Positions 1 through 37,795 of a stretch of 37,795 nucleotides of DNA are shown piece by piece. This DNA is from a virus. Both the position numbers and the translations under genes were made by a program. How positions within the stretch are numbered: position 1 is the first letter of the stretch; every line of letters starts with the position of its first letter. The stretch spans positions 1 to 37,795 of IMG/VR virus record IMGVR_UViG_3300019132_000022, one strand, 5' to 3'. The notes under the pieces were generated by a model. That model was given only the letters and a program-made list of their open reading frames with translations. It was not told where the DNA came from and did not search any database.

Positions 1-99
1 CGGGCTCTTCCCGCAGCTCTGGGCGGGCATCTTCCACGACGTGACGGAGCGCATGGAGGCTCTGACGAAGGCCGGGGCTGAGCGATTCAACCTCAAGAC
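1..99. repeat. Terminal direct repeat, identical to 37697..37795 (contig closes on itself; unit length 37,696 bp)
   Basis: Bases 1-99 (cgggctcttcccgcagctctggg...cctcaagac) recur exactly at 37697-37795. An ORF is in frame across the junction. Confidence 0.95.
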
Positions 100-481
100 G
101 GAGCCCCTCAACGAGGACGAGGAAGCGTGCCTTCGCTGGCGGGAGACCCAGAGGGCCCTCAAGGCGCTGGAGAAGATGAAGGGTGCGGACCTCCTGAAGC
201 AGGAGGGGCCCTTTATCGTCAACGTGGAGACGGCCTTGGACTTCCTGCGCTGGCGCGGCCACGACGACTCCTGCAAGCGCCCCGGGCCGGACGGGCAGAC
301 CAACCGCGGCCTGCTCTTGTCCCCACCGCCCACGGAGGCCCAGGAGAGGACGTTGCTCGAGCGCGTGCGTGCGGAGGCGAAGGCGTTGGGCGGGAGGCCC
401 CTCACGTGGCAGGAGGCGCTCGGCATCGCCGCGGCCGCCGGCGGGGCGTTGCTGGCCGCCCCGGCACTGGCGCCGCTGTAG
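2..481 (+). CDS. C-terminal part of a junction-spanning secreted protein (N-terminus at 37602..37795; about 191 aa when circularised)
   Basis: ORF track 41..481 is open upstream to base 2 in the same frame (GLFPQLWAGIFHDVTERMEAL...). The same residues are read at 37698 onward, downstream of ATG 37602. G/C is high at third codon positions. The C-terminus is hydrophobic (GIAAAAGGALLAAPALAPL). Confidence 0.75.
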   Translation, partial: GLFPQLWAGIFHDVTERMEALTKAGAERFNLKTEPLNEDEEACLRWRETQRALKALEKMKGADLLKQEGPFIVNVETALDFLRWRGHDDSCKRPGPDGQTNRGLLLSPPPTEAQERTLLERVRAEAKALGGRPLTWQEALGIAAAAGGALLAAPALAPL

Positions 482-494
482 CCCAGAAACACGA

Positions 495-523
495 AAGCCC
501 CCAGCCGCATAGGCCGGGGGCTT
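495..523. terminator. Stem-loop between convergent genes (possible bidirectional terminator)
   Basis: aagccccc (495-502) pairs with gggggctt (516-523), plus three further inner pairs. It lies between the + gene ending at 481 and the - gene ending at 574. No clear U-tract. Confidence 0.55.
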
Positions 524-573
524 CGCATCGCGCTTCACCGGGGGAGGGCGAAGCACTAGGAGGGGAGTCCCTT

Positions 574-924
574 CTACGCTGCGCGGCCGGGTGGCGTCAA
601 CGCTGGTGACGTGTCCCGGGCGCAGAACTCCCAAATGACGCGGTGCCACGCCTGCTCCTCGGTGAGCCCCGAGGTGTGGGCCAGGAGCGCCACGGAGCGG
701 GCCGCCGCCTCGGGCACCGGCACGGTGATAGCCATGATGGACACCCCGCGTGTGGGCACGGAGCGAATGTGCCCCTGCTCGTTCGCCAGGAAGACGGCCT
801 CCACGGCAGCGCAGCGGACGGCGAGGTGTAGCGGGTGCTCAACGTCCGCTGGCGTAAGGGCCTTCGCCACCGAGCAGAGGCGCTGAAGCAGCGGGGCGGG
901 GATGACGATGCGGACGTTCCTCAT
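574..924 (-). CDS. Hypothetical protein; two segments resemble ribbon-helix-helix strand-helix units
   Basis: ORF track, 116 aa. ATGA overlap with the upstream gene (stop 921-923, ATG 924). VRIVIPAPLLQRL and ITVPVPEAAARSVALL look like RHH beta-strand plus helix starts. The function call is weak. Confidence 0.65.
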   Translation of the reverse strand: MRNVRIVIPAPLLQRLCSVAKALTPADVEHPLHLAVRCAAVEAVFLANEQGHIRSVPTRGVSIMAITVPVPEAAARSVALLAHTSGLTEEQAWHRVIWEFCARDTSPALTPPGRAA

Positions 925-1151
925 GGCTTCTCCGTCGGCTCCATCGCGCGGATGGCGTCGGCAACGTCTCCGTTGTCGAAGTCATCGCAAGCGATACTTG
1001 CCGCCTGCGCCTTGGCCTCGGCGTAGCCCTCCGCATGCTTCTCCTCAATCACGCGGTCCAGGTAGCGCAGACCTGCGATGTCGCCTCCACCGCTCGCGCC
1101 GCGCGCGTTGCGCTCAATCCACTCCCTCAGGCGTCTTTCGTTTTCGCTCAC
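921..1151 (-). CDS. Hypothetical protein (76 aa)
   Basis: ORF track. GTG start at 1151 overlaps the upstream stop (GTGA). Codon bias is consistent with coding. Confidence 0.7.
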   Translation of the reverse strand: MSENERRLREWIERNARGASGGGDIAGLRYLDRVIEEKHAEGYAEAKAQAASIACDDFDNGDVADAIRAMEPTEKP

Positions 1152-1402
1152 GGCATGACCCCCGCCTTGCGAAGACTGGCGCGGATGCGCTCGGTCACGA
1201 CGTATGGCAGTTCGTAGCCAAACTGCTCCAGCACGTGCACGAGGTCGCGTGCCATGTCCGGCGCGGCGGCCGCGAGCAAGCCCGGTGGCTCGTCACTGAA
1301 GTCAACGGGGATGGCCTCTCCGCCACGCGTGTAGTTCATATCCTGAGCCACCACCTCGCCAGCTTCGGCGTCCCACATCCAAACGTCGGTTGGAGTTGTC
1401 AT
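1148..1402 (-). CDS. Hypothetical acidic protein (start taken at MTTPTDVW; the ORF extends to 1450)
   Basis: ORF track 1148..1450. The internal ATG at 1402 lies 6 nt downstream of a GAGAAT -10-like hexamer in promoter motif 1409-1437, so the longer start would include the promoter. Confidence 0.6.
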   Translation of the reverse strand: MTTPTDVWMWDAEAGEVVAQDMNYTRGGEAIPVDFSDEPPGLLAAAAPDMARDLVHVLEQFGYELPYVVTERIRASLRKAGVMP

Positions 1403-1408
1403 GTCTTG

Positions 1409-1437
1409 ATTCTCGCGGTTGTCGGGCGGGAGTTGCG
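1409..1437 (-). promoter_or_regulatory. Promoter-like motif CGCAACTCC-N14-GAGAAT (family member 1)
   Basis: Read on the minus strand: CGCAAC tcccgcccgacaaccgc GAGAAT caagac ATG. The spacer between hexamers is 17 nt and the ATG at 1402 is 6 nt after the -10. Confidence 0.55.
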
Positions 1438-1480
1438 TGCATAGCGTCATTTCATGCTCGCCTGCCCGCCCAGAGTCGAC

Positions 1481-1633
1481 ATGGAAGCGGTGTTTCTGAG
1501 GGCCGCCCTCCTGGCCGAGGCGCTCGCTCGAGTCTCGGAGCGCCTCGGCCAGGAAGAGGCGGCGGAGCAGCAGCGGGAGGCCGCGGCGAAGATGCGGAGC
1601 CTACTCCGCGCGCCGGCCATCGATTCGCACTAG
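1481..1633 (+). CDS. Possible small helical protein (50 aa), convergent with and overlapping the rusA-like gene end
   Basis: Not in the ORF track (under 60 aa). Translates as ATG 1481 MEAVFLRAALLAEALARVSERLGQEEAAEQQREAAAKMRSLLRAPAIDSH TAG 1631-1633. Third-position G/C is high, but no RBS or promoter was seen. Confidence 0.25.
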   Translation: MEAVFLRAALLAEALARVSERLGQEEAAEQQREAAAKMRSLLRAPAIDSH

Positions 1634-1936
1634 CGCCTCCGGTCCCTTTTCCTGTGCGTACTCCCACCGGACGAGGGGTGAGGCATCGTCCACCTTCAGC
1701 CAGGAGGCCACGGCATCTCGGATGGACTTAAGCGCCCCCCGGAGGTTGTCGTCATCCAACTGGCGCGGAGCCACCCGGGTGAGCGTCACCATCAGCAGTG
1801 GACCAGCATCCCACGGTGGGCACTTCGCCCGGGTGGCCCGTTTCTGGGCCTCCACTCGCTTCGCCTTCACCGCCCAGTGCTCTCTCAAATTCGACGTGCT
1901 GGCCGCCTTGACTGGGACCTCGAACCGGAAGTTCAC
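1601..1936 (-). CDS. rusA: RusA-like Holliday junction resolvase (111 aa from GTG 1936)
   Basis: The C-terminal part of ORF 1601..2131 resembles E. coli RusA: STSNLREHW versus SNNRYYRH, and RQLDDDNLRGALKSIRDAVASWLKVDDASPLV versus [29 protein letters not shown]. GTG 1936 overlaps the upstream stop (GTGA). Confidence 0.7.
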   Translation of the reverse strand: MNFRFEVPVKAASTSNLREHWAVKAKRVEAQKRATRAKCPPWDAGPLLMVTLTRVAPRQLDDDNLRGALKSIRDAVASWLKVDDASPLVRWEYAQEKGPEALVRIDGRRAE

Positions 1937-2145
1937 GCCACCACCTCCGCCCGACTCGCCAGCCAGCGCAAGAAGGTCATGTGCACCTTGGCGGGGTTGT
2001 AGATTGCGCCGCCGAGCGACTGCGCCTCCCGCCGCCACGCCGCATGGCACTCCGGACCGACGGGATAGCCCTCTCTCAGCAGCGGGAACGCCACGACGGC
2101 CACGCACGTCTCCCGCCCGCAGGCGCAGCACTGGCGCTCGCTCAC
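1933..2145 (-). CDS. Small Cys-containing hypothetical protein (70 aa)
   Basis: ORF track. GTGA overlaps at both ends (2145/2142 and 1936/1933). Contains CCACG...C...C...H. Confidence 0.65.
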   Translation of the reverse strand: MSERQCCACGRETCVAVVAFPLLREGYPVGPECHAAWRREAQSLGGAIYNPAKVHMTFLRWLASRAEVVA

Positions 2146-3251
2146 GGAGTCCCCCGCAGGGCGGCGAGGTCGCGCAGCAGGTGGGCCAGGGGTCGCCGGT
2201 GCAAGTACCTGGAGGCGGCGGCCTTGAGGTCCTCCCGCGTGTACACCTCCGGGGCGCCGGTGAGGGCCTTCACGGCAAGCGCCACGAGGTGTGGTGAAGC
2301 GAAATTGGGCGACCGGGCCACCTCCGTCACGACATGGGCCAGCGCCCCCATGCGGCGCTCTAGCATGGAGAGGGCGGTCACGGCGCGCTTCACTGTGTTG
2401 TCCCGCTCATCGTCAACAACGCTCTCCTCGCCGGCCTCTAGCCCATCGAGCGCCGTGGCGAACGCCTCGGCCGTGGTGGGCTCGGATTCCGGCGGTGCGT
2501 CGTGCGGGTGCTGCCCATCCCAGTCCTGCTGCGCCGGGCTCGACTCCTCCTCCAGCCCGTCCACCTCGGACGCGGGCCCTTCGGGCAGGGGTTGGTCCGC
2601 CTCACTCGTGGCATCGGGGTTGAGCGGCGCGGGTGCCCGATGCACCGCCAGCGCGCGGCGCGCCTCCGTCAGTTCACCGCAGATACACGCCGTTCCGCTC
2701 GGGGCGAGTTCATCCCCCGCCGGACACCCTTGTGTGTGACGCACGTCGGACACGGGCGCCGGGGCGTCGTCGCCGACGATGTAGCCGGACAGCGCCCGCC
2801 ACACGGCTTCGGGGCCCTTGCCCCACCGCGAGCGAATGAGGCGCTGAGCCGTCTGCTCATCCCCCGCCCGCTGGCGGATGGCGGCGAGGGCGGACTCGGC
2901 GACATCAGCGCGCTTCGTCTCGCGCGAGGTCCGCTGGAGCGCAGCCGTCAAGCGGCCCTTGTAGCCCGCCGCGTCCGCCTCCAGCGCCCGCCCCCGCTCG
3001 CGGAGGGCGTCGCGCTCGGCTAGTGCGCGCCCGAGCGCATCGATACGGTCACGCCTCGCCGATGGCGCAACGTGTTCGCCGAACTGCCGACCAAGAAGGT
3101 CGTCAATCCCGTCTATGGTTCGGCGCGCCTCGTCCCGCTCGGCCGTCAGCGCGGCGATGTGGTTCCACATCTGCGATTCGTCATCGCTCATCAGCCGCGC
3201 TGCATGTCGCGCCTTCATCGCCAGCAGTTCCCCCGTCGTCATCTTGCTCAT
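2142..3251 (-). CDS. Hypothetical coiled-coil protein (369 aa from MSKMTTGELL)
   Basis: ORF 2142..3383. The ATG at 3251 overlaps the upstream stop (ATGA). The N-terminal half is rich in Arg/Ala/Glu heptad-like sequence, with an acidic middle. Confidence 0.75.
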   Translation of the reverse strand: MSKMTTGELLAMKARHAARLMSDDESQMWNHIAALTAERDEARRTIDGIDDLLGRQFGEHVAPSARRDRIDALGRALAERDALRERGRALEADAAGYKGRLTAALQRTSRETKRADVAESALAAIRQRAGDEQTAQRLIRSRWGKGPEAVWRALSGYIVGDDAPAPVSDVRHTQGCPAGDELAPSGTACICGELTEARRALAVHRAPAPLNPDATSEADQPLPEGPASEVDGLEEESSPAQQDWDGQHPHDAPPESEPTTAEAFATALDGLEAGEESVVDDERDNTVKRAVTALSMLERRMGALAHVVTEVARSPNFASPHLVALAVKALTGAPEVYTREDLKAAASRYLHRRPLAHLLRDLAALRGTP

Positions 3252-3406
3252 GCCGCCTCCTGGTAGCCACGGCAGAAGATGTTGCCAGCTAGGTCCACGT
3301 AAGGCCCGTTCCGCACCACGCCCGCCGGGGCCGTGAGGCTCAGGATGTTGTGGGCCGACCTCGGTCGTCCGCACTGTTCGCACTTCGGCTCCGCGTCCTT
3401 CCGCAT
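3248..3406 (-). CDS. Small Cys-containing protein (52 aa, MRKDAEPKCEQCGRP...)
   Basis: Internal ATG 3406 of ORF 3248..3577 is preceded by GGGAAAGGGAGG (Shine-Dalgarno) and by promoter motif 3425-3453. The upstream part of the ORF is Arg/Thr-rich junk. Confidence 0.6.
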   Translation of the reverse strand: MRKDAEPKCEQCGRPRSAHNILSLTAPAGVVRNGPYVDLAGNIFCRGYQEAA

Positions 3407-3424
3407 GCTGCCTCCCTTTCCCTG

Positions 3425-3453
3425 ATTATCGGCCGGGCCGCTCCGGAGTTGCG
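3425..3453 (-). promoter_or_regulatory. Promoter-like motif CGCAACTCC-N14-GATAAT (family member 2)
   Basis: Minus strand: CGCAAC tccggagcggcccggcc GATAAT cagggaaagggaggcagc ATG(3406). Confidence 0.55.
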
Positions 3454-3629
3454 TCGCGCCTTTCGATTTCGTGCGCGTCGAAGAGGTGGAGGCGGCGGTG
3501 GGTGCCGTTGCTCCAGAGTCCGCAGCCGTCCTCCTCCCACCCCGCGTCGCGCAACTCGGCCGCCATCTCCTCGGCATTGGCCTTCAGCCACGGCAACAGC
3601 AGGGCCCCGAGGGTCTCCGGCGCGCTCAC
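3426..3629 (-). CDS. Hypothetical protein (67 aa from GTG 3629)
   Basis: C-terminal part of ORF 3426..4013 (VSAPETLGALLLPWLKANAEEMAAELRDAGWEEDG...). GTG 3629 overlaps the dnaB-like stop 3626-3628 (GTGA). Confidence 0.5.
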   Translation of the reverse strand: MSAPETLGALLLPWLKANAEEMAAELRDAGWEEDGCGLWSNGTHRRLHLFDAHEIERRDATPERPGR

Positions 3630-5104
3630 GTGCCCACCCCGCCGAAGGGCGGTGGGCGCTTGCCCTTGGCAGCATCCCTCGCCGCCCGCGCCTCCTCCTT
3701 GGCTGCCTGTGCGGCATCGGCCCTCTTCTTCGCCTCCGCCGCGAAGTCCACCACCCGTCCTCGCGATCGGTGGAGGAGGCCGAAGCGCCCGCCCTCCTCC
3801 TTCTCGAGCGCGGCGGTGACGCCCTTCGCGCCGCGGGTGTGCTTCACCACCGTGCAGAGCACTTCGCCGGGGAAATTGTCGGTGTCCTCCCAGTTGATGA
3901 GACACGAGCGCATTGCGGCGTCCAGGTAACCGGACTCCTTCAAGTCCTTCATCTTCGGCTGGGTGTTCTCTTCGCCGTCCCGGTTGAGGTGCCAGAGGAC
4001 GATGATGGCGCACTTGTGCCGGGCGCCCAGTGTCGCGAGCGTGTCCATGGCCCGGCCGATGGCGATGTCATAGCGGGCCTTCGCGTCCGTCGTGTAGCGA
4101 ATGCGCAAGCCGTGGTCGATGACGATGAAGCGCACCCCTTCGGCCAGCCACCGCTTGATTTCCTGGAGCACGTCCGGCCAGTCCGCAATGGGGGTGTCGC
4201 TGGCCATGGCCTCCGTGTCCACGTCCGAGGTGTCGTAGACAAAGAGGCGCTCGTTGAGCACCGAGAACGCCTCTTCGCACCACCGCACGTGTTCGTCCTG
4301 CTGGTGCTCATGGAGCCGCGCGAAACCCACCTTGCCGTAGTCCAACCCCAGGCGCCGCGCGGTGAGCCTGTCGAAGGCCCAGCCGGTGCCGTCCTCGAGC
4401 CCGAAGAGGCCGCCCTTGTGGCCCAGGCGGTGCGTCCAGTCCCAGATGCAGTCGGTGATGAGCCCCGTTTTGAAGCCTCCGGAACGGGCAGCCACCACGT
4501 TGAGGTTGTCGACGAAGCCGGGGAACACCTCGGCCAGCCCCTCATGGGGGACGGGCAGGTAGGGCTGCACCTCACCTCGCATGGCCTTCTCCCACCTGTC
4601 CTGCTGCGCGATGACGTCTTTCCCGCCCATTCGCAGGGGTCGGGTGGACTTCACGGCCTGAAGCGCCTGGATGCCCTCCAGGGCCGCGCGAGCGGGCGGG
4701 ACGTTGGGGTCATGCGCCAAGCCGACTACGTGGCGCCCTGCGCCTTCCAGGGCCCTTCTCTGGGCTGCGTCGCGGATGGCCGCCACGTAGGCCGCCACGT
4801 TCCACTCCACGGCAAGGGTCTGGTCCAGGCCCATGAGGTAGGCGATTTGGTTACTTTCGCCCTCAGTGGGTCGTTCCACACCCACCTCCGCCAGCCGCCC
4901 ACGGGCCTTGAGCCGCTCGGGGACGGTGAGCATATCGGACGGCTTGCCCTCTGCGGCCAGGGAGAGCATCACCTCCCACACGTGCCGGTGGCCGGGCCCC
5001 ACGAATTCGGCGGGGGTGAGGTCCGACACGTCCCGGACGGGGAGTTTCTGGGCGAGCACGAGCCCCAGAATCGCCCGCTCGGCTTCCATGGCCTGGAGGC
5101 TCAC
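3626..5104 (-). CDS. dnaB: DnaB-family replicative DNA helicase
   Basis: ORF 3626..5359. N-terminal AERAILGLVL is a DnaB N-domain signature. Walker A-like AARSGGFKTG and Walker B-like RFIVIDHGL are present. Start is GTG 5104 (GTGA overlap with the upstream stop) or ATG 5089. The tail is Lys/Ala-rich. Confidence 0.85.
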   Translation of the reverse strand: MSLQAMEAERAILGLVLAQKLPVRDVSDLTPAEFVGPGHRHVWEVMLSLAAEGKPSDMLTVPERLKARGRLAEVGVERPTEGESNQIAYLMGLDQTLAVEWNVAAYVAAIRDAAQRRALEGAGRHVVGLAHDPNVPPARAALEGIQALQAVKSTRPLRMGGKDVIAQQDRWEKAMRGEVQPYLPVPHEGLAEVFPGFVDNLNVVAARSGGFKTGLITDCIWDWTHRLGHKGGLFGLEDGTGWAFDRLTARRLGLDYGKVGFARLHEHQQDEHVRWCEEAFSVLNERLFVYDTSDVDTEAMASDTPIADWPDVLQEIKRWLAEGVRFIVIDHGLRIRYTTDAKARYDIAIGRAMDTLATLGARHKCAIIVLWHLNRDGEENTQPKMKDLKESGYLDAAMRSCLINWEDTDNFPGEVLCTVVKHTRGAKGVTAALEKEEGGRFGLLHRSRGRVVDFAAEAKKRADAAQAAKEEARAARDAAKGKRPPPFGGVGT

Positions 5105-6156
5105 AGGGCACCTCCCGCCGCCTTCAGCGCCCGGCCTTCCCACTGCGCTCGGCTCGCGAGGAAGTAGCCGAGGCTCCATGGGACGTCCATGCCCGCCCGC
5201 GTCTCGTCGGCGAGGTATTCGGCCCAGGCCGCGTTGAGCAGTTTGGCCTCCGGGCAGTCTTTCTCGAGCTTGGCCAGCGCCCCGAGGTCTCGGTTCATCC
5301 GGGCGGGCTTCCAGCCGTCGTCCACGAAGGTCACGCCTGCCTCGGCGCACCGCTCGCAACGACTGCCCTGAAGGTTCGAGTACAGGCGCTCGGCCTTCGA
5401 CGGCTCCCGGGGCTTCTTGCCTCCGGCGGGTGAGACGAGTTCCAGCGTCGGCCGCTCGCTGACGGGCTCGGCGTGGTCCGTCGCATCGGGCAGGTCATCG
5501 GCAGGTGGTGGGTCATCCACGGCACCACCGCCCAGTTGTTCAGGGATTACTGGCGCGGCGACAGCCGTCGCCTGCGAAGCAGAAACTCCTGCATCCTGCA
5601 TCCTGCATCCTGCATCCTGGGGGCGATACCCTTCGAGGAACCCATCCCCCATGGGTTCCTGGATGGGTTTGGCGAAGGCTTTGGCGAAGGCTTCCAGGAA
5701 GGGTTCCGGGTGCGCCAGAACCTCGCGTAATTGCTCACGAATTCCGGCGAGCGCGCGGTAGAGAAGCGAGCACTCGGGGAGGTCCATTCGGGCCACCTTG
5801 CGCCATGCGGCCACGACATTCGGGCCCGTCGGCGGCTCGTAGCGAGCGGCCTTCCGGAGCCACACCAACCCTGCGCCCCAGTCGGCCTCAACCATCCCTT
5901 CCCGGAAGGGTTGGGCGAACCCATCCCGGAACCCTTCCAGGGTGAGTCCACACAGCCGGGCAGCCTCCTCCTCATGCAGTGGGAAGAGTCCGGGGATGGA
6001 CGTTGTGCGTGGGTTCGTCAGGAGGAAGAGCCACACGGTGCGCCCGTTGGCGTTGAACGAGAGAAAGCGCCGGTCGTGCCAGAGCCGCGTGTCGATGCGG
6101 CGGTAGCGCCGCTCTCCGTGCTCTGGCTTGACCTGCCAGCTGGATTTCTCAGCCAT
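5101..6156 (-). CDS. Replication initiator / replisome-organiser-like protein (351 aa from MAEKSSWQV)
   Basis: ORF 5101..6261 with ATG 6156. It sits immediately upstream of, and is coupled to, the helicase gene. The N-terminus is winged-helix-like (RRIDTRLWHDRRFLSFNANGRTVWLFLLTNP), the linker is low-complexity, and the C-terminal domain looks conserved (WKPARMNRDLGALAKL...WAEYL). Function is inferred from position and architecture. Confidence 0.65.
   Translation of the reverse strand: MAEKSSWQVKPEHGERRYRRIDTRLWHDRRFLSFNANGRTVWLFLLTNPRTTSIPGLFPLHEEEAARLCGLTLEGFRDGFAQPFREGMVEADWGAGLVWLRKAARYEPPTGPNVVAAWRKVARMDLPECSLLYRALAGIREQLREVLAHPEPFLEAFAKAFAKPIQEPMGDGFLEGYRPQDAGCRMQDAGVSASQATAVAAPVIPEQLGGGAVDDPPPADDLPDATDHAEPVSERPTLELVSPAGGKKPREPSKAERLYSNLQGSRCERCAEAGVTFVDDGWKPARMNRDLGALAKLEKDCPEAKLLNAAWAEYLADETRAGMDVPWSLGYFLASRAQWEGRALKAAGGAL
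5588..5691. repeat. Repeat cluster inside the initiator gene: CCTGCAT x4.5, a 9-bp inverted repeat, and TTTGGCGAAGGC x2 (candidate origin iterons)
   Basis: CCTGCAT occurs at 5588, 5595, 5602 and 5609, with a partial copy at 5616-5619. ggaacccat (5637-5645) pairs with atgggttcc (5651-5659). tttggcgaaggc occurs at 5668-5679 and 5680-5691. Confidence 0.8.
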
Positions 6157-6308
6157 AGAAACGACACCGCCCCGCATCGCGCTCTCACACGCGAAGGGGG
6201 CGGCGGACTCCGAGAGGGATGGAGTCGTGAATGGGATACGCGAGGTGAGAGGCTCGCGCAAGCAGGAGGAATATGACGCTAGGGCGACCGCTCGTCAACC
6301 GGCCGCCG

Positions 6309-6629
6309 TCAAGGGCACTGCGTCGAGGCCCACAAGTCCTCGTCGTTCGGGTTGCCGTCCACGTCCACGTCGAGAGACCCGTGCGGAACGGACTCCAGGG
6401 CCTCGAGCGCGGCGGTGAGGGCGAGTGTGGTGGGGTGGTTCGCCGCGTTCTTCTGGTACCGGGCGCACCAGCGATAGAAGCGCGCGTGCTGGAGTGGCTC
6501 GTGTGGCCGGCCGTTGAGCACCGCCAGTCCCTTGGAGAAGCAACTTTGGCAGATGTCGGGCATGTACGGGTCCAGCGAGTCCGTATCGAAGATGTCACCG
6601 CAGCGAAGACAGGGGAGGCGGAGCGTCAA
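6309..6629 (-). CDS. Zn-ribbon protein (106 aa; CLRCG...CQSC)
   Basis: ORF track. TTG start at 6629 is preceded by AAGGAGG and overlaps the upstream stop. Two CxxC pairs are present. Confidence 0.7.
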   Translation of the reverse strand: MTLRLPCLRCGDIFDTDSLDPYMPDICQSCFSKGLAVLNGRPHEPLQHARFYRWCARYQKNAANHPTTLALTAALEALESVPHGSLDVDVDGNPNDEDLWASTQCP

Positions 6630-6871
6630 GAGGCCTCCTTGGCCGACTCTGCCTTAACCCAGCGCCGACGGTGCTTCGCGACTTCCTTCTTGAGGAACGT
6701 CGCGCCGAAGGCGGCCGCCGCCCTGACGTTGGGGTCCCTGGCCGTATCGAGAAACGCCTTGGACTGGAGCCATCGGTCCGAGTGCTCGGCACACAAACCG
6801 CAATCGCGGTCAACGTCCCTTGGTTCCGGGCCGTGCGGCCACGTGCATTGGTTTCGGTTCTTCGTGCTCAT
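6626..6871 (-). CDS. Hypothetical protein (81 aa)
   Basis: ORF track. ATGA overlap with the upstream gene at 6868-6871. Confidence 0.7.
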   Translation of the reverse strand: MSTKNRNQCTWPHGPEPRDVDRDCGLCAEHSDRWLQSKAFLDTARDPNVRAAAAFGATFLKKEVAKHRRRWVKAESAKEAS

Positions 6872-7119
6872 GGCTGGTTATCGCTCCGGGGCTGGGGAAG
6901 TTGCTTCGCGCGCGAGCGGCGCTGGCGAACACGCTTGGGCACCCAACCCGCCGCGGCGAGAGCGATACGGAAGCGAGGCTCTGACACCCGCCTGTTGCGC
7001 GCGGCCTCACCCATGGAGAGGCCGCCCGTCATGACGTCCTCCACGGCGCGCCTCAGGCGCTTCGCCCTCTCTGTCGCCTCCTGCTGCATGAGGGCGGAGC
7101 GCTCAGGTGCGGCGTTCAT
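6868..7119 (-). CDS. Helix-turn-helix DNA-binding protein (83 aa from MNAAPERS)
   Basis: ORF 6868..7194 with ATG 7119 in an ATGA overlap. LSMGEAARNRRVSEPRFRIALAAAG looks like an HTH, and the tail is basic. Confidence 0.65.
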   Translation of the reverse strand: MNAAPERSALMQQEATERAKRLRRAVEDVMTGGLSMGEAARNRRVSEPRFRIALAAAGWVPKRVRQRRSRAKQLPQPRSDNQP

Positions 7120-7319
7120 GGCGTCACGTCCTTCCAGACGCCGCGCTTGCACTCGGAGACCGTCAAACGGTTGCGCGTGAGCCGAGCCACCCACGAGAGC
7201 TGGCCGCGCACCGTGGTGACGGCTGCACCCTGCTGTCGCAGCGTTGCCTCATCGCCGGTGATGCGCTCCAGCAACTCACCCTTGCGGTTCCGCAGCACTA
7301 GCGTCCATATGTCGCTCAT
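7116..7319 (-). CDS. Small conserved protein, paralog A of 14714..14926 (67 aa from MSDIWTLV)
   Basis: ORF 7116..7370 with ATG 7319 in an ATGA overlap. It shares LRxQGAAxTTxRGQLxW...CKRGVW with the second copy. Confidence 0.7.
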   Translation of the reverse strand: MSDIWTLVLRNRKGELLERITGDEATLRQQGAAVTTVRGQLSWVARLTRNRLTVSECKRGVWKDVTP

Positions 7320-7492
7320 CGCTTCGCCGCCTTGCGCTGGGGCATTTCCGCGTCCCGGGTCTTCCGCCACTCACGGAGCATCCGATTGACCGCCTGCGCG
7401 GCGCTCAGGTCGGTCGCCTCCTGCGTGCGAATGCGGTCCATCTCATCCACCACATACGTCGCGACGTCCTTGTCCAGCCTCACCTGTGCCAT
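7316..7492 (-). CDS. Ribbon-helix-helix (Arc/CopG-like) regulator, first gene of the leftward arm (58 aa)
   Basis: ORF 7316..7591. ATG 7492 is preceded by AGGAGG. MAQVRLDKDVATYVVDEM fits the RHH beta-strand plus helix pattern. Located at the divergent promoter region. Confidence 0.6.
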   Translation of the reverse strand: MAQVRLDKDVATYVVDEMDRIRTQEATDLSAAQAVNRMLREWRKTRDAEMPQRKAAKR

Positions 7493-7510
7493 TCGGCACC
7501 TCCTGCGACA

Positions 7511-7539
7511 TTGATACAGCGCGGGGCGGCTTGACGCAA
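7511..7539 (-). promoter_or_regulatory. Leftward sigma70-like promoter TTGCGT-17-TATCAA
   Basis: Minus strand: TTGCGT caagccgccccgcgctg TATCAA tgtcgcAGGAGGtgccga ATG(7492). Its -35 overlaps the -35 of the rightward promoter. Confidence 0.5.
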
Positions 7540-7559
7540 CATGGGGCATCGCGTATGTT
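7531..7559 (+). promoter_or_regulatory. Rightward sigma70-like promoter TTGACG-17-TATGTT
   Basis: TTGACG (7531-7536), a 17-nt spacer, then TATGTT (7554-7559). The first ATG (7567) follows 7 nt after the -10. Confidence 0.55.
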
Positions 7560-7566
7560 ATTGGAA

Positions 7567-8100
7567 ATGGGATGGCGCATGAGCGAAGCAATGGCGCGGC
7601 TGGGGGAATTCATAGGTGCGCTACGGGGCCCTGAGGCGCGCGCCGTTATGGACGATATCGTGGCCGTTCGCGAGGAGGCGCGCGATGAGGGCCGGAGGGA
7701 GTTGCGCCAGCGCGCCGAGCGCGCGGAGGCAACGCTGCATGTGCGCTCCGTTCAGCTGGCCGAGATGGAGCGCTCGCAGGCGGCAGGGGCTGAGCGCATC
7801 CTGGAGTTGATGGCGAGCCTCCAGCGCGCGGAGGCGGACAACGCGGCGTTGCTGCTGTTCCTCCGCGAGGCGGCCGATGACCTGGAGGACGCGGGATGTC
7901 CGTCGCACGCCGTCAACCCACGCGCCGCCGCCGACGGCGCCCACCCCGGCGCCGCGATGCTGGAGCGGATGCGGGCGCTGGAGGCCATCCGCGACGCGTT
8001 GGTGGCCACGCAGGGGCAGGACCGCCTCTGCGAGGACGAGACCACCGAGACGCTCATGTCGCTGGTCCGTGCCGCCGACGCACTGAGGGTGGCGCCATGA
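7567..8100 (+). CDS. Hypothetical coiled-coil protein, first gene of the rightward arm
   Basis: ORF 7486..8100. In-frame ATGs occur at 7567, 7579 and 7591. 7567 was chosen because of the promoter geometry (leaderless). The protein is Glu/Ala/Arg-rich and helical. Confidence 0.65.
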   Translation: MGWRMSEAMARLGEFIGALRGPEARAVMDDIVAVREEARDEGRRELRQRAERAEATLHVRSVQLAEMERSQAAGAERILELMASLQRAEADNAALLLFLREAADDLEDAGCPSHAVNPRAAADGAHPGAAMLERMRALEAIRDALVATQGQDRLCEDETTETLMSLVRAADALRVAP

Positions 8101-8366
8101 CCGAACCCCTCTCGCAGTGGCGATACAGGTTGACGGTCCGGGAGGCTAGGGAACGGACGGCGCGGGTGGAGGCGGAGGGCATCGCCTTCCGTGCCATCCG
8201 TGAGGCGTGCGGCCTGCCGCGCCCAGACGTGGCGGCGGGGTGGGGCGTGGAGCCCGCCACCATCTCGGCCATCGAGGGGGGCTGGCTCGCGTTCCCCGAG
8301 CGGGCCGACCTCCAGGCAGCCATCTCGCAGTTTTGGTGCTGGGCCACGGAGCGGAGGAGCCCATGA
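8097..8366 (+). CDS. Xre-like helix-turn-helix protein (89 aa)
   Basis: ATG 8097 is in an ATGA overlap, within ORF 7896..8366. IAFRAIREACGLPRPDVAAGWGVEPATISAIEGG resembles an HTH_XRE core. Confidence 0.7.
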   Translation: MTEPLSQWRYRLTVREARERTARVEAEGIAFRAIREACGLPRPDVAAGWGVEPATISAIEGGWLAFPERADLQAAISQFWCWATERRSP

Positions 8367-8635
8367 TCAACATCCTCAACGCACCGATGCGCGTCAACGC
8401 CCGTTCTCGGACGGTGTACTTCTTCGACGGGGACGTGGCGGCGGAGATTGTCTCGGGCTCGGAGGAGCAACAGAAGGCAGCCTTTGTACTCGTGGGGCAG
8501 GCGCAGCGGATGGCGCGCCTGCTGCGTCGTGTCGCTGGCGGTGCGTGCGACTGCACCCGTGGGGCGGACGAGGCGCTGTGTGAGAGGTGCGAGGCGGAGA
8601 AGGTGCTCCGCGATGCCGGGGTGCTCGGTGAATGA
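8363..8635 (+). CDS. Hypothetical protein (90 aa, C-terminal CDC...CERC)
   Basis: ATG 8363 is in an ATGA overlap, within ORF 8207..8635. Confidence 0.65.
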   Translation: MINILNAPMRVNARSRTVYFFDGDVAAEIVSGSEEQQKAAFVLVGQAQRMARLLRRVAGGACDCTRGADEALCERCEAEKVLRDAGVLGE

Positions 8636-8756
8636 TGCATACGGCGCGATGCTGCTTGGAGCGGTGCTTGGACTCGCATGGGGCTTCGTCGCAGGGTGCG
8701 CCTACTCCAACGTCCTCCGACGGCGTGTCGGACCGGGCCGTAGGATGAAGCCATGA
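8628..8756 (+). CDS. Possible small membrane protein (42 aa)
   Basis: GTG 8628, within ORF 8448..8756. Hydrophobic core AMLLGAVLGLAWGFVAGCAY. Its stop overlaps the ATG of the next gene. The start is uncertain. Confidence 0.35.
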   Translation: MNDAYGAMLLGAVLGLAWGFVAGCAYSNVLRRRVGPGRRMKP

Positions 8757-9727
8757 GTCTCTCGCCCGAGGACGCGAAGAAGATAGGCGGGTCGGACGTG
8801 GCCGCCATCGTCGGCGTGAGCCCATACGCTGGCCCGCTATCGGTCTGGTGCCGCATCGTCCACGGTGCGGACTCGCCGGACAACGCGCACACGGGGCGGG
8901 GGCGGCGCCTAGAGCCCGTCGTCCTGGACTGGTACCGCGAGACGACGGGGCATCTCGTCGAGGAGGGTGTGCGACTCCGAGACCCGCGACGCCCCTATGT
9001 GCGTGGGTCGCTGGACGCCATCGCCTCGAATGGCCCATGGAATCCACGCGTGGTGGAGGTGAAGACGGCGAATGCCTCGCAGATGGGATACTGGGGCGAC
9101 GAGGGGACAGACGCCATCCCACCGTGGTACCTCGCCCAGGTGCACTTCTACCTCGGCTTCGGCCGCGAGACGGGCGTGGTGAGTGACGACGTGGCCGACG
9201 TCCCGGCGCTCATCGCCGGGGACTTCCGCCTGTACCACGTGCGGCACGACGCGGAGGTGTACGCCGCGCTCTCGGAGGCCGTTGACCGCTTCTGGGTGGA
9301 CCATGTGCTCCCGCGCAGGCCGCCCGAGCCCACGCCCCTGCCCCGCGACCTGGAGAGCGTCTCCCGGGCCTTCCGCCGCTCCGAGGGTGGCGCGGTGGAC
9401 TTCGCCAGCCTCCCGCCGGAGACACAGGTGGTGCTCGAGGAGTATCTCCGTGCCTGGGAGGAGGAGTCAGCCGCGGCGGACCGGCGGGCCCTTTGGGAGG
9501 CGCGGACGAAGTTGGCGCTGGGCTCCGTTCCTGCCGTGCGCGGGCTGCCGCTCGGTTTTTCGAGCCTGTCCTGGGGCGAGCAGGGCGGGAAGACGCAGTG
9601 GAAGCGCGTGGCCGAGGCGCTGGCGAAGAATCACGGACTGGAGAAGCAACTTCGGGCGCTGGTCGCCGAGAATACCGGGGAGGCCTCACGGCCCTTCACG
9701 CCACGCAAAACGAGGAAGAAGACATGA
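8753..9727 (+). CDS. YqaJ-like (lambda Exo-type, PD-(D/E)xK) recombination exonuclease
   Basis: GGSDVAAIVGVSPYAGPLSVW, RGRRLEPVVLDWY and GSLDAI...VVEVKT match the YqaJ viral recombinase motifs. Paired with recT two genes downstream. Confidence 0.85.
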   Translation: MSLSPEDAKKIGGSDVAAIVGVSPYAGPLSVWCRIVHGADSPDNAHTGRGRRLEPVVLDWYRETTGHLVEEGVRLRDPRRPYVRGSLDAIASNGPWNPRVVEVKTANASQMGYWGDEGTDAIPPWYLAQVHFYLGFGRETGVVSDDVADVPALIAGDFRLYHVRHDAEVYAALSEAVDRFWVDHVLPRRPPEPTPLPRDLESVSRAFRRSEGGAVDFASLPPETQVVLEEYLRAWEEESAAADRRALWEARTKLALGSVPAVRGLPLGFSSLSWGEQGGKTQWKRVAEALAKNHGLEKQLRALVAENTGEASRPFTPRKTRKKT

Positions 9728-10074
9728 TTGGACAGTCATACGGGGCGACCGGCATCACGGTCTGGGAGATAGGCCGAGATAAGTGGCACGCGGAGGCGCG
9801 CTTCTTTGATGACGGCTTCGCGGAGTTGGGGTCGAGCGAGGGCGTCATTCGGACGCGGTACGTCGGCCCGCTGGCGCGCGTGGTGGACATCGTGAAGGCG
9901 GATGCTGAGCGTATGGGCATCCGGTGGTCTAACCCCGCCCACCATGCGCCGTGCATCTACTACGAGGGCGACGGAGAGAACCCCGCCCACCCGGCGCCGC
10001 AGGGGTGGCGAACGCGCATATCCGCTGAGTGCGAGCGGCTGGGGTGGTGCAACATCTACAAGGAGCAGGCATGA
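9724..10074 (+). CDS. Hypothetical protein (116 aa)
   Basis: ATG 9724 is in an ATGA overlap, within ORF 9493..10074. Confidence 0.7.
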   Translation: MIGQSYGATGITVWEIGRDKWHAEARFFDDGFAELGSSEGVIRTRYVGPLARVVDIVKADAERMGIRWSNPAHHAPCIYYEGDGENPAHPAPQGWRTRISAECERLGWCNIYKEQA

Positions 10075-10991
10075 GCACGACGATTCAGGGACAGAAGCAG
10101 CAGGCACTGAGCGTAACGCCCGTGGACAAGATGATGCTGAGCCTCATGGGGGAATTCGACCGGCGGGAGGCGCGGCTGGAGAACCTCCTCCCCCGTGACA
10201 TGCCGGTGGAGCGCTTCAAGGAGTCCGTGCGCTTCGCCCTGGCGGCTACCCCGGCGCTCCTGAAGTGCGACCCGGGCTCGGTGATGCTCTCCGTGATGAA
10301 GGCGGCGAAGCTCGGCATCGACGTGGCGGCCGGGCCGCTCGGGCACGGTGCGCTCGTGCCATTCGGTGCCGATTGCACCTTCGTGCCCATGTTCAAGGGC
10401 CTCGTCATGCTGGCCGTCACAGCAGGCGTGGTGCGGGACATGAACCCCGTGCTCGTCTACGAGCGGGACCACTTCGTGCCCACGGAGGGCGATGAGCCTC
10501 GCGTGGACCACAGGCCCTATGTGCCGAAGAACGCGAAGGACTCTCGAGGCGCCATCATCGCGGCCTACACCCGCGTCACGTTCCCGGATGGCTCCCGGGC
10601 CATCAAGGGGGTGCTCTTCGCGGACGACATCGAGCGCATCGCCAATTCCTCCAGCGGACGCAACACCCCGTGGAATGGCCCCCACCGCCCGGAAATGGTG
10701 AAGAAGTCCACGGTGAAGAACGCCTTCAAGACGCTGGGCGTGCCGTCCTCGGAACAGGCCAACCGCCTCCGGGATGCGCTGGCCGCCGACATCGAGGCGG
10801 AGGCGCGCGGCGTGGATGAGGAAGCGACGCACGCCGTCACGCCATCGCCCTCCGTGGGCACCGAAGGGCTCAAGGCGTCGCTGAAGACGAAGAAGCCCGC
10901 CACGAGCTCCCCGCCCGATGATGCCGTGACGGAGCCGCTCCACAGCAGCCATCCCGGGGCGGAACCGCCGGAGCCGGGGGCGGAGGGATGA
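10071..10991 (+). CDS. recT: RecT-family single-strand annealing protein
   Basis: ATG 10071 is in an ATGA overlap. GALVPFGADCTFVPMFKGLVMLAVTAGVVRDMNPVLVYERDHF...RGAIIAAYTRVTFPDGS...EMVKKSTVKNAFKTL follows the RecT pattern. Confidence 0.85.
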   Translation: MSTTIQGQKQQALSVTPVDKMMLSLMGEFDRREARLENLLPRDMPVERFKESVRFALAATPALLKCDPGSVMLSVMKAAKLGIDVAAGPLGHGALVPFGADCTFVPMFKGLVMLAVTAGVVRDMNPVLVYERDHFVPTEGDEPRVDHRPYVPKNAKDSRGAIIAAYTRVTFPDGSRAIKGVLFADDIERIANSSSGRNTPWNGPHRPEMVKKSTVKNAFKTLGVPSSEQANRLRDALAADIEAEARGVDEEATHAVTPSPSVGTEGLKASLKTKKPATSSPPDDAVTEPLHSSHPGAEPPEPGAEG

Positions 10992-11266
10992 GCACCACCA
11001 CGACACCGCCCGAGCCACAGTGGAACGGGCGCACGCGGGAGATGTACGCCCAGTGGTTCGTGGACTGCCACTACTTCGAGCCTCTCGACGGCGAGACGTA
11101 CCCGCGCCGGTCAGAGGCGGATGCCTACGAGGAGTGGAAACCGGTGGCCGCCGCGCTGGGCGTGTGGCGGACCCAGTCCGTCGACATTCCGCCCGAGGTC
11201 TGCGCCCGCATCAATACCCTGTACGTTGAACGCGGGGAAGCGCCGGTGTGCTGGGGCGAGGGGTGA
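10988..11266 (+). CDS. Hypothetical protein (92 aa)
   Basis: ORF track. ATGA overlap with the recT stop. Confidence 0.7.
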   Translation: MSTTTTPPEPQWNGRTREMYAQWFVDCHYFEPLDGETYPRRSEADAYEEWKPVAAALGVWRTQSVDIPPEVCARINTLYVERGEAPVCWGEG

Positions 11267-11310
11267 CAAACGACGCCTCGGGCGTCTTCACGCAGGATAA
11301 GGAGAAGCAC

Positions 11311-11613
11311 ATGGGGAACGAGAAGGGCGAAGAGAAGACGCTGGGACAGGTGGGATTCGATGCGTATGGCGACAAGCCCGGCGCACACGGCCCGTGGAGG
11401 ACCTTCGACGGGCGCGACATGCCGAGGTGGGAGGCGCTCGCGGGTGAGACCGGCACCCTGACGCGCGCTCGGTGGGAGGCGGCGGCTGAGGCCATCGGGT
11501 ACGAGTTCATGACCCGGAACGGCTTCGAGTGGGACGCCTTCGCGCACCGCTGGGTCCAGAAGGGGCCCAAGACGGGTTCGGCGGTGAAGTGGAACCGAAC
11601 GACGGGGGCATGA
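11311..11613 (+). CDS. Hypothetical protein (100 aa from MGNEKGEE)
   Basis: Internal ATG of ORF 11248..11613, preceded by AAGGAGAAG. A small hairpin (gacgcc tcg ggcgtc, 11272-11286) lies upstream. Confidence 0.7.
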   Translation: MGNEKGEEKTLGQVGFDAYGDKPGAHGPWRTFDGRDMPRWEALAGETGTLTRARWEAAAEAIGYEFMTRNGFEWDAFAHRWVQKGPKTGSAVKWNRTTGA

Positions 11614-11858
11614 CCATGGCAACCATCACCAGCGAGCAGTGGAGCAAGCAGCAGGCCGAGGTGTGGGGTGACAAGGACCCGGAGGTGTTCAGCCGAGTCC
11701 AAGACCGCATCCGCCGCCAGGAAGCCGAGGTGTTGCGCGAGGTCGAGCGGATGATGGAGGCGCGGGTGGTACCCCATGCGCTCCTAGGGTACGTCACCAA
11801 CAGCATACTGCGGGGTGTCGACTCCGTCGAGCACGGCCCGCTGGGCGACAAGGCCTAG
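11610..11858 (+). CDS. Hypothetical protein (82 aa)
   Basis: ATG 11610 is in an ATGA overlap, within ORF 11529..11858. Confidence 0.7.
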   Translation: MTMATITSEQWSKQQAEVWGDKDPEVFSRVQDRIRRQEAEVLREVERMMEARVVPHALLGYVTNSILRGVDSVEHGPLGDKA

Positions 11859-11865
11859 CGAACTG

Positions 11866-11889
11866 GGCGCCATCTTCCGGGGTGGCGCC
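11866..11889 (+). terminator. Stem-loop at the end of the rightward early arm
   Basis: ggcgcca (11866-11872) pairs with tggcgcc (11883-11889), followed by attcgtctttc. Confidence 0.5.
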
Positions 11890-11927
11890 ATTCGTCTTTC
11901 GGGCGCACCTTCAGGGTAGGAGGCAAC

Positions 11928-12179
11928 ATGGCGACGAAGGCGAAGAGCACGAAGAAGAGCAAGGCGGCGACCAGGAACCCCGCGAAGAGGGGCGGGGCAA
12001 GGGAGATGACGCTCTCCGCCCGCACGCGGGCGAGTGCGCTCGGCACGTGGATTGCCCAGCGCGAGAAGACGTCTCCTGATTTCGGCGCCGAGGTACAGAG
12101 CGCTTACAGCGCAGTTACGCAGCGCCCGGGCATGGGGTGGAAGGTCGCCCAGGCGGAACCCAGACAGACGGCACACTAG
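11928..12179 (+). CDS. Small basic protein (83 aa, Lys/Arg-rich N-terminus)
   Basis: ORF track, preceded by TAGGAGG. MATKAKSTKKSKAATRNPAKRGG suggests nucleic-acid binding. Confidence 0.65.
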   Translation: MATKAKSTKKSKAATRNPAKRGGAREMTLSARTRASALGTWIAQREKTSPDFGAEVQSAYSAVTQRPGMGWKVAQAEPRQTAH

Positions 12180-12219
12180 CGAGGTGGCTCACGGGTGCGG
12201 GCGGGGTGTACGCTGAGTC

Positions 12220-12585
12220 GTGCCCCGCTCGCCCCTGCTGCCGCTCCTCCGCGTTGGTGCCGCACTCGCCGTGGGGTGCGTGCTGCTCTACTGCCCGCGG
12301 CGAAAGCAGCCGGCGCCATTCCGCCCTCCGGAGCCAGCCGTCTGGGCGACGGACATCGCGCCCAGTGCCCCGGGGTGGCTTCAGGTGGGGCTGAAGGCGA
12401 CGGGCCCGCTGCCCGGCCAGAAGCGCCCGCCGTGCACGCCCGTGAGGGAGCGCGAGTTGGTGGGCGCCTGCTGGATTGGGACGGAGCACCGCCCGCCCTG
12501 CCCGGAGGCCGTCTATGAGGTGGCCAGCCGCTGCGTCCTGCCCGTCGGCGTGGCCACCCGGGAGCCTATGACGCTGGGACGCTAG
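12220..12585 (+). CDS. Secreted or lipoprotein-like Cys-rich protein (121 aa)
   Basis: ORF track with a GTG start. N-terminal signal-like LLPLLRVGAALAVGC, then Pro-rich sequence with four further Cys residues. Confidence 0.55.
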   Translation: MPRSPLLPLLRVGAALAVGCVLLYCPRRKQPAPFRPPEPAVWATDIAPSAPGWLQVGLKATGPLPGQKRPPCTPVRERELVGACWIGTEHRPPCPEAVYEVASRCVLPVGVATREPMTLGR

Positions 12586-12749
12586 CGCCAGAGGATGGCA
12601 GCCAGGACCCCGGGCAGAATCTCCCGGGCCTTGTCGTCCCAGAAGGCGCGGCCCTTGTCGGAGCAGTCAACGTAGAGGCGAACGGCGAGTCCGGACTCAC
12701 GATAGGCACGGGCAAGGGCGGCGGCGAAGACGGCGATGGGAGTGGTCAT
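12582..12749 (-). CDS. Small hypothetical protein (55 aa, MTTPIAVFAAALARAY...)
   Basis: C-terminal part of ORF 12582..13052. ATG 12749 lies 6 nt downstream of the GATAAT of promoter motif 12756-12784. Convergent with 12220..12585, overlapping it by 4 nt. Confidence 0.45.
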   Translation of the reverse strand: MTTPIAVFAAALARAYRESGLAVRLYVDCSDKGRAFWDDKAREILPGVLAAILWR

Positions 12750-12755
12750 GCGGGG

Positions 12756-12784
12756 ATTATCGGAGCGAGCGGGCAAGAGTTGCG
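12756..12784 (-). promoter_or_regulatory. Promoter-like motif CGCAACTCT-N14-GATAAT (family member 3)
   Basis: Minus strand: CGCAAC tcttgcccgctcgctcc GATAAT ccccgc ATG(12749). Confidence 0.5.
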
Positions 12785-12834
12785 TGCGCTGCGCTCGCTT
12801 GCACGGCGTCTGCGGGGCGTGACACTCTGCGCAC

Positions 12835-13146
12835 ATGCCCGGGTCAGAGCCGACACCAGCCCTCCTGAACGAGAAGACCGCCTTCACATGGCCCGTGGTG
12901 GCCTCCCTTATCACCTGTGCAGTCCTGGTGGGCGGGGGGATGATGCAGGTGGAGGGGCTCCGGCGGGACCATGACTTGCTCCGGGCCCGGGTGGACCTGC
13001 TCGAGCACCAGCAGAGCGCCGACCGCGGCCAGCTCCACGCCCAGGGGGCCACGCTCGTTCAGGTGAAGGAGATTCTCCTGGAACTCAAGGGCGATGTCCG
13101 GGACGCCCTGCGCGGCGGCGTGCGCTCGGCCTCGCACCAGCAGTAG
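12835..13146 (+). CDS. Membrane-anchored coiled-coil protein (103 aa)
   Basis: ORF track. One TM segment (FTWPVVASLITCAVLVGGGMM) is followed by heptad-like sequence. Third-position G/C is high. Confidence 0.7.
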   Translation: MPGSEPTPALLNEKTAFTWPVVASLITCAVLVGGGMMQVEGLRRDHDLLRARVDLLEHQQSADRGQLHAQGATLVQVKEILLELKGDVRDALRGGVRSASHQQ

Positions 13147-13182
13147 TGCTAGCCTCGATCGGAACCCCAACCTGGAGCACGC

Positions 13183-13530
13183 ATGAAGCCCGCCGACATC
13201 GCTCGCATCTGCCATGAAGCCAACCGCGCCTACTGCCTGTCGCTGGGAGACGCGTCCCAGCCGTCCTGGGATGACGCGCCGGACTGGCAGAGGACCAGCG
13301 CCGTCAATGGCGTAGCGTTCAATCTGGCCCGCCCGGACGCACCCGCAAGCCACAGTCACGACTGCTGGCTGGAGGAGAAACGCGCCGCCGGATGGCGGTA
13401 CGGGGCGGTGAAAGACGCCGAGAGAAAGGAACACCCGTGCTTCTTGCCGTATGAGCAGCTCCCGGCGGAGCAGAAGCGCAAGGACCACCTGTTCAAGGCC
13501 ATTGTCAACGCGCTGTCCACCTCGCTGTAA
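13183..13530 (+). CDS. RyR (ryanodine-receptor repeat) domain protein
   Basis: HDCWLEEKRAAGWRYGAVKDAERKEHPCFLPYEQLPAEQKRKDHLFKAIV matches the RyR-domain signature (H..W...k...GW.yG....d...k.hP.l.pyeeLp..ek.kd). An RBS (GGAG) lies upstream. Confidence 0.8.
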   Translation: MKPADIARICHEANRAYCLSLGDASQPSWDDAPDWQRTSAVNGVAFNLARPDAPASHSHDCWLEEKRAAGWRYGAVKDAERKEHPCFLPYEQLPAEQKRKDHLFKAIVNALSTSL

Positions 13531-13542
13531 CCCGGAGCACTC

Positions 13543-13782
13543 ATGTCCAAGCCGCCCGTCACCCTCGCCGACCTCACCGACACGGAGGGCGTCCAGCGCA
13601 ACGAGACGCCTGCCCAACCCGACTGGCACGTGACGCTCAAGCGCATCCTCGCCGGAGTCGTGGTGGTGGCCGGTGCTGGCGCCGCCATCCTCCCGCCGCA
13701 TACCATCGCCCATCAGGTCTGCGTGGCCATCCTCGGGCTCGGTGGTCTCGGCATCACCTCGACGGGCAACGCGAAGAAGTAG
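13543..13782 (+). CDS. Small membrane protein with two hydrophobic segments (79 aa)
   Basis: ORF track with a GGAG RBS. The two hydrophobic segments are ILAGVVVVAGAGAAIL and VCVAILGLGGLGI. Confidence 0.7.
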   Translation: MSKPPVTLADLTDTEGVQRNETPAQPDWHVTLKRILAGVVVVAGAGAAILPPHTIAHQVCVAILGLGGLGITSTGNAKK

Positions 13783-13792
13783 CCCGCAAGAC

Positions 13793-13822
13793 GAAGGGCC
13801 CGGACCGAAGCCCGAGCCCTTC
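13793..13822. terminator. Stem-loop between convergent units
   Basis: gaagggc (13793-13799) pairs with gcccttc (13816-13822). Confidence 0.45.
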
Positions 13823-13961
13823 TCCCCGGCGCCTTTCGGCGGTCCGGCCCGGCGAACGTTGCCGCTCGCTCGGGGTTGTCGGCGCGTGGCGCCGCCTCCC
13901 GGCGGGGCTACGCTCTCCGCCCATGTCTCGGACGATGCACCCGCCCGCGCCCTGACGCAAA

Positions 13962-14246
13962 CTACAGCTGCCTCCGAAGTGGGCCCTCATTCGTGTTGCT
14001 GTACCTGTCTTCACAGTCCTCGCAATCGAGACACGTGAGGTCGCCGCATGACTCGGGAATGGCGGCGTCTTCCTTTCGCTCTGCGGACAGCGCCGACATC
14101 ACCGCGCCCGTCACGAAGGTGTGGGCATAGGGCAGGGACAGGAAGGCCCGCAGCGCCGCACGCTCCTCCTGCCGGCCCCCGTCACGCTCGGCGTCCTCCT
14201 TGAGAGTCTCCCAGACGGCTTCGGCCGTTGTCTCCGCGTCGCTCAT
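13962..14246 (-). CDS. Acidic protein with a Cys-rich C-terminus (94 aa from MSDAETT)
   Basis: ORF 13962..14270 with ATG 14246 in an ATGA overlap. Contains CGDLTCLDCEDCED. Confidence 0.65.
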   Translation of the reverse strand: MSDAETTAEAVWETLKEDAERDGGRQEERAALRAFLSLPYAHTFVTGAVMSALSAERKEDAAIPESCGDLTCLDCEDCEDRYSNTNEGPLRRQL

Positions 14247-14416
14247 GACTCCACGTCCTCTCTGGCGCACTGCGCCGCGTATTGCTCCCGACGCTCCTCG
14301 TCCTCAGCACACGGCGAGCAGAGGCCCTGCACCGCCGCCGGGCGAAGGTGGCAGAAGCCGCAGGGCAGCCGTGGCAGGAGAAGCCAGGGGCGTTCGGCCT
14401 GGATTGCCTCGGCCAT
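14243..14416 (-). CDS. Small Zn-ribbon-like protein (57 aa; CGFC...CSPC)
   Basis: Internal ATG 14416 of ORF 14243..14464, 5 nt after the upstream stop. Confidence 0.6.
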   Translation of the reverse strand: MAEAIQAERPWLLLPRLPCGFCHLRPAAVQGLCSPCAEDEERREQYAAQCAREDVES

Positions 14417-14421
14417 GGTTG

Positions 14422-14649
14422 TCACGTGGCTGCCCCGGTCTCCCGCTCTTCGCGGAGTCGCCACGCCGCGCGCAGCATTCGCGCGGCACCAACCACGGCC
14501 TGGGCCAACGCCTCCCGGCCGTTGTTGCGCTCCTCCCAGTCACGGGCCACGAGCACCCTATCGCTGCTCAGGATGGTCTCAGTTCCACGGTCGTGCGCCT
14601 CCAGTTCGTCAACGGCGCGTTCAAGTTGCTCTTGCAGTACGGGCTTCAT
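14422..14649 (-). CDS. Hypothetical helical protein (75 aa from MKPVLQEQ)
   Basis: Internal ATG 14649 of ORF 14422..14865, preceded by AGGAGG and by promoter motif 14667-14695. Confidence 0.65.
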   Translation of the reverse strand: MKPVLQEQLERAVDELEAHDRGTETILSSDRVLVARDWEERNNGREALAQAVVGAARMLRAAWRLREERETGAAT

Positions 14650-14666
14650 TACGTCCTCCTGTTCTG

Positions 14667-14695
14667 ATTCTCGGGCCGAGGCTCGAGGAGTTGCG
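14667..14695 (-). promoter_or_regulatory. Promoter-like motif CGCAACTCC-N14-GAGAAT (family member 4)
   Basis: Minus strand: CGCAAC tcctcgagcctcggccc GAGAAT cagaacAGGAGGacgta ATG(14649). Confidence 0.55.
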
Positions 14696-14713
14696 TGGCC
14701 ATTTCCCGGGGAA

Positions 14714-14926
14714 TTACTGCGGCGTCCACGGCAGGGCCGTCCAGACGCCGCGCTTACAGACGGCCACCCTCCCGCCGTTGCGGAGCAGGTAGCACGTCCA
14801 GGCGAGTTGGCCCCGGAGGGTGGTGATGGCGGCGCCCTGCTCACGGAGGTCCGCCTCCTTGCCACGCGCCCGGTCCCAGAGGTCGCCCTGGCGGTTGTAG
14901 ATGACGAGCGAGTAGGTGGGGTCCAT
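14714..14926 (-). CDS. Small conserved protein, paralog B of 7116..7319 (70 aa from MDPTYSLV)
   Basis: Internal ATG 14926 of ORF 14714..15067. Shares LREQGAAITTLRGQLAW...CKRGVW with copy A, and the 16-nt string tccagacgccgcgctt at the DNA level. Confidence 0.7.
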   Translation of the reverse strand: MDPTYSLVIYNRQGDLWDRARGKEADLREQGAAITTLRGQLAWTCYLLRNGGRVAVCKRGVWTALPWTPQ

Positions 14927-14928
14927 GA

Positions 14929-15120
14929 CTACTCCGGCAGGTTGGGGAGGAGGGCTCGGATGCGGGCGGCTTCGGCGCGGTGGCTCTCGGTCACAGCATC
15001 CGCCACGCGCTTGCTGCCCTTGTCGGCGTAGGGGTCCGTGGAGACGAGGTCCCACTCGTCCGCCCATTTCTCCAGCCGCTCCGCTCGTTGCTGCGCTTCA
15101 GCTTTGGTCTTGAAGGTCAT
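14929..15120 (-). CDS. Small helical protein (63 aa from MTFKTKAEAQ)
   Basis: Internal ATG 15120 of ORF 14929..15186, 5 nt downstream of the GACAAT of promoter motif 15126-15154. Confidence 0.6.
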   Translation of the reverse strand: MTFKTKAEAQQRAERLEKWADEWDLVSTDPYADKGSKRVADAVTESHRAEAARIRALLPNLPE

Positions 15121-15125
15121 GCGGA

Positions 15126-15154
15126 ATTGTCGAAGCGGCCCCGGAGGAGTTGCG
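15126..15154 (-). promoter_or_regulatory. Promoter-like motif CGCAACTCC-N14-GACAAT (family member 5)
   Basis: Minus strand: CGCAAC tcctccggggccgcttc GACAAT tccgc ATG(15120). Confidence 0.55.
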
Positions 15155-15504
15155 AAGGAATCGACGGGGTCAGAGATGACCCACACCCCAACCTATAGTT
15201 CTCGCCCATCCATAGGAATTACCTCATTGACTCCCACCCATGCGCACGTGCGACATCTTCTCCCGCGCGTCCGACGCTGCCCCGGTGGACTCCCTCCGCG
15301 TCCGAGAGCCGCTGCGGTCGCCCTGCTGCGGGCTTCCCCCGCAAGACGAACGACGCCGCTGAGTCATCCGCTCGCAGCCGTACCGCGAGCGGTGACTCGC
15401 GCCCCCCCCGGCGCGTGGGAGGGCCCCCGGAGGGTGCGGCTTCGTCGGCTTCTCCGTCGGGCACTGGTGCCGAGACTCCACCAGCAGAGAAATTCGGCGG
15501 CGCG
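15155..15504. other. Hairpin-rich non-coding spacer between divergent motif promoters (possible structured RNA or regulatory region)
   Basis: No convincing ORF. Hairpins: gggtca/tgaccc 15166-15181; gcggg/cccgc 15328-15342; ccgctcgc/gcgagcgg 15368-15392; cgcgcc/ggcgcg 15398-15415. Palindrome ggcac-tg-gtgcc at 15460-15471. Confidence 0.4.
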
Positions 15505-15533
15505 CGCAACTCCGCGGCGGACTGCCCGACAAT
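15505..15533 (+). promoter_or_regulatory. Promoter-like motif CGCAACTCC-N14-GACAAT (family member 6)
   Basis: Plus strand: CGCAAC tccgcggcggactgccc GACAAT, 35 nt upstream of ATG 15569. Confidence 0.55.
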
Positions 15534-15568
15534 CCACGCATACCCGACACACACGGAGCCGACACCCC

Positions 15569-15823
15569 ATGCTCAACCTCAAGACGCTTTCTGATGACGC
15601 CGCCTCGCTGGGCCTCAAGTGCTACCTGGAGGGTGGCCGAACGAAACTCGAGGGCTCCATTGCTGAGGTGAGGCGCGTACTGGCTGCGCAGGGGTGCGAC
15701 TTCGCACCGTTCGGCACCATGTCCCACAGCCTTTACATCGGCGACGCGCACACGTCGGAAACGCTCGTTGCGGTGCTCTGCTTCGATGCGGCATCCAATT
15801 ACGCCTACGCCTACACGGTGTGA
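15569..15823 (+). CDS. Hypothetical protein (84 aa from MLNLKTLSDD)
   Basis: Internal ATG of ORF 15038..15823, downstream of the promoter motif. The upstream part of the ORF is Arg/Pro junk. Confidence 0.65.
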   Translation: MLNLKTLSDDAASLGLKCYLEGGRTKLEGSIAEVRRVLAAQGCDFAPFGTMSHSLYIGDAHTSETLVAVLCFDAASNYAYAYTV

Positions 15824-15886
15824 GTGGCGGAAATGAATCGGAAATGCCGAGGAAACTCCGGCGGGGTGAGGCGCGAGAATGGAGGC

Positions 15887-16132
15887 ATGAGTACTCGCCT
15901 CCCACTCATCCGACCCGGCACCCCAGTACGCATTGGCTCTACCGTCGGGCACGTCCGCTCCTTCTCTCGTGGCGCCTGGAGCGGCTCGGTACTGGTGGAG
16001 CACGTTTATGAGTGGGGGACGCGCGCCTTCGTCTGGAGCGTCCACCGCGACTCGCTGGAGGTACTCGCTGGGCCGCCCCTCTCGCTCGAGATGCTTGAAA
16101 CACTGTCCGCCCGCGCCGTACTGAGGAAGTGA
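15887..16132 (+). CDS. Hypothetical protein (81 aa from MSTRLPLIRPG)
   Basis: Internal ATG of ORF 15824..16132, preceded by GGAGG. Confidence 0.65.
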   Translation: MSTRLPLIRPGTPVRIGSTVGHVRSFSRGAWSGSVLVEHVYEWGTRAFVWSVHRDSLEVLAGPPLSLEMLETLSARAVLRK

Positions 16133-17085
16133 GAAATGGCATGGCTTTACGTCCCCCCGCCACCTGCATCAGCGTCTGCTCCGGCGTCGGAGGTCTCGAC
16201 CTCGGACTCCACTCCGCCACGGGAATGGAGCCTGTGGTGTACATCGAGCGGGAAGCCCACTCTGCGGCCGTCCTCGTGGCCAGGATGGAAGAAGCGGCTC
16301 TGTCACGAGCGCCTATCTGGGACGACGTGTGCACCTTCGATGCTCGACCGCTGGTGGGACTCGTGGATTGCGTCGCGGGCGGAACGCCGTGCCAAGACCT
16401 CTCCCTCGCCGGCAAGCGGGCTGGACTTGACGGAGCGCGCTCCCGCCTCTTCTTCGAGCACGTCCGACTTGCCCGAGAATGCGAGGCGCCCTTCATTTTC
16501 TGGGAGAACGTTGCCGGGGCAGCTGGAGTTATTCCCGCCGTCGCCGAGCACCTCCACGCTGTCGGCTATGAGCGCATCGTCTGGACCGACGTGCGTGCGA
16601 GTGATGTGGAGGCCCCCCACCGGCGCGCCCGCGTCTTCCTTCTGGCCTACTCCCAGAGCTTCGGAGAACGAGAACCGCACAACGACCAACGCCCCGAGTC
16701 ACGGGAACGGCCACGGCAAGACGCTGGCCGGGGCGTCCTGCGACGCGATGAGGGAATGGCCGACGCCGAACGCCAGGGACTGGAAGGACAACGGGGACGG
16801 CGTGGACTGGGCGAAGGTGGACGCCCGCTCGAAACTGGCGGGGGCGGCCGTCGTGTCTTCCCTCCAGCGCGAGACGACCTCGCCACCTGGGGGCAAGTCC
16901 TTGCCGCCCGGCCGGACCTCGCTCCGGCTGTCTCCGGACTTCGCCGACTGGATGATGGGCTGGGAGCCCGGCTGGACGTGTGCCTGTGCCCGAGGGAGGA
17001 CCGGCTACGTGCTGCTGGAAACGGCGTCGTCCCCCAGCAAGCAGCCCTCGCATGGCGAATCCTGTGGGGCGTGCTCAATCACTGA
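16129..17085 (+). CDS. DNA (cytosine-5)-methyltransferase whose conserved motifs are split between two reading frames (A to B to A); possibly frameshifted or a pseudogene
   Basis: Frame A (16129..) carries CSGVGGLDLG (motif I), GGTPCQDLS (IV), FIFWENV (VI), HRRARVFLLA (VIII) and, at the end, RLRAAGNGVVPQ (X). Frame B (16136..17089) carries WPTPRASE (16643-), WPTPNARDWKD (16757-) and DFADWMMGWEPGWT (16937-16978). Both frames are open throughout. Confidence 0.8.
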   Translation: MRNGMALRPPATCISVCSGVGGLDLGLHSATGMEPVVYIEREAHSAAVLVARMEEAALSRAPIWDDVCTFDARPLVGLVDCVAGGTPCQDLSLAGKRAGLDGARSRLFFEHVRLARECEAPFIFWENVAGAAGVIPAVAEHLHAVGYERIVWTDVRASDVEAPHRRARVFLLAYSQSFGEREPHNDQRPESRERPRQDAGRGVLRRDEGMADAERQGLEGQRGRRGLGEGGRPLETGGGGRRVFPPARDDLATWGQVLAARPDLAPAVSGLRRLDDGLGARLDVCLCPREDRLRAAGNGVVPQQAALAWRILWGVLNH

Positions 17086-17108
17086 TTAATTCGTCCGGAA
17101 ATTCGGGA

Positions 17109-17138
17109 CGCAACTCCGAGATGTCCTGGCTCGATGAT
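17109..17138 (+). promoter_or_regulatory. Promoter-like motif CGCAACTCC-N15-GATGAT (family member 7; 18-nt hexamer spacing)
   Basis: Plus strand: CGCAAC tccgagatgtcctggctc GATGAT, upstream of ATG 17176. It lies right after the methyltransferase stop. Confidence 0.45.
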
Positions 17139-17175
17139 TGTGTATCCCAGCGCGGCGCTGCCGCAGGAGAGACAC

Positions 17176-17334
17176 ATGGACTACCACAAGCTCAGCACCG
17201 AAGCCCTGAAGCAGATTGAGGCCACCGCCCGCCAGGAGATTCAGAAGGGCGAAGCGCAGAGCACCAGCAAGCGCATCATGAAGGCGCGTTACGGTGTCCT
17301 CGGTGCGGTGAGCGCAGTCCTCGCGACGCGGTAG
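17176..17334 (+). CDS. Small protein (52 aa, MDYHKLSTEALKQIEATARQEIQKGE...)
   Basis: Internal ATG of ORF 17134..17334, preceded by GCAGGAGAG. Confidence 0.6.
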   Translation: MDYHKLSTEALKQIEATARQEIQKGEAQSTSKRIMKARYGVLGAVSAVLATR

Positions 17335-17346
17335 GCAACACCAACC

Positions 17347-17372
17347 AGCGGGGCGCCAGCACGGGCCCCGCT
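17347..17372 (+). terminator. Stem-loop between the small ORF and the late genes
   Basis: agcggggc (17347-17354) pairs with gccccgct (17365-17372). No U-tract. Confidence 0.45.
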
Positions 17373-17385
17373 AACGGAGGATGAG

Positions 17386-17844
17386 ATGGGCTACCGCATG
17401 CCAAGCGGATATGTAGGACGGGCGCAGCACCAGCCGAGCAGTATCAACCCGGAGGCAGGCGTTTGCGGAGCGGCGCGGCGGAGCTTTCGACGCATCGCGT
17501 TGGCGGCATCTCCGGGTCGCGTCTCATGCGAGCGCTGTCACGACAGGATGGCCGTTGCGCTGCTGTCCGCCCTCCGGTTGCTCGCGCCTGCTACGCGGGT
17601 TCAGGTGCCTACGGGCGTTAATGACCTCGTGCGACTCCTGGGGGACGCGGGCGGGTGCGCGGTTGCGGTCTACGGCTCTGGCCGTCAAGCGGATACAGAC
17701 GGGCGCTCTGTAAGCGCCGCACTGTCGCGGGGTCTCATTCATCGCATAGGCGGGCGCGCATATGCGTTCGCCCTTACCGGCGCCGGGTGGCGCCACTACC
17801 ACGCCCCGTCCGTAACGCGAGAGCCCATCCGCGAGACGCAGTAG
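17386..17844 (+). CDS. Hypothetical protein with atypical codon usage (152 aa)
   Basis: ORF track with an RBS (ACGGAGG). More A/T-ending codons than its neighbours. Its position before the TerS-like gene is compatible with a DNA-binding or packaging accessory role. Confidence 0.5.
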   Translation: MGYRMPSGYVGRAQHQPSSINPEAGVCGAARRSFRRIALAASPGRVSCERCHDRMAVALLSALRLLAPATRVQVPTGVNDLVRLLGDAGGCAVAVYGSGRQADTDGRSVSAALSRGLIHRIGGRAYAFALTGAGWRHYHAPSVTREPIRETQ

Positions 17845-17910
17845 CAGCACGGCCCGCCGGGGCCTCCCCGGCGCCTTGCCACCCCGGCCTCCCCGTGCGA
17901 CCATGTAGGC

Positions 17911-18483
17911 ATGGCACCTGAGAGCAGGACGGCTCACGCACCCGAGCCCGAAAGAGACCCATCGGGGAGGTGGCAGGCGGGCGGGCCCTCCCCCAACCCT
18001 GGCGGCCTGTCCCGCTCGCACCGGGAACTCCGGAAGGCGTTCGCGGAGCGGGTGCCCGACGCACTGGCCCAGGTGGACAAGTGGCTGAAGTCCGACGACT
18101 TCGAGCAGCAGCGCGCGGCGGTGGAGACGGTGCTCACCCGCGCCCTCGGAAAGCCCGCGAAGTCGTCGGAGTTGCCCCCGCTGGAGTCGTCTCCCGCTGT
18201 CGCACCTGAGCAGGCGGACACCGGGGCCATGCTCGTGGAGGTGCGGCACATGCTGGCGCGCGGGCTGTCCGTGCTGAAGTCGCAGCAGGAGGCCGGGGAA
18301 CTCGGGCCGGACGGACTGGAGTCCCTCGGGCGGCTCGGTCACTCCCTTGGAGTGCTCGTGGAGACGGAAGCGAAGGCAGCGCGGGCGTCGAAACTGTCCG
18401 CCCTGTCCGTGGATGAACTCGTGGATCTCATCCCGCTCGAGGTGCTCGAGGCGGCGGTGACGAAGAGGAAGGCGGGGACATGA
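17911..18483 (+). CDS. Putative small terminase subunit / DUF5681-like protein
   Basis: GRWQAGGPSPNPGGLSRSHRELRKAF resembles the G.SGNP.GR motif of DUF5681-type TerS proteins. It lies upstream of terL. Confidence 0.5.
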   Translation: MAPESRTAHAPEPERDPSGRWQAGGPSPNPGGLSRSHRELRKAFAERVPDALAQVDKWLKSDDFEQQRAAVETVLTRALGKPAKSSELPPLESSPAVAPEQADTGAMLVEVRHMLARGLSVLKSQQEAGELGPDGLESLGRLGHSLGVLVETEAKAARASKLSALSVDELVDLIPLEVLEAAVTKRKAGT

Positions 18484-18659
18484 GGAAGGGGAGATGCTAC
18501 CGCTGCGGACGTCGGAAGCCGCGGGCGCGGTTGGTTCCGATGCCATGTCATCATCCTCTGGACAGGGCATGGAGATGCGAGGAATGGATGTCCTGCGTCG
18601 CGGCGTTGCGACGCGAGCGCGATCGATATGACCGGCGCGCGGCGGGCGTCCGCCGATGA
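18480..18659 (+). CDS. Unlisted 59-aa Zn-ribbon-like ORF (MRKGRCYRCGRRKPRARLVPMPCHHPLDRAWRCEEWMSC...)
   Basis: Below the ORF-track size cut-off. ATG 18480 overlaps the TerS-like stop (ATGA), and its TGA 18657-18659 overlaps the ATG of the GNAT gene (ATGA). Contains CxxC...CHH...C. Confidence 0.55.
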   Translation: MRKGRCYRCGRRKPRARLVPMPCHHPLDRAWRCEEWMSCVAALRRERDRYDRRAAGVRR

Positions 18660-19102
18660 CCCCTCTCGCTCGCCACGGTCCCCTGCTGCTGGTGCACGCC
18701 GGGCCGGAGGTGCACGGCTTCGTCGTGGACACGTGGTGCAAATCCTACGAGCCCGCGGCGTGCGCCATGGCGGGCCTGCCGAAGCCGGAGAGCCTCCCGC
18801 CGGGCTTCCGCCGCCTGCTATGCGCTGGGCTGTACGCTCGCGTAAAGGCGACGCTCGGCAGGGCGCGGGTGCTCGCCGCCGTGGCCGAGGAGGCGCCCGC
18901 CGTCGTCCTGGGTTACGTCGTCTGCGAGGAGGCGCCCGCCGGGACGGTGGTGCACTACGTCTATGTGGGCGCTACCGTCCGACGCCAGGGCGTCGCAGCC
19001 GCGCTCCTTGAGGCGTGCAGCGCCCGGGGCGGGGCGTATACTCACCACACCTCGGCTGGGGCTCCGCTCGCGCGGCGCTTCGGCCTCGTCTTCTCGCCGT
19101 AA
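18656..19102 (+). CDS. GNAT-family N-acetyltransferase-like protein
   Basis: VHYVYVGATVRRQGVAAALLE fits the GNAT motif A (R/Q-x-x-G-x-A/G), and the size (148 aa) is right. Confidence 0.65.
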   Translation: MTPLARHGPLLLVHAGPEVHGFVVDTWCKSYEPAACAMAGLPKPESLPPGFRRLLCAGLYARVKATLGRARVLAAVAEEAPAVVLGYVVCEEAPAGTVVHYVYVGATVRRQGVAAALLEACSARGGAYTHHTSAGAPLARRFGLVFSP

Positions 19103-19114
19103 GGAGTCACATCC

Positions 19115-19339
19115 ATGAGCATTAAGTCCGTCCTGCTGGCCGCCCCCATCCGTATTGGCACCGCCCCAGCGTCGAAGAAGTACGAGGCCGGGGAGGGTGT
19201 CGCCATCGCCTCCCAGGCCCCGTTCATCGTCATCAGCCGCACCGACGGCGAGGACGTGCACTCCGTTGGCATCCCCGCCGCGTCCGTCGTCCTGGTGGAG
19301 TACGCCGTGACGAAGGTTGAGAAGAAGGGCAAGGCGTAG
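19115..19339 (+). CDS. Hypothetical protein (74 aa)
   Basis: ORF track, preceded by TAAGGAG. Confidence 0.7.
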   Translation: MSIKSVLLAAPIRIGTAPASKKYEAGEGVAIASQAPFIVISRTDGEDVHSVGIPAASVVLVEYAVTKVEKKGKA

Positions 19340-19341
19340 CC

Positions 19342-19569
19342 GTGGCGACCATCCCGCCCGTGATGGTGCGCGGCGCGCAGGTGGGCGACGTCATCGCCCA
19401 TGGACCGGCGCCGCTTCAGGCGTCCCCAGACGCCGCCGTGATGCCGCGCTACGCCGTCTCGGACGGCTGCTGGACCGTCGGCATCGGCGCCGCGCCGCAC
19501 GCCCTGGGCGCGCTGCCTGACGCCTGCCTCACCTGTGCGGCGAAGCGGAAGCAGGACGCGCAGGGGTGA
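19342..19569 (+). CDS. Hypothetical protein (75 aa, GTG start)
   Basis: ORF track. Its stop overlaps the terL GTG (GTGA). Confidence 0.55.
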   Translation: MATIPPVMVRGAQVGDVIAHGPAPLQASPDAAVMPRYAVSDGCWTVGIGAAPHALGALPDACLTCAAKRKQDAQG

Positions 19570-21038
19570 GCGCCGGGGTGCACAGCGTTTTCGTGGAGCT
19601 GGCCGGGCGCTTCCACCGGCCGAAGTTCCATGACGGGCCGCCCGCGCGGCTCCAGGACTTCCTCGGCACTCTCTTCCAGGTGCAGCGGGAAGTCCTGGCG
19701 TGTCCCGCGCGCAAGGTGGCGGCGCTGTGCACCCGGCGAGCTGGGAAAACCACCATGGTCCCCGCCGCGCTCTTCCAGGCGGCGGAGGAGAACCCGGGCT
19801 GCGTCGTCATGTTCATGGGGCGCACTCGCGAGCGTGCCCGGGAACTCGCCTGGGAGAACCTGAAGGCGGCAAACGACGAGTACCGGCTCGGATACTCCGC
19901 CAACGACACCCGACTGACGCTGCGACACCCGAAGAACGGGGCGGAAATCCGCCTACGCGGCGCGGATGATATCCGGGAGTTGGAGAAGTACCGCGGCGAC
20001 AAGCTCGCCTTCGCCGTCATCGACGAAGCCCAGTCCTTCGCGGAGGCCATTCTCCGAAAGCTCATCGAGGACGTGCTCTGGCCCGCTCTCCTCGACGTCT
20101 CCGGCCGCCTGCTGTTGCTGGGCACCCCGGGCTACATCTGCCAGGGCCTATGGTACGAAATCACCCGCAACGAGGACGCGAAGAGCCGGGCAGAGCGCGC
20201 GCAGGGCTGGCACGTGGTGGAGTGGAGCGGCCTGGACAACCCGAGCCTCAACCACAAGGGCCAGCGCCTCTCGGACCTCTTCCGGGAGGAGTTGGAAGCG
20301 CTCGAGCGTGACCCGGCGAAGGGGCCCCGGCACCCCAGCGTCATCCGCGAGTATCGGGGCCGCTGGTGCCAGGACTTGAAGGGCCTCTATTACGCCTTCG
20401 ACCCGGAGCGGAACCTCTACGACGGCACCTTGCCTGATGGGCACCATTGGTCCTATGTCATGGGGGTGGACATCGGGAAGGCGTACGCCCGCGTTACCTG
20501 GGCTTTCTCCGAGACCCACCCCGTCATGTACGAGGTGGATGGGCTCAAGGCGCACGACACCAACGCCAACCGCTGGCGGGAGCACACCCGCGACGGGCAG
20601 CGCCGCTTCCCGGTGGAGGCGACCCCCGTGGACTACGGCGGGCTGGGCGTGGGCATCATCGAGGCGTGGCAGGAGGACGGGCTTCCCGTGGAGCCCGCCG
20701 AGAAGCAGAACAAGGACGCCTTCGTGATGCTCATCAACGCGGAGTTGGAGGCGGGCCGCATCAAGGCACTGAAGGGCGGAGCTCTGGCCGGGGAGTGGGC
20801 CACCCTGCCGAGAGACCCTGACAGCCCCCCAGGCAAGCCGCCTCAGCCAAAACCGGGGTTTGACGACCACTCCAGCGATGCGGCGTTGTACGGGGCCCGC
20901 AGGGCGCTCCAGCGGCGTGGGCAGGAGGACAAGCCCGCCCCTCGGCCCGGGAGTGCAGAAGCGAAGCGGGCGGCCGTGCTACAAGAGCAGGAGGCGTTTC
21001 TGAGGAGGCAGCGCACATGGACGGACGAGGCGTGGTGA
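19566..21038 (+). CDS. terL: Terminase large subunit
   Basis: Walker A TRRAGKTT, Walker B FAVIDEAQ, nuclease-domain-like GVDIGKAY and DDHSSDAALY. 490 aa. Confidence 0.9.
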   Translation: MSAGVHSVFVELAGRFHRPKFHDGPPARLQDFLGTLFQVQREVLACPARKVAALCTRRAGKTTMVPAALFQAAEENPGCVVMFMGRTRERARELAWENLKAANDEYRLGYSANDTRLTLRHPKNGAEIRLRGADDIRELEKYRGDKLAFAVIDEAQSFAEAILRKLIEDVLWPALLDVSGRLLLLGTPGYICQGLWYEITRNEDAKSRAERAQGWHVVEWSGLDNPSLNHKGQRLSDLFREELEALERDPAKGPRHPSVIREYRGRWCQDLKGLYYAFDPERNLYDGTLPDGHHWSYVMGVDIGKAYARVTWAFSETHPVMYEVDGLKAHDTNANRWREHTRDGQRRFPVEATPVDYGGLGVGIIEAWQEDGLPVEPAEKQNKDAFVMLINAELEAGRIKALKGGALAGEWATLPRDPDSPPGKPPQPKPGFDDHSSDAALYGARRALQRRGQEDKPAPRPGSAEAKRAAVLQEQEAFLRRQRTWTDEAW

Positions 21039-21283
21039 ACGACAACCCCGAGGCGGTGGCGGCGTTGCTCGTCGTGCTGCGCTCGCACGACGTGGCGCGG
21101 TACGAGCGGGACGCTAGCGGGGCCATCCGCGTGGAGTTCTACGCCCCCGCGCCAAAGGCTGCGCCTCTGTTCGCGCCCACTCAGCAGGAGGAGAACCCGC
21201 CGGACGCCGCTGTATCGGAGTCGCGGCTGTCCGCCCTGCCCGCCACGGACCCTCTCTTTGACGGCGTGGGGGGCTCGCCGTGA
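21017..21283 (+). CDS. Hypothetical protein (88 aa; alternative GTG start at 21035 in a GTGA overlap with the terL stop)
   Basis: ORF track. Its stop overlaps the portal GTG. Confidence 0.55.
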   Translation: MDGRGVVNDNPEAVAALLVVLRSHDVARYERDASGAIRVEFYAPAPKAAPLFAPTQQEENPPDAAVSESRLSALPATDPLFDGVGGSP

Positions 21284-23169
21284 AAGCCAACCACGTCGCG
21301 GCCCTCGCGCGGGCGGAGAAAGCTTTTCGTGAGCGCTGGTGGAAGGCGCCCCCGGAGCGGGTGCACGAGTCCCTCTTCGCCATGGTCCTCGAGATGGACA
21401 AGGACCAAGCCACCCGGCGCGCGGACAATCAGGTGCTGCGCGCGCTCTTCGGCGCCAAGGGCTACCGCTCCACCATCCACGGAGACGCCGCACCCAACCT
21501 GTCCGCCGTCTACGCGGATGGGACGTGGCGCTACAACATCGTCCGCGTCGTGGTGGACATGCTCCTCGCCAAGATTGGCCGGGGCAAGCCCAAGGCGTCC
21601 TTCGTCACGACGGGTGGCACCTGGGCGGAGCAGCGGCGGGCCAAGCGCCTCGACAAATACGTCTTCGGGTGCATGCACGCGGCGGACTTCTACCGGGAGG
21701 CGCGCAAGGTGTTCCGCGACGCTGCGGTGACGGACCTGGGCGTCATTAAGGGCTGGGTGCAGGACGGGCGCATTCACCTCTCCCGCGTGGACCCTGACGA
21801 AATCAAGGTAGCCGCGAGCGATGCCTACTACGGCAAGCCCCGGACGCTCGTGCACTCCTATGTGGTGGCCCGGGATGAGGCGCACGGGTGGGTGGAAGCG
21901 TGGCACGGGGACAAGTCCGAGGAGGAGCGCGAGGTGATGCACCGTGCTGTGGACCGGGCCGAAGTGGGCACGGACAAAGACCGGGCACTCCGCCGGACGG
22001 CCATGTTCGGCGACGTGGTGCAGGTGGAGGAGGCGTGGCACCTGCCGAGCGGGCCGGACGCGGACGATGGGCGCCACGTGCTCTCCCTCTCCACCGTGGC
22101 CCTGGTGGACGAGCCCGCCACCTTCTTCCCCTTCGCCTTCTGCCGCCTCGTGGAGCCCTTCGCGGGCTTCTACGGGCAGGGCGCCGGGGAGCTGCTCGTG
22201 CCGCACCAGCGCGCCATCAACGCCACGTTGCGCCGTATTACAAACATCATCGACCGCATGTCCAAGGGCCGCATCTACGCCGAAACCGGCCAGAAGGTGC
22301 GCGTTGAGCACATCGTGGGCGGTGGTGATACCCAGGTTATCCACGGCGCGCGCCCCCAGATGGGTGGGGAGAACCACGTCCCCTCGGAGTTGTGGGATGC
22401 GGTGGACTACACCATCCGCCGGGGCCTGGAGCAGTGGGGCTTCACGGAGGGGGCAGTTGCCGCACGCAAGCCGGGCGGCCTCTCCTCCGGGCAGGCGCTC
22501 CGGGACCATGAGGACATCCAGAGCGAGCGGCATGCCGTCATCCACCTCGCCTTCGAGGACTTCATCCTCGACGCGGCGCGGCTGGTGGTGCGCCTGTCGC
22601 ACCAAGCCTCGGAGGATGGGGAGCGCCTCACCGCCTTCTTCCCCCGTGGGCGCCGCTCGGACCCCATCGACTGGACGGAGGTGCAGGCGGACGAGGATTC
22701 CTTCACCCTTCAGGTGCACAGCACCAGCAGCCTCCCCGCCACCCCGGCGGCCCGGAAGCAGTACGTGGAGGAGTTGTGGGCCTCGGGCCAAATCGACTCG
22801 GCCGAGTACCGCCGCCTGCTCGACATGCCGGACACGGACGCGTCCACGAACCTCGCCCTGGCGGCCCGGGACGTGGTGGACGCCGCGCTCGAGCGCATGC
22901 TCGACGGGGACGATGACGAGGGGGCCGAGGACGCCTACACCCCGCCCGAGCCCTTTGACGACCTCGCCTACGCAATGAAGCGCGGCGCCGTCGTCTACGC
23001 CCGGGCCCGCCTGGACGGGGCGCCCGAGGGGCGGCTGGAGCTCCTCCGCCGCTACATCCTCCAGGCCGAGGGGATGGTGGCAAAGGCCCGTGCCGCCGCG
23101 GCCCCGCCCGACATGCGCCAGCCGGACGCAGCACAGCCCACGCCCCAGGCCGTACCCGCCGCCGCGTAA
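21280..23169 (+). CDS. Portal protein
   Basis: 629 aa, immediately after terL, with an acidic C-terminal tail. Called from size and position. Confidence 0.75.
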   Translation: MKANHVAALARAEKAFRERWWKAPPERVHESLFAMVLEMDKDQATRRADNQVLRALFGAKGYRSTIHGDAAPNLSAVYADGTWRYNIVRVVVDMLLAKIGRGKPKASFVTTGGTWAEQRRAKRLDKYVFGCMHAADFYREARKVFRDAAVTDLGVIKGWVQDGRIHLSRVDPDEIKVAASDAYYGKPRTLVHSYVVARDEAHGWVEAWHGDKSEEEREVMHRAVDRAEVGTDKDRALRRTAMFGDVVQVEEAWHLPSGPDADDGRHVLSLSTVALVDEPATFFPFAFCRLVEPFAGFYGQGAGELLVPHQRAINATLRRITNIIDRMSKGRIYAETGQKVRVEHIVGGGDTQVIHGARPQMGGENHVPSELWDAVDYTIRRGLEQWGFTEGAVAARKPGGLSSGQALRDHEDIQSERHAVIHLAFEDFILDAARLVVRLSHQASEDGERLTAFFPRGRRSDPIDWTEVQADEDSFTLQVHSTSSLPATPAARKQYVEELWASGQIDSAEYRRLLDMPDTDASTNLALAARDVVDAALERMLDGDDDEGAEDAYTPPEPFDDLAYAMKRGAVVYARARLDGAPEGRLELLRRYILQAEGMVAKARAAAAPPDMRQPDAAQPTPQAVPAAA

Positions 23170-23178
23170 GGAGACGCC

Positions 23179-23457
23179 ATGTTCTACACCCCTCGCAGCA
23201 CCGCCGAAGCCCTCAAAGTCATTTCGGAACTCGTCGCGCACATCGACAGGGGCGGACGCTTCGGCGGACCGGAGGAGGTTGCCGTCCCCGTGTCCGCTCT
23301 GCGGCTCCTCGCCAAGGATGCGGAGGACGCACCCCCGCCAGCGCTCGACGCCCAGGCACGCGACGCCCTCGAAAAGGCCATTGCCGAGGGTCGCGGGGCG
23401 GACGCCGAGGCATTCCACCGCCTCTGGCTGGCCATGCAGGACAAGAAGAGCACGTAG
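23179..23457 (+). CDS. Hypothetical head-module protein (92 aa)
   Basis: ORF track, preceded by TAAGGAG. Confidence 0.65.
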   Translation: MFYTPRSTAEALKVISELVAHIDRGGRFGGPEEVAVPVSALRLLAKDAEDAPPPALDAQARDALEKAIAEGRGADAEAFHRLWLAMQDKKST

Positions 23458-23490
23458 CACCCACGCACCCAGCACGCAGGAGTCCCGCAC

Positions 23491-24456
23491 ATGACGACCC
23501 CCACCGCGCCCGCCCAGGGCACCGCAGCCCCAGGGCAGCCGGCCGCCCCCGAGGGCGCAGCGCCCGCCACAACGCAGCCAGCCGCCGCGCCGGACCGGAA
23601 GGGCCTGGAGGCCGCCGTCCGCCGCACCGTGGCCCTCAAGAAGCAGGAGGCGGAACTCGCGAAGCGCACCGAGGCCCTCAAGCCCATGCAGGAACTCCAG
23701 GCCCTCATGGAGACGAACCCGGCCGAGGCATTCAAGCGACTGGCGGGCTCGAAGTTCCTGGACGCCTACAAGGCCATCACCAACGACGTGGTGGGCGGGC
23801 AGGACGAGGCGGCGGCACTCGCGGCTCTCCCGAAGTCCGTCCGGGAGAAACTGGAGAAGCTTGAGGAGATGGAGAAGCGCGTCCCGGTGGTGGACGAGCT
23901 CCAGCGGCAGCTTGGGGATCTCAAGGCCCAGCGGCAGAAGGCCGAGGAGACGCTCCTGTCCCGTCAGCGTCAGGAGGCGGCGACGCGGGTGTACACGGCG
24001 GGCTTCGAGGCAGTGAAGGCCGTGGCGGACACCCTGCCCCTGGTGATGGCACACCCCAAGAGCGAGGCGCTGGTGCAGGAAGCGTGGACGACGCTCCTGA
24101 GTGAGAAGCGGGAGGAACTAGCGGCGCTCGAGCCCCAGGCCCGGCAGCAGCGCGCGGCCGCGCTCGTGAAGGAGGCGGCGGAGAGCGTCCAGGCGCGGCT
24201 TGAGGGCGAGACGGGGTGGGTCTTGCAAACCCCATGGGCCCGCGAGAAGATGAGCGGCGTCAAGGGCACTCCGCGTGGGCGCCCATCCGCACCAGCAGCG
24301 TCGGGCCGCACCCAGCCCACCCAGAAGCCGCGTACTGGTACCCCGGGAAGCCTGGGTGAGCCGAGCGCGGTGGACTTGCGGAAAATGACCCCCTCTGAGC
24401 GCATCCGCTACCTCACCGAGCGGGAGCGCGCTGGAACCCTCTACGCCAAGAAGTAG
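23491..24456 (+). CDS. Scaffolding protein (putative)
   Basis: 321 aa with a Pro/Ala-rich N-terminus followed by long Glu/Lys/Ala coiled coil. Located between the portal and capsid genes. Confidence 0.6.
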   Translation: MTTPTAPAQGTAAPGQPAAPEGAAPATTQPAAAPDRKGLEAAVRRTVALKKQEAELAKRTEALKPMQELQALMETNPAEAFKRLAGSKFLDAYKAITNDVVGGQDEAAALAALPKSVREKLEKLEEMEKRVPVVDELQRQLGDLKAQRQKAEETLLSRQRQEAATRVYTAGFEAVKAVADTLPLVMAHPKSEALVQEAWTTLLSEKREELAALEPQARQQRAAALVKEAAESVQARLEGETGWVLQTPWAREKMSGVKGTPRGRPSAPAASGRTQPTQKPRTGTPGSLGEPSAVDLRKMTPSERIRYLTERERAGTLYAKK

Positions 24457-24489
24457 CGCCGGGCCCCCGTCCGGCACTGGAGCCCCAAC

Positions 24490-25698
24490 GTGTCGGACAC
24501 CTTTGCCTACCTGCTGAACCAGATGTTCCCCGACGGGCTCGCGGATGCCACCTACCGCGACCCGAAGAACACCTTCCTCGCCCTGCTGAAGAAGGACACC
24601 AAGGCCAACGGCTCCCTCTTCGAGGTGGCCGTGCAGACGACGGCGGGCGGCGGACGCTCGGCGGACTTCGCCACCGGCAAGGCCAACAACAACGGCGGCA
24701 CGGGCAAGCGCTTCGCCTTCCCCTACAAGGACGACTTCGCCTGGGCCCGCATCGACGCCAAGGACATGGCGGCGTCCCGCGCGAATGGCGCCATCGTCCC
24801 CGCGCTCGAGCACGCCATGAAGAACGCCATGGCCAACATCAAGCGCTCCCTGGCCTCCAGCGTGGCGGGCGACGGCTCCGGCCGCATCGGCAGGATTGCC
24901 GCGATTCCCGCCACCACGCCCGCGGGCTCCTTCCGGCTGGCCGACTGGCGAGACCTCGTGCACTTCCAGACGGGCATGTACCTGGAGACGAACCCCACGC
25001 GCACGGGCAGCGCGGGCACCATGCAGACAGGCCGGGCGCTCATCACCCGCATCGTCATGTCCCGCACCAACCCGCTCGTGTACTTCACGGCCGAGGGCGG
25101 GTGGGCGCCGGAGGTGAACGACTTCGTCTACGCCGAGGGCGACTACGACGCGAAGATTCAGGGCATCCAGGCATGGATTCCGGTGACGGCCCCCACCACG
25201 GGTGACAGCTTCGGCGGCGTGGACCGCAGCGTTGACACCCAGCGCCTCGCGGGCATCCGCGTGGACGCCTCGGCGGCCACCACGCACACCGAGGCCCTCC
25301 TGACGTCCGGCGAGGAGTTCCACGTCTTCACCGCCGAGACGACCCACGTCATCCTCTCCCCGGCGGACTGGATTCAACTGGAGCTCGAACAGGAGGGTAA
25401 GAAGCGCCTCGTGGAGGTGGAGAACGACTACAAGCTGGGCATCACCGGCCTCCAACTCGAAGACGGCTCCGTCGCCATCCAGGACCCGTACTTCCCCAAG
25501 GGCTTCGCCTACCGCATCAACCGCGACACCTGGACGCTCATGTCCATGGGCGAGGCGCCGCACCTCGCGAACGAGGACGGCCTGAAGATGCTGCGGGTGG
25601 GTGACGCGGACGCCTTCGAGTCCATGCTGCGCTACTGGGCCAACCTGAAGTGCGACGCCCCGGACCAGAATGGCGTGGTGACGCTGCCCGCCATCTAA
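24490..25698 (+). CDS. Major capsid protein (putative)
   Basis: 402 aa with a GTG start after GGAG. It follows the scaffold gene and is followed by the strongest terminator in the window. Confidence 0.7.
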   Translation: MSDTFAYLLNQMFPDGLADATYRDPKNTFLALLKKDTKANGSLFEVAVQTTAGGGRSADFATGKANNNGGTGKRFAFPYKDDFAWARIDAKDMAASRANGAIVPALEHAMKNAMANIKRSLASSVAGDGSGRIGRIAAIPATTPAGSFRLADWRDLVHFQTGMYLETNPTRTGSAGTMQTGRALITRIVMSRTNPLVYFTAEGGWAPEVNDFVYAEGDYDAKIQGIQAWIPVTAPTTGDSFGGVDRSVDTQRLAGIRVDASAATTHTEALLTSGEEFHVFTAETTHVILSPADWIQLELEQEGKKRLVEVENDYKLGITGLQLEDGSVAIQDPYFPKGFAYRINRDTWTLMSMGEAPHLANEDGLKMLRVGDADAFESMLRYWANLKCDAPDQNGVVTLPAI

Positions 25699-25745
25699 CC
25701 CGCCTGGGGTGGCCTGCACCCCGGTGAGTCGAAATTCACCCGACG

Positions 25746-25797
25746 CCCCTTCCCTCCCCGCAGCCGCTTCGGGTACAGGGAAGGGGCGTTCTTCTTG
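25746..25797 (+). terminator. Rho-independent terminator after the capsid gene
   Basis: A 10-bp stem, ccccttccct (25746-25755) with agggaagggg (25777-25786), followed by cgttcttcttg. Confidence 0.75.
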
Positions 25798-25808
25798 AGA
25801 GGCGAGAC

Positions 25809-26057
25809 ATGAAAGAGAAGGCGAAGGATTTGGACGTGGGTGCCCTGCTGATGGGCGAGGACATGGGCGCCGAGGAGGAAGGGGCCGAGGGCGAAGGGGA
25901 GTCGGCCGAGGTGGACCCCATGGAGATGAAGCGCGAGGCCATGGGCGCCTTCCGCGACGCGCTGAAGGGTGACGACCTGGACACTCAGGTGAGCGCCTTC
26001 GAGACCCTGATGGAGGCGTGCGGCCTGTCGAGCACCTCCTATCCCGAGGAGGAGTGA
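25809..26057 (+). CDS. Strongly acidic small protein (82 aa)
   Basis: ORF track. Asp/Glu-rich (EEEGAEGEGESAEVDPMEM). Confidence 0.65.
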   Translation: MKEKAKDLDVGALLMGEDMGAEEEGAEGEGESAEVDPMEMKREAMGAFRDALKGDDLDTQVSAFETLMEACGLSSTSYPEEE

Positions 26058-26058
26058 C

Positions 26059-26742
26059 ATGGGCACTGTGACCCTGCTGGAGTTGAAGCGCCGCGTCCGT
26101 GAGTTGGCGGACCTGGAGGATGACGCCGAGTTCGTGGATGACGCGGAGCTCGTCGGCCACCTCAACCGCTCCCTCTGGAGCCTGGACGACCTGCTCCACA
26201 AGACGTGGGCCGACTACTACGTGGAGGAACTGGCGGTGACGTTCTCCGGCCCTTCGCACCTCCTCCCGGGGAACCTCTACAAGCTCGTGGCCGTGGACGT
26301 GAAGAGCGGCAACACGTGGCATGACCTCAAGCCCTACTCGCTGGCCGAGCGCAACACGCTCCGCAACGCCATGGGCCCCGTCAACCCCGAGGGAGTGAAG
26401 TACCGGCTGATGGGCAATTCCCTGCGCTTCCTCCCGGACATGCCAGCCAACACCTCGGCGCTCATCACCTACTACCCGCAGCAGCCCGCGCTCGTGGAGG
26501 ACGGCGATACCCGCGACTACCCCAACGGGTGGGAGCAGTACGCGTGCCTCATGGCAGCCATCGTCCTGCTGACGAAGGAGGAGCGCGACGCCAGCGCCCT
26601 GGAGCGCATGCTGGCTGCGGAGAAGGCCCGCATCGAGGAGTCCGCGCCGCTGCGCGACGAGGCGCCGGTGTCCTTCTCGGAGCCCACGGAGAACGCTTCC
26701 GGCTTCACGGCGGACGGCATCGCCCGCTGGCGGAGCCGCTGA
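26059..26742 (+). CDS. Virion structural protein (possible head-tail adaptor)
   Basis: 227 aa with a GAGGAGG RBS. Its position after the capsid gene fits a podovirus-like order. The function is positional only. Confidence 0.55.
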   Translation: MGTVTLLELKRRVRELADLEDDAEFVDDAELVGHLNRSLWSLDDLLHKTWADYYVEELAVTFSGPSHLLPGNLYKLVAVDVKSGNTWHDLKPYSLAERNTLRNAMGPVNPEGVKYRLMGNSLRFLPDMPANTSALITYYPQQPALVEDGDTRDYPNGWEQYACLMAAIVLLTKEERDASALERMLAAEKARIEESAPLRDEAPVSFSEPTENASGFTADGIARWRSR

Positions 26743-26743
26743 C

Positions 26744-27490
26744 ATGGCGCTGCCGAAATTCCTCCGCACCCGCCCCGGCACCGCCCTGGCGGACCACGTG
26801 CGCCGCTTGGAGGAGGCGGTGGCCACCTACGCCCAGGGCCTCACCGGGGAGCGCGGGGGGCTGTTGTCCCATGGCCTCACCCTCCGGGAGCACGCCAAGG
26901 GCCGGGTGTACGCGCTGAAGGATGTCACGTGTCCGTCCGACTGGCGGGCGATTACCTGGGCGAACGGGTGGGTCTCGAATGGCTCGTACATCTCCGGCGC
27001 CTGGAGGAAGGGAGCCGACGGGCGCGTGTACCTGCGCGGCGCGGGTGCCCGGGGTGCTGGCCCACCCGTCTCGGGGAGCACCTTCATCACCGGTCTGCCC
27101 GTGCCGGCGGGCGTCGAGACGTTCGCAGCCCAGACCAACTCGGGCGTGGGCACGGCGGACCTCGTGCCGAGCGGGACGCTCCTTTACTACTCGGGAGGGG
27201 CGGCGCTCTGGCCGCTCACCGGCATGTCCTACGACGCGGCGGACCGCACTCCCCTTGCGTGGCCCACGGCCTCCCAGCCGGTGGTGGTGCTGGGCGAGGA
27301 CTACCCCGGGACGCCGGAGGTGGTGCGCGTGGAAGACGCCGTGACGGCTGCCGGGGTGCACCTCGGCCCGTGCGCGGCGGAGTGGTCAACGGAGGAGGTG
27401 GGTGGCCGGAAGGCCGTCCGCCTGCGTCGCATCGCCGGGCTCACCCCCGGCACCAAGTACACCCTGACGCTCGCCGTCTTGGCGGCGTAA
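26744..27490 (+). CDS. Virion structural protein (possible tail or fibre component)
   Basis: 248 aa, Gly/Ala/Thr-rich and beta-like. Called from position only. Confidence 0.5.
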   Translation: MALPKFLRTRPGTALADHVRRLEEAVATYAQGLTGERGGLLSHGLTLREHAKGRVYALKDVTCPSDWRAITWANGWVSNGSYISGAWRKGADGRVYLRGAGARGAGPPVSGSTFITGLPVPAGVETFAAQTNSGVGTADLVPSGTLLYYSGGAALWPLTGMSYDAADRTPLAWPTASQPVVVLGEDYPGTPEVVRVEDAVTAAGVHLGPCAAEWSTEEVGGRKAVRLRRIAGLTPGTKYTLTLAVLAA

Positions 27491-27502
27491 CCCGGAGATT
27501 CC

Positions 27503-30500
27503 ATGGCCCTCGTGCCGAGCCTGATTGATGTCCCCTTCGAAGGGGGACTGGACACCAACACCGACAAGAAGAAGGTCATCCCCGCGAAACTGCTGGAGTT
27601 GGACAACGCCGTCTTCACCGGCTCCAGCATCGAGTTTCGCCCCGGCGGCTCGTTCCTGGCGGACGGCGTGGCGGCTGGCGGCCCGGCCCTCTCCAGCGCT
27701 CGTGCCCTCTCGGTAGTGGGCGGGGAGTTGCTCCGGTGGACGAAGGACGGCGTGTACGGGCGCTCCTCCGCCTCGGCGCCCTGGGTGAAGCGCGCGGATG
27801 CGGTGGACGCCAATCCACTGGCGTATGACGTCCAGCCCATCGTGCAACGTCCTCGATCGTGCACCATGTTCGACGCGGCGAGCCTCTTCGGCGTCACCGT
27901 CTACACGTGGGTCGAGGCGGAGGCGTCCACGCGCGTCCTTCGCGCCACGGTCGTAGACGAGGCCACGGGCGTCCGCCACCAGGATGCCGTGGCCCTCGCC
28001 ACGCTGGTGCCGTTCAGTTCCAATGACCTCGTGTACCCCCGCGTCATCGCGTGCGGGGCGTGTCTCGTCGTGGCGTACGTCGAGGGCACGAGCACCACCG
28101 CCGCAAACATCCGCGTCCGTGCGCTCTCCCCATCGAGACCCACGGGGTTTTCCACCGCCGCGACCATCGCCAACGCCAAAATCCGGACCGGGACTTTCTC
28201 GGGGCCGGTGGCGCTTGCGGTGGCTGACCTGACACCCGCTGGCGCCGGAACGGGCACGACGGGGCGTCTCGCGGTGTCCTATTCCGCCGTGGCCAACGGC
28301 ATTGCCACGGCCCAGTACACCGTTTCCCCGACGGGTGTCGTCACGCTCGCAACCCCAGCAGCCGTCACGGTGGGTCCGTCGGGCGGGTCCTCCGCCGACG
28401 ATTACGGTTCGGTGCATCTGCACGTGAACGCGGCGCGGACGCGTCTCTTTCTGGTGTTCCGCAACAGGGGAAACAACAAGGTCGAACTGCGGACCTTCGA
28501 CCCGTCGACGCACGCCACGGTCGCGTCTGGCGTCTATCTGGGCGACGCCGGGTCGGCATTCCGGATTACCTTCGTAGAAGCCACGCCGGGGGCCCACCGT
28601 GCGTACATCGAGGTGCAGTCCACTGCCTCGGAGCCGCTATACGCCGCCGCCTTCGCTGATGCTGGGACCGCAACGTCCACCGCCGCCGTCCTCGTGCGCG
28701 GTCTCCGTCTCGGTGGCGGTGCGTTCGTCCTCGGCGGGCGCACCTACCTGCCGTGTCTCTACCAGAACATGTGGGGCACGGCAGATGCGCCGGGCGTGCA
28801 GCCGACGTTCTTTCTGTTCGACGTCGCCGCGTCCAGGGTGGTGCTGCGTGCGCTCGTGGGGCAGGCAGGTGGACCGCTGGACGTCGCCCCCATCCTCGCG
28901 CGCCCCTTCGTGTCGGACTCGGAGGTGTCGCTGGTGGTCCCCGTCCGCGTGCGCGTCGAATTCGAAGAGGCGTCGGGCATCCTGCTGGACACGACCGCCA
29001 TCGGCTTGTCCCGGCTTTCTGTGACCGCTGCCGACCCCGCCGCGCTCGATCGCGCGGAGGAACAGGAGGCGTTGCACGTCGGCGGAGCCGCAGCCGCCTA
29101 CTACGACGGGGCGACCTGGGCAGAAGAGGGATTCCACGTCGCTCCCGAGGGCGTCGTGGTGACGCTGGCCGCGGGCGCGGTGCTTTCGGCGGGCACCTAC
29201 TCATGGGTCGTGTGCTACGAGTGGACAGACGCGCGGGGGCGCCTGCATCGCTCCGCGCCGTCCACCCCGGTAACGGCGACGTCCATCGGCGGGCAGGTCG
29301 CAACCATCACCGTTCCGTATCTGCACCTGACGGGCAAGGCGGGCGTTCGGCTCGCGCTGTACCGGACACAGGCGGATGGCGTGGTGTTCTATCGGGCGCT
29401 CCGGAGCACCGCCACCACCATCCAGCCGAACGCCATCACCGGCAACACCGCCACCATCCAGGACACGACTACGGACCTCAACCTCCGCGACAACGAGGTA
29501 TTGCCCTATGGCGGCGCCTCTGGCGGGAGCGTGGGCGGGGAGTTGTGGCACCGGCCGCCCCGGGGCTACTCCGTGGCGCACAAGCACCAGGAGTACCTCC
29601 TGACGACCGTCATGGATGACCCGTACACGGTGGCCTACACCCTGCCTCTGACGAAGGGTGAGGGCCCGGCCTGGGCGGACGAGTTGCGCCTGAACGTGCC
29701 GAGCGCTCAGGGGCCCGTGGTGGCCCTCGCGACGCTGGACGACAAGTTGGTCATCCTCTGCGAGCGCGGCGCGTGGGCGGTGCTCGGCCGGGGACCCACC
29801 CGAGACGGTGGCAACAACGGCTTCTCTGAGCCCCAGTACATCACCGGCAGCGTGGGTTGCCTCTCGGCCGCCTCTGTCGTCTCCTCGCCGGATGGGCTCA
29901 TGTACCAGTCGCCCAACGGCATCTACCTCCTGTCCCGGAGCCTGGAGACGGTGAAGCTGGGCGCCGGGGTGCAGGAGTACAGCGGGCAGACGGTCGCCCG
30001 CGCGCTCGACGTCCCCGCGCGCCGGGAACTGCGCTGGTACACCCAGGAGGGGCGCACGCTCGTCTACTCGCTGGAATGGCGCCAGTGGAGCACATGGACG
30101 GAGCAGCCCACCCGGGACGCCCTGCTCTTCCAGGACGTGGTGCACTACGCGGACGGCTCCCGCGTGCGCTACGAGGACGCCGCCAGCATCCTGGAGGGGG
30201 GCGCGCCCTTCTCCATGGTGGTCGGCACCTCCTGGCTGAAGTGGGCGGGCTTCTCCGGCCTCCAGCGCGTCTGGAAGGCCCTCCTCGTGGGCACGGCGGG
30301 CGTCACCTGCACCCTGCGGAGCGACGTCTTCTACGACTACGAGGACGTCACCCCGGGCCAGACGAAGGAGGAGACGTTCCCTGGCCGCAGCGTGGGCGGC
30401 CCCCCGGCCCTCCGCGTGCGCCAGACGCTGAAGCAGCAGCTGTGCAACAACCTGCGCTTCCGCTGGACGCTCACCCCGGCCCCCACCGGCCCCACGGACG

Positions 30501-30583
30501 CCGGGAAACTGGGGCTGACTTCGCTTACACTGGAGTTCGGCGCTCACCGGGGAACCGCGAAGCGCCGAGTCTCCAGCCTGTGA
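27503..30583 (+). CDS. Large tail structural protein (nozzle / tail-tubular-B-like by size and position)
   Basis: 1,026 aa with a beta-rich composition and a GGAG RBS. Called from position only. Confidence 0.6.
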   Translation: MALVPSLIDVPFEGGLDTNTDKKKVIPAKLLELDNAVFTGSSIEFRPGGSFLADGVAAGGPALSSARALSVVGGELLRWTKDGVYGRSSASAPWVKRADAVDANPLAYDVQPIVQRPRSCTMFDAASLFGVTVYTWVEAEASTRVLRATVVDEATGVRHQDAVALATLVPFSSNDLVYPRVIACGACLVVAYVEGTSTTAANIRVRALSPSRPTGFSTAATIANAKIRTGTFSGPVALAVADLTPAGAGTGTTGRLAVSYSAVANGIATAQYTVSPTGVVTLATPAAVTVGPSGGSSADDYGSVHLHVNAARTRLFLVFRNRGNNKVELRTFDPSTHATVASGVYLGDAGSAFRITFVEATPGAHRAYIEVQSTASEPLYAAAFADAGTATSTAAVLVRGLRLGGGAFVLGGRTYLPCLYQNMWGTADAPGVQPTFFLFDVAASRVVLRALVGQAGGPLDVAPILARPFVSDSEVSLVVPVRVRVEFEEASGILLDTTAIGLSRLSVTAADPAALDRAEEQEALHVGGAAAAYYDGATWAEEGFHVAPEGVVVTLAAGAVLSAGTYSWVVCYEWTDARGRLHRSAPSTPVTATSIGGQVATITVPYLHLTGKAGVRLALYRTQADGVVFYRALRSTATTIQPNAITGNTATIQDTTTDLNLRDNEVLPYGGASGGSVGGELWHRPPRGYSVAHKHQEYLLTTVMDDPYTVAYTLPLTKGEGPAWADELRLNVPSAQGPVVALATLDDKLVILCERGAWAVLGRGPTRDGGNNGFSEPQYITGSVGCLSAASVVSSPDGLMYQSPNGIYLLSRSLETVKLGAGVQEYSGQTVARALDVPARRELRWYTQEGRTLVYSLEWRQWSTWTEQPTRDALLFQDVVHYADGSRVRYEDAASILEGGAPFSMVVGTSWLKWAGFSGLQRVWKALLVGTAGVTCTLRSDVFYDYEDVTPGQTKEETFPGRSVGGPPALRVRQTLKQQLCNNLRFRWTLTPAPTGPTDAGKLGLTSLTLEFGAHRGTAKRRVSSL

Positions 30584-30592
30584 GGTAGTCCC

Positions 30593-31477
30593 ATGGCGGT
30601 GAATCGGTACGGAGTCGAGGAAGACGACGAGACGGAGGGCGTGCCCGGGCAGCCGCCCTCCCCGGCTGCGCGCACCGCTGGAAACGCCGCCATGGGGGCC
30701 AACAACCGGGAGAATTCGAAGCCCGCGAAACCGTGGTGGGAGCAGGCGTGGGGCGCCATCGCGGGCACGGAGGACACCCCGGGCATCTTCGGGACTGGCC
30801 AGTACCGGCCCGACCGGGTGACGCTCGGGGGCGCGGCAGACCGGGAGGCGGACCGCATCCGCCGACTGGGCGAAGTGGACGCGCGCACCGCCCCCACCAT
30901 GAACACCGCCAACGCGGACCAGTTCCGGGGCCATCTGCTGGCCCTTGCCGGGGACCTTCTCGCGCGCTCGCGCGGGGAGGGGACCAGCGTTGCCCAGCTC
31001 CAGCTTCAGCAGGGGTTGCAGGGCAACCTCGCCAACACCGTGGCGGCGGCCAACTCCATGAGGGGGCCGGGCGCTGCGGCGGGCGCGGGGCAACTCATGG
31101 CCACCCGCGCCAACGCGGGCCAGCAGATGGCCGGGCAGGCTGCCCTGCTTCGCGCCGAAGAGGTGACCCAGGCCCAGGGTCTCCTCGGGCAGGTGGCCGC
31201 TCAGGGCCGGGGCATGGACCTGGACACGGCCTCGCAGAACCTTCAGGCGCAACAGGAGACGCAGCGCCAGAAGGACGCCATGGCCATCCAGCTTCGCGCT
31301 CAGGGCTTCTCCGAGGCCGAGGCGCAGATGATGGCGGATATCGAATTCCAGCGGCAGATGGGTGGGAGCTACGAGAGCGCCGCCCAGCGGAACGGGCAGT
31401 TCTGGCGGGATGTCGCCGCCGGGGCTGGGCAGGCGTTCGGCCAGAAGGCGGGCGGCAAGGGCGGGGGAGGGGCGTAA
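30593..31477 (+). CDS. Internal-virion / ejection-like protein (Gln/Ala/Gly-rich)
   Basis: 294 aa, low-complexity and helical with a Gly-rich C-terminus. Called from position only. Confidence 0.5.
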   Translation: MAVNRYGVEEDDETEGVPGQPPSPAARTAGNAAMGANNRENSKPAKPWWEQAWGAIAGTEDTPGIFGTGQYRPDRVTLGGAADREADRIRRLGEVDARTAPTMNTANADQFRGHLLALAGDLLARSRGEGTSVAQLQLQQGLQGNLANTVAAANSMRGPGAAAGAGQLMATRANAGQQMAGQAALLRAEEVTQAQGLLGQVAAQGRGMDLDTASQNLQAQQETQRQKDAMAIQLRAQGFSEAEAQMMADIEFQRQMGGSYESAAQRNGQFWRDVAAGAGQAFGQKAGGKGGGGA

Positions 31478-31480
31478 ATC

Positions 31481-33412
31481 ATGGCCGAGAAACTCCTGCG
31501 GTACATCCCCGGTACGGACGAATTCGAGACGCTCGACGTCACCGACAACGGCACCGTGCGCGGCAAGGTGTCCACGCCCACGGCGGACCAGATGCTCAAG
31601 GCGGGCTACCGGCTCGTCAACGACGGGCAGTGGGCCAGCGCCACGGCGAAGCGAACCCCGGCCGCTCCGCCGCCAGCCGCCGAAGCGCCCCTCGACGAGT
31701 TGGAGGTGTCCGCCGCCGTCCCGGTGCTGGCCATGCCCTCCCAGCCCTCCGCCGAGTACGTGGCCCGCGCCAACGCCCTCATGGGACGCGAGCCCATGCC
31801 CCCGGAGGCAGAGCCCGCCCCTGTGGACCCCCGCGTTGCCCGCTACCGTGCGAAGTCCCAGGCCGAGGTAGACGAGTTGATGCGCCTGTCGGACCCCAAC
31901 GCGGGCGCGGCGGAGGCCCTCGCGCAGAGCACCGGCCTCGGGTACGCCCCGGCCGTCCCCACCCAGCGCGCCCCCTCCCTGGAGTTCTCCGGCTTCCGTG
32001 GGGACCCAGCCACCCCCCAGCGTGCGGCCCCTGGCGCCAGCAACCCCGAGATGGAGCGAACCATGGAGGCGGTGCGCGGCCGAGTCGCGGCAGATGGTGC
32101 CCCCGCCCAGAAGCCCGCGCTCGAGCCCGCTATCCCCGTAGCCTCTGCCCCCGGCGGGAGCAGCGCCTCCGCCCGCATCCGCTTCAGCCCTTCCGGCTCC
32201 TCGCGCGGAGAGAAGGAGTTGGAGGCGGCCAACGCCAAGGCGATGGAGGCTATCGGCGCCCGGGCCACCCTGGAGGGACAGCAGGCCGCGGCGGAGCAGG
32301 CGCGCCTTGACGTGGAGCTGGATGCCACCCGCCGGCGGCAGATGGAAGAGCAGGAGCGCCTCGCCCTCCGGCAGACGTCCGTAGACGAGAGCGAGGCTGG
32401 GCTCCAGAAGATGGTAGCGGACCTGTCCAACCCCTCGGGCGAGGTGGACCCGGACCGGTGGTGGAACTCCCGCGACACCGGACAGAAGGTGGCCGCCTTC
32501 GCCTCAGCCTTCCTTACGGGATTCGCTGGTCGCCCCAACGTCATCCAGCAGATGATTGAGCAGGACATCGACGCCCAGAAGAACAACCTCGACCGCGCCG
32601 AGCGGAACAAGGTGCGGGCGATGGAGGGGCAGAAGGGACTCGTGGCGCTCGCCCGGGACCGCTTCAGCGACGAAATCCTCGCCATGAACGCCGCTCGGGC
32701 CGCTGCATCCGAATACGCGCTGAAGGTGGCCCAGCGGGAGACAGCGGGCTTCAAGGGGCAGGACGCCCAGGTGCGAGCCCAGGAGTTGATGGCCTCCCTC
32801 GCGCAGACGCTGGTGCAGAACCGCGAGGCGTTTCGCGTCCGCGCGGCTCAATTGGGGCTTCAGCAGGCGGAACTCGCACTCAACATCCAGGCGGCCCAGG
32901 CGAAGATGGCCGGGGCGCAGAGCGGCATGGCGGCGGAACAGGGGCAGGCCGTGCCGCTCGCCACCCTCACCCCGGAGCAGAAGAAGCGCGCGGTGGTGCT
33001 GCCCGGCTCGCAGGGACGCGCGGTGCTGGCGCTCAGCGAGGATGCGGCGAAGGCACTCCGGAGCCAGGACGAGGGCATTTCCGAACTCACGGACGCCCTC
33101 GGCGGGATGCTCAAGCTTCGCCGGGAGTTCGGCGGGGAGACGCTCAACCGCAACGCGGTGAGCACCGCCAAGGCCCTGGAGACGAAGGCCCTCCTGGCGC
33201 TGAAGAAGGCGGAGTCTGCGGGCGCCCTGGACGCGGGCATGGTGGAGGTGTCCAAGGGGATCATCGCGGATACGACGGCTTGGAAGCCCGGGGTGGAGGC
33301 CCAAATCACCTCGGCGCTCCAGACGTACAACCAGCAGCGGGACAAAGCGTGGCAGCGGTACACGGGCCAGTCCTTCGGCGCCACGCCTTCGGTGACACAA
33401 GCGGGCCGCTGA
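31481..33412 (+). CDS. Internal-virion / ejection-like coiled-coil protein
   Basis: 643 aa with long Ala/Gln/Glu/Arg helices. Called from position only. Confidence 0.5.
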   Translation: MAEKLLRYIPGTDEFETLDVTDNGTVRGKVSTPTADQMLKAGYRLVNDGQWASATAKRTPAAPPPAAEAPLDELEVSAAVPVLAMPSQPSAEYVARANALMGREPMPPEAEPAPVDPRVARYRAKSQAEVDELMRLSDPNAGAAEALAQSTGLGYAPAVPTQRAPSLEFSGFRGDPATPQRAAPGASNPEMERTMEAVRGRVAADGAPAQKPALEPAIPVASAPGGSSASARIRFSPSGSSRGEKELEAANAKAMEAIGARATLEGQQAAAEQARLDVELDATRRRQMEEQERLALRQTSVDESEAGLQKMVADLSNPSGEVDPDRWWNSRDTGQKVAAFASAFLTGFAGRPNVIQQMIEQDIDAQKNNLDRAERNKVRAMEGQKGLVALARDRFSDEILAMNAARAAASEYALKVAQRETAGFKGQDAQVRAQELMASLAQTLVQNREAFRVRAAQLGLQQAELALNIQAAQAKMAGAQSGMAAEQGQAVPLATLTPEQKKRAVVLPGSQGRAVLALSEDAAKALRSQDEGISELTDALGGMLKLRREFGGETLNRNAVSTAKALETKALLALKKAESAGALDAGMVEVSKGIIADTTAWKPGVEAQITSALQTYNQQRDKAWQRYTGQSFGATPSVTQAGR

Positions 33413-33449
33413 CCTATCTTGGATGTGCCCACCAAGGAGAGGGCGCATC

Positions 33450-33662
33450 ATGACCCAGTCACCCAGCGTTGACCGCATGGTTCATTTTCACCAGGATGGT
33501 GGGCCGTACCCCGCCATCATTACCGCCATCAACCCCGACGGCACCGTGGAGTTGGCCACGTTCGGCCGCAACTCACTATACGTCCAGCACAACGTGAGCA
33601 TGGGAGGGCCGGATGGTATGACGCCATCCAAGGACTGTTGGACGTGGCCGCCGCGCACGTAG
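33450..33662 (+). CDS. Small beta-rich protein (70 aa from MTQSPSVDRMVHFHQDGG)
   Basis: Internal ATG of ORF 33423..33662, preceded by AAGGAGAGG. Local GC is lower. Confidence 0.6.
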   Translation: MTQSPSVDRMVHFHQDGGPYPAIITAINPDGTVELATFGRNSLYVQHNVSMGGPDGMTPSKDCWTWPPRT

Positions 33663-33739
33663 CGCCTGCCCTCTTGACCGGTGCCGCCGCACGCGGTACC
33701 GGTCCGCATCCTTTCGAGCCCCAAGGGCATGGAGATGCG

Positions 33740-34198
33740 ATGCGTTCGTTCCTGGTGTTGGCGTTGTGCGCGGTGCTGACGGCGTGCGGTCCTGGCGAGC
33801 AGGGACCGACCGGTCCACAGGGACCCAGGGGTGAACCCGGGCCGAGCGTGGGTGTGAACAAGGCCACCATCTACCGGTGCAGTGGGGTCATCGCCATCGA
33901 GGGGCTCGGGCGGGCGGCGGTGCATCATGACGCCTACATCTTCCCGGACGGCGGAATGATGACGGAGTGCCTGTTCAACGACGGCGCCCTCAGTACGAGC
34001 TCGTTCGCGCTCTACCACAGCGGCTCCTCCGACACGGCGAACTGCGCATTGACGCGTGACCTCGACACGGCGTCGGCGGGCTTCTGGAACTACAACCTCA
34101 ACGCGACGCGCACGTCCTCCGTTGTCTTGTATGAGGACCCGGCCAGCCCCCGACACCTCAGCCGCTACACCGTCCCCTGTACTCGCATCGACCCGTAG
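33740..34198 (+). CDS. Lipoprotein with a collagen-like Gly-X-Y stretch (152 aa)
   Basis: Internal ATG of ORF 33638..34198. MRSFLVLALCAVLTAC is a signal peptide plus lipobox (LTAC), followed directly by GPGEQGPTGPQGPRGEPGP. Confidence 0.75.
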   Translation: MRSFLVLALCAVLTACGPGEQGPTGPQGPRGEPGPSVGVNKATIYRCSGVIAIEGLGRAAVHHDAYIFPDGGMMTECLFNDGALSTSSFALYHSGSSDTANCALTRDLDTASAGFWNYNLNATRTSSVVLYEDPASPRHLSRYTVPCTRIDP

Positions 34199-34220
34199 CG
34201 CTGCCGCGCGGGCTGCGCTA
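34196..34220 (+). terminator. Stem-loop after the lipoprotein gene
   Basis: tagcgc (34196-34201) pairs with gcgcta (34215-34220), with three further inner G-C pairs. Followed by gatttc. Confidence 0.45.
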
Positions 34221-34291
34221 GATTTCACCTGCCTACCCGGAAGTAACTACGCGTTACGTGTACGGCAATTGGACGGCGAGGGGCTCCGGGA

Positions 34292-37200
34292 ATGACCTGG
34301 GGCCCTTCGTCTTTCTGGGTTATTCTCGGACCCATGGCCCAGGTTTTCGACCCCAACAGCGGACAGTGGATTGAGGTGAAAGACGAGGAGGTGACGGCCC
34401 TCGTTGGCGCCGGGAAGGCGTTCCTCCCCAAGGGGACCGTGGCGGTGGTGGACGCCCGGGGCGTCGCGGGCGAGGTACCGGCCGAGGACGCACCCCAGGC
34501 ATTCGCCAACGGCTACCGCTACCGCCCGCCCGCCGAGGTACAGGCCGACCAGGAGCGAGAGCGCTACGCGGACCGGCCGCTCGCCGCTGGCATCGCCGGG
34601 GCGGCCCGTGGCATCACCCTTGGGCTCTCCGACGTCGCGGCCACCCGCACCGGCCTCGTGGCGCCGGAGACGCTCAAGGGCCTGGAGGACTACAACCAGG
34701 AGGCCAGCGTCGGCGGCGAGGTGCTCGGCACCGGCGCGGCCCTCCTCGCCACGGCTGGCGCGGCTACCCCGGCGGCCCTCGTGGAGCGTGGCGGCGCGAC
34801 GCTGGGGGCGCTCGCCGTGGAGAAGGTCGGCGGGGGCGCGGTGGTGCGCGGAGCGGTGAAGGGCGGCGTTGAAGGCGGGCTGTACGGCCTCGGCCGCGCC
34901 ATCACCGACGACGCCCAGAACCGGGACCCGCTCACCGCTGAGAAGGCGATGGCCTCCACCATGAGTGGCGCCCTCTTCGGCGCGGGGGCGGGAGCCCTCT
35001 TCGGTCGCTTGGGGGACAGGACCCGGGGCGGGCGGGTGGCGTCAGGTGCGGCAGATGACGCCACCCCGAGCCCCGCCAGCATCCTGGATGACGACGTGAC
35101 GCAGGCCGATACGGTGGTGACGGGCGGGGCGGTTCCGGGAACCGGCGGGAACCAGCGGAACCAGTTCCGGGAACCGGCGGGAACCAGCGGAACTGGGGCC
35201 ACCCCATCCAGTGGGGGCATGGCTGGGGCGATCGCGGACGGCGCGCTCTCGGCCGCCACACCGGTGAAGGACGCCATTGAGGCCAACCCCGGGGTGTTCC
35301 GTCGGGTGTTCGCCGCGCTGGACGTCGAGTTCCCCGATGCGGACGAGTGGGTGCGCCGAGGGTTGGACATCAAGAAGAAGGGCGCGCGCATCCTCCGGGA
35401 AAAGGACTTGCTGGAAGAGGCCCCGCGCGCCCTTCGCTCGGACCCACGGTTCGCCCAAGTGAAGAACGGCGGGGACGCGGCCCGCCTCATCCGAACGAAG
35501 CTCGAGGAGTCCGGCGGGGAGGTGCAGCGCGCCGCCGCCCGCCTGGACGAGATGGTGTCCCCCTCCGAGCAGCTCGACGTGGCCGCCTTCGCTGCGCGTG
35601 CCGAACGGGAACTGGTGGCCCCCCTCGCCCGTGGCACGGTGGATGAGCGCCGTGCCGCCGCCCGACTCCGAGAGGAACTGGAGGCCATGCTCGACGGGGT
35701 GCCGGAGACGCCCGCCACCCTCCCCGCTCGGAAGGCCGGAGTGGTGGTGGAGGTGCCGCTCTCCGAGTTGGACGACATCCCCGCGAAGGCCAATCGCAAC
35801 GGGGTGCTCGCCAACGCCCTGAAGGGCATGGACGACGGGAAGGATTTGGGGGCCATCAAGGTAGTCCAGGGCGGGAATGGGCTCCGCGAGCTCGCCGGCG
35901 GCAACCACCGGCTCGTGGCGGCCCGGCAGCGGGGCGCGAAGTCCATCAAGGTGCTCTTCGACAGCGAAGAGGCCGCCGCCATCGTCCAGCGCAAGCGCGG
36001 CTCGAGCGTCTTCCCGGACGCTCCGGCCCCAATGGACGCTCCGGGCTGGACACCCGCGCCCCCGCCGGCCGGCCGAAAGCTCCTCACCTTCGCCCAGGCG
36101 GAGGACCTCAAGCGGCGCCTGGACAAGTCGCTCCGGTGGGACTCCACAACACCCAACGAGGTACGCGAGCAACTCCGGCAGCTGCGTGGCCTGCTCAACC
36201 GGACGCAGGAGGAGACGGCTGAACGCGTCTCCAAGACGCTCGGGGCGGACACCTTCGCGGAGTGGAAGCGCGCGAAGGCTCTTTACGGGCAGATGGCGGA
36301 GCTGGACAACATCGCCACGGAACGCCTGGGGGACGCAAAGAACGCCAACCGCCTCTTCAGCCTCACGGACAATCTCGCCGGGGCGGCGGGCTTCGCGGTG
36401 GGCGGGGGCCTCAACCCCGTTGGACTGGCGCTCTCCCTGGGTTCGGCCCTACTCAACAAGTGGGGCCGGGAAAACCTCCCCTTCGTCATGGCGCGGGCCA
36501 TGGGGGAATTCGACAATACCCCGGGGGCGCGCAAGGCGGCCCAGGCCCTCGTCAACCGCCTCAAGGGCGCCGGGCCGGACGCCGGAGCGGCGCCGGCTGG
36601 AGTTCCGCCAACTGCACCGACCGACCCCGGTGGCGCCGGAGCCACGCCCACAGCCGCAGTCCATGGCGCGCTACTCTCTATGCTCCAGCGCGCGGCCCAG
36701 TCGGGCCCCCGGGAAGCGTGGGTGGCCCACACCGTCCTGTCCGGCTCCATGGAGTACCGACAGGCGATGGAGGCCCGCGGGCTCGCCCAGTACACCCCGG
36801 AGGCGGACGCCGAGGGTGCGCGCCGGGCTGGTACCGCCTCCCGCGTGGAGAAGGCCGCCGCGGACTTCGACGCCCGGGCGGACGCCGCAGCGAAGGGACT
36901 CTTCTCCGGGAAGCGAGGAAGGGTGACGCCCACGGAGAGTTCCACAGCCCTGGCCAAGGCCGAGCAGATGCGCCGGGCCGCCAAGGAGCCCGAGGCAGTG
37001 GTGTCCCGCGTGGCCGAGCGCCTTGCGGACGTGGGCGCGGACACGCCGGGGCTCGCCACGGAGATGCAGGCCACCGCCCAGCGCGCGCACGCCTTCCTCG
37101 CTTCCAAGGCGCCAGCCCGGCCCACCTCCCCCCTGGGGGACGTGCCCGCCCTTCGTCTCCCGTGGCGCCCCTCCGCCGCCGAAACCGCGAAGTGGGCCGC

Positions 37201-37573
37201 CTACGTGCGCGCCGTGGAGGACCCCGCAAGCGTGCTCGAGGATGCGGCTGGCGGGCGACTTACGCCGGAGGGCATTGAAGCCCTGGAGGCTGTCTACCCC
37301 TCGCTCCTGGCGAACCTGCGCGGGCGGGTGCTGGGGATGGTGGCGGAGCACCCCCGGCGCCTGGACTACCAGCAGCGTCTCTCCCTCGGCCTGCTCCTCG
37401 GCCTGGACCTGGATGAGTCCATGGCTCCGGGGGTAGTGGCCTCCCTCCAGCAGATGCACCAGCAGGAGCCGGAGAAGCCGCAGGGCCGCCCCGAGGCCAG
37501 CAGCAGCCGTACACAGAAGCGTCTGGCCTCGGAGTTTTCTCCGGCGGACGGCCTCACGCAGCGAGGCGCATAG
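34292..37573 (+). CDS. Giant virion-associated protein with a central ParB/Srx-like domain (alternative start ATG 34334)
   Basis: 1,093-aa ORF. The N-terminal segments are Gly/Ala-rich and hydrophobic. VEVPLSELDD...LRELAGGNHRLVAARQRGAKSIKVLF (nt 35732-35962) resembles the ParB N-terminal nuclease-like fold. Its position matches that of a podovirus internal core protein. Confidence 0.75.
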   Translation: MTWGPSSFWVILGPMAQVFDPNSGQWIEVKDEEVTALVGAGKAFLPKGTVAVVDARGVAGEVPAEDAPQAFANGYRYRPPAEVQADQERERYADRPLAAGIAGAARGITLGLSDVAATRTGLVAPETLKGLEDYNQEASVGGEVLGTGAALLATAGAATPAALVERGGATLGALAVEKVGGGAVVRGAVKGGVEGGLYGLGRAITDDAQNRDPLTAEKAMASTMSGALFGAGAGALFGRLGDRTRGGRVASGAADDATPSPASILDDDVTQADTVVTGGAVPGTGGNQRNQFREPAGTSGTGATPSSGGMAGAIADGALSAATPVKDAIEANPGVFRRVFAALDVEFPDADEWVRRGLDIKKKGARILREKDLLEEAPRALRSDPRFAQVKNGGDAARLIRTKLEESGGEVQRAAARLDEMVSPSEQLDVAAFAARAERELVAPLARGTVDERRAAARLREELEAMLDGVPETPATLPARKAGVVVEVPLSELDDIPAKANRNGVLANALKGMDDGKDLGAIKVVQGGNGLRELAGGNHRLVAARQRGAKSIKVLFDSEEAAAIVQRKRGSSVFPDAPAPMDAPGWTPAPPPAGRKLLTFAQAEDLKRRLDKSLRWDSTTPNEVREQLRQLRGLLNRTQEETAERVSKTLGADTFAEWKRAKALYGQMAELDNIATERLGDAKNANRLFSLTDNLAGAAGFAVGGGLNPVGLALSLGSALLNKWGRENLPFVMARAMGEFDNTPGARKAAQALVNRLKGAGPDAGAAPAGVPPTAPTDPGGAGATPTAAVHGALLSMLQRAAQSGPREAWVAHTVLSGSMEYRQAMEARGLAQYTPEADAEGARRAGTASRVEKAAADFDARADAAAKGLFSGKRGRVTPTESSTALAKAEQMRRAAKEPEAVVSRVAERLADVGADTPGLATEMQATAQRAHAFLASKAPARPTSPLGDVPALRLPWRPSAAETAKWAAYVRAVEDPASVLEDAAGGRLTPEGIEALEAVYPSLLANLRGRVLGMVAEHPRRLDYQQRLSLGLLLGLDLDESMAPGVVASLQQMHQQEPEKPQGRPEASSSRTQKRLASEFSPADGLTQRGA
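35132..35195 (+). repeat. Tandem 32-bp direct duplication (30/32 identical) carrying GTTCCGGGAAC palindromes, inside the giant ORF
   Basis: gttccgggaaccggcgggaaccagcggaac occurs at 35132-35161 and again at 35164-35193. The period of 32 is not a multiple of 3, so the copies are read as VPGTGGNQRNQ and then FREPAGTSGTG. Confidence 0.9.
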
Positions 37574-37595
37574 CCGCGGCGAGTGGGGGTAGAAT
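37567..37595 (+). promoter_or_regulatory. Possible degenerate family member / -10-proximal promoter CGCATA-17-TAGAAT
   Basis: TAGAAT (37590-37595) lies 6 nt before ATG 37602. The hexamer 17 nt upstream is CGCATA, which partly matches CGCAAC. Confidence 0.35.
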
Positions 37596-37601
37596 CACCG
37601 C

Positions 37602-37795
37602 ATGCCCTACGCCCGCCTGTTGCTGTGTCTCGCCGTCCTGGCCGCCACTGTCGCCCTTGCCGGGCCGCCGCTCCTCACACCTACCCTCTCCGTGCCCGGG
37701 CTCTTCCCGCAGCTCTGGGCGGGCATCTTCCACGACGTGACGGAGCGCATGGAGGCTCTGACGAAGGCCGGGGCTGAGCGATTCAACCTCAAGAC
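37602..37795 (+). CDS. N-terminal part of the junction-spanning secreted protein (signal peptide MPYARLLLCLAVLAATVALA/GPP)
   Basis: ATG 37602 is in frame with 2..481 through the 99-bp repeat. It has a classical hydrophobic signal sequence with an AxA-like cleavage site. Confidence 0.7.
   Translation, partial: MPYARLLLCLAVLAATVALAGPPLLTPTLSVPGLFPQLWAGIFHDVTERMEALTKAGAERFNLK
37697..37795. repeat. Terminal direct repeat, identical to 1..99
   Basis: Exact 99/99 match read directly. Confidence 0.95.

Follow-up and report, generated by a model that had tools for sequence, protein, structure and literature searches.

A second class of putative promoters in an uncultured podovirus-like phage that probably infects myxobacteria

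A bipartite, promoter-like motif that recurs throughout the genome of an uncultured phage raises the question of which factor reads it. The original prediction listed seven copies, each consisting of a 9-mer followed by a GAnAAT hexamer, and considered three mechanisms: an alternative or phage-specified sigma factor, an activator overlapping the -35, or a repressor operator shared by all early promoters. The window analyzed here, the whole 37,795-nucleotide stretch of IMG/VR record IMGVR_UViG_3300019132_000022, holds a circularly assembled, podovirus-like genome of 37,696 bp (69% GC) that encodes proteins of bacterial type, such as DnaB and RecET, and uses Shine-Dalgarno sequences. No cultured relative or host emerged from searches with megablast, TerL and capsid: 8 kb gave 0 megablast matches to isolated phages, tblastn with TerL gave only distant matches of at most 35% identity (Rhizobium, Salmonella and Stenotrophomonas phages), and a capsid search against isolated phages found nothing. 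A TerL profile run against a genome collection returned distant MAG matches only (‘Proteobacteria bacterium’, Kofleriaceae, Bdellovibrionales). Scanning the window for Rfam families and tRNAs gave no matches, and most early phage proteins carry no Pfam or PHROGs annotation. The host of this uncultured phage is probably myxobacterial. Few myxobacterial phages have been characterized so far, and literature searches covering the motif, FliA-dependent phage promoters, and myxophage and Myxococcus promoter maps turned up no account of this promoter class.

Ten co-oriented sites with a fixed geometry

All seven sites of the original prediction are present at their coordinates and on their strands. 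Three further sites bring the family in the window to ten, all matching a[C/A/G]G[C/a]AACT[C/T]C-N13(14)-CGAnAA[T/C]. The putative class-2 promoters, their PWM scores, the units that they precede and the gene that overlaps one of them are as follows.

1409..1437, (-) strand: putative promoter, CGCAACTCC-N13-CGAGAAT, 30.7 bits; ATG at 1402, 6 nt past the box, opening a leaderless 84-aa ORF (1148-1402), then two more small genes, ending at a hairpin (494-524)
3425..3453, (-) strand: putative promoter, CGCAACTCC-N13-CGATAAT, 32.6 bits; 18-nt leader with Shine-Dalgarno sequence, ATG at 3406, 52-aa zinc-ribbon-like ORF, then a protein of ~369 aa (2142-3251) and ORF 1933-2145
6877..6905, (-) strand: putative promoter, new, AGCAACTTC-N13-CGATAAC, 29.3 bits; lying within the small HTH gene, at its 3' end; ATG at 6871, 5 nt past the box, opening a leaderless 81-aa ORF (6626-6871)
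9645..9673, (+) strand: probable internal promoter in the 3' end of recE, new, AGCAACTTC-N13-CGAGAAT, 30.2 bits; ATG at 9724, 116-aa ORF, then recT
12756..12784, (-) strand: putative promoter, CGCAACTCT-N13-CGATAAT, 29.8 bits; ATG at 12749, 6 nt past the box, opening a leaderless 55-aa ORF (12582-12749); a reverse-oriented single-gene cassette
14667..14695, (-) strand: putative promoter, CGCAACTCC-N13-CGAGAAT, 30.7 bits; GGAAAT and AATTCC blocks directly upstream; 17-nt leader, ATG at 14649, 75-aa ORF, then ORFs as far as 13962
15126..15154, (-) strand: putative promoter, CGCAACTCC-N13-CGACAAT, 25.5 bits; ATG at 15120, 5 nt past the box, opening a leaderless 63-aa ORF (14929-15120), then 14714-14926
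15505..15533, (+) strand: putative promoter, CGCAACTCC-N13-CGACAAT, 25.7 bits; conserved 35-nt leader (..tacccgacacacacggag..), ATG at 15569, 84-aa ORF
15851..15880, (+) strand: putative promoter, new variant, GGAAACTCC-N14-CGAGAAT, 27.0 bits; two GGAAAT blocks upstream; ATG at 15887, 6 nt past the box, opening a leaderless 81-aa ORF, then 16136-17089
17109..17138, (+) strand: putative promoter, CGCAACTCC-N14-CGATGAT, 26.8 bits; TAATTC and GGAAATTC blocks upstream; 37-nt leader with a conserved GCGGC-nnn-GCCGC hairpin (17152-17164), ATG at 17176, 52-aa ORF; the final unit before the terS/late operon
6868..7119, (-) strand: 83-aa helix-turn-helix (HTH) protein of three helices, AlphaFold model pLDDT 78.5

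The PWM scores are bimodal, with all ten sites at 25.5 bits or above and the next-best site of the window at 9.9; the maximum among shuffled controls was 17. In the window, CGCAAC-N17-GAnAAT has 6 exact matches against 0.01 expected, and the core G[C/A]AAC-N16-CGAnAA[C/T] gives 8 matches against 0.02. The exact 9-mer is likewise in excess, with 7 copies against 0.65 in dinucleotide shuffles; the earlier estimate from 4^9 had ignored the 69% GC content. Given that 0.65 copies are expected by chance, the orphan copy at 7698-7706, which lacks a CGA box at the right spacing, loses its value as evidence for an operator. The near copy CGCAACTCG exists, at 3550-3558 rather than at 3549-3557.

The base 5' of GA is C in 10/10 window sites, so that the second box is better written CGAnAA[T/C]. 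Across the 33 sites of the window and its relatives, G occupies -12 in every one and C occupies -13 in 31; CGAnAA is found in 30 and CGATAA in 16. T at -12 never occurs and the last base of the box (-7) is C in 8/33, a quarter of the sites, which is at odds with the proposal of a sigma70-like -10. With a length of 10 nt, the upstream box is asymmetric and shows neither a dyad nor repeated half-sites, and an A directly precedes the 9-mer in 28/32 sites. Its AAC core (A-32, A-31, C-30) is present in 10/10 sites of the window, the sites in relatives having been retrieved with patterns that already required AAC, and it sits 16-17 nt upstream of CG. The spacer between the boxes measures 13 nt, or 14 nt in 2/10 window sites and 5/33 overall.

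All ten window sites are co-oriented with a downstream gene. Furthermore, an ATG lies 5-6 nt past the second box in half of them (5/10), and in 11/33 sites across six phages, which implies leaderless mRNAs. AT-rich blocks (GGAAAT/AATTCC) that look like UP elements lie 5-25 nt upstream of many intergenic copies; they are optional and their distance varies. Transcription is predicted to start at class-2 sites. An extended -35 box, aCGCAACTCC, would span -36 to -27, and a -10 box, CGAnAA(T/C), would span -13 to -7. The start would then fall 5-6 nt past the -10 box, often on the A of the leaderless ATG.

Coexistence with canonical promoters and conservation among related phages

The original prediction placed the motif at every early operon start. 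The switch and dnaB operons depart from this, carrying canonical promoters, here termed class-1:

7531..7559, (+) strand: class-1 promoter PR at the switch, TTGACG-N17-TATGTT
7511..7539, (-) strand: class-1 promoter PL, TTGCGT-N17-TATCAA, from sequence inspection; upstream of the RHH gene (ATG at 7492)
6270..6298, (-) strand: class-1 promoter, TTGACG-N17-CATATT, upstream of the ORF starting at 6156 and of dnaB

A consensus scan for primary-sigma promoters finds the switch promoter and the one before dnaB and reports no class-2 sites. Because these main early operons use canonical TTGACG/TTGCGT-N17-TAnnnT promoters, the class-2 sites constitute a second promoter class coexisting with the first in one genome. 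The ACGCAAC within the switch, previously taken for a copy of the motif, is an overlap of two divergent -35 hexamers, TTGACG of PR and TTGCGT of PL. A GGAAAT block lies just downstream of the PR -10 (7563-7568). In phages C and I, the canonical switch promoters place their -10 six nucleotides before an ATG, the same geometry as in leaderless class-2 sites. Functionally, class-2 sites may control some ten small cassettes of the accessory or moron-like kind, as well as a few larger genes, with the lysis-lysogeny switch and the dnaB operon on ordinary TTGACN-N17-TAnnnT promoters; the phage would thereby gain an expression channel that is switchable separately.

The motif recurs in related phages. 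Five sister phages from independent samples carry 5, 8, 5, 3 and 4-5 class-2 copies, and in orthologous alignments both boxes are invariant while spacers and flanks diverge. The site at 15851-15880 has orthologues in phages C, D and E, and that at 9645-9673 is conserved in phages B and C, where its conservation is confounded by coding sequence. At 6877-6905, the boxes coincide with a conserved tail, RAKQLPQPRSDNQ, of HTH proteins that are otherwise only 55–67% identical; this tail would be frozen because the promoter lies inside the HTH gene. More distant relatives have 0 class-2 sites, and even close relatives with 65–68% TerL identity lack them entirely, confining the motif to one phage sub-clade. 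We considered an analogous, different box in these motif-less relatives and rejected it, as their CGAnAAY matches are codon-driven and intragenic. The absence from close relatives, presumably on similar hosts, would fit a phage-borne factor equally well. Several sites coincide exactly with mosaic junctions; at A3453, C2076 and F17810 a conserved upstream flank gives way to unrelated downstream genes, the site at 3425-3453 being a junction common to phages C and F. Among sister phages, one promoter-plus-leader unit precedes different genes in differing orientations.

Class-2 sites also occur outside this clade. A 44.5-kb contig, Ga0196960_10000048, has six within 3.5 kb and no protein similarity to the window, and another mobile-element-like contig has four in one stretch. 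The only cellular contig with a class-2 promoter is a myxobacterial chromosomal contig, on which an ATG 5 nt past the box starts a gene with RTX and Peptidase_M91 domains. This contig also encodes TIGR02268 (‘Myxococcus xanthus paralogous family’, 203 bits), a Ser/Thr kinase and a histidine kinase. In effect, the cellular evidence comes from a single locus, with two paralogues whose promoters derive from duplication, and the RTX/M91 promoters could themselves have been deposited by a phage. Other single-site matches in high-GC metagenomes look mostly like chance, and no sigma genes were found among the ORFs downstream of them. Single chance matches dominated an initial scan of viral contigs that used a 14-base pattern.

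Which factor reads the class-2 sites

ECF promoters offer a close comparison: those of B. subtilis sigma-X, -M, -V and -W carry AAC in the -35 and CGT or CGAC in the -10, and the sigma-X autoregulatory promoter uses CGAC (PMC5758882). Class-2 sites share the AAC core with group 4 ECF promoters (GCAAC/GAAAC in the phages, TGtAAC, GCAAAC and TGAAAC in ECF promoters), have a CG that opens the -10 at the same 16-17 nt after AAC, and likewise adhere very closely to consensus. However, the class-2 -10, CGAnAA(T/C), is longer than the common ECF CGT(C/A), with seven conserved positions and an A-rich continuation; it has CG in 31/33 sites with A always next, and its AAT/C continuation is atypical for ECF. 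The 10-nt upstream box, the lack of a known cognate sigma/anti-sigma pair, and the gathering of about ten promoters in a single phage genome instead of a small cellular regulon are further differences. A cognate ECF sigma has sigma-2 and sigma-4 domains alone, and its own gene is usually transcribed from a promoter of the type it reads.

The -10 also finds a counterpart in sigma-28 (FliA/SigD/WhiG) promoters, TAAAGTTT-N11-GCCGATAA (E. coli ChIP-seq sites, PMC4183435 Table 2). The core (CGATAA then C or T) and its register are identical, the 11-nt gap between 8-mers is common to both, and natural FliA sites with the -35 TCAACTTC are one base off GCAACTTC. With the E. coli FliA matrix, family members make up 4 of the top 6 matches in the phage genome, in the same register. 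The two GC positions upstream in the FliA -10 GCCGATAA are indistinguishable from the GC-rich background of the phage. In contrast, the consensus -35 TAAAGTTT is unmatched, since only AA and T agree; just half of the sites have T as the fourth base of the class-2 box, and the class-2 -35 half GCAACTCC adds roughly -1.4 bits under the E. coli FliA matrix (sum of matrix values). The inferred host also differs, being a myxobacterium, a group that to our knowledge lacks flagella and FliA.

Among phage systems, T4 middle promoters combine a MotA box with a sigma-70 -10 (TAnnnT) and need MotA and AsiA, and the Streptomyces phage phiC31 has unusual early promoters. Like these, class-2 sites form a uniform phage-wide set with a -35 region unlike the host primary consensus, beside ordinary early promoters. 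Unlike T4 middle promoters, the class-2 -10 has no T at -12 and the phage has no detectable MotA- or AsiA-like protein in PHROG or Pfam matches; unlike phage-specific secondary classes, class-2 sites occur on a bacterial chromosomal contig as well. Two other systems were rejected. A T7-like single-subunit polymerase promoter is contradicted by the absence of a polymerase gene and by a bipartite motif with a free spacer, and archaeal BRE/TATA elements by bacterial genes (DnaB, RecET), the use of Shine-Dalgarno sequences and AT-rich blocks at variable distance.

The primary sigma is a poor fit, with CGCAAC in place of a TTGACA-like -35 (a dissimilarity that the original prediction had rightly pointed out), G at -12 throughout and C at -7 in 8/33 sites. 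The invariant G-12, the near-invariant C-13, AAC at -32 to -30 and the fixed spacing resemble ECF-type and sigma-28-type promoters instead. Of the three mechanisms first proposed, an alternative sigma fits best because of these features and because canonical promoters serve elsewhere in the genome, while the phage-specified version of that proposal found no gene: the ~52 phage proteins contain no Sigma70_r2/r4 or RNA polymerase domains (Pfam E up to 0.05; PHROGs), and the DxDxD catalytic motif is absent from the large ones. As the phage has no recognizable sigma gene, a host sigma (ECF-like) is the most likely candidate. With moderate confidence, we interpret class-2 sites as a dedicated second set of sigma-70-family promoters, for which the host RNA polymerase would carry a non-primary sigma, most likely an ECF-like one of a myxobacterial host. 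It counts against this reading that an ECF sigma normally stays inactive and governs a small regulon; ten phage promoters would depend on its activity in infection or lysogeny. Our inference extends to which sigma is used, where it comes from, the host and when expression occurs.

One alternative is a phage-encoded activator. The primary host sigma might read GAnAAT as a weak -10, with an activator on the CGCAACTCC box replacing -35 recognition, through class II activation or sigma appropriation, to give middle or delayed promoters. We consider this unlikely. At 10 nt, the asymmetric box exceeds the length of most -35 elements, within the phage family the motif occurs in just one sub-clade, and there is a candidate in the 83-aa HTH protein, which would be expressed from PL. 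It is the only non-structural protein common to the motif-bearing phages A, B, D and F, and the motif-less relatives H and I lack it. Phage D encodes it within a class-2-driven operon, and the protein's non-significant Foldseek matches include sigma region-4 domains. Yet a -35-bound activator would not impose G-12 (33/33), C-13 (31/33) and a frequent C-7, none of which is a primary-sigma preference. Moreover, a viral contig of 49.7 kb, of which 20 kb were read and showed no motif, encodes an HTH homologue (49% identity), and none was found in the stretches read of L267/L282 and L240 (4-6 sites) or in the myxobacterial contig L321; the tblastn query was the window's own HTH only, and among these loci only L227 matched. 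Foldseek against the PDB gave nothing below E = 0.37 for this protein and a PDB profile search was empty, leaving it a weak candidate cofactor. Of the binders first suggested, it alone is conserved in motif-bearing phages, yet with a relative in a motif-less phage; the RHH and XRE-type proteins are not. A sigma encoded by the phage itself would have precedents in T4 gp55/gp33 and further sigmas specific to phages. Such a sigma, or a split or sigma-like factor that has diverged beyond what Pfam and PHROGs recognize, seems decidedly improbable here: the restriction to one sub-clade and other mobile-element-like contigs, the near-consensus uniformity typical of phage-specific promoter sets and the many unannotated early proteins speak for it, but no suitably sized protein is present in all motif-bearing and no motif-less genomes. 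Non-structural families are shared in three cases: the 83-aa HTH, a coiled-coil/acidic protein of ~370 aa and a helical protein of 173 aa, the last of which also occurs in the motif-less phage I. The chromosomal myxobacterial site would need a separate explanation as well. A related and quite unlikely scenario has a phage-borne specificity factor without a recognizable sigma domain, either the HTH as a stand-alone region-4 replacement or another unannotated early protein, retargeting host RNA polymerase to aCGCAACTCC/CGAnAAY. If true, polymerase would be redirected in a new way, one into which chromosomal genes are wired, and the RTX/M91 genes would be phage-inducible, for example as an infection-triggered toxin.

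Two further readings fare worse. The 9-mer as an operator for a phage repressor or regulator common to early promoters would account for its overlap with the -35 region of many units, and GGAAAT blocks are found ahead of several sites and also just after the PR -10. This appears highly improbable, as the box lacks dyad symmetry and repeated half-sites, is always co-oriented with a gene, and keeps a locked spacing of 13-14 nt to a second conserved box as well as a fixed distance to start codons; the switch lacks the motif, the orphan copy is at chance level, and the window's RHH and XRE-type proteins are not conserved in sister phages. We attach equally little weight to the 29-30-mers being primarily recombination or boundary sequences of mobile cassettes instead of promoters. 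Sites do fall exactly at mosaic junctions (A3453, C2076, F17810), with promoter-plus-leader units before different genes and orientations, but a bipartite motif with a free spacer, strict co-orientation and an ATG 5-6 nt downstream are promoter features, and no recombinase or integrase was found in the phage. The boundary and promoter readings are compatible, since junctions at promoters are expected if shared promoters act as homology patches.

Consequences for the phage and its cassettes

The analysis yields a precise and testable promoter consensus consisting of two boxes, their spacing, a start point and two stereotyped leaders, and it assigns this consensus to an uncharacterized transcription channel of an uncultured lineage of phages whose hosts are probably myxobacteria. 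Myxobacteria have many alternative sigmas, and for the majority we know of no promoter consensus. Should a host ECF-like sigma read class-2 sites, the phage sites would multiply the known targets of that sigma, and a temperate-like phage would have placed a quarter of its transcription units under a stress or alternative sigma of the host. The promoter-plus-leader cassettes, leaderless ones included, are candidate orthogonal expression parts for high-GC hosts, and they mark recombination joints in the mosaic genomes of this phage group.

Like the morons of temperate phages, class-2 cassettes are small one- or few-gene units, often reverse-oriented, that have their own promoter and are shuffled among relatives. 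They differ in sharing one non-primary promoter type and stereotyped leaders, and several are leaderless. Two units, those of the sites at 1409-1437 and 14667-14695, have a terminator-like hairpin at their downstream end.

The motif family in the window

The motif family is real. All seven sites of the original prediction were found at their positions and on their strands, and CGCAAC-N17-GAnAAT has six exact matches in the window against 0.01 expected from dinucleotide-preserving shuffles. Likewise, the exact 9-mer of the first box (aCGCAACTCC, the 9-mer in capitals) occurs seven times where shuffles predict 0.65, and the stripped core G[C/A]AAC-N16-CGAnAA[C/T] occurs eight times (0.02 expected). 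The chance estimate originally derived from 4^9 possible 9-mers left out the GC content of 69%, and the corrected background yields about half a copy. Because that much is expected by chance, the 'orphan' 9-mer at 7698-7706, which had been singled out as special, needs no special explanation; it is a chance-level copy without a CGA box at the correct spacing.

Further members were sought by relaxing the patterns, then by scoring against a matrix of 33 curated sites. Exactly ten window sites score at least 25.5 bits, with the next best at 9.9 and a maximum of 17 in 30 shuffles; since the matrix was trained on the same sites it scores, the absolute scores are partly circular, but the gap is still clear. 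The seven predicted members stand, and three more join them.

Sites added to the family in the window
6877-6905, minus strand, AGCAACTTC-N13-CGATAAC
15851-15880, plus strand, GGAAACTCC-N14-CGAGAAT
9645-9673, plus strand, within the end of recE

The predicted GAnAAT hexamer is present, although its description missed a preceding C and a choice of T or C at the end. Because C precedes GA in 31 of the 33 sites and the following G is invariant, the second box is better written CGAnAA(T/C), with C as its final base in eight sites. An A stands directly 5' of the 9-mer in 28/32 sites, a position outside every search pattern. A spacer of 13 nt is found in 28 sites, one of 14 nt in five. GGAAAT/AATTCC-type pentamers lie within 35 nt upstream of 19 sites, compared to 2.6% of background 35-mers, and are missing mostly from sites inside coding sequence. 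GGAAAT blocks are located just upstream of four promoters of the family (positions include 14701-14706, 15829-15845 and 17097-17102), at one of them as a tandem pair about 11 nt apart (15829/15840), and directly downstream of the -10 of PR, the rightward switch promoter (7563-7568). Over the whole genome their count is mildly raised (11 against 6.2 expected). Such blocks could be UP-like elements or half-sites of a regulator.

Canonical promoters and start-codon geometry

The ends of the window repeat 99 nt (1-99 = 37697-37795), and the circularly assembled genome of 37,696 bp is thus circular or terminally redundant. Its products include a podovirus-like particle, whose adaptor is of SU10 type, as well as DnaB, RecE/RecT and a large terminase; no integrase, tRNA or Rfam element was found in the window. 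The circular junction (37602 to 481) is crossed by an ORF of 191 aa whose N-terminus resembles a signal peptide and whose C-terminus is hydrophobic, and a terminator-like hairpin (494-524, reported on the minus strand) separates this plus-strand ORF from the convergent minus-strand unit. A consensus scan gave two canonical promoters in the early half of the genome, the first two listed below, both exactly placed.

Canonical promoters in the window
7531-7559, plus strand, TTGACG-N17-TATGTT, before the first rightward gene
6298-6270, minus strand, TTGACG-N17-CATATT, before the ORF preceding dnaB
7539-7511, minus strand of the switch, TTGCGT-N17-TATCAA, before the RHH gene
17876-17913, TTGCCA-N17-GACCAT-N6-ATG, weak promoter of the terS/late operon

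The ACGCAAC in the switch, previously read as a motif copy, arises where the -35 hexamers of the divergent promoters at 7531-7559 and 7539-7511 overlap. The terS-like gene encodes 190 aa with an NPGG motif and is apparently leaderless behind the weak canonical promoter cCTTGCC-N17-GACCAT-N6-ATG (17874-17913), which is conserved in type: TTGGCn-N17/18-TAGCAT or GATAGT occupies the equivalent position in sister phages. From the canonical promoters at the switch, before dnaB and at terS, the host primary sigma appears to be of ordinary specificity, and the CGCAAC class appears to be something other than promoters of that factor.

At every site of the family a co-oriented ORF lies downstream. Its opening ATG is found 5 or 6 nt past the second box at five window sites (ATGs at 1402, 6871, 12749, 15120 and 15887) and at 11/33 overall, which would be exactly the distance for a leaderless mRNA starting at the A; at the other sites a leader of 15-50 nt carries a Shine-Dalgarno sequence. 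A -10 followed by six bases and ATG likewise occurs in two related phages, at the divergent canonical promoters of the switch (e.g. TTGACC-N17-TATCGT-cgcatc-ATG), and this places the second box in the normal -12 to -7 register. The leader behind the 17109 promoter (17139-17175) contains a hairpin, GCGGC-gct-GCCGC (17152-17164), just 5' of the Shine-Dalgarno sequence; its stem is kept in sister phages B, D and E and in L286, with a variable loop (gct, acc, gcacc).

Several minor features of the genome were also observed. The 576 nt between a 52-aa ORF and terS (17335-17910) are without a gene call in public assemblies and hold an ORF (17386-17844) of weak coding signal; in phages D and C, terS directly follows the small gene. 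A fourfold tandem TGCATCC (5590-5617), inside an unannotated ORF upstream of dnaB (5101-6156, minus strand), could be an iteron-like origin element. Two paralogous proteins of 67 and 70 aa (7116-7319 and 14714-14926, both minus strand) share ..NR.G.L..R..G.EA.LR.QGAA.TT.RGQL.W..; one gene lies in the operon of PL, the leftward switch promoter, and the other behind the 15154 promoter.

Conservation in sister phages and occurrence elsewhere

TerL and a 1093-aa virion protein led to five sister phages in other samples, recovered as genomes or fragments. Their TerL proteins are 86-87% identical to that of the window (determined for four of the five), and they carry 5, 8, 5, 3 and 4-5 sites. In alignments of orthologous sites both boxes are invariant, while spacer and flanks vary freely. 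Several sites coincide with mosaic joints, where the upstream flank is conserved and the downstream genes are unrelated. In the cases of window 3425-3453, phage C 2076 and phage F 17810, this flank is the terminal part of the gene that follows dnaB, and neither box has been lost. Phage B has its orthologue of the 17109-17334 cassette in inverted orientation with respect to the terminase gene. More distant relatives (TerL identity 65-68%, 51% and 43%), including a prophage on a 411-kb scaffold, had no site above 10 bits in the near-complete genomes of 35-37 kb or the stretches available.

A metagenome scan for ACGCAACTCC-N13-CGATAAT returned 97 stretches, most of them with a single match and of low or medium GC content, which is the chance expectation; the high-GC matches include further relatives of the window phage. 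Near-consensus sites precede small ORFs on a 44.5-kb contig (six in 3.5 kb; L267 231-3500, with L282 the same sequence) and on a 43.5-kb contig (four in 2.9 kb; L240 1118-2310), whose ORFs resemble neither the window phage nor any PHROG. The leader ..gtacccgccgcac.ggagg.. of window 15534-15568 recurs at four of the six L267 sites. On two short orthologous contigs and a contig with a DnaC-like loader gene, each ATG lies 5-7 nt past the box.

The 45-kb contig L321 (Ga0126314_10000102) is plainly chromosomal and myxobacterial. TIGR02268 ('Myxococcus xanthus paralogous family') is matched there with 203 bits, and further genes encode a Ser/Thr kinase, a vWA protein and a hybrid histidine kinase. 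At 7839-7875 a gap of 5 nt separates the motif from the ATG of a 495-aa RTX and Peptidase_M91 effector-like protein, and a paralogue 2 kb away (about 9778-9890) has a degenerate copy. This is the only cellular instance of the promoter type found. The evidence, one duplicated locus, is suggestive of Myxococcota as the host group and of a cellular reader.

Candidate factors reading the promoters

On sequence grounds, the family is a promoter class distinct from the canonical promoters of the phage. The original prediction had offered an alternative or phage-specified sigma, an activator overlapping the -35, or a shared operator as explanations. The operator is not supported, and the alternative sigma fares best. 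Both the invariant CG at -13/-12 and a tolerated C at -7 speak against primary sigma, and because a protein bound at the -35 would not impose them, sigma-A with an activator ranks below an alternative sigma. The approximately 52 phage proteins showed neither a sigma nor an RNA polymerase domain, nor a DxDxD motif, and a host (myxobacterial, ECF-like) sigma is more likely than a phage sigma as the reader.

The motif is similar to two known kinds of promoter. Like ECF promoters, it has an AAC core and, 16-17 nt downstream, a -10 box that opens with CG; the next base is A throughout the family where ECF boxes typically read CGT, although CGAC is used by sigma-X, and adherence to consensus is close at ECF sites (PMC5758882). 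With sigma-28 promoters it has in common the -10 core CGATAA(C/T), the register and an 11-nt gap; authentic FliA sites of E. coli, TCAACTTC-N11-GCCGATAT among them, are one base off the phage box (PMC4183435). Scoring the window with a matrix of the 25 strongest FliA sites of E. coli placed four family members among the top six matches, in the same register, but the scores came from the -10 half only. The likely host group, the myxobacteria, is not known to have flagella; for this reason we take the likeness to sigma-28 as no more than that, and consider an ECF-like kind more probable.

The 83-aa helix-turn-helix (HTH) protein encoded at 6868-7119 is a weak candidate cofactor. It is the sole non-structural protein common to the window phage (A) and motif-bearing phages B, D and F, and is absent from two motif-less relatives. 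Its model is a long helix plus a helix-turn-helix (pLDDT 78.5). PDB searches by structure and by sequence gave no significant relative, and the non-significant matches were a mix of DeoR, TrpR, Psq-type and sigma-4 domains. Among 1.84 billion 50%-identity cluster representatives, the family comprises 34 (50-135 aa), with three more sub-threshold matches in larger proteins of 230-853 aa. One homologue is encoded in a 49.7-kb viral contig, and the motif was not found in the 20 kb read there. The tail RAKQLPQPRSDNQ is near-invariant among proteins otherwise 55-67% identical (window 6868-6905, minus strand; L218, L217, P0074-P0080) because its codons are the two boxes of an embedded promoter; amino-acid changes in the tail map to spacer codons. 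In the sequence ATGA the HTH stop codon shares bases with the leaderless ATG of the following gene, and more distant family members have another conserved tail, RRRTFGNGKRHGT.

Follow-up and report, generated by a model that had tools for sequence, protein, structure and literature searches.

A perfect 32-bp duplication in the linker of a virion-module gene

We analysed a stretch of 37,795 nucleotides corresponding to positions 1-37,795 of the virus record IMGVR_UViG_3300019132_000022, hereafter called the window, and all coordinates are those of the window unless stated otherwise. On the plus strand, an ORF at 34292-37573 encodes a mostly alpha-helical protein of 1093 amino acids; it lies in the virion module, downstream of an SU10-type adaptor gene, and its conserved start is probably the ATG at 34334. 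The protein belongs to a family with 8128 cluster representatives. No match to it was detected in Pfam, in PHROG or among cultured phages (by DNA or tblastn searches), and a profile search against the PDB returned noise only. Indeed, the sole features recognised by fold searches with the whole protein were a ParB/Srx-fold insert and uncharacterised phage proteins.

Residues ~239-319 of this protein (35006-35248, plus strand) form a hypervariable linker which is predicted to be disordered. The AlphaFold pLDDT is below 50 throughout residues 239-319, secondary structure is absent at residues 246-309 and the segment is the least identical, gap-rich part of the family alignment A1. The repeat under study lies in this linker, at residues 281-301. 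We observed that the 30-nt string GTTCCGGGAACCGGCGGGAACCAGCGGAAC is present at 35132-35161 and again at 35164-35193, with 100% identity and a period of 32 (TRF score 124), exactly the tandem duplication that a previous sequence-only reading of this DNA had described. A second TRF row reveals a 10-nt sub-period within the duplication, CGGGAACCAG repeated 5.3 times.

Copy 1 (35132-35163) consists of GTTCC-G-GGAACC, GGC, G-GGAACC, AGC, GGAACC and a final A. In copy 2 (35164-35193) the 30 nt are the same and the final word is GGAACT (35189-35194), so that the three GGAACC words previously attributed to each copy are found in copy 1 but are reduced to two GGAACC plus the GGAACT in copy 2. The palindromes noticed at the start of the copies are both present: CGGTTCC-G-GGAACCG, an inverted word pair, at 35130-35144 and the shorter GTTCC-G-GGAAC at 35164-35174. 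The junction of the copies forms a third one, CGGAAC-CA-GTTCCG, at 35156-35169. On the plus strand, direct words extend over 35138-35194, with GGAACC at 35138, 35148, 35157, 35170 and 35180 and GGAAC(T) at 35189; the spacing of these six GGAAC(C) words is 10, 9, 13, 10 and 9 nt. Both orientations of the word are represented, the GTTCC at 35132 and at 35164 facing GGAACC. A density of 8 GGAAC/GTTCC words in 70 nt is found nowhere else in the window, and simulated sequences contain at most 3-5. The repeat region does not fold unusually, either as RNA (z = -0.68) or as DNA (z = -1.55), and an Rfam search of the window gave no match. The genome contains one other perfect non-triplet repeat, located in a low-complexity coding stretch at 5587-5619.

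Only two copies keep the C-terminal part in frame

The ORF reads the two copies in different frames, as VPGTGGNQRNQ and then FREPAGTSGT (residues 281-301), and yet it stays open, as the sequence-only reading had stated; the peptide that spans the junction of the copies is NQFREPAGTSGTGATPSSGG. To see the effect of copy number on translation, we simulated the gene with one to five copies. With 1, 3 or 4 copies translation stops at residues 318, 335 and 350, respectively, and the reading frame remains open with 2 and with 5. The gain or the loss of one copy would thus, as proposed, uncouple the N-terminal part from the ~800-residue C-terminal part. Because 32 is not a multiple of three, only two copies (or, in the simulation, five) keep this C-terminal part in frame; selection acting on the protein therefore pins the copy number. 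Since the repeat encodes part of a hypervariable linker predicted to be disordered, the structural model suggests that either frame would be tolerated there, any frame giving an acceptable peptide rich in Gly, Thr, Ser, Pro, Asn and Gln. Programmed frameshifting was also considered and set aside: we saw no slippery heptamer in either frame, and the downstream structure is not significant.

It had been proposed that the duplication fused two reading frames. This is contradicted by the protein family, in which each of the 12 aligned members is a single ORF, the 10 more distant homologues and the sister genome L001 all carrying both halves. We did not find any truncated relative or product in a database of 5.8 billion clusters. 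Neither the repeat nor a cluster of its words is present in the more distant relatives of the gene. It is possible that the duplication compensated for an old frameshift; the linker cannot be aligned, and its three-frame translations show no recognisable similarity to the linkers of the relatives.

The duplication is shared with a sister genome and evolves in concert

A single close relative was found, L001, whose gene is 84.7% identical at the DNA level and in which the duplication is found at the corresponding position. In L001 the perfect repeat covers 65 nt and its unit reads CAGTTCC...GGAAC. Compared with the window, this unit differs by two adjacent bases (GC to CA), the change being the same in both copies, and the 300 nt that flank the repeat on each side align without indels. 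Relative to the L001 unit, copy 1 of the window lacks one edge base, with GCG instead of GCA, which is synonymous. As L001 has the same duplication, with a unit change shared by both copies and without flanking indels, the two sequences indicate that the common ancestor was already two-copy and that the duplication predates the split of the window and L001. It had been called recent, a view which does not fit with its presence in a genome that has diverged by 15%.

By our own arithmetic, the chance that 30 nt stay identical at 15% divergence is ~0.007 per genome. The comparison of the two genomes indicates that the copies have been homogenised since the split, by gene conversion, or by the loss of a copy followed by a new duplication. 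Indeed, since the change in the unit was concerted, the repeat appears to turn over. The phage possesses a recombination pair, a YqaJ-type exonuclease (8753-9727) and a RecT annealing protein (10029-10991), both on the plus strand (8753-10991), which could cause short repeats to be duplicated and homogenised. The repeat is a clean natural case of a two-copy, frame-constrained coding repeat in concerted evolution, a result that holds for an inert block as well.

An assembly artefact had also been envisaged. The general risk that short repeats represent in metagenome assemblies speaks for it, but the duplication is found in two assemblies that are independent and come from different sources, their unit sequences differing and their flanks having diverged, and the conserved 1093-aa ORF is open only in the two-copy state. 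We regard an artefact as having a negligible probability.

We then considered a phase-variable switch, in which slippage between one, two and three copies would turn the full-length protein off and on, or would give an N-terminal form of ~320 residues, the heterogeneity being selected. The positions of the stops (residues 318-350 for copy numbers 1, 3 and 4, as opposed to the open frames with 2 and 5) are compatible with such a switch; the same is true of the turnover revealed by the concerted change and of the presence of RecT/YqaJ. However, there are just two copies of a 32-nt unit and not a long hypermutable tract. Contingency tracts described so far consist of short units in far longer runs. 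The window repeat resembles such loci in that a non-triplet unit lies in an ORF and its copy number switches the frame; it differs from them in having two copies of a long unit and in that this unit, judging from the comparisons below, has the sequence of a binding-site array and is not a simple sequence repeat. Moreover, collections contain only two genomes of this lineage, both two-copy and hence in the ON state, no truncated relatives are known, and the single ORF of the 12 aligned members, in a family of this size, argues for a needed full-length protein. A phase switch thus seems to us very doubtful.

We also looked for 1- and 3-copy variants and for further close relatives. The strict unit pattern gave no match in viral contigs or in genome contigs, and in metagenome contigs it had one unrelated match, L003. 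A protein search for further relatives in genome contigs gave no match either. Homology search with the linker alone returned nothing, the query being probably swamped by low-complexity words.

The ParB/Srx-fold insert is unrelated to the repeat

The gene had been described as containing a ParB-like domain. For residues ~474-578 (35711-36025, plus strand), a profile search of the PDB retrieves ParB with E = 0.01, the DGNHR motif aligning to the GERR box of ParB. The AlphaFold model of this insert has a pLDDT of 70, and the top 50 Foldseek matches in the PDB all belong to the ParB/Srx superfamily (best E = 7.5e-4). The existence of a ParB/Srx fold is therefore supported by both approaches, but Pfam sees nothing in this segment, even at E <= 1, and the matched part comprises only ~75-90 residues (the fold extends over residues ~484-565), equivalent to the N-terminal nucleotide-binding domain. 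When matches of the whole protein to ParB extend over longer spans, the rmsd is 18 A. The segment thus shares its fold with the superfamily that includes ParB, Noc, KorB, sulfiredoxin and SerK/SbnI; it differs from these proteins in being an optional insert in a large helical protein, without a HTH or dimerisation domain among the matches, which span the N-terminal domain only.

The presence of this fold together with palindromes in the block could suggest that the ParB-like domain recognises a parS-like or packaging site in its own gene. ParB itself binds parS through a distinct helix-turn-helix domain, and here only the N-terminal nucleotide-binding fold was matched, with no HTH among those matches. 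In addition, only part of the family has the insert, and the insert and the repeat do not co-occur across relatives: P0006 and P0008-P0011 lack the insert, and the insert-bearing P0003-5, P0007 and P0012 lack the repeat. In other phages, the arrays of the same words (see below) accompany primase-helicase genes and not ParB genes. Nothing connects the insert to the repeat, and recognition of the block by this domain is highly improbable.

The unit matches probable iteron arrays located next to primase-helicase genes

To look for similar arrays elsewhere, we used the pattern GTTCCGGGAACCNNNGGGAACC, which was taken from the window, with the reversed pattern as a control. We obtained 17 viral loci with the pattern and none with the control. 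In L010-L026 the head of the array is invariant, GGTTCCGGGAACC, and the same word and spacing are found in L010-L026 and in L033-L056. The comparison loci possess further GGGAACC words every 10-11 nt downstream and GGTTCC words upstream. A profile of the arrays of other phages matches the window at 35130-35160 (E = 2.4e-6) and at 35164-35190 (E = 5.4e-6); these E-values are not independent of the search, because the comparison loci came from a window-derived pattern. The case for an iteron match rests instead on the number of the matches, on their consistent context and on the matches that extend beyond the pattern. The best natural arrays align to that of the window with 33/35 (L026) and 46/53 (L011) identical positions, and the alternating GGN/AGN spacers of the window block are also present in natural arrays, L020 matching across the junction of the copies. 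The similarity of L003 to the window ends after ~34 nt, with no sign of a longer shared segment.

The context of the arrays is consistent. The ORF that ends at the array encodes Prim-Pol and/or AAA_25 in 10/10 of the loci that were scanned and, in addition, in L017 and L003. The same arrangement is observed in four more families, with a GC content of 0.41-0.70. DnaA boxes are located at +25 to +46 from the arrays in L019, L023 and L026, and AT-rich 40-mers (GC 0.25-0.35) lie beside several arrays. The position of arrays at contig ends, tried as a packaging clue, was dropped: the ends of the loci are unreliable as contig ends. Over the dozens of phage contigs with such arrays, the location is almost without exception the 3' end of a Prim-Pol/AAA_25 primase-helicase gene, and on the basis of this layout the arrays are probably replication origins.

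The same iteron layout is described for the SaPI origins, which lie immediately downstream of the rep helicase gene (PMC9371898), and the pRN1 origin is placed downstream of its prim-pol/helicase gene (PMC4234260). As in the pri-rep-ori modules of SaPIs and PICIs, the window and the comparison loci have words of 5-6 nt in phase and in both orientations, and the arrays of the comparison loci are directly 3' of an ORF for a primase-helicase whose C-terminus is a winged helix, often with an AT-rich stretch beside them. Unlike these modules, the window block has neither an adjoining replicase nor an AT-rich centre, it lies inside the coding sequence of a virion module and the corresponding type of replicase is missing from the genome.

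We weighed these matches against plain slippage in a tolerant linker, by which a GGGAACC stretch would have been amplified in 10-nt and then in 32-nt steps, its likeness to iterons being coincidental and without any role at the DNA level. Several observations are in agreement with slippage: the structure is hierarchical, the 32-nt period containing a 10-nt sub-period; the linker is hypervariable and predicted to be disordered, and more distant relatives lack the repeat; a low-complexity coding stretch at 5587-5619 holds a second perfect non-triplet repeat; and no cognate binding protein is encoded in the window. However, slippage does not account for the fact that natural arrays share with the block its word, its inverted pair, its spacing and even its alternating spacers, or for 17 loci as compared with 0 for the control. 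It is also at odds with the conservation of the words, which differ between the window and L001 at 1/46 positions as compared with 5/21 for the spacers (p = 0.01, a test that counts two non-independent copies, the single-copy version being only suggestive). Furthermore, the GGA, GTT and GAA codons of the block are unusual for a gene with a GC3 of 0.87. It is unlikely that a 10-nt slippage product reached the same word by coincidence, and we give this explanation as a whole a low probability.

The block appears to be an orphan in the window

In the window the block lies inside the ORF 34292-37573, ~30 kb from the helicase gene (3626-5359, minus strand), and not 3' of a replicase. This DnaB-type helicase is the only helicase of the window; it lacks a winged-helix region at its C-terminus, and the 3' end of its gene is free of word arrays. 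We searched for a Prim-Pol/AAA_25 replicase with a winged-helix tail by tblastn with 13 array-linked replicases and with a C-terminal HMM, and detected nothing in the window or in L001; a Pfam scan of the window for such a replicase found the DnaB-type helicase only. Around the block there is no AT-rich stretch within 300 nt (the lowest 40-mer GC is 0.575), no DnaA box nearby and no upstream GGTTCC block. As neither a replicase of this kind nor, near the block, an AT-rich stretch or a DnaA box is present in the window, we infer that the block stands as an orphan, apart from the gene that usually accompanies it, and that it is not the phage's own origin.

The block could nevertheless be a working cis element of the replication of the phage itself, such as a second origin or cis replication region, bound by an initiator that the phage encodes (the 386-aa protein of the ORF 5101-6261 is a candidate). 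In favour of this proposal, no other such word cluster exists in the genome and the words are conserved in both genomes; in addition, the region 5587-5710 of the putative initiator gene has 7-nt (x4.7) and 12-nt (x2.2) repeats and an inverted repeat GGAACCCAT-N5-ATGGGTTCC, and resembles an origin inside an initiator gene. Yet the block is common to the window and L001 despite early/replication regions that are largely unrelated, and both an AT-rich region and a DnaA box are absent beside it. Moreover, the putative initiator has no Pfam match and no detectable similarity to the array-linked winged-helix domains, and the GGAACC/GGTTCC inverted repeat at 5630-5660 has the opposite arrangement of the words. 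We therefore consider a role in the phage's own replication to be rather improbable.

Taken together, the comparisons lead us to favour, with moderate confidence, the interpretation that a 32-bp iteron block, probably of origin type, has been duplicated in tandem and would now be an orphan in the linker-coding DNA of a virion-module gene. The block comprises GTTCC facing GGAAC as an inverted pair and, after it, two more GGAACC words spaced by about one helical turn; in many other phage contigs, it heads a larger array right after, or overlapping, the 3' end of a Prim-Pol/AAA_25 gene. Those arrays resemble a SaPI-type origin and are candidate targets of the winged-helix C-terminus of the replicase. 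The block may have entered the linker by recombination with the iteron origin of a relative, or it may be the leftover of an exchanged replication module. It would then have been duplicated by slippage or annealing, possibly via the phage's own RecT/YqaJ pair. The idea of a cis-acting protein-binding site in the gene is thus retained insofar as the unit matches iteron arrays next to primase-helicase genes; no match to a parS or packaging site was found.

In phage lambda, the iterons of ori are inside gene O, where they encode the linker that joins both domains of O, and lambda O binds this array. By analogy, the window may represent the same situation of a repeat array embedded in, and translated as, an interdomain linker that tolerates a sequence dictated by DNA. 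The difference is that the host gene of lambda is the initiator, whereas that of the window belongs to a structural module and has no cognate initiator. Extra iteron clusters of plasmids, such as P1 incA downstream of repA, are away from the origin, bind the initiator and affect replication or incompatibility by titration or handcuffing. Such clusters are on the same replicon as their Rep, unlike the window block, whose Rep would come from another element. Indeed, the orphan block may still be bound by an iteron-binding replicase of another element in the same cell.

A stronger version of this interpretation, which we find rather unlikely, is that the phage keeps the orphan iterons as a selected, working set for a foreign AAA_25/Prim-Pol initiator (from a satellite, a plasmid-prophage or a competing phage). 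Binding would then titrate or handcuff the initiator, as an incompatibility weapon, or would borrow it to fire replication inside a late gene. The non-triplet period would act as a safeguard: the loss of one block would destroy an essential virion protein, so that the unstable duplication stays. If the block is bound in vivo, it would be a case of origin-type iterons outside any replication module, hidden and frame-locked in the linker of a structural gene, and a compact route by which a phage could engage the replication machinery of other mobile elements. Whether or not the block of the window is inert, GGGAACC marks probable origins beside AAA_25/Prim-Pol replicase genes in phage contigs with GC contents from 41% to 71%, and this word could be used for origin prediction in uncultivated phages.

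A frame-locked duplication of 32 bp

The string GTTCCGGGAACCGGCGGGAACCAGCGGAAC is found at positions 35132-35161 and 35164-35193 in two identical copies with a period of 32 bp, as the sequence-only reading had described, and TRF also detects a 10-nt sub-period within the repeat. The repeat encodes residues 281-301 of a 1093-aa ORF (34292-37573, plus strand; probable conserved start, the ATG at 34334). Translation of this ORF bore out that copy 1 and copy 2 are read in different frames and that the ORF stays open. When we rebuilt the gene with 1, 3 or 4 copies, we observed a stop at residue 318, 335 or 350, respectively, while the ORF is open with 2 or 5 copies; the frame is thus indeed lost upon loss or gain of a copy, as had been proposed.

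The palindromes reported at the start of each copy were confirmed, and a third one, CGGAAC-CA-GTTCCG, is formed at the junction between the copies. Three GGAACC words had been counted per copy, which stands except for the last word of copy 2, which is GGAACT. Eight GGAAC/GTTCC words lie within 70 nt; such a cluster occurs nowhere else in the window, and order-2 Markov simulations give a maximum of 3-5.

The closest relative of the 1093-aa protein, P0002 (89% aa identity), is encoded on L001, a 38.4-kb JGI contig. The two genes share 84.7% DNA identity with zero indels within 300 nt of the repeat, and at this very site L001 also carries the tandem duplication, which is perfect there over 65 nt and has the unit CAGTTCCGGGAACCGCAGGGAACCAGCGGAAC. 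Two neighbouring bases distinguish the window unit from the L001 unit (GGC vs GCA), in both copies of each genome. Since the flanks are collinear and a single-copy ancestor would be out of frame, the common ancestor already possessed two copies, which contradicts the recent duplication suggested earlier. An assembly artefact can also be ruled out, its likelihood being negligible: L001 carries the duplication with a different, homogenised unit. A selected phase switch is quite improbable; copy number does govern the frame as such a switch would use it, and the two assembled genomes available for the lineage both hold two copies.

Under independent divergence, identity of the copies over 30 nt would have a probability of about 0.85^30 = 0.007 per genome (our own arithmetic). 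This value, together with the same two changes in both copies, indicates from the sequences that the copies were homogenised after the split between the window phage and L001, by gene conversion or through loss followed by re-duplication. Exchange between 30-nt homologies could be catalysed by two products of the window, a YqaJ-type exonuclease and a RecT annealing protein. In relatives further away (aa identity of about 65% or less; 15-23 kb fetched), we detected neither the repeat nor a cluster of words.

The two genomes are mosaic: they are collinear across the structural module, where they share 80-85% DNA identity, and the early/replication regions are mostly unrelated, with short shared patches only. 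As the block is common to both despite these unrelated early regions, it travels with the virion gene and not with a replication module. In L001 the 1076-aa gene is followed by two genes that the window lacks.

The gene and protein that carry the block

A word-indexed search returned 21 relatives of the 1093-aa protein, and a profile search showed the family to be very large, with 8128 cluster representatives at E<=1e-3 and 1773 at E<=1e-30; it has no match in Pfam, PHROGs or 50,697 deposited phage genomes. Judged by its neighbours, the gene is part of a short-tailed phage's virion module. This module includes the terminase large subunit (19566-21038), a 629-aa portal-sized ORF, a 402-aa capsid-sized ORF and a 227-aa ORF whose counterparts in relatives carry PF24175 (SU10_adaptor), followed by ORFs of 1026, 294 and 643 aa and then by the 1093-aa gene. 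In SU10, tail genes precede the ejection-protein genes (PMC9509320); with the position of our gene, this makes it a reasonable guess that its product may be an ejected or internal virion protein. Directly upstream of the terminase region, a small ORF (18656-19102) resembles GNAT-type acetyltransferases (Pfam E=4.6e-5, which does not reach the curated cut-off).

The AlphaFold model of the 1093-aa protein (22 sequences) is mostly helical with a mean pLDDT of 67, and its N-terminal domain is confidently predicted (pLDDT about 90 over residues 20-100). Residues 239-319 have a pLDDT <50, residues 246-309 are modelled without secondary structure, and this region has the lowest conservation and the most gaps in a 12-sequence alignment. 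The repeat thus encodes part of a predicted disordered, hypervariable linker, which explains why two frames of one DNA sequence are tolerated. The protein also has glycine-rich hydrophobic stretches.

ParB proteins recognise parS through a separate helix-turn-helix domain. The 1093-aa protein contains an insert (35711-36025, residues about 474-578) that Pfam does not recognise. Its profile, based on sequences of seven relatives, hits Myxococcus ParB among PDB entries (E=0.01), with the DGNHRLxAAR motif aligned to the GERR box, and the Foldseek top 50 of its AlphaFold model (pLDDT 70) are all ParB/Noc/KorB/PadC/sulfiredoxin/SerK/SbnI (best E=7.5e-4). On these matches a predicted ParB/Srx fold holds for the ParB-like domain named in the sequence-only reading; the matched segment is the nucleotide-binding domain alone, about 75-90 residues. 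The same reading had offered, as one possibility, that this domain recognises the repeat as a parS-like or packaging site, which is very improbable: the insert is optional, present in P0001-5, P0007 and P0012 of the aligned proteins and replaced by a short unrelated stretch in P0006 and P0008-P0011, and the genes of the insert-bearing P0003-5, P0007 and P0012 lack the DNA repeat. Nothing connects the insert with the repeat.

Similar words lie beside replicase genes in other phages

We searched other contigs with patterns derived from the window. The strict unit pattern has zero matches in viral contigs and one in metagenome contigs, on an unrelated 1.5-kb contig (L003), where an AAA_25 ORF has the words at its 3' end; nine GTTCCC/GGAAC(C) words are packed there into 130 nt (1085-1215), in inverted blocks. 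A looser pattern, GTTCCGGGAACCNNNGGGAACC, retrieved 17 viral loci, and its reversed form, of equal composition and repeat structure, retrieved 0. In these loci GGTTCCGGGAACC heads an array, followed by 2-4 more GGGAACC words at 10-11 nt; further GGAACC words and a GGTTCC block lie upstream within about 150 nt, and the arrays hold nearly all such words of each locus.

In 10/10 loci scanned, the ORF ending at or overlapping the array encodes a replication protein (Prim-Pol + AAA_25, AAA_25 alone, or DnaB-N + AAA_25), and L017 shows the same arrangement. The replicase of L013 ends with a winged-helix-like segment. The lone match without a replicase neighbour (L012, 7735-7756) consists of two words and a GGAAC in a head-module ORF located after portal and S49 protease genes; it is plausibly an expected chance match, or else another orphan block in a structural module. 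With a broader pattern (three GGGAACC words) we obtained 37 loci, and in four more sequence families (GC 0.41-0.70) the words lie near an AAA_25 ORF (some with PriCT_2, others without it), at a distance of 20-370 nt from its 3' end. Taken as a set, L010-L026 and L033-L056 have GGGAACC arrays (10-11-nt phase, inverted GGTTCC) marking AAA_25/Prim-Pol/PriCT_2 3' ends; these contigs are many and unrelated (41% to 71% GC), and their replicase C-termini fall into several mutually unalignable groups.

Perfect or one-mismatch DnaA boxes (TTATCCACA) are found beside the arrays, at +25 to +46, in L019 (about 3473), L023 and L026, and are the only, or nearly only, ones there. AT-rich 40-mers (GC 0.25-0.35, in loci of GC 0.54-0.65) adjoin several arrays. 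SaPI origins contain six to twelve penta- or hexanucleotide iterons directly downstream of rep, in both orientations and flanking an AT-rich centre, which are recognised by the winged-helix C-terminal domain of Rep (PMC9371898). The arrays have the same layout, and the pRN1 origin, described as lying directly downstream of the prim-pol/helicase gene (PMC4234260), is similarly placed; given this layout, the arrays are probably iteron origins.

Long perfect 10-nt arrays, (GGGAACCCAA)n and (GGGAACCATC)n, also occur in large low-GC phage contigs (L027 and L030-L032, GC about 0.40, 82-153 kb; L029, GC 0.28), with no recognised replicase nearby in the stretch fetched.

A probable orphan iteron block in a virion gene

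By its sequence, the 32-bp unit corresponds to an array head of this kind, in which an inverted pair is joined by two further direct words. The unit aligns with the L026 array at 33/35 positions, alternating GGN/AGN spacers included; the 62-nt window array aligns with L011 at 46/53, and the copy junction matches L020. In L003, L014, L024, L034 and L050, the replicase ORF runs into the words at its end, which provides precedents for translated iterons. Indeed, the last codons of the L003 AAA_25 ORF (EPPGTSGTGAPEGG) are made up of the words found in copy 2, read in an identical frame, and L003 encodes EPPGTSGTGAP where the window has EPAGTSGTGATP; the similarity stops after about 34 nt. Between the window and L001 the words differ at 1/46 positions and the spacers at 5/21 (Fisher p=0.01); as the copies are not independent of one another, this no more than suggests constraint on the words. 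The window phage has distant relatives in L026, with which it shares YqaJ and RecT, and in L016, with which it shares proteins of the terminase, portal and capsid (24-30% identity). The wider lineage therefore includes a replication module with a putative origin of this type.

We probably deal with an origin-type iteron block that became lodged in linker-coding DNA, was duplicated before the split, was frame-locked at two copies and was homogenised by conversion or turnover. That the words are a coincidental product of slippage seems unlikely: the likeness to the arrays extends to their spacers.

The block could also function in cis in the replication of the phage itself, which we consider distinctly unlikely. 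Neither tblastn with 13 array-linked replicases nor an HMM of their winged-helix C-terminal region detected a cognate replicase in the window or L001. The only helicase of the window is of the DnaB type, without a winged-helix tail and without a word array at the 3' end of its gene, and for the rest of the early ORFs Pfam gives no match. Beside the block there is no AT-rich stretch, no DnaA box and no upstream GGTTCC block. Without a cognate replicase, origin accessories or a link to a replication module, we regard it as an orphan iteron block. It is conceivable, if rather doubtful, that the phage maintains the iterons so that they bind a replicase supplied by a co-resident element, either as a decoy for it or as a means of borrowing it; in that case the duplication would be guarded against loss by its non-triplet period.

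Just upstream of the helicase gene, a 386-aa ORF (5101-6261, minus strand) contains a perfect heptanucleotide repeat (TCCTGCA x4.7, 5587-5619), an inverted repeat with 9-nt arms (GGAACCCAT-N5-ATGGGTTCC, about 5636-5658) and a 12-nt x2.2 repeat (5668-5693). These have no DNA-level counterpart in L001 and are translated as a low-complexity stretch (...FAKAFAKPIQEPMGDGFLEGYRPQDAGCRMQDAG...). The region 5587-5710 could be the phage's own origin, located inside an initiator gene as in lambda, or a second frame-sensitive repeat.
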